64,000 nt of DNA from Entomortierella parvispora E1425 (lineage: Eukaryota; Fungi; Mortierellomycota): assembly GCA_020891255.1 (NCBI GenBank), contig BQFW01000014.1, positions 1,798,001-1,862,000 on the forward strand, in the 5' to 3' direction. Below, piece after piece: positions 1 through 64,000 of this stretch. How positions within the stretch are numbered: the stretch's first letter is position 1; every line of letters starts with the position of its first letter. A program made the position numbers and the translations under genes. The notes under the pieces are model-generated. The model was not told the DNA's origin. It made no database searches and was given only the letters and a program-made list of their open reading frames with translations.

Positions 1-659
1 TCTCATCGTTGCTTCAGTTCTGTCTTTTTTGCTATCCGAGAGCGAGCGAGCGAGAGAGAGGAGAAGGGAAGGAGGCAGAGAGAAAGTCAGAAGGAAAGAG
101 AGCGAGAAAACAAGAAGCCAACGAGCCAACGAACGAACGCGCCCTCTGCTCTGCCCTTCCACACCGCACACTTTCACACCACACACTTTCACACTCTCAC
201 ACCGCACACCTGCCCACTGACTGCACACTCACACTCTCTCTTGCTTGCCCACCCCTGTCTGTCTATCCCTTCCTCTGTTTTCCTCCTCTCTCTCTCTTCT
301 CCCCATCCTTCCATCTCTTCATCCTTCTCCCTTCACCGGACAGCAGGTAATCATTCAAGTGTACATGTACTCTACCTTCTTCGTGTGCATACATGTACCC
401 TTCTCTTCTAATCATCATCATCACTCCTCCACCTGTCTTATCATTACCGATACTGTAGTCCCCCAAGCAAGCAACACTGGCAGGCATCGTTCATCCCCCG
501 GCTTCTTCCTCCCTCCCCTCCTCCTCCTCCTCCTCCGCCATCCCCCCCTCGCCCTCGCCCTCCTCCTCCTGCTCCTCATTCGAGGTCGTCGACCATCCCT
601 CCCAGGTTCCTGCTCCGTCGCTCCCCGCTCTACGCCTGTCATTCTCGCCCCTCTTTGAA

Positions 660-3600
660 ATGGCCACTCCTCCTCCTTCCTCCTCGCCTGCGGCCACAAC
701 ACCTCCAGCCAACGGCATCAGCAACAGCAATAGCAGCAGCAGCATCAACAGCAATAGCAATACTGTCAGCAACGGCCCTGCTCCTTCTGGCCCTGCGAGC
801 AAGCACTCGTCCATTTCTAGCAGCAAGCACTCGTCCATCTCTAGTAATAAGCACTCGTCTATCGGCAGCGCAAAACACACGTCCAGTAGCAGCAACGGTA
901 GTCTTGGTTACGCCAACTCGAACCTTCACCACCTCACGCCTTCCAACGGCAGTAGCAACAGCAGCAGCCACAACGCCTCTCTTCCCCGCAACCTCGTTCC
1001 TTCCTCTTCTTCGTCTTCAAGACCTACACAGATGCCAGGTAGGAGTATTCTTCATGTCTGAGAACGCGTCTCGTTTGGATATGTTATTGTTGTTTTTATT
1101 ACGCTCCTGCGTGGAGGGGTTACTGCCTGGATGGAGCAGACAAGAGTAGAAGAGACGGGACGGACAGAGCAGACAGAACAGAACAGACAGGCGTACACAC
1201 AGGGAGATGGATAAATGATGCATGAATGGACAGAATGACAGGACGAAGGACGTCGGTCATCAGACAAGGATGGATGGATGGAGTCTCCATCCCCTCAGTC
1301 GTCCTTCCTCCTCTCTCTCCTCTCTTTTCCCTGTTCCCCTTTTTCATATATATGTGTGTGTTGCACTCGCTTGTTGCTCCATCATCTCATCTTGACCAGC
1401 ATCATCTATTTCTGTCATTGTTCCTGTCCTTCCTTCCTTTCTTCTTTCTTCCCCGTCTATCCTTTTGTCTTTCCCTCTTCCTTTCTTTGCTCACTCCCCA
1501 TCTTTGCATTGGTTCCATCTCTCAATCTCCTCTTTTGTACTTTTACCCCTCTTGAATCCAAACAAAACACTCTTCTCATTACATCCACATCTGACCTCAA
1601 ACATCATCCGAATGGCTGCAATAGATGGCCTCGTACCCCAGCGTCAGGCACCTCCTCCTCCTCGACCTTCGACTAGCAGCAACAAGTCCCTTTCACTCCA
1701 ATTGACAGCAGGATCCGCAGCTCACTCGACAGTCTCCTCCTTTGGTGCCAGTACAGCTTCAGCAGCAACGACAATGGTTGAGCAGGACTCTGCTCCAGCG
1801 CCTCCTCGGGTGCCTCCTTCCAAGAAGGGTCCTCCTCCTCCTCAAAAGCCCTCCCGCCAGAACAACCACCGCAGCTCGCCGCACGACACTCTTCGATCCA
1901 ACCATTCTGATATCACCCACCAGCACTCACACTCGTCGTCTTCGTCAAAGTCATCAGGCCGCTCGCATCACCATTACGACTCAGAATACTCGTCCAACCG
2001 GTCGACATTTAAGGGCGTATTCAGCAATATCGTCAACTCCATGTCTGGTAACGTGTCCTCTCATATGATTGACCAACAAAAAAAACGGAACTCTTTCTAC
2101 TCTTCCCCCCTCCATGGTGTGCTGACTGGACCCACCCTTTTTTTTTTCTTTTATGGCGATAGATTTGCTTTCGTCCGACAAAAAGATGGAGATCTCGTCT
2201 CCATACAATCCAGTTCATTTAACACATGTTGGATACAATCTCGACACTGGCGAGTTTACAGTAAGTGCGAGGGCTCTGTCGGGCCGTTTTTTTTTGTTGT
2301 TTTTTTTATTTTGCACTGGTTATTGGCTGAGGATTGTTCCACCATCCGGTTGTTGTGAACACAATCCACAACAACGACAGGAAAAAACGGACGCAACGGA
2401 CACAGGAGCGACTCAAATATGAACAGACAACTTTTCGTGGGAACTGGTGTGGGGATACCTGGATTTTCCCTATTTTATTTTGTTACTGATACTCTCTTTG
2501 ATCTTTTATGCTTGCTAGGGTCTCCCCAAAGAGTGGCAACAGCTCCTCCAAGAGTCTGGAATTTCAAAGCAGGACCAGGCTGCACATCCTCAGGCTGTTA
2601 TCGACATTATTGGATTCTACACTGATACCCAGGAAGGAAAGCAGAACGATGCCGTGTGGAAGAAGTTTGGACACAATCAGACGGCACAAGCAGAACAAAA
2701 GTCAAAGGAGCACCGCATCAGTCGGGACAAGCCTACGACACCACCCAGCAACCGTACAGTCTTTGAGAACCCTGTAAGATTCAGTCATGCATGGTCGCTC
2801 TGAGGCTAATTGCCTGTTTTGGACCTTGTCTTCTCTTTTGCCAACGTCGGAATGACCTGCTCATGCTCCGTCTCTCCCTATCATCCTTCACTTTTTTTGC
2901 TATTCTTAGCGCGTACCTCCTGCTCCACATCCCGTCAAGAAGCCATCCATTCCTCGGCCAGCCGATTTGGTGAGTGGGAGAAAAAATGTTGAGAATAGGA
3001 AACACGAAGGAGTACTCGTATCACCCAGCTTTGAGCCACATGCCATGACAGTGCGGGCATGCGTTCATTTATCAGCTGCTAGTCATTTTATGTTTTCCAA
3101 CAAGTCCATTACCCCTGTCTTTTTTCGACTCTTTTTTTTTTTATGCTTACTGACTCGTTCCTTCCTTTCTCCTTTGCATTCCAGGCACCGGTCGAGAGGA
3201 CAGAGGCCCTGGAAAAGATTGATTCTGACACCAGTGTTGTGCCCTCCCCTGTCGTTTCTCCTCAGCCACCACAGCCTCCCAGAGTTCCTCCACCAAAACC
3301 CAAAAAGACTTCTCAGCACACCACTACGAATGTGGTTGTTCCCTCAACGCCCTCGAAAACCGCTCCTGGAGCCCCCACATCACCATCGTCTCACCAACCA
3401 CAGCCCAAGCGTCGTGAAAAGAAGACGGAAAAGGAGACGATTAGCTCGCAGGATGTGATCCGTCGACTCCAGGCGATTTGCACGGACGCAGACCCCACAA
3501 AGTTGTATCGCAACCTGGTCAAGATTGGACAGGGCGCTTCTGGAGGCGTGTACACGGCCTACCAGGTGGGCACCAACCTTTCTGTGGCGATCAAGCAGAT

Positions 3601-4650
3601 GAACTTGGAGCAACAGCCCAAGAAGGACTTGATTATCAACGAGATCTTGGTGATGAAGGAGTCCAGCCACAAGAACATTGTCAACTATATCGACTCGTTC
3701 TTGTACCGGGGCGATCTCTGGGTGGTGATGGAGTACATGGAAGGAGGCAGTTTAACAGAAGTGGTGACCACGAACGAGATGGCGGATCCTCAGATTGGAG
3801 CTGTTTGTCGTGAGACTTTGCTCGGTTTGGAGCACTTGCATTCCAAAGGAGTGATTCACAGGGATATCAAATCAGACAACGTCTTGCTGGCCTTGAACGG
3901 CGACATTAAGCTGAGTATGTACTTTTTTGACAGAGCTCAGGCAGGCTCACCAAGGATGGATATGCACGATGCACCTTCTGAGACTCCTCTTCCTCCCCCG
4001 ATGACTAAAAAACTTGAGCCCTTTTTCTTCCCCAGCTAACCGAGGAATACCCTTTTACCAATTGTCAATTCTTTTTTAGCCGATTTCGGATTCTGCGCCC
4101 AATTGAAGGAGAGTCAAGGCAAGCGGACGACGATGGTTGGAACTCCTTACTGGATGGCTCCTGAGGTCGTGACGAGAAAGGAATATGGTCCCAAGGTCGA
4201 TATCTGGTCGTTGGGTATTATGGCTATCGAGATGTTGGAGGGTGAGCCACCCTACTTGAACGAGAATCCTCTTCGCGTAAGTCGTCTTTGCATGCCCCCG
4301 CCCCCAATGGACACGTGTTCATGGTTTTCTATAGATATTTCTGACTTTTCCTTTTGACTTTTTTTTACTAACGATTTTTATTTTTTTTTGTACCTTTGAT
4401 CTCGTTGTTGTTTTCTTTTTGTAACATGTAGGCTCTGTATTTGATTGCGACCAACGGCACCCCTACCCTTCAGCACCCAGAGAGGATCTCTGTCGAGTTT
4501 ACACACTTTTTGTCCCAGTGCTTAGAAGTCGATGCAGAGAAGCGACCCACAGCGAGTGAACTGTTGAAGCATCCATTCATCACGAGGGCCCACTCTGTCC
4601 GAACATTGGCCCCCTTGATCCGGGCAGCCAAGGAAAGCCAGCGGCAATAG
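660..4650 (+). CDS. STE20: STE20/PAK-family Ser/Thr kinase (CRIB + kinase domain), multi-exon
   Basis: CRIB motif [17 protein letters not shown] (~2180-2230) and [15 protein letters not shown] (2520+). Kinase motifs [28 protein letters not shown] (4081+), GTPYWMAPE and DIWSLG are spread over GT-AG exons (approx. 660-1038, 1625-2047, 2162-2261, 2520-2773, 2910-2970, 3185-3915, 4081-4277, 4432-4650). No PH domain seen, so STE20-type rather than CLA4-type. Confidence 0.93.
797..890 (+). repeat. 24-bp coding repeat (~4 copies, xKHSSISS) in STE20 exon 1
   Basis: agcaagcactcgtccatttctagc-like units; translation [32 protein letters not shown]. Confidence 0.7.
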
Positions 4651-5175
4651 GATGGTGGAGACACGTGCAACCCCCCTCCCCCCACGCACCCCTATAAAAG
4701 TAGCAGCAGCAGTCATGGTCGTTGTCGTCGTTGTCGTTGTCGTCTTCGTAGTTAGTACTCTAGCGTTCTTCCACCTCTCTCACACTCACAGACCTCGCTT
4801 TCTGACTTTCACTCTCTCGCCCCTCCGCCATATCTTATACCTTGTTTTTTTTCCTCTAAAAATATTTGTTGCTTTTTTTTTTATTCCTTCACGACATTTT
4901 TTTTCTTCTTTTCTTTTGCCTTTTCTTCCTTTGCACTTTGATGGCTATTTTTCAAGAGTAGAGAAGTGTGAAAGGAAGGCAAGAAAGAAGGATCTGTCCC
5001 CCGTTTTTGTTGTCTTACAAACACGATCGGGATGCTGGTCATTTCGATATGGGTGTTATTCTAAAAGGTATTTTGTTTTTTTATTTAGTTGGTACACGAT
5101 GGGGGCAAAAGGAAAGAGAATGATAAAAAAAAGAGGGCATATTGAACAATAAAACAGGGCTACGACTTTTTTTTT

Positions 5176-6721
5176 TTAGCATCTCTCCAAGACAATGGCG
5201 ATACCCTGTCCACCACCAATGCAGGCAGATCCAATGGCGTACTTGCCCTGAGTGCGCTGCAACTCATGGGCCAAGTGGGCCATGATACGGGAGCCCGAGG
5301 CACCCAAGGGGTGACCGAGAGCGATGGCACCTCCGTTCAAGTTGGTCTTTGAGCGATCCAAGCCCAAGACCTTCTCCACAGCCAAGTACTGGGCCGCAAA
5401 GGCCTCGTTGACCTCGACCAAATCCATGTCCTTCAATCCCAAACCGGCCTTCTTGAGCGCGCCCTGGATAGCAGTGACGGGACCGATACCCATGATGGAG
5501 GGCTCGACGGCGGTCACATGCCAGCTGACGACCTTGGCAATGGGCTTCAATCCATGCTCCTTGATGGCCTGGTCCGAAGCGACGATGACAGCACCGGCAC
5601 CATCACTGATACCCGAGGCGTTTCCAGCCGTGACGGATCCCTCCTTCTTGAAGACCGAGGGCAACTTGGCCAAGGTCTCGATCGTGGTCTGGGGGCGAGG
5701 ATGCTCATCGTGGCTCAAAGTCTCCATCACCTTCTTGTTCTTGTATTGGACGGGGACAATCTCGGCATCGAAGCGACCGGCCTTGTGGGCTAGATGGAAC
5801 GGGATCAAGTTGGGTTGGTTTTTTTAGTTTTGGATTTCTCATTTTTTTCTTTTTCTTTTCTTTCTTTTCTTTCTTTTTCGCACGACCCCTTCTTTGTCCA
5901 TTGTTTCTGATCACTTTAAAGCAAACATGGGCCATGATCCATAGCAAAAAAAAAAAAAAAAAAGGAAAAAAAAGGGGGACTTACCGGCAGCCCAACGCTG
6001 CTGAGACAAAAGAGCGTATTCATCACAATCCTGTCGGGAAATGTTGTGCTGCTTGCTCAAGTTCTCGGCGGTGATACCCATGGGGGTCTCCTGAGGGAAG
6101 CGATCGACCAAAGCCGCGGCCAACGTATCCTCCAACTTCAAGTCGACGCCAAAGCGGGTGCCACCGAAACGGATACCGCGCAAGGCATAGGGGGCCAAGG
6201 ACATGGACTCTGCACCTCCTGTCAAGACGACGTTGGCATCACCGACAATGATCTCGTGCGCAGCATTGATGATGGACTGGAAACCCGATCCGCAGAGACG
6301 GTTGACGGTCAACGCAGGGACGGTGATGTCCAATCCTGAACGGAGTCCGACATGACGGGCCAAGTAAGGGCCGGCGGCGTCCGTGTGGGCCACGTTACCG
6401 ACAATGACAGAGTCCACGGGGACCTCCTTGCCCAAATCTGCGAGGGCGGCCTTGGAGGCAAAGGCTCCGAGCTCGGAAGCGGTGTAGTCCTTGAGCTTTC
6501 CACCTAGTAGTTGAAGAGAAGGAAGACACCCAGTTTGAAAAGAGTTGATGATTAGTCATTGGTCGGGTGGAAGGAGTGCCGAAGAAGGATGAATTGAATT
6601 GAATTGAATTGAATTGAATGAATGGAGAGGTGAGAGCAAAAAGAGGTTTTCAAGAATGAGAAAATGTACCGAAGGCGCCAAAGGGGGTGCGCTTAGCAGC
6701 GACAATGAAGACGTTGGCCAT
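5176..6721 (-). CDS. ACAA2: 3-ketoacyl-CoA thiolase (ACAA2-like), 3 exons
   Basis: MANVFIVAAKRTPFGAFGGKLKDY start at 6721. Thiolase motifs NRLCGSGFQS, EVNEAFAAQ, GHPLGASG and ACIGGGQG. Exons ~6721-6670, 6503-5985, 5790-5176. Confidence 0.92.
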
Positions 6722-7236
6722 GATGTGAAAAAGAAGAGAGGAGAGGAGAGGAGAGGAGAGGGTGATGAACGAATGAATGAAAAGAAGAGAGAAAGTAGAT
6801 ACAGTATACAAAGAAGAAGAAGAAAATAAGAAATCAAGAACGAGGATCCCCCGCCTTGCCACACGCAACGGGCCTCGTGCAAGACCGCATCTGGACGATC
6901 CGTGGAGAGGTGGAGAGGGGACAAGCGCGTCTGCGTCCCTGGCGTGGAGAGACCGCGGGCGAATGGGAGCAGACAGCGGGGGGGAAAGGGCAGAGGTGTG
7001 CAGTGGGACACTGTGTGGGAAGACAAGACAGTCCCGGTCACCGATTTGACTCGTGCACGTGAAAGTTTGTTCTCTCTTGTCTGCTCTCTGTTTGTCCTGT
7101 TGGCTCTGCTCTTCCTTGCCATTGTCCGTGGGCAAAGAAAGAAACGACTGCTCGTTTATTGAATCATCTCTGCGCATGCATGGAACATACCCAACGATCG
7201 ACGGATGCGACGGATGCGACGGATGCTGACAGAGCA

Positions 7237-9212
7237 ATGCCTGATCACCTACAGCTCATGACTTCAGGGCGCGGATTCGTCGCGGTGCATGTCGGCGCCG
7301 GTAACGTTCCTCATCATTGTTCCAAGAGGGAATTACGCCACCAAAAATCGCGTTTCTGTCAGTCTGAATGAATCCCGACCCCTGACTATCCCTTCACTGC
7401 TGCTCTTTCTCTCGCCGCAGGTCTACATGCCAACAAGAACAAGGTCGCGTACTTGGAGGCTTGCAAAAGGTAAAGGACACACGTTATCGCTGTTGTAAGT
7501 CTAGTTTTGTTTTCTGAACCTTTTCTCCCGTAGAGCCTGTCGCGCCGGGACAGAGATGCTCCGTAGGAACCCCCAGCCTTCTGCTCTTTCTGTCGTGGAA
7601 TACATAGTATCCATCCTTGAGGACGATCCTATGACCAATGCTGGCCTGGGATCTAACTTGAACTTGGATGGTCAGGTCCAATGTGATGCATCCATTATGA
7701 ACGGATCCACCCTTGGCTTTGGTTCAGTTGGTGCAGTCTCTGGTAAGGCTCTCATTGTCTGACAAGAGGGAACCCAAACAAAAGAGTAAAAAAAGAAAAA
7801 GGGTCGGATCTGGCGTTTGGGAACATCTATTCACTTGTGATTCGCGTTGTCAGACTTTAGGAATCCTATCCAAGTAGCGTCGAAAGTCTTGCAGGAATCT
7901 GATCTGGGACCTTTATCTCTTGGACGCATTCCACCTATCATGCTAGTCGGTCCTGGAGTCACGCGCTGGGTGGAGACCATGGGTTTTGATGATTTGAAGA
8001 GGATCCAACCCACTTTATCTCGAGAGAATTTACTGGCATTAAAGACCGAACATGAGGACACCACAGGAGACCTCGACAAGAATCGATCGCAACCTATCGA
8101 CAAAGAGGATGGCATACATGCTTCGATCGCCGATTCACTGATCACCAAACGAACGCTTGAACAGCATATTGGGTTTCAAAGGCTACTTGAGAAAAGTCAT
8201 CAGATGCAAAGCAATGTATCCTTATCCCAGATTAATTCTGGGAACGCCACTTTCGAGTCAGGGAACAGCACTGTACCTGAAAGTGATTCAACTTCTGTCC
8301 TCACCAAGAAGCGTCGGCGATCGATCAGTGATGACACTGCCAGTAATTTCGACCGTTTGACCTTTACTCGAGAAATGAACAGTGCGACAGAAAACAAGGA
8401 CGAAGACGACATTCTACAGGACACTGTCGGAGCAATTTGTGTCGACGGATTTGGAAGGGTAGCCGCAGGCGTCAGTAGCGGAGGAATTGCCCTGAAATTC
8501 TCAGGACGTGTTAGTGAGGTAAAGGTAGGCGATAATATTTCGTTCTGAGACTGAGGTCTTCTGAGGATTCCGTTTATCCGACGTGGCCGTATTGCTCTAT
8601 ACTTACTTCTTATTGTTCTCATTAGGCTGCACTATTTGGAGCAGGCTGCTGGGCTCAAGATGCCTCTCCTTCATCGGAACCTACAGCGCCGTCATCTCAT
8701 GGGTTCGCCTGCAGCATGACTGGTGCAGGAGAGCAGATCTGCAAGACGTTGTTGGCCAGGGCCTGTGCTGATATCTTTCTTCAAGAGGATTCATTACCTG
8801 TGCAGGAGGCGGCCGAGTTTGTCTTGGACAAAAAGTTCTTGAAGAGTCCTCTCCTGCGGTCATATCCCGAGAAGCAGGCTGGATTCATTGCCGTTCGAGT
8901 CGAACCTCCCTCCTCAGAAGACTCGACGTCAGGACCGCAACTGTCAGGACCACAGCCGCTAGGACCTTTGAGGGCTGAGTTTGTGTTTGCTCATACGACA
9001 CAAACAATGGTATGTTTTTTTCCCGTTTTAATCTTGCCTAGCAGGCCAAAAAAAAAAAAAAAAAAAAAAAAAAAAGACTAATTAGCCCTGCTCGCTTCGT
9101 CCTCTAGGGAGTCGCTTACATGTCAACGCAGGACAGCAAGCCCACAGCAACACTGTCTCGACGAGCGGCAGACAAGAACAAAGCCGTGTTCAGTCGGATG
9201 GTACGCCTTTGA
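7237..9212 (+). CDS. TASP1: Threonine aspartase 1 (taspase; N-terminal-nucleophile asparaginase family), multi-exon
   Basis: [10 protein letters not shown]; [28 protein letters not shown]; autocleavage site [10 protein letters not shown] followed by [17 protein letters not shown]. Confidence 0.88.
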
Positions 9213-9434
9213 GCCAAGAGACTATCAAAACTACTTGTGTATATAAACAATAAACTCATCTCATTTTTTACAGTAGTGTGTGTTGAGTGGTTGGTCGTAA
9301 TACAAGTGTTTTTTTTGTGCCTGGTATGAGGTTAAGTGGTACAAGTATACAAATAGGAGGAAGCGGAATGGATACATAGAAAAGATGGAGGGTTGCAAGA
9401 CCTTGGGGGAGTCAGTGACCGCCGATGAGGGCGC

Positions 9435-10400
9435 CTAATAGCGTCCACGGCGCCAAAAGCCTCCAAATCGACTTGGCTTCTCCGTGTACACCGCATTATC
9501 TCCAGGAGCAGCTACAGGCGCGACCGTGGAAGGTGCTGGGGCCACAGCCACAGGTCTAAAGCTTCTACGACCAAAGCTCCAGAACTGAATCATGGCACCC
9601 AAGAAGGCCATGACGATAAACGTGCCCAAGAGAGCGTAAGCCCCCACACTCTGGTGATCGAAATGAGAATCGATCGTGTTCTTGGAGTTGATGAACTGGC
9701 CGGCTTGGTTCGTAAAGCCCGTGTGCGCAAACATGTCGACACCCAGGACGAACGAGTAGGCCCCCACGACGGCAGAGCCAAACATGACCATCTCGCGTTC
9801 TCGAAAGAGACCGAGGATGAAACCAATGATGGCCAAACAGACCAAGAGGATGATGCGACCTTCCGAACTGGTGATGACGCCGCCCGTTTTCCAGCCCAGG
9901 ATCCAGAGACCGAGAGCGTAAAAGGCTAAAGCGCCCAAGACGGCGACGCCGAGACGAGAGCAACAGACGAGGATGAGGCCGCCGAGGATACCAACACCGA
10001 CCGAGATGGCGAGTAAGAGTGTGGTCGAAGTCACACCGGCGTTGGCCATGCCAATGTAGGAAAAGTTACCCGCAAAGTAGAATCCGACGAGGAACATGGT
10101 AACATGGAACAGTCGGTAACCAAAGAAGCAGAGCACAAAGCCGGCCACAATCAAGATGGCACCTGCAATCCCGCCTTGGATCGTGATGTTATAGGGTCCA
10201 TCTCGGGCATTGTCCAGAATCTTGTCGCCCGCATCATCCTTTTGTGTGATCGGGACAGCCAATGTGGTTGGCATCATCGATAAGAGGGTCGAGAGCAGTA
10301 TCAAAAGGAAGACTGGTGTGCATCGTAACCAACGGACACAAGGTCGTGAACGCGCCGGTAGTGTGCTCGAGGAAGGAATAGGTTTGGTGGGAGGGGTCAT
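9435..10400 (-). CDS. TMEM198/DUF4203-type multi-pass membrane protein with signal peptide
   Basis: Single-exon 321-aa ORF with a hydrophobic leader and about 7 TM segments. LCFFGYRLF and GSAVVGAYSFVLGVDMF match the DUF4203 pattern. Confidence 0.8.
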   Translation of the reverse strand: MTPPTKPIPSSSTLPARSRPCVRWLRCTPVFLLILLSTLLSMMPTTLAVPITQKDDAGDKILDNARDGPYNITIQGGIAGAILIVAGFVLCFFGYRLFHVTMFLVGFYFAGNFSYIGMANAGVTSTTLLLAISVGVGILGGLILVCCSRLGVAVLGALAFYALGLWILGWKTGGVITSSEGRIILLVCLAIIGFILGLFREREMVMFGSAVVGAYSFVLGVDMFAHTGFTNQAGQFINSKNTIDSHFDHQSVGAYALLGTFIVMAFLGAMIQFWSFGRRSFRPVAVAPAPSTVAPVAAPGDNAVYTEKPSRFGGFWRRGRY

Positions 10401-10864
10401 TATCGATGAGTGCAGAAAGGTGGTTTGAGGAATGTAGAAAAAACGAGAGGGAGGAGCAAGAAATTATTATCAGTAGGACCTGCCTTTATATTTTCCCGAG
10501 ATCAGGTAGGCAGTAATGTCGTTCCGACGACTTGAAAGGCACATTACGACTTTTGTTGATACTGGAAACTAGCGACTACGGGGTGTCGTCATGAATTGAA
10601 AAGCAAAGCTCGTTTTCAGTGTAAGTATCTGGAGCATGTGTCCAGTAACGACAACAAAACGACAGCTACTTCACTAGACCGGATCGCGTGTGGAGGAACA
10701 AGGCCCAGCACAGTGACCGTTGTTGCTGTATCTTCAAAAATGCTTAATATACGCGTCAAACATGACATCAGCCAACGCCCTGGCGGTCGTACAAAGAAAA
10801 ATCAGAACGTCATTGCTTGCAGCAGCCGTTGCATTTTTTTTTTTTTTTTTTTTACTTTGGGCAA

Positions 10865-13800
10865 CTATGAGTAACGTGTTGACTGTCTGGATGCTGTGGA
10901 AGAAGCTGTGGCCAGTGGCCGTGGTGACCTGCTTGGAGCCGACCGACTGGTGTTTGTCGCGCTGGAACTAGCAGATCCTCGAGAGGGGATGCCCGAGCTG
11001 CCTTCCCCTCCTACTCTTCCCTCACCGGCCCGTCGATGCAGCACATGTTGGTTCTCGGTATGGATACTGGCGCTTGTGCTTGACCCGGCTGTTGTCGAGG
11101 GCGCAAGAGTCGTGGCTGCACCCGTGCTACCAACAGACATTCCAGATGGACTCTGAGATTTACTCAATGTTTCGCTCCCGGACACGGTGGAGCTCGGAGT
11201 GGCAGTGGCGGTGGTTGCTACAGGGGGTGTTCTCAAAAGCTCTACAGAGTGATAACTCGGGTAAACGAAATCCTCGGTAATAAACTTGCGAAGTTGTTCC
11301 ACCACAAATCGTTCAATCTTGCCCACGTTCTTCAGGACAGCTGAAAAAGAGAAGGATTTGGCGAGACCGCGTTAGAAAAAAAAGAAGAAATGAAGGAAGT
11401 GGAAAGTTAAAAATCAGAAACAAAAAGCGGGGTCTACTCGAGAAAATCAAAAAACTGACGGCATGCCGCTCATACAATACCTTGTTTCTGCTCATCGCCT
11501 ACTTGCGACTCAATTCGCACGTTCGACAGGATGCTATCAATGGAAAGAGTGTCAGGTCAATTGTTCGATAACCTTTTTTTTTTTTAGGATCATATTTTTC
11601 TTACCTTTCGCTAGGATCTTCGGGTTCCAGAAAGCAAACATTCACATGGTCTCGTAAATAGCCCATCAAGACTTTTGCTAATGAGGGGAGAGAAAGAAGA
11701 GCCCAGAGTATCGTCCGTTAGCATCTTTAGCATCCCATGCTGGCCGATATAGACGTCCATAGAAGAAACCACGATAGAAACCCATCGTTATTTTCTCTTT
11801 ACCTCTGAACGAAAATCCTGTGATGACAAGTTTCACAGGCAGGGCCAAGAAAGCAAAAGTAGGATAATTGAGAAGGAGTTCCGTTTCGACAGTAAAGCCC
11901 ATCTGGCCCTGATAACTGACGTCCATGAGCAACTGAATATCGTTCTCGTGTCGCTTAGGAAGTGTCGGTCTGGGTGGGGAAGATGCGCGTCGTCTCCTAC
12001 GTCCGCTGCTGCTGCCCCTCCTGTAACCCTGTGGCACCCGTTTGTCTCTTGTTGCACTCCTCTGACCAACCGAGGACGGGAGATGCCTATCCATTTGAGA
12101 ACTGGTCGCTGATTTTGGTTGTCGAAGCGCGTCAAAGCTCAATGCCTCTACAGGCGAGGTATAAGCGGAATCATGATGATCCAATGGCGAGTGATGCTGG
12201 AGATGGAGATGTTCCTGCGTACTCTTCCCCAATGCAGAAAGAACACTTTTGGTCGCGTTCATGTCATCTCCAGTGGAATCCGAGAAACTTTGACGTCTAG
12301 AGTTGGCGAGCACAGGCGACTCGAATCCACGTGGCGTACTTGGAATCGTCCTCGAGGGGGTTCCTGCTCTGGAAGAGTACATTGAGCCCAGCTGCATTCG
12401 CCCCAAGCCCAGCATGGAATTTCCAGAGGCCATGCCAGAGATCTCGGACAAGTGGAAGGGTGCGGCCTGTCCCGAGGGTGTCTGTGGAGGCGCAGTCCCG
12501 ACCACCGGTGCCTGTGGGGTGCTGTAGAAGGAGGCAGACGAAAGTGGACGGTTGGCTGCTCTGCTTTGCATCACAGATGAAAGGACTGAGCCTGGACTTG
12601 AGCCGAGCCCAGATCCGAGGCCTGCTCCGAATCCGAGTCCAAATGATCCTTGCGTGCTATTATTGTTGCCACTGATTCCTCCGGGGGTCGAGGGGAAAAA
12701 GGAATTGTTGGGTTGAGACTGAGTGGTCGAGGGGCCGCCTTCGGAGGGTGAGAGGGCACTCTCGAGAGGAATCCTTTCTGGAAAAGCGCTGTTGGGGGTA
12801 TGGAGAGTACCGGATTCCAGAGCCAAATTCTTGAGTTGCTGGTAAATAGTGGATTCTCCTTGGGTATAAAACGCCTCACTTTCAATTTCATCGTCAGAGG
12901 CATGCGAGCTGAGACTCTTTGGTACGGCCGGTCGCCCCAAGAATGCGTTGTAGGGTGAAGACAAGGTCGGAAAGGCTCTGGGCGAGGCAGTCTTTGTGTC
13001 AATATCGAGATGGGGTTTCCTGTTCTGAAGCTTTGATTCTGGTACTCTGGGTTGAGCGACTGAGAGCGAAGGACGCGCCTTTTCCTGCAGATGCATCTTG
13101 GGAGCGGGAGACGATGTCCTGTATGGTGGCCTGTCGTCAGATGTTGCCGACGATGAGGAAGAGGTGGTCGATGAAGGCGAAGTCTTTGTGGGGCTGGCCA
13201 TTGCGGACTTGAAGTGGTGGAGGGCTGAATCAATCGTTGGACCGGAATCCAGGTCCGAGCCCTCGCCCGCCGCAAAAGCAGACCGACCTCTAGAGGATGT
13301 TGCCTTTGAAGCGGCTGATCCTGGTCCCGAGATGCCTCCGGCCATAAAGACCTTTTGAATTTCGTCCTTGAATGAATCACTGCTCGTGCTGGTGCTTTCA
13401 TTGAGTTCCCTCCGTTGTTGACGGCGTAGCCAAGACTCTGTCTCTATGCGTTCTTCTTCCTCAAAAGGCGTGTTCTCCAGATACTCCATATCGTCGCCCT
13501 CGCCGACCATGACAATACTTCCATCTGGGGAGTACGAATATTCGTCCGGGAATCTGCCGTCGTCATCGTCGTCGTCGTCTTCTCCGCTGGCGAGATCGTC
13601 TTCGTCCATGCTCTCTCCTCCACCGGCGTCTGCGGCCTCCTGAGCCAGGCGAGCCTCCTCCTGGTCCATATGCACATACCACTCCTCCAACGGGTCAGTG
13701 ATATCCAGGACGGTGATGGACGGTGGTGTGGATCCCAAGCGGAATTTGGAGACGGCGATATTGCCCATAAAGGTGGGTTTTGTGATGCGTTGGAAATGAG

Positions 13801-13870
13801 CATGGATCATGCCCTCGATCTGCAGCGCGACTTCATCGTCGAGCTTGTCCCATGAAAAGACAAATGACAT
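10865..13870 (-). CDS. MDM12: ERMES subunit Mdm12 (SMP domain split by a long low-complexity insertion), 4 exons
   Basis: N-terminus MSFVFSWDKLD...KPTFMGNIAVSKFRLGSTPPSITVLDITDPLEEWY. C-terminal half DIQLLMDVSYQG...LLLNYPTFAFLALPVKLVITGFSF, then SILSNVRIESQVGDEQKQ and VLKNVGKIERFVVEQLRKFITEDFVYPSYHS. Confidence 0.9.
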
Positions 13871-14997
13871 TGATGACTGTCGTGATGAATGTTTGTTGCT
13901 TTGTTGAAGAGTAGTGCAGTGCGCCGGAAAGAATGAGCCGAGTTGAATCGACTGGCGGACACAGGCACAGAGAAAGCGAGGTGAATGAGAAAAGGATGGA
14001 CTAGCACACGGGACAGAGAGGCGCTGTTCCTTGACTGGGTCTCCTTGCACGCGTGTTGTCCTGTGGATGTCCAGGTGTAGTCTTGCTACCTTGATGCAAT
14101 AGGACAAGCGAAGGGTGGAGAGGTGAAGAGAATGAGATTCCCCATGTAGACCACATAGACCGAACACAAAGGAGGTGTGCAGTCAGTCAGTCACAGTGTG
14201 CATTCATTCTCGTGTGTGTTCCAAAAAGGAAAGTGTTCATTTTCACACTCTTTTTTTTCCCGCCTTTCTTTTCGTCTCTCTTCCTTGTGTCTGTTTGCTT
14301 GTTTGTAGACTATTCATCAATGAAAGGATGCAGGAGGGCCTATAGTGGTCTACAGAAGATCTTAGGCGCGTCCTGTTGTCTGCCTAGTTCGCAGGAAGGA
14401 TCTATTTATTCGTCGATCCAGCCCTTACTGACACCCGCTGGCCATGCTTCCCCGCCTACCTCCGTGAGTGGTGTTTCTCCCGCACCACTTTTGACAATAC
14501 GATCCGATAGCGATCGCCCCGCCACTCCACGACACTGGTGCGCACGTTGCTCCTCTCCATGCGACCATTGCCACCGTTTGCCCCCGTCTATTCACTCTGC
14601 CGCTGACTAGATCTCAATTCAGCATCAAAAGACTCTTCTATTTTGTCTCTCACGCACCAACGTGTTCCATCCTCACCATCGACGTGCAATCTCGTACCCA
14701 TTCAATCCCTGGTATGCAAAACATCGCTCGGGAATCAGTTCTCTCGGAGAAAAGCCCTTTCACCCCTGGCGCGCTATAGAACCGTGGGATCTTCACCTAC
14801 CCCACACGAGATATTTCTCTTCCCCAACACCCATCTGACCTTTGTATAAAAGCTAGCCTCCCATTGCCCTCTCTTGGTTGTTCTTCACCCCGGTCCAGCC
14901 ATTCTCTTGCCCTCTACTCATCTCTCAAATAGAGATCTTCCCCACCTCTCCCTTCCTTTCCTCCTTCCTTCCTTCCATTTCATAATCATTCTTCAAA

Positions 14998-17212
14998 ATG
15001 GTCAAGGTTCTCTCTTTCGCTCTTCTTTCCATCGCAACTGCCATCTCTGCAGTGTCTGCTCAATTGGACAAGCCCGGCCAGTTCACTCGCCTCGGTGCTT
15101 GCCCTGATCTTGGATGCATCCTTCCTCCCAACAGGTAGAGTAACTGGCAGCTCTACAGCAATCGCATGTACACATCTTGAGGGTCGACTTCTGTGACTAA
15201 ACTATTTCCTTTTCATACCTGTACCCTATTAGTGCTACCTTCTTGGCCGGCTCCAAGTTTGATATCCGTGTTGAGGTTCATGGCGAAGACCAGATCCAAC
15301 CCGACACTGACTTTAAGCTGACTATCCAAGAGTTGAGCCCCGCCGGCAAAGACAACGAGACCAGCAAGCCAGTGGAGGTTTCAAAGTTCTTCAAGGTCAA
15401 GCCTGACAAGCCGCAAGGCTGGAACTTTACCTACTTCAAGGACGCGTCTCAATACTGGAAGGCCGAGAATGGCGATGCCGACGCTGCCACAGCCGTGAAC
15501 GTTGCTGCTGCTGCTTGGCGTGATGTCCAGATCCAGAAACCTGGTACCTACAAGGCTCTTTTGTCTTATGAGGACAAGGCCACTGGAGCCAAGAAGACCT
15601 CCGAGTCCATCTGGACTGTCAACCCCGTTGCCAAAAAGCGCAAGGCCAAGAATGTCATCTTGTTCATTGGCGATGGTATGACCACCGCCATGATTACTGC
15701 TGCTCGCTTGATCTCCAAGCCCCATATCAGTGGCATGTACCAAAAGAAGATGCACATGGACCAGTTCCCTGTCTTGGGGCATGTTATGACCCACTCTGTT
15801 GATTCCCTCATCACCGACTCTGCCAACTCTGCCTCTGCCTACAACACTGGCCACAAGTCCTCGTCCGGTGCTCTCGGTGTCTATGGTGATTCTTCCCCAA
15901 GTCCCTTTGACGACCCCAAGCAAGAGTTGCTCGCTCAGCTTTTGAGAAGACGCTCCAAGAAGAACGGTGGATCCGGAGGTGTCGGTATCGTCACCACTGC
16001 CGAGGTTCAGGACGCTACCCCTGCCGCCGTCTTTGCTCACACTCGCCAGCGTGGCGAGAAGGCCGCTATTGTTGACCAGATGATTCACGGTGACGCCCCT
16101 GTGGTGGCCGATGTCATTCTCGGTGGTGGCGGCAATTACTTCCACAGCAAGAATGGTGGCAAGTCCTTGAACGGCACTGATTACTACCAGGTCTATGCAT
16201 TCGAGAAGGGTTACAAGACTGTCCATGACCGTGATGCTCTCTTGGGCTACACTGGCAAGGACCCTCTTCTCGGAATCTTCCATGCCGGTAACCTCGATGT
16301 TTGGATGGATCGCAACGTCTACAAGGACAACTTGAACCAGAACGGAGCCGATCCCCTCGGTAACGGTGGTCCCGCTCTCAACCAGCCCAACTTGGACGAG
16401 ATGGTCATCAAGGGACTTGAGGTCTTGGACAAGCGTCACCGTAAGGAGGGTTGGTTTATGATGGCTGAGGGTGCCTCTGTCGACAAGATGATGCATCCCT
16501 TGGACTATGACCGCGCCTTGGCCGATCTTTTGGAGCTTGACAATACCATTGGCAAGACCAAGGAATGGCTCAAGCGCAACAAGCTCGATGAGGATACTTT
16601 GATCCTCACCACCGCCGACCATGGACATTCTTTCGATGTCTATGGTTCTGTTGATACCCAGTACTTCAACTCCTTTGCTGATGGTCAGGATGTTGAGAAG
16701 AAGAACTCGATCGGTAAGAAAACAACAACAACAACATGAGAAAAGCTAAACATGGTCCTTCCAAATGACAGTTTAGACGCTGACCTCTTTCCTCTTTTCT
16801 TTTCGAAACAGGTACTTACGAGAAGTCTGGGTGGCCCTCGTACGTCGATGCTGATGGCGATGGTTTCCCCGATGACTGGAACGTCCGTTATACCTTGGCC
16901 GCTGGAACTGCTGCCTTCCCTACCCACCGCGAGGACTTCCAGGTCAACGTCAAGGGACAGCGCGTCCCTGCCGTTGCCAACGGTGAATCTCACCATCATT
17001 ACACCGAGTATATTGCCAACCCTGATGATGCTGTTCACGGTATCACTAAGGTCGGCACCATGTCTGTTTCTGAGCCCGTTGGTGTCCACTCGCTCCAGGA
17101 TGTCCCTATCTTTGCCTCCGGACCTGGCTCTGAGCTCTTTGCCGGTATCATGGACAACACCGAGGTCTTCCACAAGATTGCCGAGGTCTTGGGATTGGGC
17201 GAGCAGAAGTAG
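14998..17212 (+). CDS. Secreted alkaline phosphatase (PhoA superfamily), 3 exons
   Basis: Signal peptide MVKVLSFALLSIATAISAVSA. Motifs NVILFIGDGM, TDSA (catalytic Ser), DATPA, EGASVDKMMH, TADHGH and VHSLQDV. TATA-like TATAAAAG at ~14845. Exons ~14998-15135, 15232-16713, 16812-17212. Confidence 0.92.
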
Positions 17213-17423
17213 AGACGACAGTAGTGTTTCCTTCTTACATATAGCACATATTACATAGCACATAGCGCACAGCATGGGGCATCCAATGAATCGTCGCAAG
17301 ACACGCGATCTCGCCGCATAGTGACTGCGCTCCTGGTTGCCACCAAAAACGCGGGATTATTTTTTCACACTTTTTTCTCTGCATGCATGCATCAGTTCCA
17401 CTCCACATTACATTCGGCTACTT

Positions 17424-19432
17424 ATGTCGCTCTCGCCCGAATCCATCCAGCGCATCCTGCGCTACCTAGACCCATCTCTGCGCACTCTCGAGACCGGATT
17501 CCCCACCTCCACTCGGCCCAATGAGCCCGCCCTCACCCAGGAGCAGAAACGGCTGAAAATCGAAAACACCCTCCGAACTGACCCCGGCATCTTTTTAACA
17601 AAGTGGGGCTCTGTCATTCTCTATCCTCGGCCACAGCAAAGTCCAGTCAATGCGCCTTCAACCCTTGACCTCAGTGGACTGAGTCTTTCAGAAAACTTGC
17701 ACACTGCTAAGGAAATCTTGGACCTTTTTGTCCCTCTTTCCAGTAAGTATGCTTGTTATTTTTGATGCCCTTGCAAGGTCAAGCTAAGCTGCAAGCCTCA
17801 TCATTCGATCAACCCTTTATTATAGAGAATTATGAGGTCAAGTATCAACTTACAAGACTTTACCAGCAACTTCAGCAAATATCGGAACACAGCAATTTTA
17901 AGGCACGTCGTCAACAGCAAGGCGGCCCATCCGCTGGGCCCAATGATCCAGAAAACTTGCATCTCCACCACTATGCTCCTACACCTTCGCTCTCGACCAA
18001 TACTTCCATGGACGTTGATTCTGCGGAAAATGACAGCAGCCGCCCTTCTACCTCTTTTTCTGCCAAGGATCACACCACAAAGTCAGGACAACCTATTCCA
18101 GAAGAACAACGACGACCCATCCCCGCGCAAAATGATCTATTTACGCGGTCGACCCTTTCTCTCAATACAAGGCGCAACCGGAGACTTAACTATCTTCTTC
18201 GTTATCTGGCGCCTCCAGACTCTGTCGAGTCTCCAGCTGGTTTAGCGGCAGCTTCCAGTTCGCAGGGGAGAAGATCATCGGGACCCAGTTCGCAGCAGCA
18301 GCCGCATCCGGTGTTGGCTTCCATCCTGTCCATTTCGGGTTCCATGTCCAATTTGAGCTTTTCAGAATCAACGTATTTTTCAGATGCAGAGATGGAGGCA
18401 AGGGCACCTGAGCTTTACCAGCAGTATATTGGACGATTTATGGACAACGACAACACAGACGATGAGTCGGACGAGGACGAGGACGAGGATGGAGACGCTA
18501 CAGGTGCAGAGGCAGATGATGAGCGCGAGGATAGTAGACGGCGCTCTAGCGCCAAACAGTATCCAGAACCATTTGCCAAGGATGTGGGACTAGTCGATCG
18601 AATTTTGTGGAATATCGATCACCCAACCAAGAGACAGCTAAAGTTGCAGAGACAAGAGGAGATGGACCGTCAAAACCAATACCAAGAAGGGGCAGGTGGT
18701 AGTGGCGACAGGCCATCTCATGTGGAACCCATCATTGCACAAAAGCCGGTCGAAATAGAGGACGAATTCGAAGAAGAGTTTGACACAGAGAGCGAAGGAG
18801 AGGATGAGGCGATGGGTGAGGACGACCGGCGCGGTCCTCTGCGAACTCTTCAGAACGACGACGAGATCTTGGTTGCAACGTCTGTGACACCCCCTCTTCC
18901 ACCCGATCCTACTCCCGGATTGTTGTCGTCCACCATGTCTTCGGCTGCGATGACGATGGAGCAGCCTGACGCCAGGGCTCGCTTTGCAGAAGTTGAGAAT
19001 GGCAATGGACTGAATTCTGAGGACGAGGAAGAGGACCAAGAAACGGAGAGGCGAAAGGAGGATCAAGAGGCGCTCCGACGGGACTTTGTATTGCTGATGA
19101 AGCAGCGCTTTTTGGACGGTCTCGATATCAATTTTGACTACTCTACCGTGGATTTCAACGAGAGCCTGGATGATTTGGAGCAGGAGGACCATGATACGGA
19201 GGATCGTTGGTTCGATGCAGATGAGGAGGACGAAGGAGACCGAGGGGATGAGGGTGGTGACTTGGACGAAGGAAGCAAGGACGAGAGCGGGTCGAAGCCA
19301 AGGCAGACTGGTTCTAGTAAGCCTGCAGCGTCGGCCACACGCTTAGCCGCTTCATTAGGTCTGAACTACGACGAGCGCGTGCGGGCATGGGAGAGCAGCG
19401 CACAAAATGGGCCTGGAGACTACGACTACTAG
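17424..19432 (+). CDS. CCDC97: CCDC97/DUF2052-domain protein, 2 exons
   Basis: LRTDPGIFLTKWG, RRNRRLNYL, FSDAEMEARAPELYQQYIG and MKQRFLDGLDINFDYSTVDFNESLDD...EDRWFD. One intron at ~17744-17825. Confidence 0.8.
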
Positions 19433-19860
19433 GTTGCTTCAAATAAAATATGGCGTTAAAAAAATAATGCACGTGACCACTTCACATGCATGCGAGCATG
19501 GAAAAGATGGGAAGAATTGAATGCGATGAATGAATTTGTCCTTTTTCTCGCAACAACGCGCTGCATTTCCCTTCCCTCATCTCCTTTATACCCCTTTGTT
19601 TCTTCTTCTGCCGACAGCTAGGCGGTGCGCTCTAGACAGTCATCCGTAGACAGGACCAGTCAGCGGGCTACTCTTTTTTATTCCCAGGCGATTCATTGAC
19701 AGTGACCGAGAGCCATCACCCTTCTCGTCCCTTGTCAACTTTGCCTTGAGTCGGTCTTTTTCTTCCGGACCTCATACTCTGAAGGATCTACCTCTCTGCG
19801 GGATTTTTTTCACTTGGATCGTAGGACAGGAGCCTCTATAGTAGCGTTACAGCATCGGAC

Positions 19861-22800
19861 ATGGAGTACCCTTTTCCAGGCACCCCCAAGACCCCTACCG
19901 ACGGCACAATCGATCCTGATTTTTCTCCAAATGAAACGCCTTCAGGAGAGTTGAGCCACCATGGAGTACCCCAGGATGAACACACTTCTCTCGCCAGCCT
20001 GTACACAGAGGCATACGCGTCGTCTGTTCAGGCCGTACAGGAAGACCGCAATGGCGATCACCACACTGCCCGATTATTGTACTGCGAAGTGTGCGAGGTA
20101 AGATCTAGATCCTATGGTGCATGGGATAGGCATTGGACCGTCTTCAACGTCTTTTCTATTTGGTGACTGACACGACTCAAGCGCTCCTTTTCTTTGTTGA
20201 ATGAATAGGTTTTTATCAAAATTTTGAAATGTATGAAGGATCTCTACTGGATTCGCTATTTGGACAAAATGAAGGATTGAAACAAGAGGTTGTCCAACTA
20301 ACAATGCACTTCTGCTCATGTATTTTCGAAATAGTACTCCCGCCAGGAGAAGAGTATGATCAGGTGGTGAGGAAATCAGAGCAGTATTCCAAACGAGCGG
20401 AGGCTATATGGGAAACAAGGAGCGAAAGTACTGCGCCTGCAAAGGATGTCAAAGAGTTGCCAGCATTCGAGCGATTGGCTCAAGAAGCTCAGGTATGGAT
20501 CAGGGGAAATGTATTATCTAGGTAGAATGTAAGTTCTGCGGTCTTGGAGGCCTTTGTGCTAATAGTCTCTATCCCTTGTTCTGTAGTTTGCCTTTGAGCA
20601 GGCTGTGGCTGAATACGAGAAGCAACACGAACAGGGCGCTTTGGATTTCTACACCGACTCTGCAGATCTGTTTTGGCAGGCATGGAAAGGTATGGTGGAT
20701 CTTCAACTGGGTGCCTTTTCACTATGGACAAATGACTGGTACCAAAATCATTCACCCCCTTTATTGGCTGTTACTTCTGATCATCGTAGCTGCACCTGAA
20801 GGATCGCTCAAGGAGTCTCTCAAACAACGACTTGCTGATGTGATGGCCCGAGCCGAGGATCTCAAAGGCGTTTCATTGAACCCAAGTTCACTCACTAGTA
20901 AGGCTGTGACATGCCGTTCTTTTGTTTCGCAGTGCACATGAATCTTCAGGCTAACCATCCTGAATTTTTTAACAGAGCCAAAATCCGGAGCAACCCCAGT
21001 TATTTCTGGACCTTCCAACCTCACCCCCAAAGAGCTTCAGGTGTTGAAGACGACCATGCTGATCAACAACAAAAAGTACCATCCCTGGAGCGATTCGGAT
21101 GTGAAGGATCTGCTGCGTGAAAAGGGACCTTTCACGGACCCAGATGGCATGCTGCCTCTTTCGGACAAACAGATATCAAAGTTCGGATCGTGGAAGAGAG
21201 TGTCCCAGATCATGGCGAATCCAAAAATGATTTGCTTGATTTCCAGCACAAGTATTGTACAGGACATTGTCACGGATTGCTCGTTTGTAGCGAGTCTATG
21301 TGTCAGCGCAAGCTATGAGCGTCGCTGGAAGAAACAGGTGAGGATCAGAACGGGCAGTCCTGAATGGATGCGATACGATTTAGCGGAATATGTCAACGAC
21401 TAACTTTGTTCTTCATCTCTAGCTTATTCGAGCCTGTATATACCCAAAGAACAAATTCGGCGAGCCCTGCTATAACCCTCACGGAAAATATCTTGTCAAG
21501 CTAACCTTTAATGGTATCGCCAGACGAGTCGGTAAGTTTTTTTTCCCAATCCCTCATTCCTCGGCAACAAAAAATACTGATTATATTTGACTAACGCTGT
21601 CTTTTGTTCGAATCGTAGTTGTCGATGACTATCTCCCAGTATCTAAATCAGGCACATTGATGTGCACATTTTCAACAAATAAGAATGAGCTCTGGCCAAG
21701 CATCATCGAAAAGGCGTACATGAAACTCATGGGAGGCTACGATTTCCCAGGATCAAACTCTGGAATTGACCTATAGTATGTCTTTTGGAGCTCTTTGAGG
21801 GCGCCTGTAGACTGTTGCAATGTGATCATCGGGCGATTGACTAATTCGCATTGCTTTTTCTGTTCTTGTTTAGTGCACTTACTGGATGGATTCCTGAACA
21901 TATATTTATCAAGGAAACCAATTTTGACAGCGAAAAGCAATGGAAGAGAATGATGAACGGACAGCGCAATGGTACTAGTTCCAAACGTGCATATCGAGGC
22001 TGCTGAAGATGGGATTTTGCCGAAGACAATCTAATGCACCATCCTTGAAACTCAATTTAGGTGTTGCTCTGGTAACGATTGCAACTGGACATATGACAGA
22101 TGACGAGGCAGACCGACTAGGACTTGTGCCAACACATGCCTATGCTGTTTTGGATCTCAAGGAAGTACAGGGACTGAGATTGCTTCAGGTCAAAAATCCC
22201 TGGAGTCACAAACGCTGGAAGGGTCCCTTTAGTCATCTGGATGCGCAGCACTGGACAGAGGAGTTGAAGGCTGAGCTGAACTTTGATCAGTTTGCAGCTC
22301 TCAAGAACGATGACGGCATCTTTTGGATCGACTATGAATCCGTCTGCTCAACGTTTGACACTATTCACATCAACTGGAACCTGGAAACATTGAACCATAG
22401 AGCAGTCATCCATGCGTAAGTTGTTTTTGCGAGATTAGAAGGATGCAGTTCATCGTTTGTGGTCTGAATTAACTCAACTGTGATGCAAACTTAGACCATG
22501 GCCATGCAACTACGGACCAAAACGTGACAATTACAACCTGGGATACAACCCACAGTTTACACTGACCACCAATGTCAAAGGATCGAAGCCATGCGGTATT
22601 TGGTTGTTACTCTCGAAGCATATTACAGTCACAGAGGAGAACCGAGACTTTATCACCGTACATGTGTTTGATGTTCAAAAGCAACCAAACCAATCTGCAG
22701 GGGCTTCTTTACTTTCGCCGACGACCCCGCTCTCCTCAGCATCGGCCACGACTCCAACCTTGACGCACACGTTGTCTAGCTTGACTAATGGATCATCACG

Positions 22801-24575
22801 AGGGTCCGTTTCTTCTAGCTCTTCGGCAGCGGTGGCGCGTCATCAGGGAACTCGGATATACTACGAGGGCAACTCGTTGATTAAAGGGATGTATGTGAAC
22901 AGTCCACACATTTTGGTCCGCTTCGAGGTACCACCAGGGCAAAACGAGTACACTATCGTGCTCTCTCAGCATGTCAAGACGAGGGATCTGCATTTCACTC
23001 TACGAGCATACGCAGTCTGTGAGTTTGAACTACGGGAAATTCCAAACCAGTATCCTATCGAGAGAAAGGTATGAGGCGTGGGTAGTGAGCTCTAATGATG
23101 TCAATGTGCCAAGCTAATAATATCGTTTTTTTTTGTGCTCTGCACTGTAGATCGAGGATAGCTGGACAGAAGAAACAGCAGGAGGCAGCAGTTACAATGC
23201 AGGATTTTTGAACAACCCCCAGTATCGGCTGGTCGTTCCTGTGTTGCCTGCGCCCCAAACAACAACTTCCGTCCTTTTCATGCTAGAGTCTCCCAAGGAC
23301 TTTGCTGCTCATGTTCAGTTGGTCAATTCACAAGGAAAACGCGTTTCCTGGTAAGTCAGAGCCAAATTGCGGCTGATGATGGAGTCTACAAAACCATATC
23401 CTAACGTTTTTCTACTTTTTGTTGTAGCGTATGGACCAAAGATATCATTGCTCAATCAGGAGAGTACCGCCATGGGTTCTGCTACTGCGAGACGAACGAC
23501 CTTCGACGTAAGCACCCAAGATAGCATCAGACTTTTGCTTTGTGCACAATAGCCTATGTACTGACTTTCATCCCTTTTTTACAATTCTATAGCTGGCCAG
23601 TACACCGTGGTTGTCTCCACATTCGAGCCGAACCAGATCGGAAAATACAAACTTACGCTCCAATCGCACATTGATCTGCCGCTGACTCCAATCCCTGTTG
23701 AAGGAGCAGTAAGTTACTTCGGTATCAAATGCTTGCTTTGGACACTTGACAGGTTTACTGACAATTTTTTTTGACTGGTATTCAATAGGGCATGTTTAAA
23801 AAGATATTGAAGGGCGAATGGGTACAGGGCGTCAGTGCTATGGGTTGGCATCATCACCAAAGTCTGAGCTATGCCAAGAACCCACACTTCTTGGTGCCTA
23901 TCACAGAGATGACAACCTTTATGTAAGTCTAATTTTCCAGTTGGGTAATGGTGTGGACCGAAGCATGTTGCGCCTATTAACTATACGATTTTCTTTGAAC
24001 ACAGGGTGCGACTTCAAACACCCGACATGAACCCCATGCCCAAAATCAATATCACCGTTTTTGAGCGTCTGGACGAAGGGGTGCTTGGACGAGAAGTAAG
24101 TTCCTCGGGACCATACACATCCGTGCCTCAAGGAGTAGCTACCGATTCGATGACCCTCCTTCCGAACCAGTACGGCTATTTGGTGGTAGTCTCAACACTA
24201 GAGCCTGGCATTGCAGGAAAGTTTGTGCTTTATGGCTACAGTGATCGAGTTCTGGAGATTGAAGCTGGAGGAGGTGCCACTACCAGCGTCAACACCTCGA
24301 ATTCCTACCACCGTCGCCACGGATCATCTTCCTCCCACTCTTCACATTCCTCTCCATCCATCCACGGCAATGTCAGTTCCGGAGGTAGCGGGTATTATTC
24401 TACCGATGGCAATGGTGGGGTAGACTCCTCTATGAGATCATTATCTCTTTCTGCAGCATCTTCATTATCTCCATCATCAGCAACATCCCCTACATTTTCA
24501 ACGCGACCCTCTGCCCGGTTCAGAAGGAACATGGGATCGGGCTCAGGTCCGGGGCCACTGTCCCCTGGATATTAG
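19861..24575 (+). CDS. palB: Calpain-7/PalB/Rim13-like cysteine protease (MIT + CysPc + calpain III domains), many exons
   Basis: Catalytic triad contexts [19 protein letters not shown] and VKNPW; [24 protein letters not shown]; NPQY/F repeats of calpain III domains; N-terminal MIT-like helices. Confidence 0.9.
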
Positions 24576-25597
24576 ATACGGTGTGACTAGCGCTCCAAAA
24601 AATAAAAATAAAAAAGCGTTCCGCATGGTCCACTGTCAGACACAAACCAACCCCGTCCTCTCTCCCCTGATATGTTTGTCCAGATGGGGACGAACGCTCG
24701 CTTTGTCTACATTGGCTGTGGTATTGAAACTGGGGGTACGTGTGATTGCGGCCCGTTTTTTTTTTTTAGGGAGAGAGAGCCGGCTGCTGTTGTTCGTATT
24801 ACACTCTGAGCAACAATTTATCTGTTCGTGTCACCCACCCTCGACAGGTTCAATTGTCGTGGTGGACCGTGCTCTCAAAGTTGGGTCGTCACGACAAAGA
24901 CAAAAAAGAACACAGGTCAGGTCCAGAATTCTTGATCCAATTATCGCTGCAGCAGAGACTACAGAGATGGCGCCGAATTTTTTTTAATTAGAATGTGAGG
25001 AGCACCCTCTATCCTTCCTCCATATACGGTTCCCGAGCACACTCCTGCAGGTAGATGATGAACGAATGCGCACAGCCGACTGCATACCTTGTTATCTCCC
25101 TCTCTCCCTCCCCGTCTCGTAGGCAAGCAATGAGGACTACAAAGGAGCAGTAAACTTGCTTTTCTCTGCCTTGACCCGAAGAACAGAACTAAAAATCATT
25201 CTACTGCTCCCGTCTGGGGATCCAGGCCTAAATTTACAAAACCAACAAACATCCCTTGGATGGGTGGCCGGGTCAGGAGGTGTTTGTCCGCTCCGCCTTA
25301 CAATGAAAAAGGGACATTGCAGGAACGCCCCGTTCTTCCATTTTACTTCCTCTCTTTTTCTTTGTCACTCTTTCTTTCTTTTTCTCCACTGCCTTTTTTT
25401 TTCACTCCTTTTGACCCACGCACTCTCAGTCCTCGATCGGGTCCTGACATCCCCTCCTCTCGATTCCTCAAAAAGACAACGGTCTGCCCCTGCAAACAAA
25501 CAATTCTACGCAGTAAACACACATACATATTCCCTTTCTTTTCCCTTCCTCTCTTCCTCTCTTCCTTCATAAAAACACACAAACACACAAATACACC

Positions 25598-25858
25598 ATG
25601 ACACGCATCCTCTCTTGGCGCTCATCCCAATCGCTCTTCTGTGTCTTCCTCGCCATCTTTGCCTTCGTCGCCTCGACAACCGTCCACGCCTCGCCCATCC
25701 CCGTCGCCGTAGCCGCCGTCCACGATCCCGCTCAGGAGAACGCCGCGTCGACTACTGACGTGGCACTGGAAAAACGTCGAGGGTTTGGATTCGGCGAAGA
25801 TGCGGGCGGTTACAGAAGTTCTGGTGGCTCAAGAGGTTCCCCGACAGGCAATGTGTAA
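25598..25858 (+). CDS. Small secreted protein / Kex2-processed peptide precursor (86 aa)
   Basis: AC-rich leader and accATG context; hydrophobic signal ending HA/SPIP; pro-region ending LEKR; Gly/Ser-rich C-terminal peptide. Confidence 0.6.
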   Translation: MTRILSWRSSQSLFCVFLAIFAFVASTTVHASPIPVAVAAVHDPAQENAASTTDVALEKRRGFGFGEDAGGYRSSGGSRGSPTGNV

Positions 25859-26351
25859 AAAAGACAAAAAAAAAAAAATGTGTTTTACGGTCGACTGCTC
25901 GGCTCTCCGACTCCCCTTCTTTTTCTTCTTTTCAACTCGTGGTCCGGGAAGACTCAAGGCCCAACCCAAGTTCCCCTTCATCGTTCTCTTGAGGACATCA
26001 CTCTTTTGACCAGCCCCTTTGGAAAGTAAACGCAGACAGGCGATGCCTGGACTGCCTCGGTTTAAACCCCCCTCCCACCCACCCATAGTTTTCCTTGCCA
26101 GCTCACTTTGAAATGAAAGAAAAAAGAATTGGAGTTTCTACTTTTGCAGGGGGTGCTCCGTTGAGTGACTAACAAAAAGCCTCCTTTTTTAAAAAAAAGA
26201 ACACACACAAAGAGAACAAAGCAGGATGAGGGAATGAATGAGAAAAGTGTTGTGGTATATTGTTCAAGGATGAGGAGAATTGTAAAAAAAGAGATGAATA
26301 TACAGGATGGTAGGAGGATGGGCTTTGAACGCCGCCTTGCCAGGAATTGGA

Positions 26352-29300
26352 TTACGACCAATATCTGCTCCTTGTCGCCGAGGGGACCCAGTTGCTCGTC
26401 TGACCACTATCCCATTGCTGCTGGGCCCCGGGTACTTTCTCTTTTTCTCGGCTTAGGTTGTCATAGAAGGTAATCACCTTTTGGTGCACCATCACCTTGC
26501 TTGGATGGAAATTCAGTACTTGAAGACCCTCAAGACATGTGGCTCGCGACATTGCCACGTAGGCTTGACCTAGAATGGTAGGACATATTCACCGGTCATT
26601 TTAGTATCGCAGTCGTTCGCATCAAATAACAGCGTGCGTGATAGAGAGAGATAGAGAGGAAGGAGAAAGATTTACCTTTTTCAAAGACCTTGCCGAGGTC
26701 CACACGGACTTTTGGCAACGTCTGTCCTTGAGCCTTGTGAATACTCAGGGACCAGGCCAGGCAAAGTGGAATCTGTGTCCTCTTTGCAATCACTTCACCA
26801 CCCGGCATCTCCATCGTCCACTCCTCTCGTCCTACTACCATATGCCGTGTCCGCCCTCCCTCCATCACAAACCTGACGCGGGGAAGCAACTCGCCGTGGC
26901 TGTTCAGAGATGGCAAGGCCTGGCCGCTTGGAGTTTTCCGAAAATTGTCGGACCGTTGAGGGGTGAATTCGACCACAATACCAATGCTGCCGTTGACCAA
27001 TCCTCCTTGCCCTCCATGCAGGTTCCTGAGAAGCATCACTTGGGCCCCCACCTTGAGTTCCAGTTTTGTCGGCGCAATGCAATGCTGTTCCAACTTTTCC
27101 TTCTGTGGCCCATAATCCTCAGCCTCAAAGAAAAGACTTTCAGACGTCAATGCATTCAGTTCCGAAGCATTCGCCTCTTCAACTTGTCTGCGGAGAGGGA
27201 ATCTAGTAGCAGGTAGAATATCGTGAGCTCGTGCATCCTGAAGTAGTTTTGTTCTTATATACCCTACATGGTAGTCATCTTTTCGACTTACAGCTCCGTG
27301 GGTTTTAGTCCATCCGTTTCTGGCAAGTCTCGTGTCAAATTGAGAAACTGCTCAATTGTTGGGTGTTGCATCTGTCCGATGCGCGCCTCATTCAACATTC
27401 TTGCAAAAGCTAGAAGCATATTGTTAGGTACGGGTCAGTTGGATAATTTTGTCTTGCCTTTTTTTTTGTCTTGTGCAAGAAATTGTCTTTCAGAAGAGAT
27501 GGCTTACTCGGATCCTTTTGACGAAACACCTGCTCCAGTTGAATGTTAGTATGGATATATGACTTCCAGGACTCGGCTTCGAAACAAAACTGGATCGATC
27601 TCTTTGCAACAGGGGGAAGCTGAAAAAAATCCCCTGTTAGAACGATCTGGAGACCTCCCCAGGCTTCTTCCTCTTCGTTGGGAACTTGTCGGACTTTCCG
27701 TGCAATCGCCTCCAATTTGTCTAGAAGGACAGCGTCAATCATGGACACCTCATCGATGATAAGCACTCTTGTATGTCTCCAGCGCCTTTTAGTTTTCTTA
27801 CTCGAGAGCACCTTTTTAGTCAGCTGCTCCACCGTGTCATTGCCTAACCCAATCCCGGCAAAGGAATGAAGTGTACAGCCCCCAATATTGCACGCTGCGA
27901 TGCCGGTCGAAGCTGTCACTGCCACCTTCTCAGCTCCTATGCTATCCCAGAAATATGTGTCGGGTGGCGTCTGGCGACTGTACTTTTCTCGTAGTCGTAC
28001 AATGAGCTCACGCAGAAGAACAGATTTTCCTGTGCCCGCTGATCCAGTGAAGAAGACACTCTTGTTGTGCGTGACAACCTGGTCAAGCACGTAAAGTTGC
28101 TCCGGTGACAGCGCCAATCCATCGGCGGTTTTAGTTGGATCCGGTGGATCCATCTCAAACTTGATGAAGTCGTCCCCTTCAGTATCGATTTTGTATGAGA
28201 GCGGCAAATCCTCTCTTGAGTGCTGTAAATTGTTCTCAGATTTACATCCCGATGGCGCAACTTCCGCTACCTCCTGGACAACCTCGGACGATGACGAGGA
28301 AGAACCCCAAATCATTCCGCTTGATTTGTCGAGCAAGCTCTGACTCTGAGAAGCCGGACTTTCTAGGCTGGCCTTGCCTCCTTGCTTTGAATGTGCTAGG
28401 CTTTCCTCTAACTTTTGTTTATGAGATGGAGCGAGTCGAGGGTCAATGCTATTTCCTTGCCTTGGCAACGACGGACTCTCCCCTAGGTTCTGTTTCAGAG
28501 ATGGTCCAAGGTTGGAGCTGGCCTCCTTTCCTTGCCTTATCAGCGAAAGAATTTCTTGCAACCTTTGTCCCTGAGAAGGCACAGCTCCAAGGCTGACGTC
28601 GCTCCCTTGTCTTGGTAGTGACGGGCCCTCTCCCAACTTCTGGCTCAGGGAAGGTACGAGTCCAAGGCTAATGTCACTTCTTTGTCTTGACAGTGCCAAA
28701 CCCTCTCCCAACGTTTGACCCTGATTAGGTGCAGGTCCAACGCTAACATCGCTTCCTTGCTTTGACAGTGACGGACTTTCTGTTTGTCTCTGCCTCTCAA
28801 GAGATTCCCGTTGCCTCTGAAATTCTTCCTTTTCTCTCTTAAATTCTTCTTTTTGCCATTCAAGGTCCTTCCTGAGACTCTCAAGGTCTTCCCGCTGCCT
28901 CTCAAATTCTTCCCGGAGCAGTTGTTGGTCTCGCTGTAACTGCTGCAATTGCGAAACGGGCACCAAGAGGCCACAACAGGCTGATGAAGAGCTGGCGACT
29001 GTGCTTTCACTGGTTAGCATGTGGAGTAACCGTTGGTCTCGCTGCAACTGCTGCAGCCGCGAAGCTGACACCGAAAAGCCATCAGAGGTCGATGAAGAGC
29101 TAGCGACTGTGCTCTCATTGGATGGCCTGACCTCCGCGGTTTGCTTAGGCCCTGTTCCTGGGGTCTTGTAGTGGCGTTGAAGGGTATTATTGCGAAGTTG
29201 GGAGTCGGTTCTGTAGACCCCTTCTAATGACTGTATACCAGCCTCTCCGTCATTGCCGTCGCTATCCAGCTCGACCGGGAAGCGCTGTGAACCTTCCCCA

Positions 29301-29977
29301 AACGAGGGACGGGTTGGTTTTTCCTGATCCAATTGCTCCAGATCTGCCTTTCTCTTTCCTAGTAGCCTGGAAGTGCCTTTGATGTAAACGACGATGGTAT
29401 TAGCGTCCTTTGGACCTTGATTCGAGACTTCCACTGGGATATTTTCCAAAAATTCGCCTTCGGCTAAAGCCGTATCCTTCAGCTCCGAGTCTGATGGGTC
29501 ATTTTCATCCAGCTCAGGGTCGTCCAAGTCGCTCTCGGGAATAACGTTTCTGTCGTAAAGATCGGATGGGATATAGTCGCTTAGGTACTCATCGTCGACA
29601 ATACTTTCCAGCAAGGCATCGTCAAAGTTGTCCTGCCAGGAAGGAGTTTGGGAGAGGATCTCATCCTCTTCAAAGTCACTTAGTTGATCCAAATACCCGT
29701 CTTCTGCGGGCATGGCGTTCCACAAGGCGGTGGATGTCATGACTGGTTCTGGAAGGTCTCCTCCAAAGTCGTCATCCGAAAAGACGTCCCTGTCGAGCTG
29801 CTGGCCGTCCAAAGGGTTGTTTGAGGCACCCGCGCCATCCACCTCCCTCTGATGCCCATGCACACTCTCTGCAGAGGTCAGATTTCCGGCACCATTGCTA
29901 GAACTCTTGAGTGTCTGATGCGATTGCTGTTCTTGTTGCTGCTGTTGCCCCTGAGGTTTCGATTGCACGCTGAGCAT
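26352..29977 (-). CDS. PIF1: PIF1-family 5'-3' DNA helicase, copy 1 (4 coding exons)
   Basis: Motifs [77 protein letters not shown] and YVAMSRAT. Exons 29977-27508, 27409-27292, 27202-26676, 26569-26352 splice in frame at GT-AG sites. Confidence 0.93.
28330..28780 (-). repeat. 75-bp (25-aa) coding minisatellite, ~6 units, in the PIF1 copy 1 N-terminus
   Basis: [25 protein letters not shown] / [25 protein letters not shown] / [25 protein letters not shown] and further units. Confidence 0.85.
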
Positions 29978-30356
29978 GGTGGCAGACGACAGCTGCGGAT
30001 GTATTGGTAGTCTTGATGATTGTCACTTTGCTCCTGAATACCGAGACGACGCCTGACCCGGGGTCTCAGAGGGGTATAGGTACGCTTCGAGTTCTCGTCA
30101 CAACTGCTAGATAGAAAGGTGGACATGGTTAGGCCAAACTGCGTTGTCAGGTACCCGATTGTACTTCTAAGGAAAGAAGGGAGGAGCATGCATTCTTCTT
30201 GACATGCTTTCTCATTGTGCCCTGAGTTGACCCCTGCAAGGTCCATTCCAGGTCGAGAGGTCTTTTCGATGCACGGTCTTGGCTTTAATACCTTTGGTAC
30301 GTGGGATGTGGTTCAAGGGTGACAGTCTACAGGACGTGTTTCTATTGACCGTAGGC

Positions 30357-30470
30357 ACGCGTCCTCGGAGTGAAAAGTGGCGAGGGAGCACGGCCGCGAT
30401 GAGATGAAAAAGGAGGGGTGGATGGAAGGGCGGTAGTGATGGCCCTTCTGCAATGGTATTAATCAATTGA
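30357..30470. promoter_or_regulatory. PIF1 copy 1 upstream motifs: ACGCGT (MCB-like) and ATTAATCAATTGA
   Basis: ACGCGT at 30357-30362 and ATTAATCAATTGA at 30458-30470. The 13-mer recurs upstream of copies 2 and 3; ACGCGT recurs in copy 2 and as TCGCGT in copy 3. Confidence 0.45.
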
Positions 30471-30663
30471 GCCTTGACTGCACTGAATGACGGACAGGCA
30501 GAGAGGTATGGCCAATGGCAATGGCAATGGCGCTGGGAAAGGGTGAAGGACAAAAAGGAACGGAGGAAAGAGAGAAAAAGTTGCGCCACCAATGCTCGGG
30601 ACTCTGATTAAAACCCAGCTCCGATTTGTTATGATTTGTGCCGAGGCAATGTGGCTTTGTGCT

Positions 30664-30808
30664 GGGGTTTTTGTAGGGTTGATGTAGGGTTTTATAGGGT
30701 TAAAGTAGGGTTTTGTAGGGTTTTTTAGGGTTTCTGCTGAGAAGATATGGTTTTCTACTGGGGTTTTTGTGGGTTTTTGTGGGGTTTTTTTTGTGGGTTT
30801 TTGAGGAG
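30664..30808 (+). repeat. Degenerate telomere-like (TAGGGTT) G-tract array
   Basis: Seven GGG tracts with ~10-11-bp period at 30664-30730, then four more T-rich/GGG units. Confidence 0.75.
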
Positions 30809-31019
30809 TTCAAAAAACAGAGTGGCGCCTTCCAAGAATAATGACTGACCTCAGTTCATGGTCTTCCTCCCTCAAGGTACATGTTGCATTTCACCGTCTC
30901 CTCCCTCATGGTGCAATGCACATCAACCCCGTGACCAAGGAGCGTTCATTCCCGGACTTTTTTCAAAGTGAAATGGCACGTCTATAGCACCAACAGCGAA
31001 AAGGCATTGTTATTAATTG

Positions 31020-31615
31020 GTCAAACTGTTCAGGCACGCTGCAAAAGTCCTGGATGGTGGCCGAGGGATTATTGAACCTGTAGGTAAGGAGGACCCTGCC
31101 GAAGGACTTTGGGGGCGCCTTTCAGGAAGCACGATGTGGTGGCCTGTTCGAGGGTATGGCGAGACTCGACGGTCACGTCGTGAGGGTACAAGAAGGACAA
31201 GTCCTTGCGAGTGCGCACTTTGATATCGAACAACATATTGCACACCTGGTCGATAAAGCCGGCAGACTGCGGACGGCTTTGGCAAAGTCATCCCAGTAGG
31301 CGTCATCTGAGAAAGCATTACCTTCCCACCACAGCATGGCATCTCCGGTGAGGAACATTGGCTGCATGCAGAGTGCACTCGTTGTCGGGGATGCTTCGGT
31401 TGGGGGAAGCGGAAGGTGGGGGATGAAAAGAGGCTAGGAACAAGGGACTGGTGGGCAAGGGCCTGGTTGGTGGTCAGAGGTTGGAAAAGGGTTGTCAGGG
31501 GAAGTCATGGAGAGGCTGTGATGGGGTGTCATTGGTGTCGGAGGCGTTAGTAAGGACAGGCGGGGTCAAGGGTCAGGATCTAGGGTCAGAGGTCAGGGGA
31601 CCGAGGGTCCTTGCA
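31020..31615 (-). mobile_element. Degenerate Ty3/gypsy gag (Retrotrans_gag-like) remnant, copy A
   Basis: Frameshifted fragments MFLTGDAMLWWEG...YWDDFAKA, GFIDQVCNMLFDI and FLKGAPKVLRQ resemble capsid-region gag motifs. No pol seen. Confidence 0.7.
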
Positions 31616-31678
31616 ATAGTAAAGTGGAGACAAGAAGTGATGTTTATTCTAGTGCTCGATACTGGGATGATTCGTGGC

Positions 31679-32176
31679 CTACAGTGGTCTATCATACCCA
31701 TAGTCATATTCTTCACAATCCTCTGGCAGTTTTTTAGCTATTTCGCATCTATCGGAGCGACTATCTTCGGCACAAAGGTCGCGGACGTTGGTACACATGA
31801 TCCCGCAAGCATCCTCAGATTTCTTACACAGCTCTAGGAGGTCGCTTATAGGAGCAGCCTTGGCACACTCACGGGCTGCAGCGCGACATGATACAGGTTG
31901 GTTAGGTCCGCAAGCACGGAGATAAGCATCACAGTTTTTAGCATTGAGCTTCTGTTGTTCTGCAGCGGTGAACGGTCTGCAGCAATAGCAACCAACAGTG
32001 TGGCCAGGCACCGTGTCGTATGATTGCTCCCATCCGCTAGGGCAAGTCGCGAATGCCCCCTCGCAATGTTTGCAGCATCGGTTAGCTGAAGTGAAGCAGC
32101 CGGGGACCTGGGCCGCAACACACTGGATGACGACGAGAATCACGCAGGTGATGGTGAAAATATAGCTTGCTTTCAT
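31679..32176 (-). CDS. Small secreted cysteine-rich protein SSP-A (165 aa; 18 Cys in the mature part), family unknown to me
   Basis: 22-aa signal peptide ending CVAA/Q. TATATAAA at 32556-32549, a 5'-UTR intron 32281-32178 (GTAAGG...CAG) and AATAAA ~30 nt after the stop. All of these are conserved in the paralogue. Confidence 0.88.
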   Translation of the reverse strand: MKASYIFTITCVILVVIQCVAAQVPGCFTSANRCCKHCEGAFATCPSGWEQSYDTVPGHTVGCYCCRPFTAAEQQKLNAKNCDAYLRACGPNQPVSCRAAARECAKAAPISDLLELCKKSEDACGIMCTNVRDLCAEDSRSDRCEIAKKLPEDCEEYDYGYDRPL

Positions 32177-32644
32177 TCTGTTGATAATAAATAGCTTCTA
32201 GAATGGAGAGCAGAAAGAGTAGTTAAGGGTAGTACTATTATTCCTCAATGGTCACCATGACTACTCTAGATGCAGCCTTACTTGAAGTGACCCAAGATGT
32301 GGTTGGTTGAGAAAGAAGTTACGACGTTCTTGATAGCGTCCGTGGTGCTCTTGCCGCGGTTCTGTGAGGGAGACGTTCGTTTGACAGCTTCTGCGACGGT
32401 TCTTGTGATGATACCGGGCAATGGTCCTTCTAGTGGCTGTTGGGAGTGCTGGTAGTGTTGTTGGGAGTGCTGGTAGTGTTGTTGTGAGTAGTGCGTTGGA
32501 GTGAGATCAGATGTGTGTTCGTGCAGTATGACAAGTACGCGTGCCTTCTTTATATACTCAAGGAGAGTCAGAATGGGGATGATTTGTCATTTGGGTGTGG
32601 AGTAAGAATACAAAACAGCAAAGACATCTCTGTAACGGAAAACG

Positions 32645-32790
32645 GAGGCAGGGAAGAGTGAGAGCAGGGAAGAGTGAGGGCAGGGAAGAGTGAGGGCAGG
32701 GAAGAGTGAGGGCAGGGAATATTTAGGGCAAGGGCAGGGAAGATCTGGGGCAAGGGAAGGGAAAAGAAAGGGGAGCGAAAAGGAAGGGCA
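32645..32790 (+). repeat. G-rich 16-bp minisatellite (GGGCAGGGAAGAGTGA)n and variants; G-quadruplex motif
   Basis: About 4 near-perfect units followed by GGGcaaGGGcaGGGaagatctGGGGcaaGGGaaGGG. Confidence 0.85.
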
Positions 32791-33656
32791 GGGAAACATA
32801 AAGGGTAAGGAAAAGAAAAAAAAGAAAGGGCGGCAACGTAGTGGCGGCGGGGAAAGCAGGGGCAGGAAAAGTGGAGACAATACGAAATTGAGGGTGTCTC
32901 AAAGGGGGGAGTTGGAGAACAGGGTTGGTTAAACAGGACAACAATAATAAGCAGGTGCAGCAAGCACCGGGGTAACCATAAGGACAAGGAGATAGGAAAA
33001 GGAAAGAGATGGAAATAGTCATCAGTTACAATAAACATCCACACTTTTGAACACGCGCATTCACAGAAGGGAGAAAAAGGTCTTTACGTGTATGCCATCA
33101 CATGGGTTCATTCCTAGTCATGTCATTGGAGAGGAGCTGAACAATATGGTGCTCAACTGGCTAACCGACTTGCTGTTGATATGCTGGTCGGAATGCAGAG
33201 GTTTTGTCGGAAAGGGCAATGGTAGCCAGTGCGAAATCATCGAACAAAAAAGATACAAGTTGTAAGTCATTTTGGTGGCGCTCATTCCACACCGCGTGGC
33301 GTGCGCACGGTGCACACGCGACTGGACTGTGTCCTGCGGATGCATACGTCCGTCCATGGAAAGAGCATCCTCATGCCATGATTCACTACGACATCACGAG
33401 CAGCTGTATACCAATTCGTACCCCAAACCTACTCGCCATTCCAGAGCTGCTGCAGGTAAAGTCGATTTTTCATTCGGAAATGTCTATTATAAGGGAAAAA
33501 AAGACAGACAAAACTGACTCGTAGACTAAAAGACGATAAGAAGATGAATGAAAAATGAATGATGTATTGTACGATGATTATGAAATGATTGAAAAGAGAA
33601 GGGGGAATACACAGGGACGGTAAGGTTTGCGCCCTGTCAGGATTGTCAGATTATGA

Positions 33657-36600
33657 TCATGATCGACGGCTGCTGAAGGTTGCAAACGCCTGGTCACCAT
33701 TAGCCTGCGATTGGGTCGTGAGAGCTCGCTCCTTTTCTCGGCGTAGGTTCTCGTAGAAGGTAACCACCTTTGGGTGGACCATCACCTTGTATGGACTGAA
33801 ATTCAGAACTTGAAGACCTTCAAGGTTTGTAGCTCGAGACAGTGCTACGTAGGCTTGCCCTAGATTGGCACAAGGAGAGAATTCATAAACTATTTAGTTA
33901 CTGTCAAGTCCAATCAACATATCAATCTCCAGGGAAGGTCGTTGATAGAGTAGGCAGCCTATCCAGAGGAAAAACTTACCTTTTTCAAAGACTTTGGTCA
34001 GATCAACACGGACTTTCGGTAACGTCTGCCCTTGAGCCTTATGAATGCTCAGTGACCATGCCAGGCAGAGCGGAATTTGTATCCTCCTGGCGACGACCTT
34101 TCCATCTGGCAGCTCCATGGACCATTCCTCGCGCCCCACTATCATGTGTTGCTCTTCTCCTCCCTCCAACACAAACTTGACACGGGGAAGCATCTCGTCT
34201 GGTTTGTTCAGCGATGGCAAGCGCTTACCGTTCGAGCCCCTCCGAACATTATCGGCCTCCATGCGGGTAAAGGAGACCACGATACCGATACTACCGTTGA
34301 CCAGTCCCCCTTTTCCTCCACTTTGGTTCCTGAGGAGCATCACCTGAGCCCCTACTTTGATCTCTAGCTTTGTTGGCGCAATGCACTGCTGTTCCAACTT
34401 GTCCTTTTGCTTCCCACTGTCCTTGGCTTTGAAGAAAAAACTTTCTGAAGTCAATGCAAGCAGTTCTGCAGCATTCGCTTCATCAACTTGTTTGCGAAGA
34501 GGAAATCTAATAAAACAAACAAGAAAGCCGTCAGTGCATGGCTCACAAACGGTTTGTTTCCATATAGTAATGTGCAATGGCCATTCTTTCGACTTACAGC
34601 TCCGTAGGCTTCAGTCCGTCCGCTTCTGGCAAGGGTCGCGTCAAATTTTGGAACTGTTCAATTGTCGAGTTTCGCATTTCTCCGACGCGCACTTCATTCA
34701 GCATGCTCGCAAAGGCTGTGAAAAATGTCAGGTTAAAATTGGCTGACAATCCCCTTGTTTTTTGAAAACTCGCTAGAAAAAAAAAGGTAACTTACTGTGA
34801 TCCTTTTGTCGAAATACCTGCTCCAGTTGAATAGTGGTATGGATGGTTGACTTCCAGGAATCGGCCTCGAAACAAAACCGAGCCGTTCCATTCTTGTCAA
34901 CGGGAGGAAGCTGGAAAAAGTCCCCTGTTAGAACGATTTGGAGTCCTCCCCAAATCTTTTCCACTTGATCAGGCTTTGTTCGGATCTTCCGTGCGATCGT
35001 CTCCAATTTGTCCAGAAGGACAGCGTCAATCATGGATACCTCATCCACGATGAGAACACATGCCTTTCTCCAGCGTTCTGCAGTTTTACTAAAGCGCACC
35101 TTTTCGATCAACTCTTCCACCTTTTCGTTCCCTAGTCCTATCCCGGCAAAGGAATGAAGTGTGCAGCCTCCAATGTTGCATGCCGCAATGCCTGTTGAGG
35201 CAGTCACCGCCACCCTTTCTACGGATTTTGCATTCGAGTATTCTGGCTCAGGCGGTACCCAATGAATGTACTTTTGCCGTAATCGCACAATGAGTTCACG
35301 CAGAAGGACCGACTTTCCTGTACCCGCTGATCCAGTGAAGAAGAGACTCTTGTTGTGCGTGACGACCTGGTCTAGCACAAAAAGTTGGTCCGATGATAGC
35401 GTCAGTCCATCGGCGGTTTTGGTGGGATCTGGTGGGTTTATCTCTGGCTTAATGGTGTCGCTCTCTTCAGCCTCATTTTCGTAAGGGGAGGACGAATGTT
35501 CGCTAGCGTGTGGTGAACTATACTCAGATTTACATCCTGATGGCGTAACTTCCGCCGCCTCCTGGGCGACCTCGGACGATGACGACGCAGAGCCCCAAAT
35601 CATTCCTCTCGATTTGTCGAGTAGGCTCTGGCTCTGAGAAAGCGCACTTTCAACGATGGTGCTGCATCCTTGCCTTGACTGCGACGGACTCTTTCCTAAC
35701 TTTTGTTGCGGAGATGGTCCAAGGTTGGAGCTGACGTCGCTTCCTTGCCTTGCCAGCGACCGATTTTCCTGCAACCTCTGTTCCTGAGAAGGCACAGCTC
35801 CAAGGCTGATGTCGCTCCCTTGTCTAGGTAGTGACGGGCCCTCTCCCAACTTCTGGCTCAGGGAAGGTACGAGTCCAAGGTTAATGTCTCTTCTTTGTCT
35901 TGACAGTGCCAAACCCTCTCCCAACGTTTGACCCTGATTAGGTGCAGGTCCAACGCTAACATCGCTTCCTTGCTTTGACAGTGACGGACTTTCTGTTTGT
36001 CTCTGCCTCTCAAGAGATTCCCGTTGCCTCTGAAATTCTTCCTTTTCTCTCTTAAATTCTTCTTTTTGCCATTCAAGGTCCTTCCTGAGACTCTCAAGGT
36101 CTTCCCGCTGCCTCTCAAATTCTTCCCGGAGCAGTTGTTGGTCTCGCTGCAATTGCTGCAATTGCGAAGCGGACACCAAGAGGCCACAACAGGCTGATGA
36201 AGAGCTGGCGACTGTGTTTTCGCTGGTTAGCATGTGGAGTATTCGTTGGTCTCGCTGCAACTGCTGCAACTGCGAAGCTGACACCGAAAAGCCATCAGAG
36301 GTCGATGAAGAGCTAGCGACTGTGCTCTCATTGGATGGCCTGACCTCCGCGGTTTGCTTAGGCCCTGTTCCTGGGGTCTTGTAGTGGCGTTGAAAGGTAT
36401 TGTTGCGACGTTGAGGGGCTGTTCTGTAGACCCCTTCTAAGGGTTGTATACCAGCCTCTCCATCATTGCCATCGCTATCCAGCTCGACCGGGAAGCGCTG
36501 TGAACCTTCCCCAAACGAGGGACGGGTTGGTTTTTCCTGATCCAATTGTTCCAGATTTGCCTTTCTCTTTCCTAGTAGCCTGGAAGTGCCTTTGGCGTAG

Positions 36601-37190
36601 ACGATGATGGAATTAGCGTTCTTTGGACCTTGATTCGAGACTTCCACGGGGACATTTTCCAAAAATTCGCCTTCAGCTAAAGCTGTATCCTTCAACTCCG
36701 AGTCTGATGGGTCATTTTCATCCAGCTCAGGGTCATCCAAGTCGCTCTCGGGAATAACGTTTCTGTCGTAAAGCTCGGATGGGATATCGTCGCTTAGGTA
36801 CTCTTCGTCGACAATACTTTCCAGCAAGGTGTCGTCAAAGTTGTCCTGCCAGGAAGGAGTTTGGGAGAGGATCTCATCCTCTTCAAAGTCACTTAGTTGA
36901 TCCAAATACCCGTCTTCTGCGGGCATGGCGTTCCACAAGGCGGTGGATGTCATGACTGGTTCTGGAAGGTCGCCTCCAAAGTCGTCATCCGAAAAGACGT
37001 CCCTGTCGAGCTGCTGGCCGTCCAAAGGGTTGTTTGAGGCACCCGCGCCATCCACCTCCCTCTGATGCCCATGCACACTCTCTGCAGAGGTCAGATTTCC
37101 GGCACCATTGCTAGAACTCTTGAGTGTCTGATGCGATTGCTGTTCTTGTTGCTGCTGTTGCCCCTGTGGCCTCGATTGCACGCTGAGCAT
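33657..37190 (-). CDS. PIF1: PIF1-family DNA helicase, copy 2 (4 coding exons)
   Basis: Same motif set and same three intron positions as copy 1; [10 protein letters not shown]; C-terminus ...FSSRRS then TGA at 33659-33657. Confidence 0.92.
35610..35995 (-). repeat. 75-bp (25-aa) coding minisatellite, ~5 units, in PIF1 copy 2
   Basis: Same xSRQGSxxSLGxxPSxxQxLxE unit as copy 1, one unit fewer. Confidence 0.82.
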
Positions 37191-37861
37191 GGTGGCAGAC
37201 GACAGCTGTGAATGTATTGGTAGTCTTGATGATTGTCACTTTGCTCCTGAATACCGAGACGACGCCTGACCCGGGGTCTCAGAGGGGTATAGGTACGCTT
37301 CGGGTTCTCGTCACAACTGCTAGATAGAAAGGTGGACATGGTTAGGCCAAACTGCGTTGTCAGGTACCCGATTGTACTTCTAAGGAAAGAAGGGAGGAGC
37401 ATGCATTCTTCTTGACATGCTTTCTCATTGTGCCCTGAGTTGACCCCTGCAAGGTCCATTCCAGGTCGAGAGGTCTTTTCGATGCATAGTCATGGCTTTA
37501 ATACCTTTGGTACGTGGGATGTGGTTCAAGGGTGACAGTCTGCAGGACGTGTTTCTGTTAATCGTGGGCACGCGTCCACGGAATGAAATGTGGCGAGGGT
37601 GCACGGCAGAGATGAGAGATGAAAAAGGAGGGGTGGATGGAAGCGCGTGGTAATGGCCCTTCTGCAATGGTATTAATCAATTGAGCCTTGACTGTACTGA
37701 ATGATGGACAGGCAGACAGAGTGGCCAATGGCAATGGCACTGGCACTGGGAAAGGGTGAAGAGGAAAGAGAAAAAAAGGTTGCGCCACCAATGGTCGGGA
37801 CTCTGATTAAAACCCAGATCCGATTGTTATGATTTGTGCCGAGGCAATGTGGCCTTGTGCT

Positions 37862-37962
37862 GGGGTTTTTGTGGGTTGATATAGGGTGTTGCAGGGTTAT
37901 TTAGGGTTTCTGCTGAGAAGATATGGTTTTCTACTGGGGTTTTTTATGGTTTTTTGAGGGGT
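37862..37962 (+). repeat. Telomere-like G-tract array, shorter copy
   Basis: GGGGtttttgtGGGttgatataGGGtgttgcaGGGttatttaGGG, homologous to 30664-30808. Confidence 0.7.
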
Positions 37963-37984
37963 TCAAAAAACAGAGTGGCTCCTT

Positions 37985-38394
37985 GCGAGTGCGCACAATG
38001 TAGTCCGACATCGTGGAGGTCACGATATCGAACAACATACCGCACACCTTGTCGATAAAGCCGGCAGGCTGTGGAAGACTTTGACAAAGTCATCCCAGTG
38101 GGCGTCATCCGAGAGAGCGTTGCCTTCCCACAACAGCGTGGCATCCCCGGTGAGGAACATGGCTGCATGCAGAGTGCGCTCGTTGTCGGGATGCTCCGGT
38201 TGGGGGAAGCGAAAGATGGTGGATGAAAAGAGGCTAGGAGCAAGTTGCTGGTGGGCAAGGGCCTGGTTGGCGATCAGAGGTCGGAGATGGGTTGTGTCAA
38301 TGGGGTCAGGGGGCGTTGGTGAGGACAGGTGGGGCCAAGGGTCAGCATCTAGGGTCAGAGGTCAGGGGATCGAGGGTCCTTTGCTACCATGCAA
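37985..38394 (-). mobile_element. Degenerate Ty3/gypsy gag remnant, copy B, with putative LTR end (TTGCA) and PBS (TGGTAGC)
   Basis: PDNERTLHAAMFLTGDATLLWEG...HWDDFVK and GFIDKVCGMLFDIVTSTMSDYIVRTRK. On the minus strand TATTGCA|TGGTAGC lies at 38396-38383. Confidence 0.72.
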
Positions 38395-38460
38395 TATGAG
38401 TACTGGGGACTAAGTGAGACTAACTTTATTCTAGTGCTCGATACTAAGATGAATTGTGGA

Positions 38461-38964
38461 CTAAATACCTAGAGTTCCAAAATCAGTGAGATCTGGACGA
38501 GTACATGGCTCAGGCAGATTTTTGGCTATTTCGCATCGATCAGAGCGACTATCTTCCTTGCAAAAGTTGCGGACGTTGGTACACATGATTTTGCAATATC
38601 TCTCAGATTTCTCGCACAGCTTTAGGAGGTCGCTTCTAGGAGCAGTCTTGGCACACGTGTATGCTGCAAGGTTACAGGATACAGGCTGGTTAGGACCGCA
38701 AGCACTAAGATAAGCACCACAGTTTTTAGCATCGAGCTGCTGTTGTTCTGCAGCGGTGAAGGGTCTGCAGCAATAGCAAACTGGAGGATGGCCATCCACC
38801 TCCTCATGTGACTGAACCCATCCACCAGGGCAAGTCCCGAATGCCCCTTCGCAATATTTGCAGCATTGTTCCTCTGAAGTGAAGCAGCCGGGGACCTGGG
38901 CCGCAACACACTGGATGACGACGAGAATCAGGGACGTGATGGTGAAAATATGGCTTGCTTTCAT
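38461..38964 (-). CDS. Small secreted cysteine-rich protein SSP-B (167 aa; 18 Cys), paralogue of SSP-A
   Basis: All 18 mature Cys align with SSP-A. TATATAAA at 39292-39285 and 5'-UTR intron 39065-38966. Confidence 0.88.
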   Translation of the reverse strand: MKASHIFTITSLILVVIQCVAAQVPGCFTSEEQCCKYCEGAFGTCPGGWVQSHEEVDGHPPVCYCCRPFTAAEQQQLDAKNCGAYLSACGPNQPVSCNLAAYTCAKTAPRSDLLKLCEKSERYCKIMCTNVRNFCKEDSRSDRCEIAKNLPEPCTRPDLTDFGTLGI

Positions 38965-39379
38965 TCTGTTGATAATAGCTTCTAGAATAGAGAACAGAAA
39001 GAACAGTTAAGAGCAGTACTATTATTCCTTAATGGTCACCATGACTACTCTAGATGCAGCCTTACTTGAAGTGACCCAAGATGTGGTTGGATGAGGAAGA
39101 GATTACAGTCTGAAAATCTTCTCGAATTCGTTCTCGTGACGTTCTTGATAGCGTCCGTGGTTTTGTTTGACAGCGTCTGTGCGGCTCTTACGATGGTACC
39201 TGGTAATGGTCTTTCTAGTGGTTGTTGGAAGTGTTGGGAGTGTTGCTGTGAGGAGTTTAGTGTGGCAGGTACGCGTGCCTTTTCTTTATATACTCAAGGA
39301 GAGTCAGAGTGGGGATGACTTGTCATTTGGGTTTGGAGCAAGAATACGAAACAAAGAGATATCTCTATAACGGAACAAC

Positions 39380-39460
39380 GGGGGCAGGGAAGAGTGGGGG
39401 TAGGGAAGATCTAGGACAAGGGCAGGGAAGATCTAGGACAAGGGCAGGGAAGATCAAGGC
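39380..39460 (+). repeat. G-rich ~21-bp minisatellite (AAGGGCAGGGAAGATCTAGGAC-type)
   Basis: Homologous position to 32645-32790, but a different unit has been amplified. Confidence 0.75.
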
Positions 39461-40237
39461 AAAGGAAGGGAAAAGAAAGGGGAGCGAAAAGAGGAGGCAG
39501 AGAAACAGAAAGGGCAGGGAAAAGGAAGGACATAGTAGGGGCGTGGAAAGCAAGGGCAAGGAAAAGGAGGGACAACACCAGTGCGAGACACAAATAGAAA
39601 TCTAGGGCGAGTTGACAGCAAGCCTGACAAATAAAGAACGAGATTGGCTAAAAGGGTAACAAACAAAGAGTCGCGAGGAAGCACCAATACGGAGGAAGGG
39701 GGCAGCCATAAGGACAAGGAGATAGGAAATAAACAGAACATCCGACTTGGAACTGTTGGTTGTTGCTCACAGAGGGGAGTGGGGAAAAAGGTCTTTCGCT
39801 GAGCAAATGCCGCCATATGAGCTCATTCCTGGTCATGTCCATGGAGAAGAGCAGAACAATGGGTGGCGTGCGCACGGTGCACAATCGACTGGACTGTGCC
39901 CTGTGGACGTATCCGTCCATCCACCCATGGAAAGAGCACCCCCCCCCCCCATGCCTTGATTCACCACGACTTCACGAGCAACTGTACACCAACTCGTCCC
40001 TCAAATCCTGCTGCAGGTATCGTCCTGATTTTCGTTCGGAGAAAAAAAAAATTAAAGCGACTCAGAAAGAAGGAAAAAAAGACAGACCTGACTGACTCGT
40101 AGACAAAAGGACGATAGGAAGATGAATGAAAAATGAATGATGTATTGTACAATGATTACGAAATGATATGAAAAGAGAGAGGGGGGAATACACAGGGACG
40201 GTGGTGTTTGCGCCCTGTCAGGGATGTCAGATTATGA

Positions 40238-43200
40238 TCACGATCGACGGCTGCTGCTGGCTGCAGACGCCTGGTCACCATTAGCCTGCGATTGGGACGC
40301 GAGAGCTCGCTCCTTTTCTCGGCATAGGTTCTCGTAAAAGGTAACCACCTTTGGATGCACCATCACTTTTTGTGGATGGAAGTTGAGGACTTGAAGACCC
40401 TCCAGACTGGTGGCTCGCGACAGTGCCACATAGGCTTGTCCTAAAATGACACATGAGAATACATCATATACATGTCAGTTCCAAGTCGAAGTAAACACCA
40501 TCTCGTGTCTTTGCAGGGTTCTTATCAAGGTGGACCATTCTTTGTGTATACGTGAGAAGGGAAGGAGGTCGGTATTTACCTTTTTCAAAGACCTTGGCTA
40601 GATCCACACGGACCTTTGTCAATGTTTGGCCTTGGGCCTTGTGGATACTCAGGGACCAGGCCAGGCAGAGTGGGATCTGTACCCTCCGGGCGACCACTTC
40701 ACCGTCCGGCAACTCCATAGACCATTCTTCTCGTCCTACAACCATCTCGCTAGAGCGCCCTCCCTCCAACATGAACCTGATGCGGGGAAGTAACTCGCCA
40801 TAGCTGTTTAGCGATGGCAAGGGCTTATCATCCGAACCTAGCCGCACATTATCGGCCGGTCTGCGGGTGTATTCGACCACAATACCGATGCTGCCATTGA
40901 CCAGCCCTCCGATGCCTCCATTTTGGTTCCTGAGCAGCATCACTTGAGCCCCCACCTTGAGCTCCAGTTTTGTCGGCGCAACGCACTGCTGTTCCAACTT
41001 TTCCTTTTGTGGGCCACTATCCCTGGCCACAAAGAAAAGACTTTCAGAAGTCAATGCACGAAGCTCCGCACCATTGGCCTCTTCAACCTGTCTGCGAAGA
41101 GGAAATCTAATAAAAGTAGAAGACATACGTCAGCACTCGTTCGCACCACGGTACTGAGCAAAAGTCAAAGACTGACTTGACGACGCCCGTGTCTTTCGAC
41201 TTACAGATCTGTAGGTTTTAGTCCGTCCGCTTCTGGCAAGGGTCGCGTCAAAATTTGAAATCGTTCAATCGTCGAGTGTTGCATCTGGCCAATGCGCACC
41301 TCATTCAGCATGTCCGCGAAAGCTATAGTCATATAATTAAAAATTGGATGAGAATCACTCTGTTTTGCAAAAAAAAAAAAAAAAAAAAAAAGGCGAAAAG
41401 TCATCGGAAAGAAGGCAACCTACTCTGGTCTTTTTGTCGAAAGACCTGTTCTAGTTGGATGGTGACATGAATGGACGACTTCCAAGATGCAGCTTCGAAA
41501 CAAAATCGAGCCTTCCCGCTCTTGTCCACGGGAGGAAGCTGAAAAAAATCCCCTGTTAAAACGACTTGGAGACCTCCCCAAGCTTCCATGGGCCTCTTCC
41601 GGACAGACCGAGCAATTGCCTCCAATTTGTCCAAAAGGACAGCGTCGACCATGGACACCTCATCTACGATTAGGACACAAGCCTTTCGCCAACGGCCCAC
41701 GGTCTTCCTGCTCGAGTACACCTTTCTGATCAGCACGTCTTCCTGTTCGTTGCCCAATCCAATCCCGGCAAAAGAATGAAGGGTGCAGCCTCCAATGTTG
41801 CATGCAGCAATGCCAGTCGAAGCTGTCACCGCGACCTTTTCTGCTGCTGTCGAATCCCAGTAATTTCTACCAGGTGGTGCCCAACGGCTATACTTCTGTC
41901 GTAGTCGTACAATAAGTTCACGAAGAAGGACAGACTTTCCTGTGCCCGCTGATCCAGTAAAGAAAACGCTCCTGTTGTGCGTGACGACCTGATCCAATAC
42001 GAAAAGCTGGTCTGGTGATAACGTCAGTCCCTCAGCGGTCTTTGTTGGATCTGGTGGTGTCATCCTTGGCCTGAGAGGGTCGTCTTCTTCATCTTCAACT
42101 TCGTATGGGGGTGGTGGATCCTCGTCAGAGTACCGTGAGCTAGCGTCCGATGTATATCCTAATGGCGCGTTTTGTGGAGCTATTTCAGGCGATAGCGAAC
42201 CAGTACCCCAAATCATTCCGCCAGATTGGTCGGGCAAGTCCTGGCTCTGGGAAGGCGTGCGTCCAAGACTGATTTCACTCCCTTGCCTGGACATTGGCTG
42301 ACTCATCGTTGACTCTGGTCTCGTAGAGTTTTCTTTTCTTTGTTGTCGGTATCGATATAGACGTTCAATATTGGTCAAGCGGTCTTGAGAGGTTGATGAC
42401 GAGCTGGCGGCCGCACTTTCACCGCTGGATGGTACCTCTATAACTTGTTGAAGCTCCGTTTTTGAGGTGCTATTGTGAGACGGTGGGGCGCTTTCGTGGA
42501 TTTCTTTAAATGCCAGTAGATCAATATCTTCGCCATAGTCATCGCTGTCGAGCTCGACCGGGAAACGCTGTGAGCCCTCTCCGAAAGAAGGATGTACAGG
42601 CTTTTGCCGATGCAATGGCTCTGGCTCTGCTTTCCTCTTTCCAAGCACTACACTGGATGGCCCAGGAGCAGTATTGTCGTCGGCGTCAATGACAATAACG
42701 TCCTTTTGGTTCTGATCCGTGACTTTCGTCGGGGTGTCTTCCAAAAACTCGTCATCGGCGAAGGCTGCTTCAATGAGCTCGACGACAGATGGATCTTCAT
42801 CGAGCTCAATGCCAAAGTCACCTGTGGGAGCAGTGCTGCTGTCATGGACTTGGGACGACGTGATCTCGTCGCTTAGATATTCTTCGTCGGCAATGCTTTC
42901 TAACAAGGCATCGTCAAAGTTGTCCTGAAGGTCCTTCGAATCTGATGTTTGGGAGGCGATGTCATCCTCTCCAAAGTCGCTCAGGTGATCCATGTAGTCG
43001 TCTTCAGCAGGTAGTGCGTTCCAGAGAGTGGTGGATGTCAGGACTGAGTCTGGAAGATCGTCTCCAAAGCCGTCGTCCGAATAAAGATCGCTATCAAGAT
43101 GCTCCTTGGCATCCAAGAAGGTATCTGAATCGCCGTCGTCGTCATCCTCCTCCTCCTCCTCCTGGCGTTCTTGCTCGATTGCTACAGTCTCCACATTTTC

Positions 43201-43553
43201 GGCATCAAGGCTTGAACTCCCGGATGACTGCTGCTCCTGCGCCTGCTGCTGGTTCAAGTGAGCGCTAAGCATAGGCGGAAGACCACAGCCCTCAATGTAC
43301 TGGTATGTCTCGCCGTTGATCACCACGTCCTTGAACACGGAACTGGTGCTTTCACGGTCGGTTCCAGACACGCCTGGAGTTTCTGGCACTGTTATGTTGG
43401 TGACAGAACAGGAGGGGCATGGTTAGTTTCTTGTCAATATGCTTTCAAAGGAAAGGAAAGGAAACATAGTTTCTCATTCTCTCTCATTATACCCGGGGCT
43501 GATCCTTGTGAGGTCCATTCCTGGGTCGAAGTGTCTTTTCGATTCGACGCCAT
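40238..43553 (-). CDS. PIF1: PIF1-family DNA helicase, copy 3 (5 coding exons including an upstream exon)
   Basis: All helicase motifs intact. Short exon 1 (43553-43493, [20 protein letters not shown]) splices in frame through a GT donor, CTAAC branch site and CAG acceptor into the large exon at ~43389. Confidence 0.92.
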
Positions 43554-43796
43554 GACATTAGTACCTTTGTCAATTTCACAGTGGACAGGGAATGTGGTCC
43601 AAGGATGGCAGTTTTGTGGTGAGTTCTTGTTGAGGACGCTGGCGTGGGCACGCAGAGGTCCGAGGGTGTGGACGAGAAATCGCGTCCTCGGAGTGGTGTG
43701 GCAAGGGTGCACTGAGGAGATGGGCGACGAAGTGGGGACGGGGAATGGAGTGGTAGCAGCCTCTTGCAGGAGCATTAATCAATTGATCCTTGGCTG

Positions 43797-43900
43797 GACT
43801 GACTGACTGACTGACTGATTGAATGAATGATTGACTGACGGACAAGGACAGGGTAAAGGGAACAAAGGGAACAGAGGGAACAGAAGGGAACAAAGGAAGG
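43797..43900 (+). repeat. (GACT)n microsatellite followed by GGGAACA(A/G)A repeats (canonical G4 motif)
   Basis: gactgactgact... then GGGtaaaGGGaacaaaGGGaacagaGGGaacagaaGGG. Confidence 0.75.
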
Positions 43901-44288
43901 ACGCCACGCCACCAAACTGGACCGAAGAATGAGAAAAAAAAAGGTGGCAAAGGTGGCGAGAGCAAGGCTTTCAACGCGCTGGATCTTGGCACGTGATGAC
44001 GATTCAGTTTTTTGAAGTTTTTGAACGTGTCTCTCTCTGTACGCATGGGTGCTTGCATGTGTTCATGTTCTCTGCTCGGTCATTCCTTTGTTTGTTCCTC
44101 TTCTTCTCCATTCCCTTCCTCTTCTGTTCATCCTTCCGTATCACTCTTCCTCTCAGCCTTCCTCACTCTCTGCACGCTCACCAACAAAATAAACAGGAGT
44201 ACTAGGCTTTCAACGACTCCCTTCCTCTTTTCTCCTTTTCATCCACTTGACCGATATTCCTTCACCCCTCTTACTCGCACCCCGCATC

Positions 44289-46515
44289 ATGAAAAAGTCA
44301 AGGTCTCCTAAAAAGACTTTAAGCAACAGTCATAACGCCTCCCTATCGGACGCACTTCATACCATCGGAACTACCGACCCCACTGGCAGCGGTTCCCCAA
44401 ATCCTACATCCTTGTCCACAAATCTTGACCAGCCATTATCGCCGACCACCAATGGAAGCAACGAGAAGCACGACGGGCACAGTCCACATAACAGCCACCA
44501 CCACCATCACCATCACAGTTCAAATGGACAAGGAGCCACACCGGCATCTAAAGAGGTAACGCTATTCTCCTCTGACCACTACCCGTTTTTGACGCAGCTT
44601 TGGAAGGGACGGTCAACAAAACAACCACCTGGCTTTCTGCCACGTAGTTTGTTCAGATGGACAATGAACAAAGGGAACTATTTTTTTTTTAGTCCCCGAC
44701 CTTTTTCAGTGATGGTCATCGGGACAGGACAAATTGTCTCCTCTCGGCAATACGCACAGGGCTGCAAGTCTGTCTTTGCATGTGGCCCAACCGTTGCTCA
44801 TTATTTTTTTTCGTCAATTGTTGGTTGTCCTGTGTAACTCGCTTTGTCGTCATGCACAAAAATATAAGAGCATGAAGAAAAAGAGACCCTTCAAATCGTC
44901 ATGATGCTCAAAGGGTCCAGTTTTTGTATTCCTCAAAAAGGCCAAGATAATTAACACCAACACTCTCTCCTTGATAGACAGTCGTATTGCTGGCAGACGA
45001 ATCAGCCAAGGCCAAATGGCACAATTGGTCCGTGAGAACGCTATGGACACTCATCATGATTGGAGGCTTCTTTGGCGCGGTGGCTGCAGGACCGGCAGCC
45101 GTTATCCTGTTAGTGGTGATGGTCCAGGGCCTGGTCTACAAGGAGGTCATCTATCTGGCACATGTCCCCAGCAAAGAAAAGAAGCTGCCGTTGTTCAGGA
45201 CAATGAACTGGTAAGTCGTCTCCTTTTGTCGTTCTATGTAGATGCAGATGCAAATGCTGATAGCAGTTGTGCCTGGATCTCATACTAAACCCCACATATC
45301 TCGTGTTTTTTGTGCCCACAAAAACAGGTACTTTTTGTTCAGCACCAACTACTTTTTTTACGGCGAGAGTTTGATCCACTACTTTCAGCATGTCGTCTTT
45401 GTGGATGCGTTCTTGCTCCCTCTGGCGACCCACCATCGATTCATCTCGTTTACACTCTACGTCATTGGTAAGGCTGCGGAGACTGCGACCAAACAGGTTT
45501 TCGCGACCACTGACTGGACTAATATGAACGCTTGCTGACGTCTATTTTTCGCGATTTCGGGATAAATATAGGGTTCGTCTTCTTTGTCGCCAACCTGAAG
45601 AAGGGTCACTATCGGTTCCAGTTTTCTCAATTTGCTTGGACCCATATGACCCTCTTGCTGGTGGTCTGTCAGAGTCACTTTATCATCAACAACATCTTTG
45701 AGGGCCTGATCTGGTTCTTTTTACCAGTTTCGTTGGTTGTGGCGAACGACATTTGGGCGTACATCTTTGGATTCTTCTGGGGAAAGACGCCGCTGATCAA
45801 GTTGTCACCCAAGAAAACGGTCGAGGGATTCGTGGGAGGTTGGGTCATGACTGTTGTCTTTGGCATGCTGGTAAGACGTCTGATGTCTGAATCTTGGCGA
45901 TCTTTTCTCCGTCTCTATGGCCAACTTGATCTGACTCGTTCTTTTTGATGATTATAGTTCTCGACTCTTTTCTTGAGATACCCGTACATGATCTGCCCCG
46001 TCAAGGACTTGCGTGTGTCCGCCTTCTCCGCCATCACATGTGATCCCAATCCAGTGTTTGTCCCCGTCAAGTACTATCTCAAACCCTGGATGTTTGGCCT
46101 GGTCCGTCATTTGGGCATGCGAGACACCTTTGTGATGCTGGCTCCTCTGCAGCTCCATACCATCATCATGGCCTGCTTTGCATCCTTGATCGCTCCCTTT
46201 GGAGGCTTCTTTGCCTCAGGCTTCAAGCGGGCGTTCAAGATCAAGGACTTTGGTCAATCGATTCCCGGCCATGGAGGGATCACGGATCGCATGGATTGTC
46301 AGTTCTTGATGGGTCTCTTCTCCTACATGTACTACCAGAGCTTTATCAAGTCCTCGGCCGTCACCGTGGGACTTGTGCTTCAGACGGCTTCAAAGTTGAA
46401 GAGTGAGGATCAATTGGAGTTGTTTGACCATTTGCGACAGTACCTGATCGGACAGGGTCTCTTGGACGAGCACAGTTGTGTGGTCATGCCACCCAAAGAG
46501 GCCTGGGTCTCGTAA
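44289..46515 (+). CDS. CDS1: Phosphatidate cytidylyltransferase (CDP-DAG synthase), 5 exons
   Basis: [15 protein letters not shown] and [37 protein letters not shown] signature. Confidence 0.93.
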
Positions 46516-46772
46516 CTGTTTCAACTCTTTTTCTTTCCCGCAATGTCCCCTTCATTTTCATCTCAATAAACTCTTGTGCATCGGCTACATTCAAATGTCT
46601 TATGAGACCACATCTGCCCTCGGTCGCAATGGGATCGGCAAGGAAACAACGACAAGAAGAGGTGAATATGAAGGGTATTGTATTATTAATGCGGAGTTTT
46701 TTTTTGTATATCAAAAGCAGAGGATCACTGTAACGATGGGAGGAGGTGTCTTTCTAAGTAGGCGATCTCCTT

Positions 46773-48064
46773 TTAGGCATCGTTGTATCCGTTGGGGTTG
46801 TTACGCTGCCAGCGCCAGAGGTCAGCGCACATTTCATCCAGAGTCTTTTCGGCCTTCCAGCCCAAAGCCTCATTGGCCAGGCGGGGATCTGCGGTCAAGT
46901 TGGGCACATCACCAGCGCGACGTTCCGTGACAACAAAGGGAAGTTCCCGACCCACAGCCTTGTTGAAGGCCTTGACCATGTCAAAGACAGAGTATCCAGT
47001 TCCGGTTCCCAAGTTGTAAGCACTGCATCCAAACTGACCCTCGGTCTGTTCCTGCTCCATCTTGGCCAATGCAGCAACGTGTCCCTGTGCAAGATCGACC
47101 ACGTGCAGGTAATCGCTGGAAAAAAGAATGACGGGGGTAAGATTAAAAACAAGATTGTTAGGATGGAGCACAAAGAAATAAAAACCATGCATTCCAAACA
47201 CAAACAAACATCAAGTAGACAGAGGGACTCTTCATACCGAATACAGGTGCCATCCTCGGTGGGGTAATCCTTTCCAAAGACAGAGAGCTTCTCGAGCTTG
47301 CCGACAGCGACCTGAGACAAGAAGGGCATCAAGTTGTTGGGAATGCCCTGAGGATCCTCACCCATGATACCACTGGGATGTGCTCCAGCTGGGTTGAAAT
47401 ATCTCAGCAAGACAGCGCTCCACTCGTAATTGACATTGTCCCGGGTCTCTGATGACTGCTTGAGGTACTCCTGCTGCTTCAAGACCGAAGCCACACAGAG
47501 ATCCTTGATGATGTGCTCCAAAAAGACCTTTGTCCGGCCGTAGGGGCTCATGGACGCCACAATGGGCGAAGTCTCGGGAATGGGAATGCTGGGAGGGTTG
47601 CCATAGACGGTGGCCGAGGAAGAAAAGACAATCTTGCGCACGTTGAACTCTTCCATGACCTGCAACAAGTTGACGGTGCCCGAGATGTTGACATTGTAGT
47701 AATCGAGAGGGATGCGACCGGATTCACCGACAGCCTTGCGACCGGCGAAATGGATCACGGCCGAGATCTCGGGGTGGGCTGTAAAGACGGTGGCGAGGGC
47801 AGCCTTGTCGAGAATGTCGACCTTGTAGAAGGGAATGAGATTCTCGACCGAGAGCGCAGCGTCCTCGTGGGCTGAAGAGGAGGGATGAGCAGCAGCATAG
47901 GCGGCGTAGAGCTTATGGACTCTGCGAAGAGACTCGTAGGAGGAGTTGGAGAGGTTGTCGAGGACGACGACCTTGTAGCCAGACTCGAGCAGGCGCAGGG
48001 CGGTGTGCGAGCCAATGTAGCCGCATCCACCGGTGACGAGGATAGTCTGCTTGGAGGGGGACAT
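46773..48064 (-). CDS. galE: UDP-glucose 4-epimerase, 2 exons
   Basis: [60 protein letters not shown] and RRAGDV. Confidence 0.94.
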
Positions 48065-49172
48065 TGTCGAGGAAAGGAGGGGATGAAGGGATGAGGAGAT
48101 GGAATGAGGTGATGAAGTAATGAGAGAGATGGGACGGATGGATGGATGGACTGAACACAGAGAGCGAGAGAGCTTGAGAGCGAGCGAGTGAGAGAAAAGT
48201 CTAAATCCGGAGTGTGGCTGGCTGGGAGAGGAGAGAGGAGAGAGCTGGACTATGTTCTGTACTACAGCACTGTCCTAAAAAAAGACTCTTTGACGCCAGT
48301 TTGTTGCCGTCATCGCTTGGTTCCTGGACGAGGTGATGTGTTCATCTTATCGTGATACATGCACTTTGCACCCTGTTCATCCTATCGAGATACAACCGCG
48401 ATAGGAACGAGCATGCACCCTCTTTTCTCTCTAGTTTCTACGCGTCTGTCCTATCCTATCCTGTTCTGTCCTGGTCACTTGCCTGGTCACTGCCCTAGTC
48501 CCCATGCACCCAGGCGCAGCACCCTCGACCTCCAAAAGCGCAACTTTTTTTTTTCTTTTTTTCTTTCTTTTGCTCAGTTCTCTACAGCCATGCCTACCAC
48601 GCGCACAACTGACTGTGGCGTAGCAACAGCCAAAAGTTGCCTTGCCTTGCCCATCCTGTCCCTGTGGCCTTGGTCAGCCCACCCTGTTTTGTCTGGTTAT
48701 CAGTTGTGTGCCTGTCTCTCGACTGTTGGCTGCTGCAAATGGCTGTCGAGTCTGTGCATCCACTTTTTTATCTTTATTGTGTGTCGTGTCCTGCTCTTTT
48801 AGCTCCTCTCAAACAAAATAGGGGGCCCGACCCTCGGATCAGCTGCGCGCGTTAGCCCCAAGGAACGAGCCATTTCGCCCTTTGTCAAAGCGTCGGCACG
48901 CCCCTCCCCCCTACTGCCCGCACCGTAATATACAAGTCCCCTCTGTCCCTGGAGTGGGACTGGGGAAGGATAATCACAGCACGAAACGAGAACTTGTATA
49001 AAAACAGACCTCGTTCACCAACTTTCTCCCTTACTTTTCCCCCCCTCCTTTCTTTATCTTTGCCTCTACAATTTCTTCTCCTTCACCTTCTTGTGCCTTT
49101 GCCTTCTCCTCCTTCGCCTTTACCTCCTCTCCACACACCCTTCAACAGTACACCACCGAACATAGCACAATA

Positions 49173-49544
49173 ATGGCCTGCACAATCGATTGCACCGTCT
49201 TCTTTGCAAAAGCCCTGGCCTGCCAGAACATCAACCACTTTAATATCCCCACCTCCATCCCCACCATCGGCGCCGACCCCATCGTGGACACCTGTCTTTG
49301 TGTCCAAAGCGCCGTCTCATCCATGCACACCTGTGCCAGCTGCCGTGCCAAAAACGACAACACCACCGATGTCACAAATGTCTTTATCAGCGCTTGCAAC
49401 CAAGAGTTCCCCGGTCGAAACCTCGTCCTCGAGAGCAGTGCCAGTGCCTCCCCGCAATCCTTGTCTCCTAAAACAAAGCTGGGTGCCGCCTTTCCGTTGG
49501 TCTTTCTTGTCTTTATGACCTGTGCAAGTGTCATTCTAGGATAG
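49173..49544 (+). CDS. Small Cys-rich protein with a C-terminal hydrophobic (GPI/TM-like) tail, 123 aa
   Basis: TATAAAA at ~48996 and ataATGg context. Eight Cys in a C..C..C..CLC..CASC..C pattern, a Ser-rich linker and a hydrophobic C-terminus. Confidence 0.65.
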   Translation: MACTIDCTVFFAKALACQNINHFNIPTSIPTIGADPIVDTCLCVQSAVSSMHTCASCRAKNDNTTDVTNVFISACNQEFPGRNLVLESSASASPQSLSPKTKLGAAFPLVFLVFMTCASVILG

Positions 49545-49809
49545 AAAAAAAACAAACAAACAAACAAAGGAGAACCACTGAAAGAGAGAAAACATGAGAC
49601 GCCGAAAGAGGAAAAGAAAACAAACAATCTTGGGTCCAACCACACTCCCGCCACTACATATCATCTCCATGTGAACTTTACACATATTTTTTCTAAAATA
49701 ATATCTTGTTTTGATTTGAAAACATCTAGTGTGTATGCAATGTGGTTTCTATGATCTTCTTTCTTCGCCAATTACAGTTGAGGGTTTTTTCTTGCGCAAG
49801 AATAACCGC

Positions 49810-52222
49810 TTAATCAATATCCATATCCTTCGACTCATCGTGCTTGGTCTCCTCCTTGGACTCCTCCTTGGCCTCGGGGACCTCGGGGGTCTCAACAACA
49901 ACGGGCTTGGGCTTGGGCTTGTTGAGAATGGGGGTGGCAAAGTAGACAATGTCATCACGCTGCTTGCGGACCTCGGCCGAGGTGAAGGCGGGGACCTCAT
50001 ACTTCTTCAACATCATCTGGCGCTCCTCCTTGTTCTCGATCCAGGTCTGGGCCTTGGAGCACTTCTCGACAATGCTGTTCTTCTCCTCCTCGGGGATATG
50101 GGCAAACTTCTCCTCAGAGCTGGTAGCCTGGGACATCAAGTTGTTGATGGCCTCACGGAGCTCACGGGCAGCAACGGGGCGGGCCTCAAACTCGCGGTAA
50201 CGCTGGATGACGGGGGTACCAACGACCTGGAGCTCACCCAACTTGGCGGCGTAGACAGACTTGGTGGTCTCATCACCCTCATCGTACAACCAGTTCTCGG
50301 CATCGTTCAAGTCCTTGATGAACTTCTCCTTGTCGGCGGGGTTGGTGAAATCCTTGTAGGCTCCTCCATCGACCTTGGAGCGGGTATCGTAAATGTACTC
50401 CTCCAAAGCGTTCTTGGCCATCTCAGTGTCAACAACCAACTTGTCAGAGGCAATCATCTCCATCTCCTTCTCCTTGAGCTCAGCGAGGAGCGAGCGGTCC
50501 AAGGAAGACGTGGCGCTGACGACGGGCAAATCGCCCTTCTTGACCAACTTCTTGACCTTGCGGGTCAAAGGAGCATCGACATCAGCATCGGCCTCACCCT
50601 CAGCCTTGGCGGTCTCCTCAATAAGCTCCTCCTTGACGACCTCCTCAACAACGTAGGCAGACTCGATGGACAAGACACCGTGGATGTTGACTCTGGCCTT
50701 GACCTTGACGCAAGCAGCCTCGCCGTTGATGGGCTCGACGTTTTTGATAGAGAAGCGTCCGATCCAGGGGTTGATACCGGCGGGGATAGACTCGGGCTCG
50801 GCGTACTGGGCCTCGAGCTCGAAAGGCTCGGAGCGGTAGAAGGTCAAGATCTTGGTCGAGGGGATAGTGTTGTTCTTGTTGAAGACGACGAGCTCGGTCT
50901 CCTCCTCCTCGGGGGTAGGCTGCCAGGTCATCTTGATGGGGTAGTTGGTGATGTCCTGAACAGAAAAGTCACGAACCTTGAAGGCGGGCGACAAGATGGC
51001 GCACTGGAGAGCGCATCCACGGGCAACAGCCTCATCCTGGTTCAAGGTGGAAGAAAGATCCTTCTTGAAGAAAGCAGAGATGCGCTCCTTGAGGGCGGGG
51101 ATACGGGTGGAACCTCCGACCATCTCAACAGCATCAATGTCCTCAATGGTCATGCCAGCATCCTCCAAAGCCTTCTGGAGAGGAGCCTCGACACGGGAGA
51201 TCAACTCCTGGGCCAACTCCTCAAACTCAGCACGCTTCATCATCGAGGCGACATCGCGATCCTCCATGATGGACTCAATGTTCAAAGGAGCCTGGGCGTT
51301 GGCAGAAAGAACCTTCTTGAGCTTCTCGCAGCCGGCCATCAAACGGATAATGGCCTTGCCGTTAGACTTGACATCAATCTTGTACTTCTCCTTGAACTCG
51401 GCAGCAAAGTGATCCAACAACATGCGGTCAAAGTCACGTCCTCCAAAGTGTCTGTCGAAAGCGCGGGACTTGACAGTGAGCTGACCCTTGATGAAGGAGA
51501 CAATGGAAACAGTGTAGGAAGAGTGGCCGACATCGACAAAGCAAACGTTGCGGGGCTTGTCCTCGGGCAAGTCAGTCTTGGTGATACCGTAACCGAGAGC
51601 GGTGGCGGTAGAGTCGTTGATGAGTCTCAAGACGTTCAGTCCAGCAATCTCGGAGGCATCCAAGACAGCGCGACGCTGAACATCGGTGAACCAGGCGGGG
51701 ATGGCAATGACGCAGTCAGAGACGGGGAGCTTGGTCTCGGCAGCAGCGATCTCCTTCATCTTGGTCAAGTACATGGCGAAAACCTGGAGGGTGGTGAAGG
51801 TGGTCTCCTGTCCCTGGTAGTTGACCTTGACAGAGAGCTGGCCGTTGACATCGACCAAAGGAGCAGTCAGGTACTGCTTCTCAATCTCCTGAACCTCCTT
51901 GTCGGCAAAGGTGCGTCCGACAATGCGCTTCAAGGAAGAGATGGTGTTCTTGAAGTTGGAGATCTCCTGAGTCTTGGCGGTCTCACCGAGGTAACGCTGC
52001 TTGGGGCCGAAAGACACCAAGGACTAGAAACGCAAAACAAGTTAGTTGTTAGAAATCCACCTTTCACTCCTGACACAAGGCTTTTTTAAACATGAACAGC
52101 AGGATAAACGTACGGGAGTGAAGCGGTTCGAGACTTCATTGCAGATAACGTCAATACCACGGTTTCTGGCAACGGCGATAACCGACTGCAAGTTTCCGAA
52201 ATCAATACCTAAAGAGAAGGAA

Positions 52223-52258
<36 letters not shown>

Positions 52259-52446
52259 GCAGGGCGGTTGAGCATTAGAATAAGAGGATTGAATGTCTAC
52301 AGGGGTCAAAGCTGGTGCAGTGTAACAAGGACGATGATGGCGAAATCCTGCCCCCTGTGAAGGGGATCTCGGCCTGAATGTGCCGCATGGACAAAGGAAT
52401 GGGGTCAGGGGCCTGGCCTGCAAAAGGACATACCAACAACAGACAT
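49810..52446 (-). CDS. SSE1: Hsp110/SSE1 (Hsp70 superfamily nucleotide-exchange factor), 3 exons
   Basis: [97 protein letters not shown]. Confidence 0.95.
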
Positions 52447-52648
52447 GATGTGAGAGGATGGGGGTAAAGAAGATGAAAGAACGAAATCGATTAATGAATC
52501 AGTCAGTTTTGGAGGCGCTGTGGCTGAAGTAAACAGACGGCAAAAAATGGCGTGACTGTCTTTCCGAGTTGGTTGTGCGTGGCATGCATGCATGCATTCT
52601 GTTGCATGCACTGCATTGAATGCGTCCATCCCTTTCTCTTTTCTCACA

Positions 52649-53887
52649 ATGTCGCTCCTTCGTATCCTCTGTCTCCACGGCTACACTCAGGTGGGTGTAG
52701 GGAGATTCTGGGATGGATAAGGCATATGGGGAAGGTGGCTAACAATAGTTTTGGGCCTTTTTTGTTTTAGAACTCGATATCGTTCACAAAGAAGACCGCT
52801 GCTTTCCGCAGGAGTGTCAAGGATGTCGCAGATCTCGGTAAATAATTTGCGACTGAGAAAACAGGAAAATACCTTGCAGCTTCTGCCGTTGCGGCATAAG
52901 CAAAATAGCATAGGATGGGACAAAGCTGACCAAACGACCGTTGCAAAATAGTATATGTAACTGCTCCTCATGTGGTGCCTATCCCAACCTTGTCCACCCC
53001 GGAGGAACGTGAGGAGGACGAATTGGAAAATCTAGGACCTGGTACGCCTCCTGCATGTGCTTCGAACCCGAACTTTTCAATACATTACTCCAGCTGACCT
53101 CAATTGCTCACCCTTTATTTGGATTAGAGGCAACACCTTACGGCTGGTGGACTGGACAGACGCATTACAAGGGATTTGAAGAGAGTCTGGATCAGCTTCG
53201 TCAAGTTCTCGAAAAGCAGGTAGCCCTTCTCAACTGCTGCTTTATGGGGCGAACTAGAGTTCCGAATCCTTTTCAAAATGGACTATAGAGATTTTGACTC
53301 GACTTTATCTGTCAACATTAGGGACCTTTTGACGGCATCTTGGGCTTTTCACAGGGTGCGACAATGGCCAGTTTGCTGCAATTGCTGTTAGAAAGACCTC
53401 ATCTGTCCAATGTAATGAGCGGGTGTAAGCATCCTCCTTTCAAGTTCTCAATTCTGGTATCTGGATTTGAGCCCAAGGATGAGGAAAAGTTGGCCTGGTA
53501 CAATGGCAAATATATGGTGCTGAAGGAACAGAGCCGGGACAGTGACGACGTCAATATGGACAGTGATGACGATAACAAGGAGAATGTAGAGCCCCCTCAT
53601 GTCAAAGGCGTCCAAGGAGCGAGTATGCACATCATTGGAAATACAGACGTTATTATTACCCCAGGTAAGAAAAGTCAGCGGAGGACCAAATGTCAGGTTT
53701 TATGGAAAGGGACCAAGCTGACGCATCTTTTTAACATGTTGCAGAGCGATCGGAGGCTCTTTTGAAGTATTATACCCACAAGAAACCAGTGATAATCTAT
53801 CACGACGGAGGACACTACATGCCGTCCCAAGCAGCCAACCGTCATGCATACAAAGCCTTTGTTCAATCCTTCCAACAGAGTTCGTAG
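52649..53887 (+). CDS. FSH1: FSH1/OVCA2-type serine hydrolase, multi-exon
   Basis: MSLLRILCLHGYTQ, nucleophile elbow GFSQGA, HIIGNTDVII and HDGGHYMP. Confidence 0.88.
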
Positions 53888-55579
53888 GGAAGGAGGTGTG
53901 ATTCTCTCTGCGCGGTTTCTTCAAATTTCGGCATGTAGACTAGACTAATCATTCTCGATCGCGTGGACGCAGAGAAACGTCATATGTACCGTGCTGCTGC
54001 ATGCACTACAAATAAAAAATATGATGAGAGCGTCTCAACCCCGAAGGAGAAGACGGATACGTTTGAGAACACAGACAAGTCAGTTGCAGGGGGGCAGGAG
54101 GAGGAGCAAAGGGTTCGAACGCAACGTTAAATTGGAGTAGATTCACAACAGCTGTTATTTTGGTTCCTGGCGTTCAGGAATGGGGTCAGTGTCCTCCTTT
54201 CCAACCGCACCCACATGACTTTTTTTTGGATGGATCTTTTTTTTTTTTTTTTTTTCGTACAGACAGGGGGCTACAAGTCGACTGTGCACCCGACAGAGGG
54301 GGTCCATCAGAACGACTGCCTAGTACCTACCGTACGGCACGTTATTTTTATCAAGCAGCAGACTAGCAGGTGGACGAACGTGGGAGAGGGGAAGAGAGAA
54401 AGAGAGGGGGTCGGGCTCTTACGCAAATTGCATTCAAACACACTGGTTCCCAGGGCCTTTTAAAAATGAGCATTCATTTCACCAAGATCCCCTATTGCGG
54501 CTAATTTCAGCAAGAGCAGCAGAAGAATGATTGTGTCAGAGCAAACAATAGCAGAATAGCAGACGTGGCTGCAAACCACGAGGAGGGAAAGAGAGACAGA
54601 GAGACAGACAGACAGAGAGACAGAGAGAGAGATCCCCTTCGTTGACTCTCCTGACCCCCTCTCTGGCCATGCTTTGCTCGTCAAGAGGTTCAGCTGCAAT
54701 CCTCCACGGCAACGGCAAGCAACTCCTGGCGAACAAAAAAAAGTGGGAAACGGGTTTTCATTTGATTGACCATCCAATCCGATCGATCGAGTGAGCAAGC
54801 GAACAAGCTGTGGAGGGACAGCAGCAGGGCAACCAGCCCGTCGGTGGGGGGGGGGGGTCATGTCCTCCGTTGGCATGGGATGAGTCCGATCATTCTTTGG
54901 TGGCCAACAGTTGTGCGACGCACTTTACTGCCAACTCCATCACACCGTTTGACAAGGATGGCCTTTGCCCCTGTTTGTGTTTGAGGTTGAATAAGCAACA
55001 GACGACGAAGCACGTCCGCCTCCTTTTCGGGCAACCACACCAAGGACGAGACAGGACAAAGGGCCAGCAACCATGCGCGTGGACTGTGAGTGGGGAGGAG
55101 GGGTGCCATCGCACTCAGTGGAGTGCAGGCAGAGCAGACATCATACAACATACACAGACACAGACACAGATAGAGAAGAGACAAAAGAAAAAGAAGAAGG
55201 GAACTTCGAAACGTTGGCACTCCCCTCGCTCCCTTCGTCGTCACCAGCGAACAAAGGGAGACAGACAGACAGACAACGAAGGACAGAAACAAAGAAAGCA
55301 GGCACTTCCCTTCCCGCTCTTCCCTGCCTCTTTTCTTTTTCTTTCTTCTCTCTTTCTCCTTCTCTCTCTCTCTCTCAAAGCCCTTTTGTGTCCTCCATCC
55401 ATCTTCATTCCATTCCCCTCCCTTGCCTTGCCTTGCCTTGCCTTGCCTTGCCTTGCCTCACCCCCTCATCCATCATCCCCTTGCCCAGCCCCCCTCGCCT
55501 TTGTCTCTGTCTCCCATTCCTTCGTGACTTCCCACCTCTGCTACACCTAAATCACCCCTTTCCACACATCTCCAAAACC

Positions 55580-58500
55580 ATGGAACTTGACAAGGCCCCT
55601 GCTCCAACTTCGCGTTTGGATCATCTCGCAGAGCTGGCTACATCGCCCACTCATGCGCATGGTCACCACTCCTCAGACATGTTCTCCCCCGTCTCCTCAA
55701 CGTCCTCCTCTACCTCGCGTCACCCTTCTCAAGACCAATATACGACCCACCACCCTCTCTCACGCTCCCAAGAAGATTCTCGTTCTCTCTACCACTCTTC
55801 AGAACAAGAACAACAACGTCCTCTTATGAAAGAAACCGGCTCCTCCTCCACTCATCATCACTCCCGTCCTCACTCTTCTCGACCCCTCGCCCTGGCACAT
55901 CAACTGGAGACGGAATCTGGTTGGGGTCGATCGCCTATCACGCCTACAACAACTCGAAAGTTCAATAGAATGGCAATTCACGAGGTCCTGGAGAACCAAG
56001 AAGACCTGGCCTCACCCTCGTTCAAGCGCAAGGGTTCGCCCGACGAGTCGTTGATGGAGGCCTCCTCTTCTCGCTCACCTTCCTCCTCGGCTTCTCGGTA
56101 AGGACACATCTGCACCTCTTCCCCTCATCTCATACTCAGTTATCCCGACTCTTCCCTTGTACCTCTTTTTTTTTCTTGCGGAGATGGTGTCTATTGTTGC
56201 ATGCATTCATGCAGGCGGGCCTTTATGCCTCCAGATCATCTGTTGTTGGAGTAACAATTGTGAAGAGCCGACTCCCCACATGTTGCATGAATATCCCTTC
56301 ATTTCATTTCATTTCAATTGTTCACGACCCCAGTCCTTTTTCGCTTCGTTGTGCAAAGACGGATGACTGGCGACTGGCGTTGGCGTGGCCACATTGGGCG
56401 GCCTGTCAAGAGCGGAGGGTGCCCATCTCTGTTTAAATTAGCTTTGATGATCTCCAATTTCATTTAAAATTATAATTCGGTTTTGCCACTAATTTTGTAT
56501 CTTTTTTCTCGTGCTCTGACTAACGCTTCGTCCCCTTTGTCTTCATATGTTTAGTCTCCCTGCCCGTGGCGCGTCCTCGTCGGATCATGCTCACCATAGC
56601 CACAGCCACAGTCATAGCCACAGCCGTAGCCACAGCCATAGTCATAGTCATGGCCACCGTCTGCCGCTCTCTCCTAGACCTCGTCAAGAGTCGCCCTTGC
56701 CCGCTTCAAACTCCGAAGACGATGAGGATCCTACCGACGTTCGCAACTTCAAGAAGCGCAGGACCGTGGTGCCCGCCCATGGCCACAGTCACGGCCATGG
56801 TCCCCACAGCCATCTCCACAAGACCTCCACGCCTTTGCCATCTTCTCCTGGAATTGCCCCTGCTGAGGTCATGGATCAGGTTCGCTCGACTCTAAAGCTC
56901 AAACAACAGCAAAAGGCCATCATCGAGGCAAGACAGAACAACGGAACCACACCACCCGCTAGTGCCGGTCCTACTTCTGCAAGCACAGCACCGACCTCGA
57001 CCTCGCCAACGCACTCGTCTCCACAGAAAGGATCAAACAGCACAGGCAAAACGAACAACAGTGGTAACGGCAGCACCACTAGCAGCAGTCAGCCCATTAC
57101 TGAAAAAACCACCAGCGGTATATCTGTGTTCCATGGGAGCGCGTCATTTGCTGCTATGAACCGTCGCGGACCTTTGGTATCCCCAAAGAACCCAAAGAAC
57201 GCAAAGTCCCTCACCATCTTTGCCCCTTCCTATTCCGAATCTTCTTTGTCGATTCACTCTGCACCTTTGCAGCCCTCCCATGCCCACCAGCTCATGAGTG
57301 GTTCACACCCTCCCCGAACCTCAAACCCACTCCGGAACCACACGCCAATGCAGGCCCACCACCCACATCCGCTCTCACACCAACATCATGGCCAGCAACA
57401 GCAGACTGGAGGACCTCATTCCCATAGAGCCCCAAGATCTCCCACAACAGGGGGTCATGGCAAATCATTATCTCGCGCGCTTCTCCGTGGTGGCCCACAT
57501 ACTGCAGGTCTTGATAACAGGTAATAACCCAACGCAAAATCTCTAGCAATGTGGATATCTGGATTTGTAGTGCCCATCTAACATATTGGTCATTTACCCC
57601 ACTAGCTCTGGCACGATACCCGCACCTATCCTCTCGTCGCACACTGGACCCTTGCCATCACCAATGTACCCTCACCCATCCACACCCTTCCACCCAGCTC
57701 ACAGCAGCAATAATCTCAACATTCATCTCAATGGTCACGGAATGTCCTCTGCTTCTGCCACGGCAGGAGGATCCATGGCCGGCAACAAAGCCATGTTCAT
57801 GGAAACAGTGTCGACTCTCTTTGACTCTGTGGACTCGACCCGAACCCTCAAACTGACGCTGGAGGAGCAGATCCGCAAGTCGGCTCAGTTGCTCCAAACC
57901 CTTCAATCGAGTGGAACCATGATTGAATCTCTTGTTCGGGGTCAATTTAAGGAACTGGAGAAGGGTGTCTTCGACCGTTTCGAGTCCGAGATCGAGTACT
58001 TGTCAATGCGTGTTGGAATCTTGGAGAAGCACCAAGGCTTGACTGCGCCTCCGCCGCCCCCCTCCACCACAACCACTCCAGTACTGGCAACACAGTCGAT
58101 TTCTGGCAAGCGTGGTGCTACGATTCGCTTTGCTACAGCTGGGAGCAACAGTCATGGACCCACTTCGTTGCCATCGCCACCATCCGCCAGTAGCAACAGC
58201 GCCCAAAGCGGAACGAGCCCACTCCGCCATAGCTCAAAGACAGAAGATGTCGATGAGATGAAGGAGGGTACTTTGCCTACGCCACCTTTGAACAAGAAGC
58301 AAGACTCGTTGGTGATGGAGTTGGATGTAGAAGAGGAGAACCAGGAGAGAAGCAAGGAAGAGGAGCGCAACAGTCCAGTAGAAGATGAGGATGAGGCCAT
58401 GGGTGAGGAAGAGCCTGTTTCCTCCTATAGATCTTCGTCTGCGTCGGCTGCATCACCCCCTTCTTCAACTACTGGCGACTATAATGCTTCTGTCAAAAAG

Positions 58501-58620
58501 CTGCAGGAACGGATCGCCAAGCTCGAAAAGGGCCACGAAGCCAATGCGGCTGCAGCTGCCTCCAAGTCAGCTACCACTCCAGAGCCTACGCCAGCCCCGT
58601 TGACCACAGCTGTGGCCTAA
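55580..58620 (+). CDS. Uncharacterised low-complexity (Ser/His/Pro) protein with a C-terminal coiled-coil block, 3 exons
   Basis: accATGg start; exons ~55580-56098, 56553-57519, 57607-58620 with GT-AG ends. Ordered-looking segments LKLKQQQKAIIEAR, KSLTIFAPSY and FMETVSTLFDSVDSTRTLKLTLEEQIRKSAQLLQTLQ. Confidence 0.75.
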
Positions 58621-61600
58621 AAAAAGGGCGAGGCGCATAGATGGGCTTCTCAGTTTTTTTTTTTTTACTCATTTTTACGGTCTATATCCAGTGGTCAAGC
58701 ACCACATTCAATCGCAGTTGTATATCCCCCACCCTCCTTTCATATTTTGCTCATTCTGTATTGCTTATGTTTTATTTTCCCATCCTACTCATTCTTGTTC
58801 AACCCGCCTTCACCTTCCCCAAAATCGCGTTCACCTCCAACGAAATAAAAAAAGATGACCAAAAATATATATATTTGTTGTTTTTTGGTCGGATTAAACT
58901 TTTTTAGCAATTGATGATTTCATGGATCCATGTCGTTACCCGGGAATGATGAATAATGTGGTTCTGGGTAATCGCCGGGCATGGTCCTGAGTGGTATCTT
59001 GCAAGTTTGATCAAGGACGGCCGTGCCACCCTCCCTTCCATCAGTAATTTATCAAAAGGTTGAAAGTCAGGGAGTGAGGATCTGACTTGAGACCTTTGGA
59101 ATGTTATTTTATTGGGTCATGGGCAGATGTTTGCAAAAGAGTTATGTAGGTTGGATAGCACCGCACTAGCACCGCACCGCAGTACATTCAATTCTTTCTA
59201 TTTTTTTTTTTTTTTTGTCCAACCCACCAACCCATGGGACCCTGGGGCCTGCCCCTTCAAACGGTCCAGACCCTTGGTACTCTTCCTTCCGTAATTGAAT
59301 GAAGAATGAAAAGAAAGAGAGCTTTTTTTTCCTTCTGCAATTGAATGGATAGAGTTCGAAACTTGCAGGTCTCGAGCATTTTGAACAGACGAGAAACACT
59401 TGTGGGCTATCTGTACGAATGACCTTGAGGCCTCGGCCTTGCACTTCCACCCCGCCCCCTCCATGAATGGTCAGGACACAAAGGGTTCGGGTTCGGGGGG
59501 GCTGCCAGACCGGGCCCCTCCCATGAGTAATGATTGTTCTGAGGAACCTGTGTCAAATCCAGCTCAGGGGTAGGGAACCAGGTGTCATCTTGGAGGACTG
59601 AGACCCCAACAAAAAAAACCAAAGAGCTGCAACTGCTTTCCCTTTTTTGTCCTTCCTTCCTAGCTTGCGTTGACTCGCTGTGTATTGAATCCGATTTTCG
59701 CGAATGAAAAGGGGAAAAAATGTGGCCTCTTGACAGGCCTCTACGCCCAACCCAGGGTAACAAGTAGGGTTTTTATTTGCACTAAACCAGGGACGAGGGG
59801 GGGTATTACAGACGAGGCTATGAGAGCCAACGACGACAAGGCGACAGTCCGTGCGTTATCCTGATAACCACAGACAGGACTTGAGGGAATTTAGTAGAGT
59901 TTATTCGGAAACAGTGGATACAAACTCTTGCCAAGGCACTGGGAGGTAGGGGTGGGTTGGACCAAGATCAAAGAGAAGAAAAAAATAATAATATGAGACA
60001 TGGACAGCGTGTGAGGTACACGCAAGGACGATGACGACGGAACATGCTCCAAACTCAGAGCAGAGATAACTTTTGTTCGTTTCAGATGAAAATGTCAGCG
60101 ACACAGGAGAGAGCGAAAGGCCGCGCGAGCAGCGTGTTGGTTCTTTGAGGTTTCTCCTTCTTCCCGAAGTGGGGGTCACTGCACCTTGTTTTTGGAAAGA
60201 AATTCCTCACGAAGCCGCCCAGATGATCTCCTGGCTCTTCATTCGCCAAAGTTATCGGATGTTATCACAGTCCGCCCCCCCCCCGTTGGTCCAATGACTC
60301 CCCAATCCGTCCTTCTTTGGACAACTTTTCCTGGCAACATTATTACAAAATAATCCTAGTCGTTTGTTTTCATCTCTGTGTGGGTGATGAGGGTGGCGCC
60401 GCCATGACTCCCAAGTTTGTACAAGAGCTCGAGTACGTCCATGATGGTGACGATGATGCCAAGATTTGTATGGCAGCCCTGTGGGGTTGCGCTTGTTCAA
60501 GCTCGCCTGACGCACCGAGTGCGCCCACTACCAGTGAGTTCACGCCAGCTGCCTACCCAGGAAAAAGGCCCTGCATTCCACGAATAGACCCTTGAGCACC
60601 TTTCTCTCTCCCTCTCTATTCCCGGTTTATTTTTACAAACCCAGTACTTCATGCACCCATGTTTTTTTCGGGTCAATCATTGCCAATTCGAAACTTGACC
60701 ATGCAGCTTAATCACCACTCTTTCTGCAGGTCTCCGCCAGGGTCGCGGCCCATTTTCTACGCTCACGCGTTCTCTCTATAGTGAATTGTAATAATAGTTC
60801 TGCAGGCTCATATATTTTTATTTTTTCAGTTGCCCTCGATGCAAAGAAAGAAAAAAAAAGAGTCTTTCATAGTTGAGTTTACACTTTCAGTCTAGTCTCT
60901 TTTTGAGGGTTGGTTGCAGGGTAAGCTAGAGTTGCAAAGATCTTTTCCGTTTTGTCGAGAAGGGTTAATATTAGACCCCATCCCCCATCGTATTCATCCA
61001 TTTCGTCAGTCGTCCAATGATCCCTGCGGAAAAATCCAAAGAGACAAAAAAGAAAGTGGAGATCACCCGCCGCGTAGAAAAAAAAGACCGAGGTTTTTTT
61101 TTTTGCCAGAGGAAACATTAACCTTAAAACGAACTTTTTTTTCTCCTCTTTGTTTTTGTTTTTCTGTAATTGACGATGATTGTCGCCCAGACCACGCCAT
61201 GGACCAGAAGAACCAGACAGCTCACCGGCGAGCTGTCAAAAAAAAGATTCTCCACAGTGTCTGTGCTGGTTGGAGAGGCAAAACGGTCATGACTAGCTCG
61301 AAACGATAACGATAATACAGATAATACACAAGACATAGACGACACAAACAACGTCGCCAAAGAGAGCTGTCAGTCCACGACAACGTGCGGTATTTTTTAC
61401 TTTTAACGCGACAGTAGGAGCAGTCCTTCCAACCTTAGACGTTCGGCCGCGCTCGGAGAGAAAAATCACCCAAGTTTACCCTCTTGTCTACCGACACGTC
61501 GTCTACGAACAGTAACGCAGTGTCTGCACGATTTGTGACACCCTTGATCTGCTATTTTTTTATAATTTTTTTTTTGTGCCACGGAGCCCTTTCTCAGCTC

Positions 61601-64000
61601 AGTCAGGTCTCTTTTTTTTTTTTGCTCTCTTCTTCTCCACGTAGATCTTTTTGGGCGCAGTGTTTGTTAACGAGGAGGGATCTGGATCGATGTCTTCAAT
61701 CTCTTCCACACCGGGTGTAGGAAAGTGAGGGATTGTCTTTGGTGTCTCGTCGGTCATGTGCGAAAGAACAACCAAAAAAGAGGATACGAGAGGACGAGAA
61801 GAGGAATAGGATGTCTCTCGGTATTCATTTTCAAAGACACTCAAAACACAATAAATCCTGCTGGCTGTGGCCCCCCTTTTCATAGAACACAAGACGGCCA
61901 TGTTCGAGTTACCCTGAAATTCTACGATGCTTCCAAACGGAACGTTTCAACCTGGTGCGTCGAAACCTCGCCTCTTTTTACATCGTTCGCAAGTTTCTCA
62001 TTTACTCACACCCTTGCCCCCCCCCCCTCCCCTACTGGGGCATGCATTGTTTGTTTGCAAACAACTTACAAACAACAACTCATAGTACCGATTCAAGGAA
62101 AATGTGGGGAACGTGTCTGACGAACATGAAACGGTATCGCCATGTTTCCGTCCCACATGGTATCAAAACATGGTCAAAGCCATGGGAAGATCATGGTTGC
62201 AGATGGTGTCCGCATACAAAACATGCGTCGGTTTGATTTTTATCTCACCCTCCCCCTCCCTCGCCGTCTACCATCGCTGCATACTTTTGGGACGGATCGG
62301 CTCCCCGCATTCTACAAAGAGATGGGCAGGACACAATTAGGAGTGCCGATGTAAAAATAAGAGGCGAGAGTGTGGGGTTGGGAAGAGGAAAAATGCCTTG
62401 TCAGCACAATTGGAGGCAAGCAAGGACCAGCCCTGCGCCTCCTCGATCCGAACAACGGTTCTGCCGTTTAATGATTGCCGTGATTTGTAAAAAAAAAAAA
62501 AAAAGGAATCAGGGAGCAAGGAGAAATAAGAAGGCGTTTCCTTTTCAGCTCATTTCCGGGCCCATATAGCAGCGCCTCAAAGCCCAAATGGCCAGACCCT
62601 TCCCACAATCTGATCAAGTGATCATCCCACCTTGTGGGTTTCGATCCGATCCCCCCTTCCAAGTTCGGGCCAGCATCGGGCCATCGGGCTTTCATTGGAG
62701 ATATCACATTCTGCAAGCGAGAAGGAGGGAAAGAAAAAAAGAAAAAGGGGGGGAAAGGAAAGAAAGAACGAGAGCGAGCTCTTTTTTTCAATCTCGGAGT
62801 GGGGTGAGGAGGCAGAAGGGCCTTGCATATCCTGCAAATCAGCCTCTCTTCGAATCGGGAAGAGCAAAATTGGGACCTCGCCCATCTTCTTGTACCACGG
62901 GCAAAAGAGAAAAAAAAAAGAAAAAAAGAAATCACGGTCACCCTTCATGTGCAAAGTTGTTGACACGCGTTTTCAACGATCCGGGTTGGCCCAGAGAGTC
63001 GCAAGGAGGGAAAAGGGCAGTCAACAATATTGGTGTGCATTGAAGGACCATTGGCAGAAAAAGGAAAGTCATGTCCGAGAAGTGAAACTGTTAGAGCACA
63101 CCATGGCCAACAAGGTATGTCATCCTTTGCTACCCACTTGGGCTTTGACAGGTTGACAAGGAAAACAAACCCGATGGCAGATCGGACGAGCAATAGAAAA
63201 CAAAAGGGGCGCCGCCTACACCATTGGTCCAAAAATGTCGCTTTGCTCGATAACAAAGCAAGGGGATCTGATCGGGAGGAGAAAAAAGAGAAGGTCCGTG
63301 TTGGGCAAGATCTGGCCATGGGCAACGGCCTGTGCCTGCAGTTTGAGCCACTGTTTCCTCTCTTCTCTTTTTCTTTCCTTCCTTTTTGTTTCTTGTCGCT
63401 CATCTTTTCCCCTCCTTGTCCCTGACTTCTACCAGAGATTGCTTATCGTTTGTCGTTTATCGGGCAGACAGTACCTTTTTTGATTCATCCAGGTGCGCCT
63501 CAGTAACCTTCTTCACCAACCCCAACTGCAGGGACGGCTGCTGGTTGGCAGGCAAGAGCGTGTGCGTGAGAGTGTCTGTATGGTTTTTGACTTTTTGTTG
63601 ACAAGGCAGCAGCGACCGAGCTTGGCTTGCCCTCCGGGCGACCGAGGAGAGGAGAGGATGACATCAATTACATATCGGAACATCTTTTTTTGTCTAATTG
63701 CACACAGACGGAGGTGTCGGTGAGCCCAAGGCAGAAGGAAGGCAGAGAGGGTGTTTGCACTTGCACCATCACTTTGCACACAACACAAGGGAATCAGTGT
63801 TCAATTGAGTCGGTTTATTTAATTGAACAGTCATTCGATTCGAATAAAGTAAACCGGGAATGGGGCGATTGAATTGCCTGTGCAAATACATATGGCGCAC
63901 CCAAACTGAGAGGTCTCTCTCTCGTAATTGAATGCCCTCTGTATTTGATTTTGAATCCCATTTTTGGTTCTTAGTTCTTACTCCTTGCAATTCAATGGGG

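Follow-up and report, generated by a model that had tools for sequence, protein, structure and literature searches.

Does an array in which Pif1-family helicase genes alternate with genes for small, cysteine-rich, secreted-type proteins (SSPs) represent a functional cassette shaped by conflict or defence, as a first-pass annotation of this DNA had proposed, or has it arisen by the ordinary dynamics of tandem repeats? The question is raised by a locus of Entomortierella parvispora E1425 (GCA_020891255.1, contig BQFW01000014.1, 1,798,001-1,862,000), analysed here as a window of 64,000 nt, to which all coordinates below refer. Our results point, with reasonable confidence, to a second Pif1 lineage of the Mortierellaceae that was triplicated in tandem long ago within Entomortierella, and to recombination between the copies that probably duplicated an SSP gene as a passenger.

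Organization of the array

Three intact Pif1-family genes lie in tandem on the minus strand (Table 1), as had been claimed, with stop-to-stop distances of 7,305 and 6,581 bp that agree with the earlier estimates of about 7.3 and 6.6 kb. Self-comparison of the 26-44 kb region by a direct-repeat search recovers the three-unit array in the form of three-copy repeat families spaced 7288-7306 and 6581-6628 bp apart across 26.4-43.8 kb. Each spacer between the helicases contains one telomere-like tract, one Ty3-type gag relic and one SSP ORF, the order with increasing coordinate being PIF1-3, telomere-like tract, gag relic, SSP-B, PIF1-2, telomere-like tract, gag relic, SSP-A and PIF1-1; the first-pass annotation had interchanged gag relic and SSP and had overlooked both telomere-like tracts. 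Ordinary genes flank the array, with calpain to its left and CDS1 plus an epimerase gene to its right, and the end of contig 14 is ~400 kb away. Beyond a shared promoter, no homology was found between the flanks.

Table 1. Features of the helicase array (window coordinates).
Feature	Position	Strand	Details
PIF1-3	26352..29977	-	1110 aa; Pfam PF05970 + PF21530
PIF1-3 exons	29977-27508, 27409-27292, 27202-26676, 26569-26352	-	stop included; unique GT-AG junctions
Exchange/conversion tract (young)	28500..30800	-	92-100% identical to 35730-37950
Acidic motif NFD[DE]ALLESI.D.EYLSD	29565..29635	-	also 36778-36848 and 42857-42927
Telomere-like tract, unit 3	30665..30800	+	~12 degenerate units, 10-nt period, ~135 bp
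Ty3-type LTR retrotransposon, 5' fragment	30996..31664	-	gag relic 30996-31358 (aa 5-137)
SSP-B	31679..32176	-	165 aa; Cys-rich ORF; hydrophobic N-terminal signal-like segment
SSP-B leader/promoter (non-coding)	32177..32849	-	SSP-A counterpart 38965-39597
PIF1-2	33657..37190	-	1080 aa; Pfam domains, GT-AG junctions, transcript contigs
PIF1-2 exons	37190-34796, 34715-34598, 34506-33980, 33859-33657	-	
Telomere-like tract, unit 2	37860..37950	+	shorter, more decayed; abuts truncated gag relic (family D15)
gag relic, unit 2	37958-38172		truncated equivalent of 30996-31358
SSP-A	38461..38964	-	167 aa; 73-75% identical to SSP-B
PIF1-1	40238..43553	-	898 aa from in-exon ATG at 43272
PIF1-1, public model P0002	start 43553		957 aa; fourth 5' intron, extra 5' exon 43553-43494
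PIF1-1, remaining exon boundaries	41424, 41322-41205, 41106-40580, 40440-40238	-	

All three genes are already named PIF1 in the public E. parvispora annotation, in which P0001 and P0005 have the lengths of our 1110- and 1080-aa models and P0001 is 100% identical to PIF1-3 over the segment searched. The same three introns are common to all copies, each junction having a single GT-AG solution. PF05970 (PIF1) matches the three long minus-strand ORFs (E 1e-40; 137-139 bits vs a cut-off of 25.9), and PF21530 (the Pif1 2B domain) matches the downstream ORFs of all three copies (41-48 bits vs 23.9). A regular-expression search locates motifs I, Ia, II, the Pif1 signature, III, IV, V and VI in every spliced product, which upholds the earlier statements that the SF1B motif set is complete and the introns are shared. 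The N-termini (440-645 aa) are acidic and Ser/Gln-rich, and those of copies 2 and 3 differ strongly from that of copy 1, with a coiled-coil and a 36-aa repeat insertion. One acidic motif (repeat family D16) is 85-94% identical between copies, against 61-75% for its surroundings; a motif search detects it in all three copies and in the outside orthologue P0004, and not in canonical Pif1.

Transcript contigs from one transcript-like run (X2), which we looked at over 30000-35900 (the PIF1-2 and SSP-B region), skip 33859-33978, 34507-34597 and 34716-34795 in PIF1-2, i.e. the three predicted introns. Given the complete motifs, the purifying selection described below, and the transcription and correct splicing of copy 2, each copy most likely encodes an active 5'-3' SF1B DNA helicase. 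In this single run, and from contigs only, depth is 10-13 for PIF1-2 and ~4 for the SSP-B fragments, a low-depth contig covering SSP-B at 31784-31935 and others its leader at 32467-32632 and 32706-32886; silence of the SSPs, which had been considered, is thus not borne out for SSP-B.

Tandem repeats are well known to mislead assembly, and a single PIF1 gene might have been assembled as three. We regard the chance of this as negligible. Over most of their length the array copies share 60-90% identity, i.e. differ by 10-40%, and so do not collapse in assembly; each copy is matched by short-read genomic unitigs with 0-3 differences and an even single-copy depth (~75x), those listed tiling 30000-35856 except for ~32116-32276; and copy 2 has distinct spliced transcripts. 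The assembly itself combines Nanopore (409x) and Illumina data (PMC8759367).

A second Pif1 lineage

Genome-wide, the array helicases and both SSPs are confined to this locus. A PF05970 search found no further copies of the array helicases elsewhere in the genome, and the best of the other matches, on contig 10, is the canonical Pif1 orthologue, whose closest relative is M. alpina P0013 (91% coverage). Since the canonical orthologue sits on another contig, the array constitutes a lineage-specific second Pif1 lineage. In a maximum likelihood tree, the array and P0003/P0004 form one clade (support 100/100) inside a Mortierellaceae clade (99/98) that includes the canonical group (100/99).

Helitrons are driven by Pif1-like helicases, and a truncated transposable element (TE) lies in each spacer, so the possibility arises that the helicases belong to a Helitron or other large transposon and that transposition made the array. 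The genome does carry a genuine Helitron RepHel ORF, with Helitron_like_N and PIF1 domains, at the end of contig 5. The array copies, however, occur at a single locus rather than dispersed, contain spliceosomal introns, lie between housekeeping genes with no inverted repeats found in a repeat search of the array, and have no Rep or Helitron_like_N domain detectable with Pfam in their 440-645-aa N-termini. In the tree they cluster with the cellular Pif1/Pfh1 proteins of fungi and well away from the Helitron-type genomic copies, which lie outside on long outgroup branches. A transposon origin is therefore very improbable.

Pairwise NG86 estimates of omega are 0.14-0.23 for the helicase core, implying purifying selection, and 0.29-0.38 for the N-terminus. 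Core dS is 0.82-0.91 between the array copies and 1.06-1.13 between these and the nearest outside orthologue. A tree from the core alone leaves the three copies and P0003/P0004 as an unresolved polytomy with cores about equidistant, and an AU test of array monophyly gives p 0.4, so that neither the order nor the date of the duplications is fixed. Judged by dN to the outside orthologue L017 (0.096, and 0.144-0.174 for the other two), PIF1-1 is the conservative, slowest-evolving copy, with PIF1-2 and PIF1-3 evolving faster and having an expanded, repeat-rich, coiled-coil N-terminus.

It may be that each copy has a distinct job set by its disordered N-terminal region, for example at nuclear replication forks, at telomeres or rDNA, or in mitochondria. 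The triplet would then have been retained through subfunctionalisation, in the manner of yeast Pif1/Rrm3, and not for mere redundancy or dosage. The long-standing purifying selection on all three cores (dS ~0.85), the asymmetric rates with one conservative copy, the distinct copy 1 N-terminus and the conserved lineage-specific acidic motif all argue for such a division; the near identity of copies 2 and 3 in N-terminus and promoter, left by recent conversion, speaks against separate roles for that pair. We consider it a possibility worth keeping, though not the likelier outcome; it is compatible with, rather than opposed to, an old triplication with a passenger SSP.

Mosaic identity and composition of the spacers

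Sliding identity between units 3 and 2 is 70-79% in the core, rises to 92-100% across N-terminus and promoter, and stands at 83-89% through the spacer; between units 2 and 1, it is 87-92% in the 3' tail and flank. The young tract in Table 1 spans the N-terminal 550 aa of PIF1, with internal tandem repeats of 75 and 108 nt (families D1 and D8), the promoter and the telomere-like tract. N-terminal dS is 0.154 compared with 0.83 in the core, and that of the SSPs, at 0.31, is about twice the N-terminal value, so a single event does not account for everything. A single unequal crossover would be expected to leave a core divided into copy-1-like and copy-3-like parts; no such division was seen in the array, which calls for two or more events or for spacers of greater age. 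The mosaic points to a later exchange of ~5 kb, with ends in PIF1 homology, that would have copied the spacer together with its SSP.

The gag relics, which had been recognized at first inspection, are interrupted by stop codons and shifts of frame and have no pol. Their match is a Retrotrans_gag/Ty3-capsid ORF from a TE family with dispersed genomic copies (BLASTP E 2e-14; tblastn), of which L014 has an intact gag ORF (PF03732), and in unit 3 the TE-related DNA reaches to 15 nt from the SSP-B stop codon. The telomere-like tracts match the T4-7AGGG arrays carried by contig ends of this genome and are interstitial telomeric sequences, i.e. arrays of this species' telomere repeat lying away from its chromosome ends. 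AGGGTT occurs 6 times in 150 nt at the unit 3 tract vs 0.06 expected, with a maximum of 3 in 200 shuffles. The G-strand of the unit 3 tract, 690-830 bp upstream of the PIF1-3 ATG, reads toward higher coordinates, as though the repeats had once capped the PIF1 side.

The cysteine-rich genes

The 38.9 Mb genome has two SSP copies only, each with 18 cysteines beyond the hydrophobic N-terminus, the predicted signal peptide having been judged by visual inspection and by a helix predicted at the N-terminus. In an alignment of 10 family members, 10 of the 12 invariant columns are cysteine. Pairwise omega, from comparisons of 3-4 sequences, is 0.52-0.69, and all cysteines are kept. The SSP-B leader includes 16-nt CT-rich repeats (32652-32824; family D5) and is 77% conserved with Linnemannia elongata (blastn). 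No PIF1 lies within 10 kb on either side of the L. elongata orthologue (L008), the one SSP orthologue whose genomic surroundings are available, nor was any seen on two short SSP contigs (L009 and L018); linkage of PIF1 and SSP is thus not conserved.

Across the SSP and ~0.7 kb upstream, four-fold sites are 84-89% identical between genera compared with 23% for canonical Pif1. This segment shows almost no saturation at synonymous and upstream non-coding sites, whereas housekeeping genes of the same two genera are saturated. This excess likeness suggests horizontal movement. The spacer could record foreign DNA captured at a former or repaired chromosome end, beside genes of a helicase family that antagonises telomerase. 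The SSP with its 0.7-kb leader would then be a cassette mobile among Mortierellaceae genera, which landed by the telomere tract and broken retrotransposon between Pif1 paralogues before being amplified by their recombination. We put this forward as speculation and think it rather unlikely as a complete account.

Discussion

The notion that selection of a conflict or defence type has held PIF1 and SSP together as a functional cassette and driven their diversification draws on the joint duplication of both gene types, the SSP omega values above those of the helicase core, the fast divergence of the PIF1 N-termini, and some level of transcription of both. The physical part of this proposal stands, because the SSP is duplicated together with parts of PIF1; functional coupling and conflict selection are not supported. 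In no pairwise comparison does omega reach 1, and the cysteines and helicase motifs are all preserved. PIF1 and SSP are not linked in L. elongata, the history of the SSP segment differs from that of the helicases, and the predicted compartments differ, the SSPs being putatively secreted and disulfide-rich and the helicases probably acting on DNA. An exchange tract with both ends in PIF1 homology accounts for the joint duplication, as passive hitch-hiking predicts. We thus judge a functional cassette improbable.

In the favoured history of triplication with a passenger, the three helicase genes would serve as direct repeats driving non-allelic recombination and gene conversion. An exchange of ~5 kb, running from mid-PIF1 through the spacer to the 3' tail of the next PIF1, would have duplicated the spacer, and later conversion would have made copies 2 and 3 alike again in N-terminus and promoter. 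The spacer is itself a patchwork of unrelated pieces, namely a short, decayed telomere tract, a truncated Ty3-type retrotransposon and a ~1.3-kb SSP segment with its own history. The SSP would have been copied because of its location between recombining helicase repeats, not through joint function. The array is thus a real but ordinary gene-family expansion; that tandem-repeat dynamics explain so striking an arrangement of helicases and effector-like genes spares follow-up on a supposed defence cassette. The most useful by-product is the SSP segment, as a candidate case of gene transfer from one fungus to another in early-diverging lineages that can be put to the test.

Among known systems, ToxA is a horizontally moving fungal effector gene. 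The SSP likewise is a gene for a small, Cys-rich, predicted secreted protein that, with its flanking non-coding DNA, is far more alike between distant species than the remainder of the genome and sits in a TE-rich setting; it differs in that its hosts are saprotrophic Mortierellaceae and no carrier element was identified, three or four sequences being compared. In vertebrates and plants, interstitial telomeric sequences are known as remnants of telomere fusion or of telomerase-assisted double-strand-break repair. The array tract is similarly a short block of own repeats between unrelated DNA (promoter and truncated retrotransposon), for which such an origin is putative, and it has in addition been duplicated along with the unit. 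Telomere-linked helicase families, such as yeast Y' elements, S. pombe tlh1/2 and Magnaporthe TLH, are of RecQ or other types and sit at true chromosome ends. They share with the array a helicase beside telomere repeats, amplified via recombination between repeats, but the array encodes SF1B Pif1 proteins next to a decayed ~135-bp tract far from a contig end. Helitron RepHel proteins have the Pfam PIF1 domain in common with the array, and differ in their Rep/Helitron_like_N region, the array's single locus and introns, and the distant outgroup position of the contig 5 ORF.

The closest counterparts are the cellular Pif1 helicases of fungi (S. cerevisiae Pif1/Rrm3 and S. pombe Pfh1), which likewise have SF1B motifs I-VI, the signature, the 2B domain and a variable disordered N-terminus, and whose paralogues also arise through lineage-specific duplication; the array core is 55-60% identical to ascomycete Pif1/Pfh1. 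The array differs in its three tandem copies besides a canonical orthologue elsewhere, and in very long N-termini with their own conserved motif. These results define a second, Mortierellaceae-specific Pif1 lineage, marked by that acidic motif and with three long-maintained copies in E. parvispora. Its duplication, inside a Mortierellaceae-only clade, is independent of the yeast Pif1/Rrm3 split, and the array thus offers a natural system for studying division of labour among Pif1 paralogues outside yeast.

A tandem array of three Pif1-family helicase genes

The locus is best read as a tandem expansion of a cellular helicase paralogue whose copies non-allelic recombination has homogenised, together with a passenger gene that is represented by two Cys-rich, predicted secreted ORFs (SSP-A and SSP-B) in the spacers. 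The window is contig 14:1798001-1862000 of the Entomortierella parvispora genome, 38.9 Mb in 20 contigs, assembled from Nanopore reads (409x) with Illumina polishing and accompanied by an RNA-seq library (PMC8759367). Searched for repeats, the 24-46 kb interval shows many direct-repeat families of three copies, at distances of 7288-7306 and 6581-6628 bp; no inverted repeats turned up. The helicase genes, every one on the minus strand, have stop-to-stop distances of 7305 and 6581 bp; Pfam places the PIF1 domain in three long ORFs (E about 1e-40) and the Pif1 2B domain in three downstream ORFs, and each of the three exon junctions in every copy has a unique in-frame GT-AG solution. Motifs I, Ia, II, the Pif1 signature, III, IV, V and VI are complete in all three copies. 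The first-pass annotation had described three intact, co-oriented PIF1 genes with this spacing, every SF1B motif and the same three introns throughout, and the repeat search, Pfam, gene models, motif search and junctions bear it out.

The three genes are already publicly annotated as PIF1: the products of PIF1-3 and PIF1-2 match the public E. parvispora proteins P0001 and P0005 in length, with 100% identity to P0001 across the segment searched, and the public model of PIF1-1 has an extra short 5' exon. Homology among the three units (each a gene with its flanking DNA) stops at about 43811, and spacer-like DNA is absent upstream of PIF1-1. Both flanks are ordinary genes. Three ORFs on the calpain side have no Pfam match, an Rfam search of 25-45 kb gave no matches, and a literature search found nothing on Pif1 arrays in Mortierellaceae.

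Features of the array and its surroundings (window positions)
Feature	Coordinates	Strand	Details
Calpain			left flank
Three ORFs between calpain and PIF1-3	24006-25572	+	134-189 aa
PIF1-3	26352-29977	-	1110 aa
Tandem repeats in PIF1-3	28372-29129		75-nt and 108-nt units
Telomere-like tract	30665-30800		degenerate
gag relic	30996-31358		truncated
SSP-B ORF	31679-32176	-	
SSP-B gene with leader, segment similar to L. elongata	31722-32849		
PIF1-2	33657-37190	-	1080 aa
Tandem repeats in PIF1-2	35660-36342		75-nt and 108-nt units
Telomere-like tract	37860-37950		degenerate
gag relic	37958-38172		truncated
SSP-A ORF	38461-38964	-	
SSP-A gene with leader, segment similar to L. elongata	38473-39597		
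PIF1-1		-	898 aa from in-exon ATG
Extra 5' exon of public PIF1-1 model (P0002)	43553-43494	-	public product 957 aa
CDS1 and an epimerase			right flank

Two source-sample runs, X1 and X2, contain the region, and both were compared with positions 30000-35900. Genomic unitigs from X1 cover 30000-35856 with 0-3 differences at about 75x, with no listed piece at about 32116-32276, and their depth is higher in stretches of near-identity between units 2 and 3. An assembly artefact, a possibility raised in the first-pass annotation, is ruled out by the agreement of these unitigs and by the Nanopore assembly. The gaps in X2 contigs, of 120, 91 and 80 nt and bounded by CT..AC, coincide exactly with the three introns predicted for PIF1-2; these precise, intron-sized skips identify X2 as transcript data, despite its public label 'DNA?', and its source is probably the RNA-seq library described with the genome. 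Low-depth X2 contigs also lie within the SSP-B coding sequence, across the SSP leader and across the gag relic.

Placement among Pif1 lineages

A genome-wide search for further copies of both gene types, as suggested in the first-pass annotation, finds PF05970 matches on contigs 10, 5, 1 and 7 for PIF1 and, for SSP, two copies only, both in the array. Outside the array the best PF05970 match is on contig 10 and represents the canonical orthologue, to which Mortierella alpina P0013 (91% coverage) is nearest. In the ML tree the array copies and two outside relatives, P0003 and P0004 (environmental or Logan proteins), form a 100/100 clade that is nested, together with the canonical group (100/99), in a 99/98 Mortierellaceae clade; ascomycete and basidiomycete Pif1/Pfh1 fall outside the latter, and Helitron-type copies are long outgroup branches. 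Because of this placement, the array is a second, lineage-specific cellular Pif1 lineage. An origin of the array helicases from a Helitron or other transposable element is ruled out by the Pfam domains, the genome-wide PF05970 search, the ML tree and comparison with the contig 5 Helitron.

The latter is an intact 1183-aa RepHel ORF (Helitron_like_N plus PIF1; L004 4577-8128), located at a chromosome end, about 2.4 kb short of the end of the contig, and adjoining a 28S rRNA 3' fragment (contig 5:1905061-1905668). The Pif1-family gene on contig 1 (L002 3469-6679; contig 1:1607468-1610678) has a 580-aa proline-rich N terminus and a helicase with a frame break or intron, and that on contig 7 (L003; contig 7:1688400-1690100) is divergent and within the cellular Pif1 clade. 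On subtelomeric contig 11:1-130000 (L005-L007), several 28S rRNA 3' fragments alternate with weak, partly broken PIF1-like ORFs, possibly an array of helicase-bearing elements in decay.

The array proteins have 440-645 residues ahead of the Walker A motif, acidic and Ser/Gln-rich, with a motif, NFD[DE]ALLESI.D.EYLSD, that is common to the array copies and P0004 and absent from canonical Pif1. Internal tandem repeats, encoding Ser/Gln/Gly-rich units of 25 and 36 aa, and a coiled-coil insertion are present in PIF1-3 and PIF1-2 and missing from PIF1-1 and the outside orthologue. An SQ/TQ cluster domain (a checkpoint-kinase target) was considered for these N termini and dropped, the counts not differing from those of canonical Pif1.

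Mosaic divergence and the history of the array

By Nei-Gojobori estimates, the three helicase cores differ from one another by dS 0.82-0.91 (dN/dS 0.14-0.23) and from the nearest outside orthologue, L017, by dS 1.06-1.13; on these dS values, the array would have been triplicated, or its cores last homogenised, after the split from the L017 species. For the N termini, dS is 1.2-1.3 between copy 1 and copies 2 and 3 (dN/dS about 0.3) and 0.154 between copies 2 and 3 (dN/dS 0.38). PIF1-1 has the smallest dN to L017, 0.096, compared with 0.144-0.174 for the other two, which points to one conservative and two faster copies. A core-only tree gives a polytomy of the three copies with P0003 and P0004, in which array monophyly is not rejected (AU p 0.4); duplication order was given up as a readout of this tree, the branching there being unsettled, and the resolved array topology of the ML tree is partly driven by conversion-affected N-terminal columns and the slow PIF1-1.

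Sliding-window identity between units 3 and 2 is 70-79% in the helicase core, 92-100% over about 28500-30800, which comprises the N-terminal half, promoter and telomere-like tract, and 83-89% between the spacers; between units 2 and 1 it is 87-92% over the last exon and 3' flank and about 75% in the core. This mosaic is most simply read, we infer, as a history in three steps. A set of PIF1 repeats would be old. Subsequently some 5 kb would have been exchanged non-allelically, with one end in the middle of a PIF1 gene and the other, beyond the spacer, in the 3' tail of its neighbour; this would have duplicated the spacer and carried SSP along. Later still, conversion would have acted on copies 2 and 3, over the N terminus and promoter of each.

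The case that SSP was duplicated by passive hitch-hiking rests on three results, namely the purifying selection on the helicases, an SSP omega below 1 (dN/dS 0.52-0.69 at dS about 0.31 for SSP pairs) and the anchoring of the putative exchange tract in PIF1 homology. The first-pass annotation had instead proposed that PIF1 and SSP form a co-amplified cassette under conflict- or defence-type selection, a proposal that these results do not support. Nor is the linkage repeated at the SSP loci compared: there is no PIF1 within 10 kb on either side of SSP in the Linnemannia elongata genome, and none on two short contigs with SSP orthologues. As to predicted locations, SSP would be secreted and the helicase nuclear or mitochondrial.

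Telomere-like tracts and gag relics in the spacers

Read along the forward strand, both spacers comprise a telomere-like tract, a gag relic, the SSP ORF and a conserved SSP leader of about 0.7 kb. The first-pass annotation was right as to the gag relics, which match a dispersed family with an intact gag ORF (Retrotrans_gag/Ty3 capsid), had gag and SSP in swapped order, and missed the telomere-like tract in each spacer. These tracts are degenerate forms of the species' own telomere repeat: in the tract at 30665-30800 AGGGTT occurs 6 times in 150 nt against 0.06 expected, and a genome search matches them to the contig-end arrays, the other listed matches lying at a contig end or within about 20 kb (small contigs C16-C18 left out). 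The arrays are of T4-7AGGG, in forward orientation at the right end of contigs and in reverse orientation at the left, and since most contigs end in this repeat the assembly is close to telomere-to-telomere. The chromosome-end unit is T-rich and about 10 nt long, mostly TTTTTTAGGG (e.g. L011 1340-1500 and L012 1310-1480).

The G-strand of the tract is oriented away from the PIF1 promoter, towards the retrotransposon cut off within gag, and similarity to the SSP locus of L. elongata extends 15 nt past the SSP stop codon, the exact point at which transposable-element DNA takes over. The junctions look like a break-repair patchwork. Telomerase-assisted repair, or the fusion of a broken end with a critically short telomere, is a candidate origin and would produce such an arrangement. 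The fossil telomere tract is one of two parts of the locus that merit attention, the other being the SSP segment, as a possible case of horizontal transfer.

The SSP segment and its similarity between genera

Each SSP has 18 cysteines in its predicted mature part. SSP cysteines are conserved in a ten-member family alignment, where ten of the twelve invariant columns are Cys. A hypothetical protein of L. elongata (166 aa) is the one close relative in the databases, and about ten others are distant; SSP has no Pfam family and no usable Atlas match, and an AlphaFold model of moderate confidence (pLDDT 69) gave no PDB fold match at E<=0.001. An rDNA-spacer origin of the leader was dropped because its matches to loci adjoining 28S fragments are weak and of low complexity (68-73%).

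Between E. parvispora and L. elongata, the SSP coding sequence is 84-89% identical at four-fold sites (n 36-38; dS about 0.31), and about 0.7 kb of upstream non-coding DNA is 77% identical. As calibrator we used canonical Pif1, comparing E. parvispora contig 10 with P0010, whose 90% cluster includes a protein named Linnemannia elongata; here the proteins are 74% identical and four-fold sites, which are saturated, 22.9% (n 109). Because of this difference at four-fold sites, the SSP segment (about 1.3 kb) probably has an ancestor much more recent than that of the two genomes. Its horizontal movement between genera would be the simplest explanation, the alternative being extreme nucleotide-level constraint on the segment; a carrier element for the candidate transfer was not identified.

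The SSP gene and leader, at 77-85% identity, recur at L008 9197-10489 (the L. elongata locus) and, from a third source, on a short contig (L018 4-1193). In L. elongata the setting is gene-poor, 1.9 kb from a 28S rRNA 3' fragment. This fragment (L008 7450-8075; 456 bits to LSU_rRNA_eukarya) has a mid-chromosome position a short way upstream of the SSP gene, and 67 nt of it recur in inverted orientation at L008 8819-8885; dispersed 28S 3' fragments are common in E. parvispora too.

Comparison with known systems

The E. parvispora telomere unit, T4-7AGGG, differs from the common fungal TTAGGG. With respect to the helicases, the array belongs to a cellular Pif1 lineage rather than to the transposon helicases of the Helitron type, and this lineage is distinct from the yeast-type Pif1/Rrm3 split.

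Follow-up and report, generated by a model that had tools for sequence, protein, structure and literature searches.

Two genes in the analysed window, a 64,000-nucleotide stretch of Entomortierella parvispora E1425 DNA, encode cysteine-rich proteins which, judged from sequence comparisons, belong to an undescribed family of patchy distribution, with members in Mortierellaceae, in the springtail Folsomia candida and in other sources, including one with 20% GC. Both loci, referred to as copies A and B, are real, intact single-exon genes, each with its own TATA promoter, and the leader of each probably contains an intron. The product of copy A is predicted to be secreted. The best explanation of the data, held with moderate confidence, is that these real genes encode a disulfide-locked secreted protein serving as an extracellular, outward-directed binding scaffold (effector, defence, inhibitor or toxin-like).

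The mature part of the copy A product was 143 aa long and contained 18 Cys (12.6%). The translation of the ORF gave Cys spacings of 6,0,2,6,17,1,0 in the N-terminal module, 15 between the modules and 6,7,6,12,6,3,6,8,9 in the helical module, exactly as described in the initial annotation. The mean Kyte-Doolittle (KD) value was 2.5 for residues 5-20 and -0.5 for the remainder, and this hydrophobic stretch together with the -3/-1 rule, used in place of a dedicated predictor, was consistent with a cleavable signal peptide. The features of both copies and their flanks were as follows.

31679..32176, minus strand: coding sequence of copy A, intact single exon, 165 aa plus stop (ORF list, translation)
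32111..32176, minus strand: predicted signal peptide of copy A (residues 1-22), hydrophobic core with mean KD 2.5, V-A-A ahead of Q23
31973..32110, minus strand: N-terminal beta module of copy A (residues 23-68), 8 Cys
31715..31972, minus strand: helical module of copy A (residues 69-154), 10 Cys, four C-x6-C pairs
31682..31714, minus strand: variable acidic Tyr-rich C-terminal tail of copy A (residues 155-165), unalignable between copies A and B, pLDDT <50
32198..32281, minus strand: putative 84-nt 5'-leader intron of copy A, with GTAAGG donor, CTTAACT branch-like site and TAG acceptor
32548..32556, minus strand: TATA box TATATAAAG of copy A, invariant in four loci
31643..31648, minus strand: AATAAA of copy A, 31 nt past the stop codon
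38461..38964, minus strand: coding sequence of copy B, 167 aa plus stop, 73-75% identical to copy A (tblastn, alignment)
38982..39065, minus strand: putative 84-nt 5'-leader intron of copy B, GT..AG, with CTTAACT branch-like site
39284..39292, minus strand: TATA box TATATAAAG of copy B, invariant in four loci
38425..38430, minus strand: AATAAA of copy B

A six-frame search of the whole assembly identified copies A and B as the sole two in the 38.9 Mb genome. The only named fungal relative was a hypothetical protein of Linnemannia elongata (166 aa, 66% identity) with a single-exon annotation, and a fourth, Mortierellaceae-like sequence (P0014) was found at locus L020. The TATA box, putative 5'-UTR intron and AATAAA were present in both copies, as previously stated. 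The TATA box and the putative intron were also kept in L. elongata and L020, with the donor, branch-like site and acceptor of the latter invariant in the four loci at 89-92% identity; the AATAAA was common to copies A and B only and was absent from L. elongata and L020.

The leader of copy A contains an ORF in frame with the ATG, and a longer reading frame running through it was considered and rejected on account of a 4-nt indel elsewhere. The leader ORF stops at the proposed splice donor, and its frame is broken by this indel in copy B, L. elongata and L020. Because the ORF is in frame only in copy A and indel-broken elsewhere, and the lengths of other leader indels are not divisible by three, the leader was regarded as non-coding. 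The interpretation of the conserved upstream region as a dispersed repeat was also rejected, as a DNA search of the fungus's own genome returned only the two copies and CT-rich low-complexity matches. CT-rich arrays with a 16-nt period lie just upstream of the conserved promoters (32652-32824 and 39372-39533), and similar low-complexity stretches recur elsewhere in the genome. The Logan contigs carrying relatives were colinear with genomic DNA and thus uninformative on splicing and expression.

The comparison of copies A and B, L. elongata and L020 showed an intact ORF at each of the four loci, with 18/18 Cys invariant at 61-75% identity. Indels in the coding part occurred only in multiples of three and near the C-terminus, whereas those upstream were of 4, 21, 31 and 49 nt. 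Chance does not account for the invariance of 18 Cys in four sequences combined with such a distribution of indels, and with the intact ORF these data uphold the earlier view of a real gene. Pairwise dN/dS values (Nei-Gojobori) ranged from 0.52 to 0.69, with dS of about 0.31 in every pair, and dN was lower than dS in Fisher tests (p = 0.007 for B-L and p = 0.05 for A-B). The invariant Cys, the indel pattern and dN below dS at this level of synonymous divergence indicate that both copies are old and maintained. Divergence was unevenly distributed along the gene.

Promoter, leader and putative intron: 87-88% pairwise identity in all three comparisons (A-B 88%)
Signal peptide: 94% identity, copy A versus copy B
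Mature coding region: 78-83% pairwise identity (78% for A-B)

The contrast between the upstream DNA and the mature region in Fisher tests gave p = 1e-4 (A-B), 7e-4 (A-L) and 0.08 (B-L). Divergence is faster in the mature peptide than in the promoter, leader and intron of the same gene, with the Cys frame fixed. The combination of conserved signal and regulatory DNA with a quickly changing mature peptide is typical of venom and effector genes, of which conotoxins and snake PLA2 likewise have conserved signal and untranslated regions, an invariant Cys frame and tandem paralogues. Unlike in these families, dN/dS was 0.5-0.7, below 1, and the protein studied here is larger and acidic. With pairwise dN/dS <1, the divergence pattern is no proof of positive selection.

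A HMMER search of 1.84 billion proteins with a profile built from three mature sequences revealed 12 proteins at E < 1e-3, and this search and two profile word searches together yielded about 25 distant relatives with 23-39% identity. The claim of an unrecognised family holds, with a wider membership extending to these relatives, and the family is not private to the fungus, since relatives occur in the springtail F. candida and in other sources, including an AT-rich clade (20% GC). The HMMER search was local and independent of protein length, and it covered fragments and fusions; all matches aligned to profile positions 2-113, the one exception being a fragment from a close relative. Between C27 and about C128 the family shares a conserved core of about 100 aa, predicted to comprise a small beta module and a helical hairpin with two C-x6-C pairs, and this core spans the domain boundary proposed in the initial annotation. 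C45, C65, C82, C89, C97, C104, R67 and E73 were invariant in 25 sequences, and C27, C38, C63, T70, S96 and C117 were conserved in at least 90% of them. The family was given a working definition comprising C27, C38, C45, C63, C65, C82, C89, C97 and C104, with R67 and E73 in the best conserved motif (C-Y/F-C-x-R-P-F/Y-T-x-x-E); copies A and B carry every one of these positions.

The number of conserved Cys amounted to about 11-12 family-wide, and the extra ones (one of the C34/C35 pair, C66, C124, C135 and C154) were Mortierellaceae-specific. The 18-Cys description is accordingly accurate for the four Mortierellaceae and Mortierellaceae-like sequences and fails as a family trait. The division into two independent domains also calls for correction. 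The beta module and the first helices were always found together in all of the approximately 25 distant relatives, the best conserved motif straddles the proposed boundary, and the N-module Cys count is odd in some clades, so that a disulfide between the modules is implied. On account of the motif position and the odd counts, the two modules were regarded as one disulfide-linked unit.

Alignments of 16-25 sequences underlie the AlphaFold2 (AF2) models, and the one obtained from 16 sequences had a mean pLDDT of 75.9. Strands were predicted at residues 33-37, 50-52 and 64-68, and helices at 71-87, 94-107, 110-119, 121-137 and 142-149, with C82, C97, C104, C117, C124, C128, C135 and C144 located in the helices. 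The model agrees with the earlier placement of the C-x6-C pairs in a helical region with an i/i+7 Cys register. The C82-x6-C89 and C97-x6-C104 pairs were invariant family-wide and fell on consecutive predicted helices, and by analogy with known stapled hairpins this suggests C82-C104 and C89-C97 bonds in an antiparallel hairpin. With the disulfide connectivity that we infer, up to nine disulfides would lock the protein into a compact unit, in which a small beta module would be set against a helical bundle, the core of the latter being the hairpin stapled by two C-x6-C pairs.

A similar arrangement is known from CHCH twin-Cx9C proteins and plant alpha-hairpinins (Cx3C...Cx3C), in which two Cys pairs likewise stand in a fixed helical register on consecutive helices. 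In those groups the spacing is 9 or 3 in comparison with 6 here, and CHCH proteins are mitochondrial, whereas the products studied here are predicted to be secreted. Unlike in both groups, the hairpin of this family is part of a bigger unit that includes a beta module, and neither sequence nor fold searches returned a match. We draw the comparison as an analogy, without implied homology.

The idea of an outward-directed scaffold fits predicted secretion, the rigid disulfide frame, fast non-Cys change under a conserved promoter, tandem duplication and the patchy cross-kingdom distribution among soil organisms. As we infer its target and function, the protein would be a stable extracellular scaffold for binding to another organism or to that organism's molecules, with the cysteine frame fixed and the exposed residues changing quickly. 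The toxin, effector or recognition ligand suggested in the initial annotation stays a hypothesis, with which the fast change of the mature region under a conserved promoter and signal peptide agrees. With a pI of 5.2-5.4 and a net charge of -3 to -6, the mature protein differs from most membrane-active antimicrobial peptides, and this acidity argues against a lytic cationic peptide; the absence of conserved His or catalytic-looking residues across the family alignment argues against an enzyme.

Wall, spore and developmental proteins may also be found among orphan secreted proteins rich in Cys. The main rival explanation, possible though rather unlikely, is a protein serving the fungus itself as a wall, spore-surface or hyphal-coat component or as a developmental or mating signal. 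The products are Cys-rich, small and predicted to be secreted, much like hydrophobins and CFEM proteins, and fungal proteins of this kind likewise have a signal peptide, many conserved Cys, a lineage-restricted distribution and tandem duplication. The strong cross-species conservation of the promoter, leader and intron suggests tight regulation, and the misfit of the acidic pI with a lytic peptide also agrees with a self-directed role. However, neither a Ser/Thr-rich stalk nor a hydrophobic C-terminus for GPI anchoring is present, N-glycosylation sites are lacking, the mature sequence evolves faster than the flanks, and the presence of the family in a springtail is hard to square with a fungus-specific wall role.

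The proteins also differ from hydrophobins and CFEM proteins, as the initial annotation had noted for the Cys spacing. No Pfam match to hydrophobins (PF01185, PF06766) was detected; the Cys order was C-CC-C-C-C-CC, whereas that of hydrophobins is C-CC-C-C-CC-C, and the CC pairs were missing in distant relatives. Hydrophobins form a barrel in contrast to the mixed fold predicted here (beta module and five-helix bundle). For CFEM (PF05730), there was neither a Pfam match nor a CFEM structure among the Foldseek and VIA-align matches.

Another reading, which is unlikely, is that the protein has diverged so strongly from a known disulfide-rich fold or family that the tools used missed its membership. 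The searches covered sequence and structure. Pfam gave no match at E up to 10 for the family proteins of the window and no family common to the 25 members, the PDB sequence search returned nothing at E = 10 with either a single sequence or a 16-sequence profile, and the ESM Atlas contained no usable match. Foldseek and VIA-align searches with the whole model and with the N module alone resulted in background scores only, and no solved defensin, knottin or small beta toxin structurally matched the N module. The absence of a known family, claimed earlier from the sequence, was thus borne out by Pfam, PDB, ESM Atlas, Foldseek and VIA-align, and the suggested AlphaFold and Foldseek analysis matched no known fold.

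The only Pfam candidate was DUF7410 (PF24166), whose model aligned with the L. elongata protein over 16 residues at the CYCCRPFT motif with a score of 21.2 bits, the cut-off being 27.5 bits. It matched 1/25 family members, with no match in copies A and B, and it also matched proteins of prokaryotic control genomes (Haloferax, Methanosarcina and Caulobacter). On these grounds DUF7410 membership was rejected as a chance match. No published papers on the family, on DUF7410 or on the F. candida member Fcan01_00023 were found.

Copies A and B are located in a transposon-rich region, within a repeated segment of the window.

26352..43900, minus strand: tandem repeat of 6.6-7.3 kb units with three PIF1-like helicase genes and copies A and B between them

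Direct-repeat families in this segment lay 6.6-7.3 kb apart with 66-94% identity, and three ORFs matched PF05970 (PIF1-like helicases) at E ~1e-40. Pfam matched nothing in about 600 N-terminal residues of these helicases, and a Helitron Rep domain was not detected. No third copy of the small secreted protein was revealed by tblastn beside helicase 3. An old tandem duplication would have produced copies A and B along with a PIF1-like helicase gene. PIF1 family expansions with 52 and 28 members were reported in the F. candida genome paper (PMC5490193).

In L. elongata, homology to the window was limited to about 1.3 kb, comprising about 800 bp upstream and the CDS, and no synteny was observed outside this gene unit. 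No helicase was present within 10 kb of the L. elongata or Folsomia gene, and the helicase was rejected as a travelling partner of the family gene. A Crinkler-domain gene (PF20147; L003:19934-20501) and an F-box-like gene were found within 10 kb of the L. elongata orthologue.

The location of the ORFs inside a 7-kb tandem unit with PIF1-like helicases, in a transposon-rich region, could suggest that they are non-functional passengers of the helicase-bearing repeat, open by chance. This is very improbable, as at dS ~0.31 both frames remain open with 18 Cys kept and dN < dS, the L. elongata and Folsomia genes lack such a neighbour, and the gene has a promoter of its own that is conserved between species and does not recur as a repeat in the genome. 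The weakest alternative, a metal- or redox-active protein with thiols used for binding instead of disulfides, accords with the very high Cys content and is nevertheless barely credible, as the predicted signal peptide points to the oxidising secretory pathway, the heptad-register Cys on predicted helices fit structural staples, and neither His/Cys clusters of metal-site type nor a Pfam metal-binding domain were found.

The maximum-likelihood (ML) tree of the family contained four groups: the Mortierellaceae clade, the Folsomia clade with support values of 98/97, an AT-rich clade with 12 members and a pair of unknowns. As the deep nodes of the tree are unresolved, it establishes neither transfer nor its direction. 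Tandem duplication was observed in every lineage with visible context, and signal-peptide-like N-termini were present in fungal and AT-rich members.

The relative Fcan01_00023 of F. candida, identified in a profile word search, is located on the 28.5 Mb scaffold LNIX01000001.1 between a P450 gene and zinc-finger genes, and a contig carrying another relative mapped to this locus with 100% identity. Within 13 kb (L031:1690-14070), tblastn detected no fewer than three tandem paralogues among animal genes of F. candida. A signal peptide was encoded on a separate upstream exon in Folsomia (L007:601-660), the exons being read separately and not joined. The annotated Fcan01_00023 appears without the upstream signal-peptide exon. 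For the F. candida genome, 809 horizontally acquired genes were reported, 87 of which have a Mucoromycota (Rhizophagus) best match (PMC5490193); Fcan01_00023 was not found in those supplementary files of this paper that were available.

The contigs of the AT-rich clade were 1.1-1.5 kb long with 19-20% GC, and each carried a single ORF along with non-coding DNA of about 750 bp, with contig ends overlapping by k-1 bases. The 1179-bp unit (L014-L019) was found as identical rotations in 6/6 samples read, and the L006 unit was 1224 bp long. The ends of a JGI metagenome contig from a different assembler (L029) overlapped by 127 nt, which corresponds to a 1307-bp unit. These units, of 1.18-1.31 kb overall, represent small DNA circles or else tandem arrays of perfect homogeneity. 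No Pfam domains were detected in ORFs neighbouring the AT-rich and other unnamed relatives, and pattern scans of IMG/VR and JGI metagenome contigs for such relatives gave nothing.

As orphan secreted Cys-rich proteins are common in fungi, the gene alone is unsurprising. The family stands out by having no sequence or fold relative among described proteins, by its occurrence in both a fungus and an arthropod that come into contact in soil, by a mature peptide evolving faster than its own regulatory DNA, and by the tiny circular or perfectly tandem units in one lineage. A broader scenario, speculative and of low probability, is that of a horizontally mobile family of secreted disulfide-locked proteins exchanged between springtails that feed on fungi and fungi of the soil (Mortierellaceae or other Mucoromycota), with single-gene circular replicons of 1.2-1.3 kb in a third host with 20% GC and a new fold engaged in inter-kingdom conflict in soil. 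Structure determination combined with a bioassay could define a new disulfide-rich scaffold and offer a concrete case for studying gene flow between soil fungi and the animals that graze on them, as well as their chemical conflict.

One further relative, P0003 (L005:455-1246, 40% GC), had 150 additional N-terminal residues, composed of further short Cys-rich repeats, fused to the family core, and this extension gave a weak, sub-threshold spider-toxin-like Pfam match (E = 0.17).
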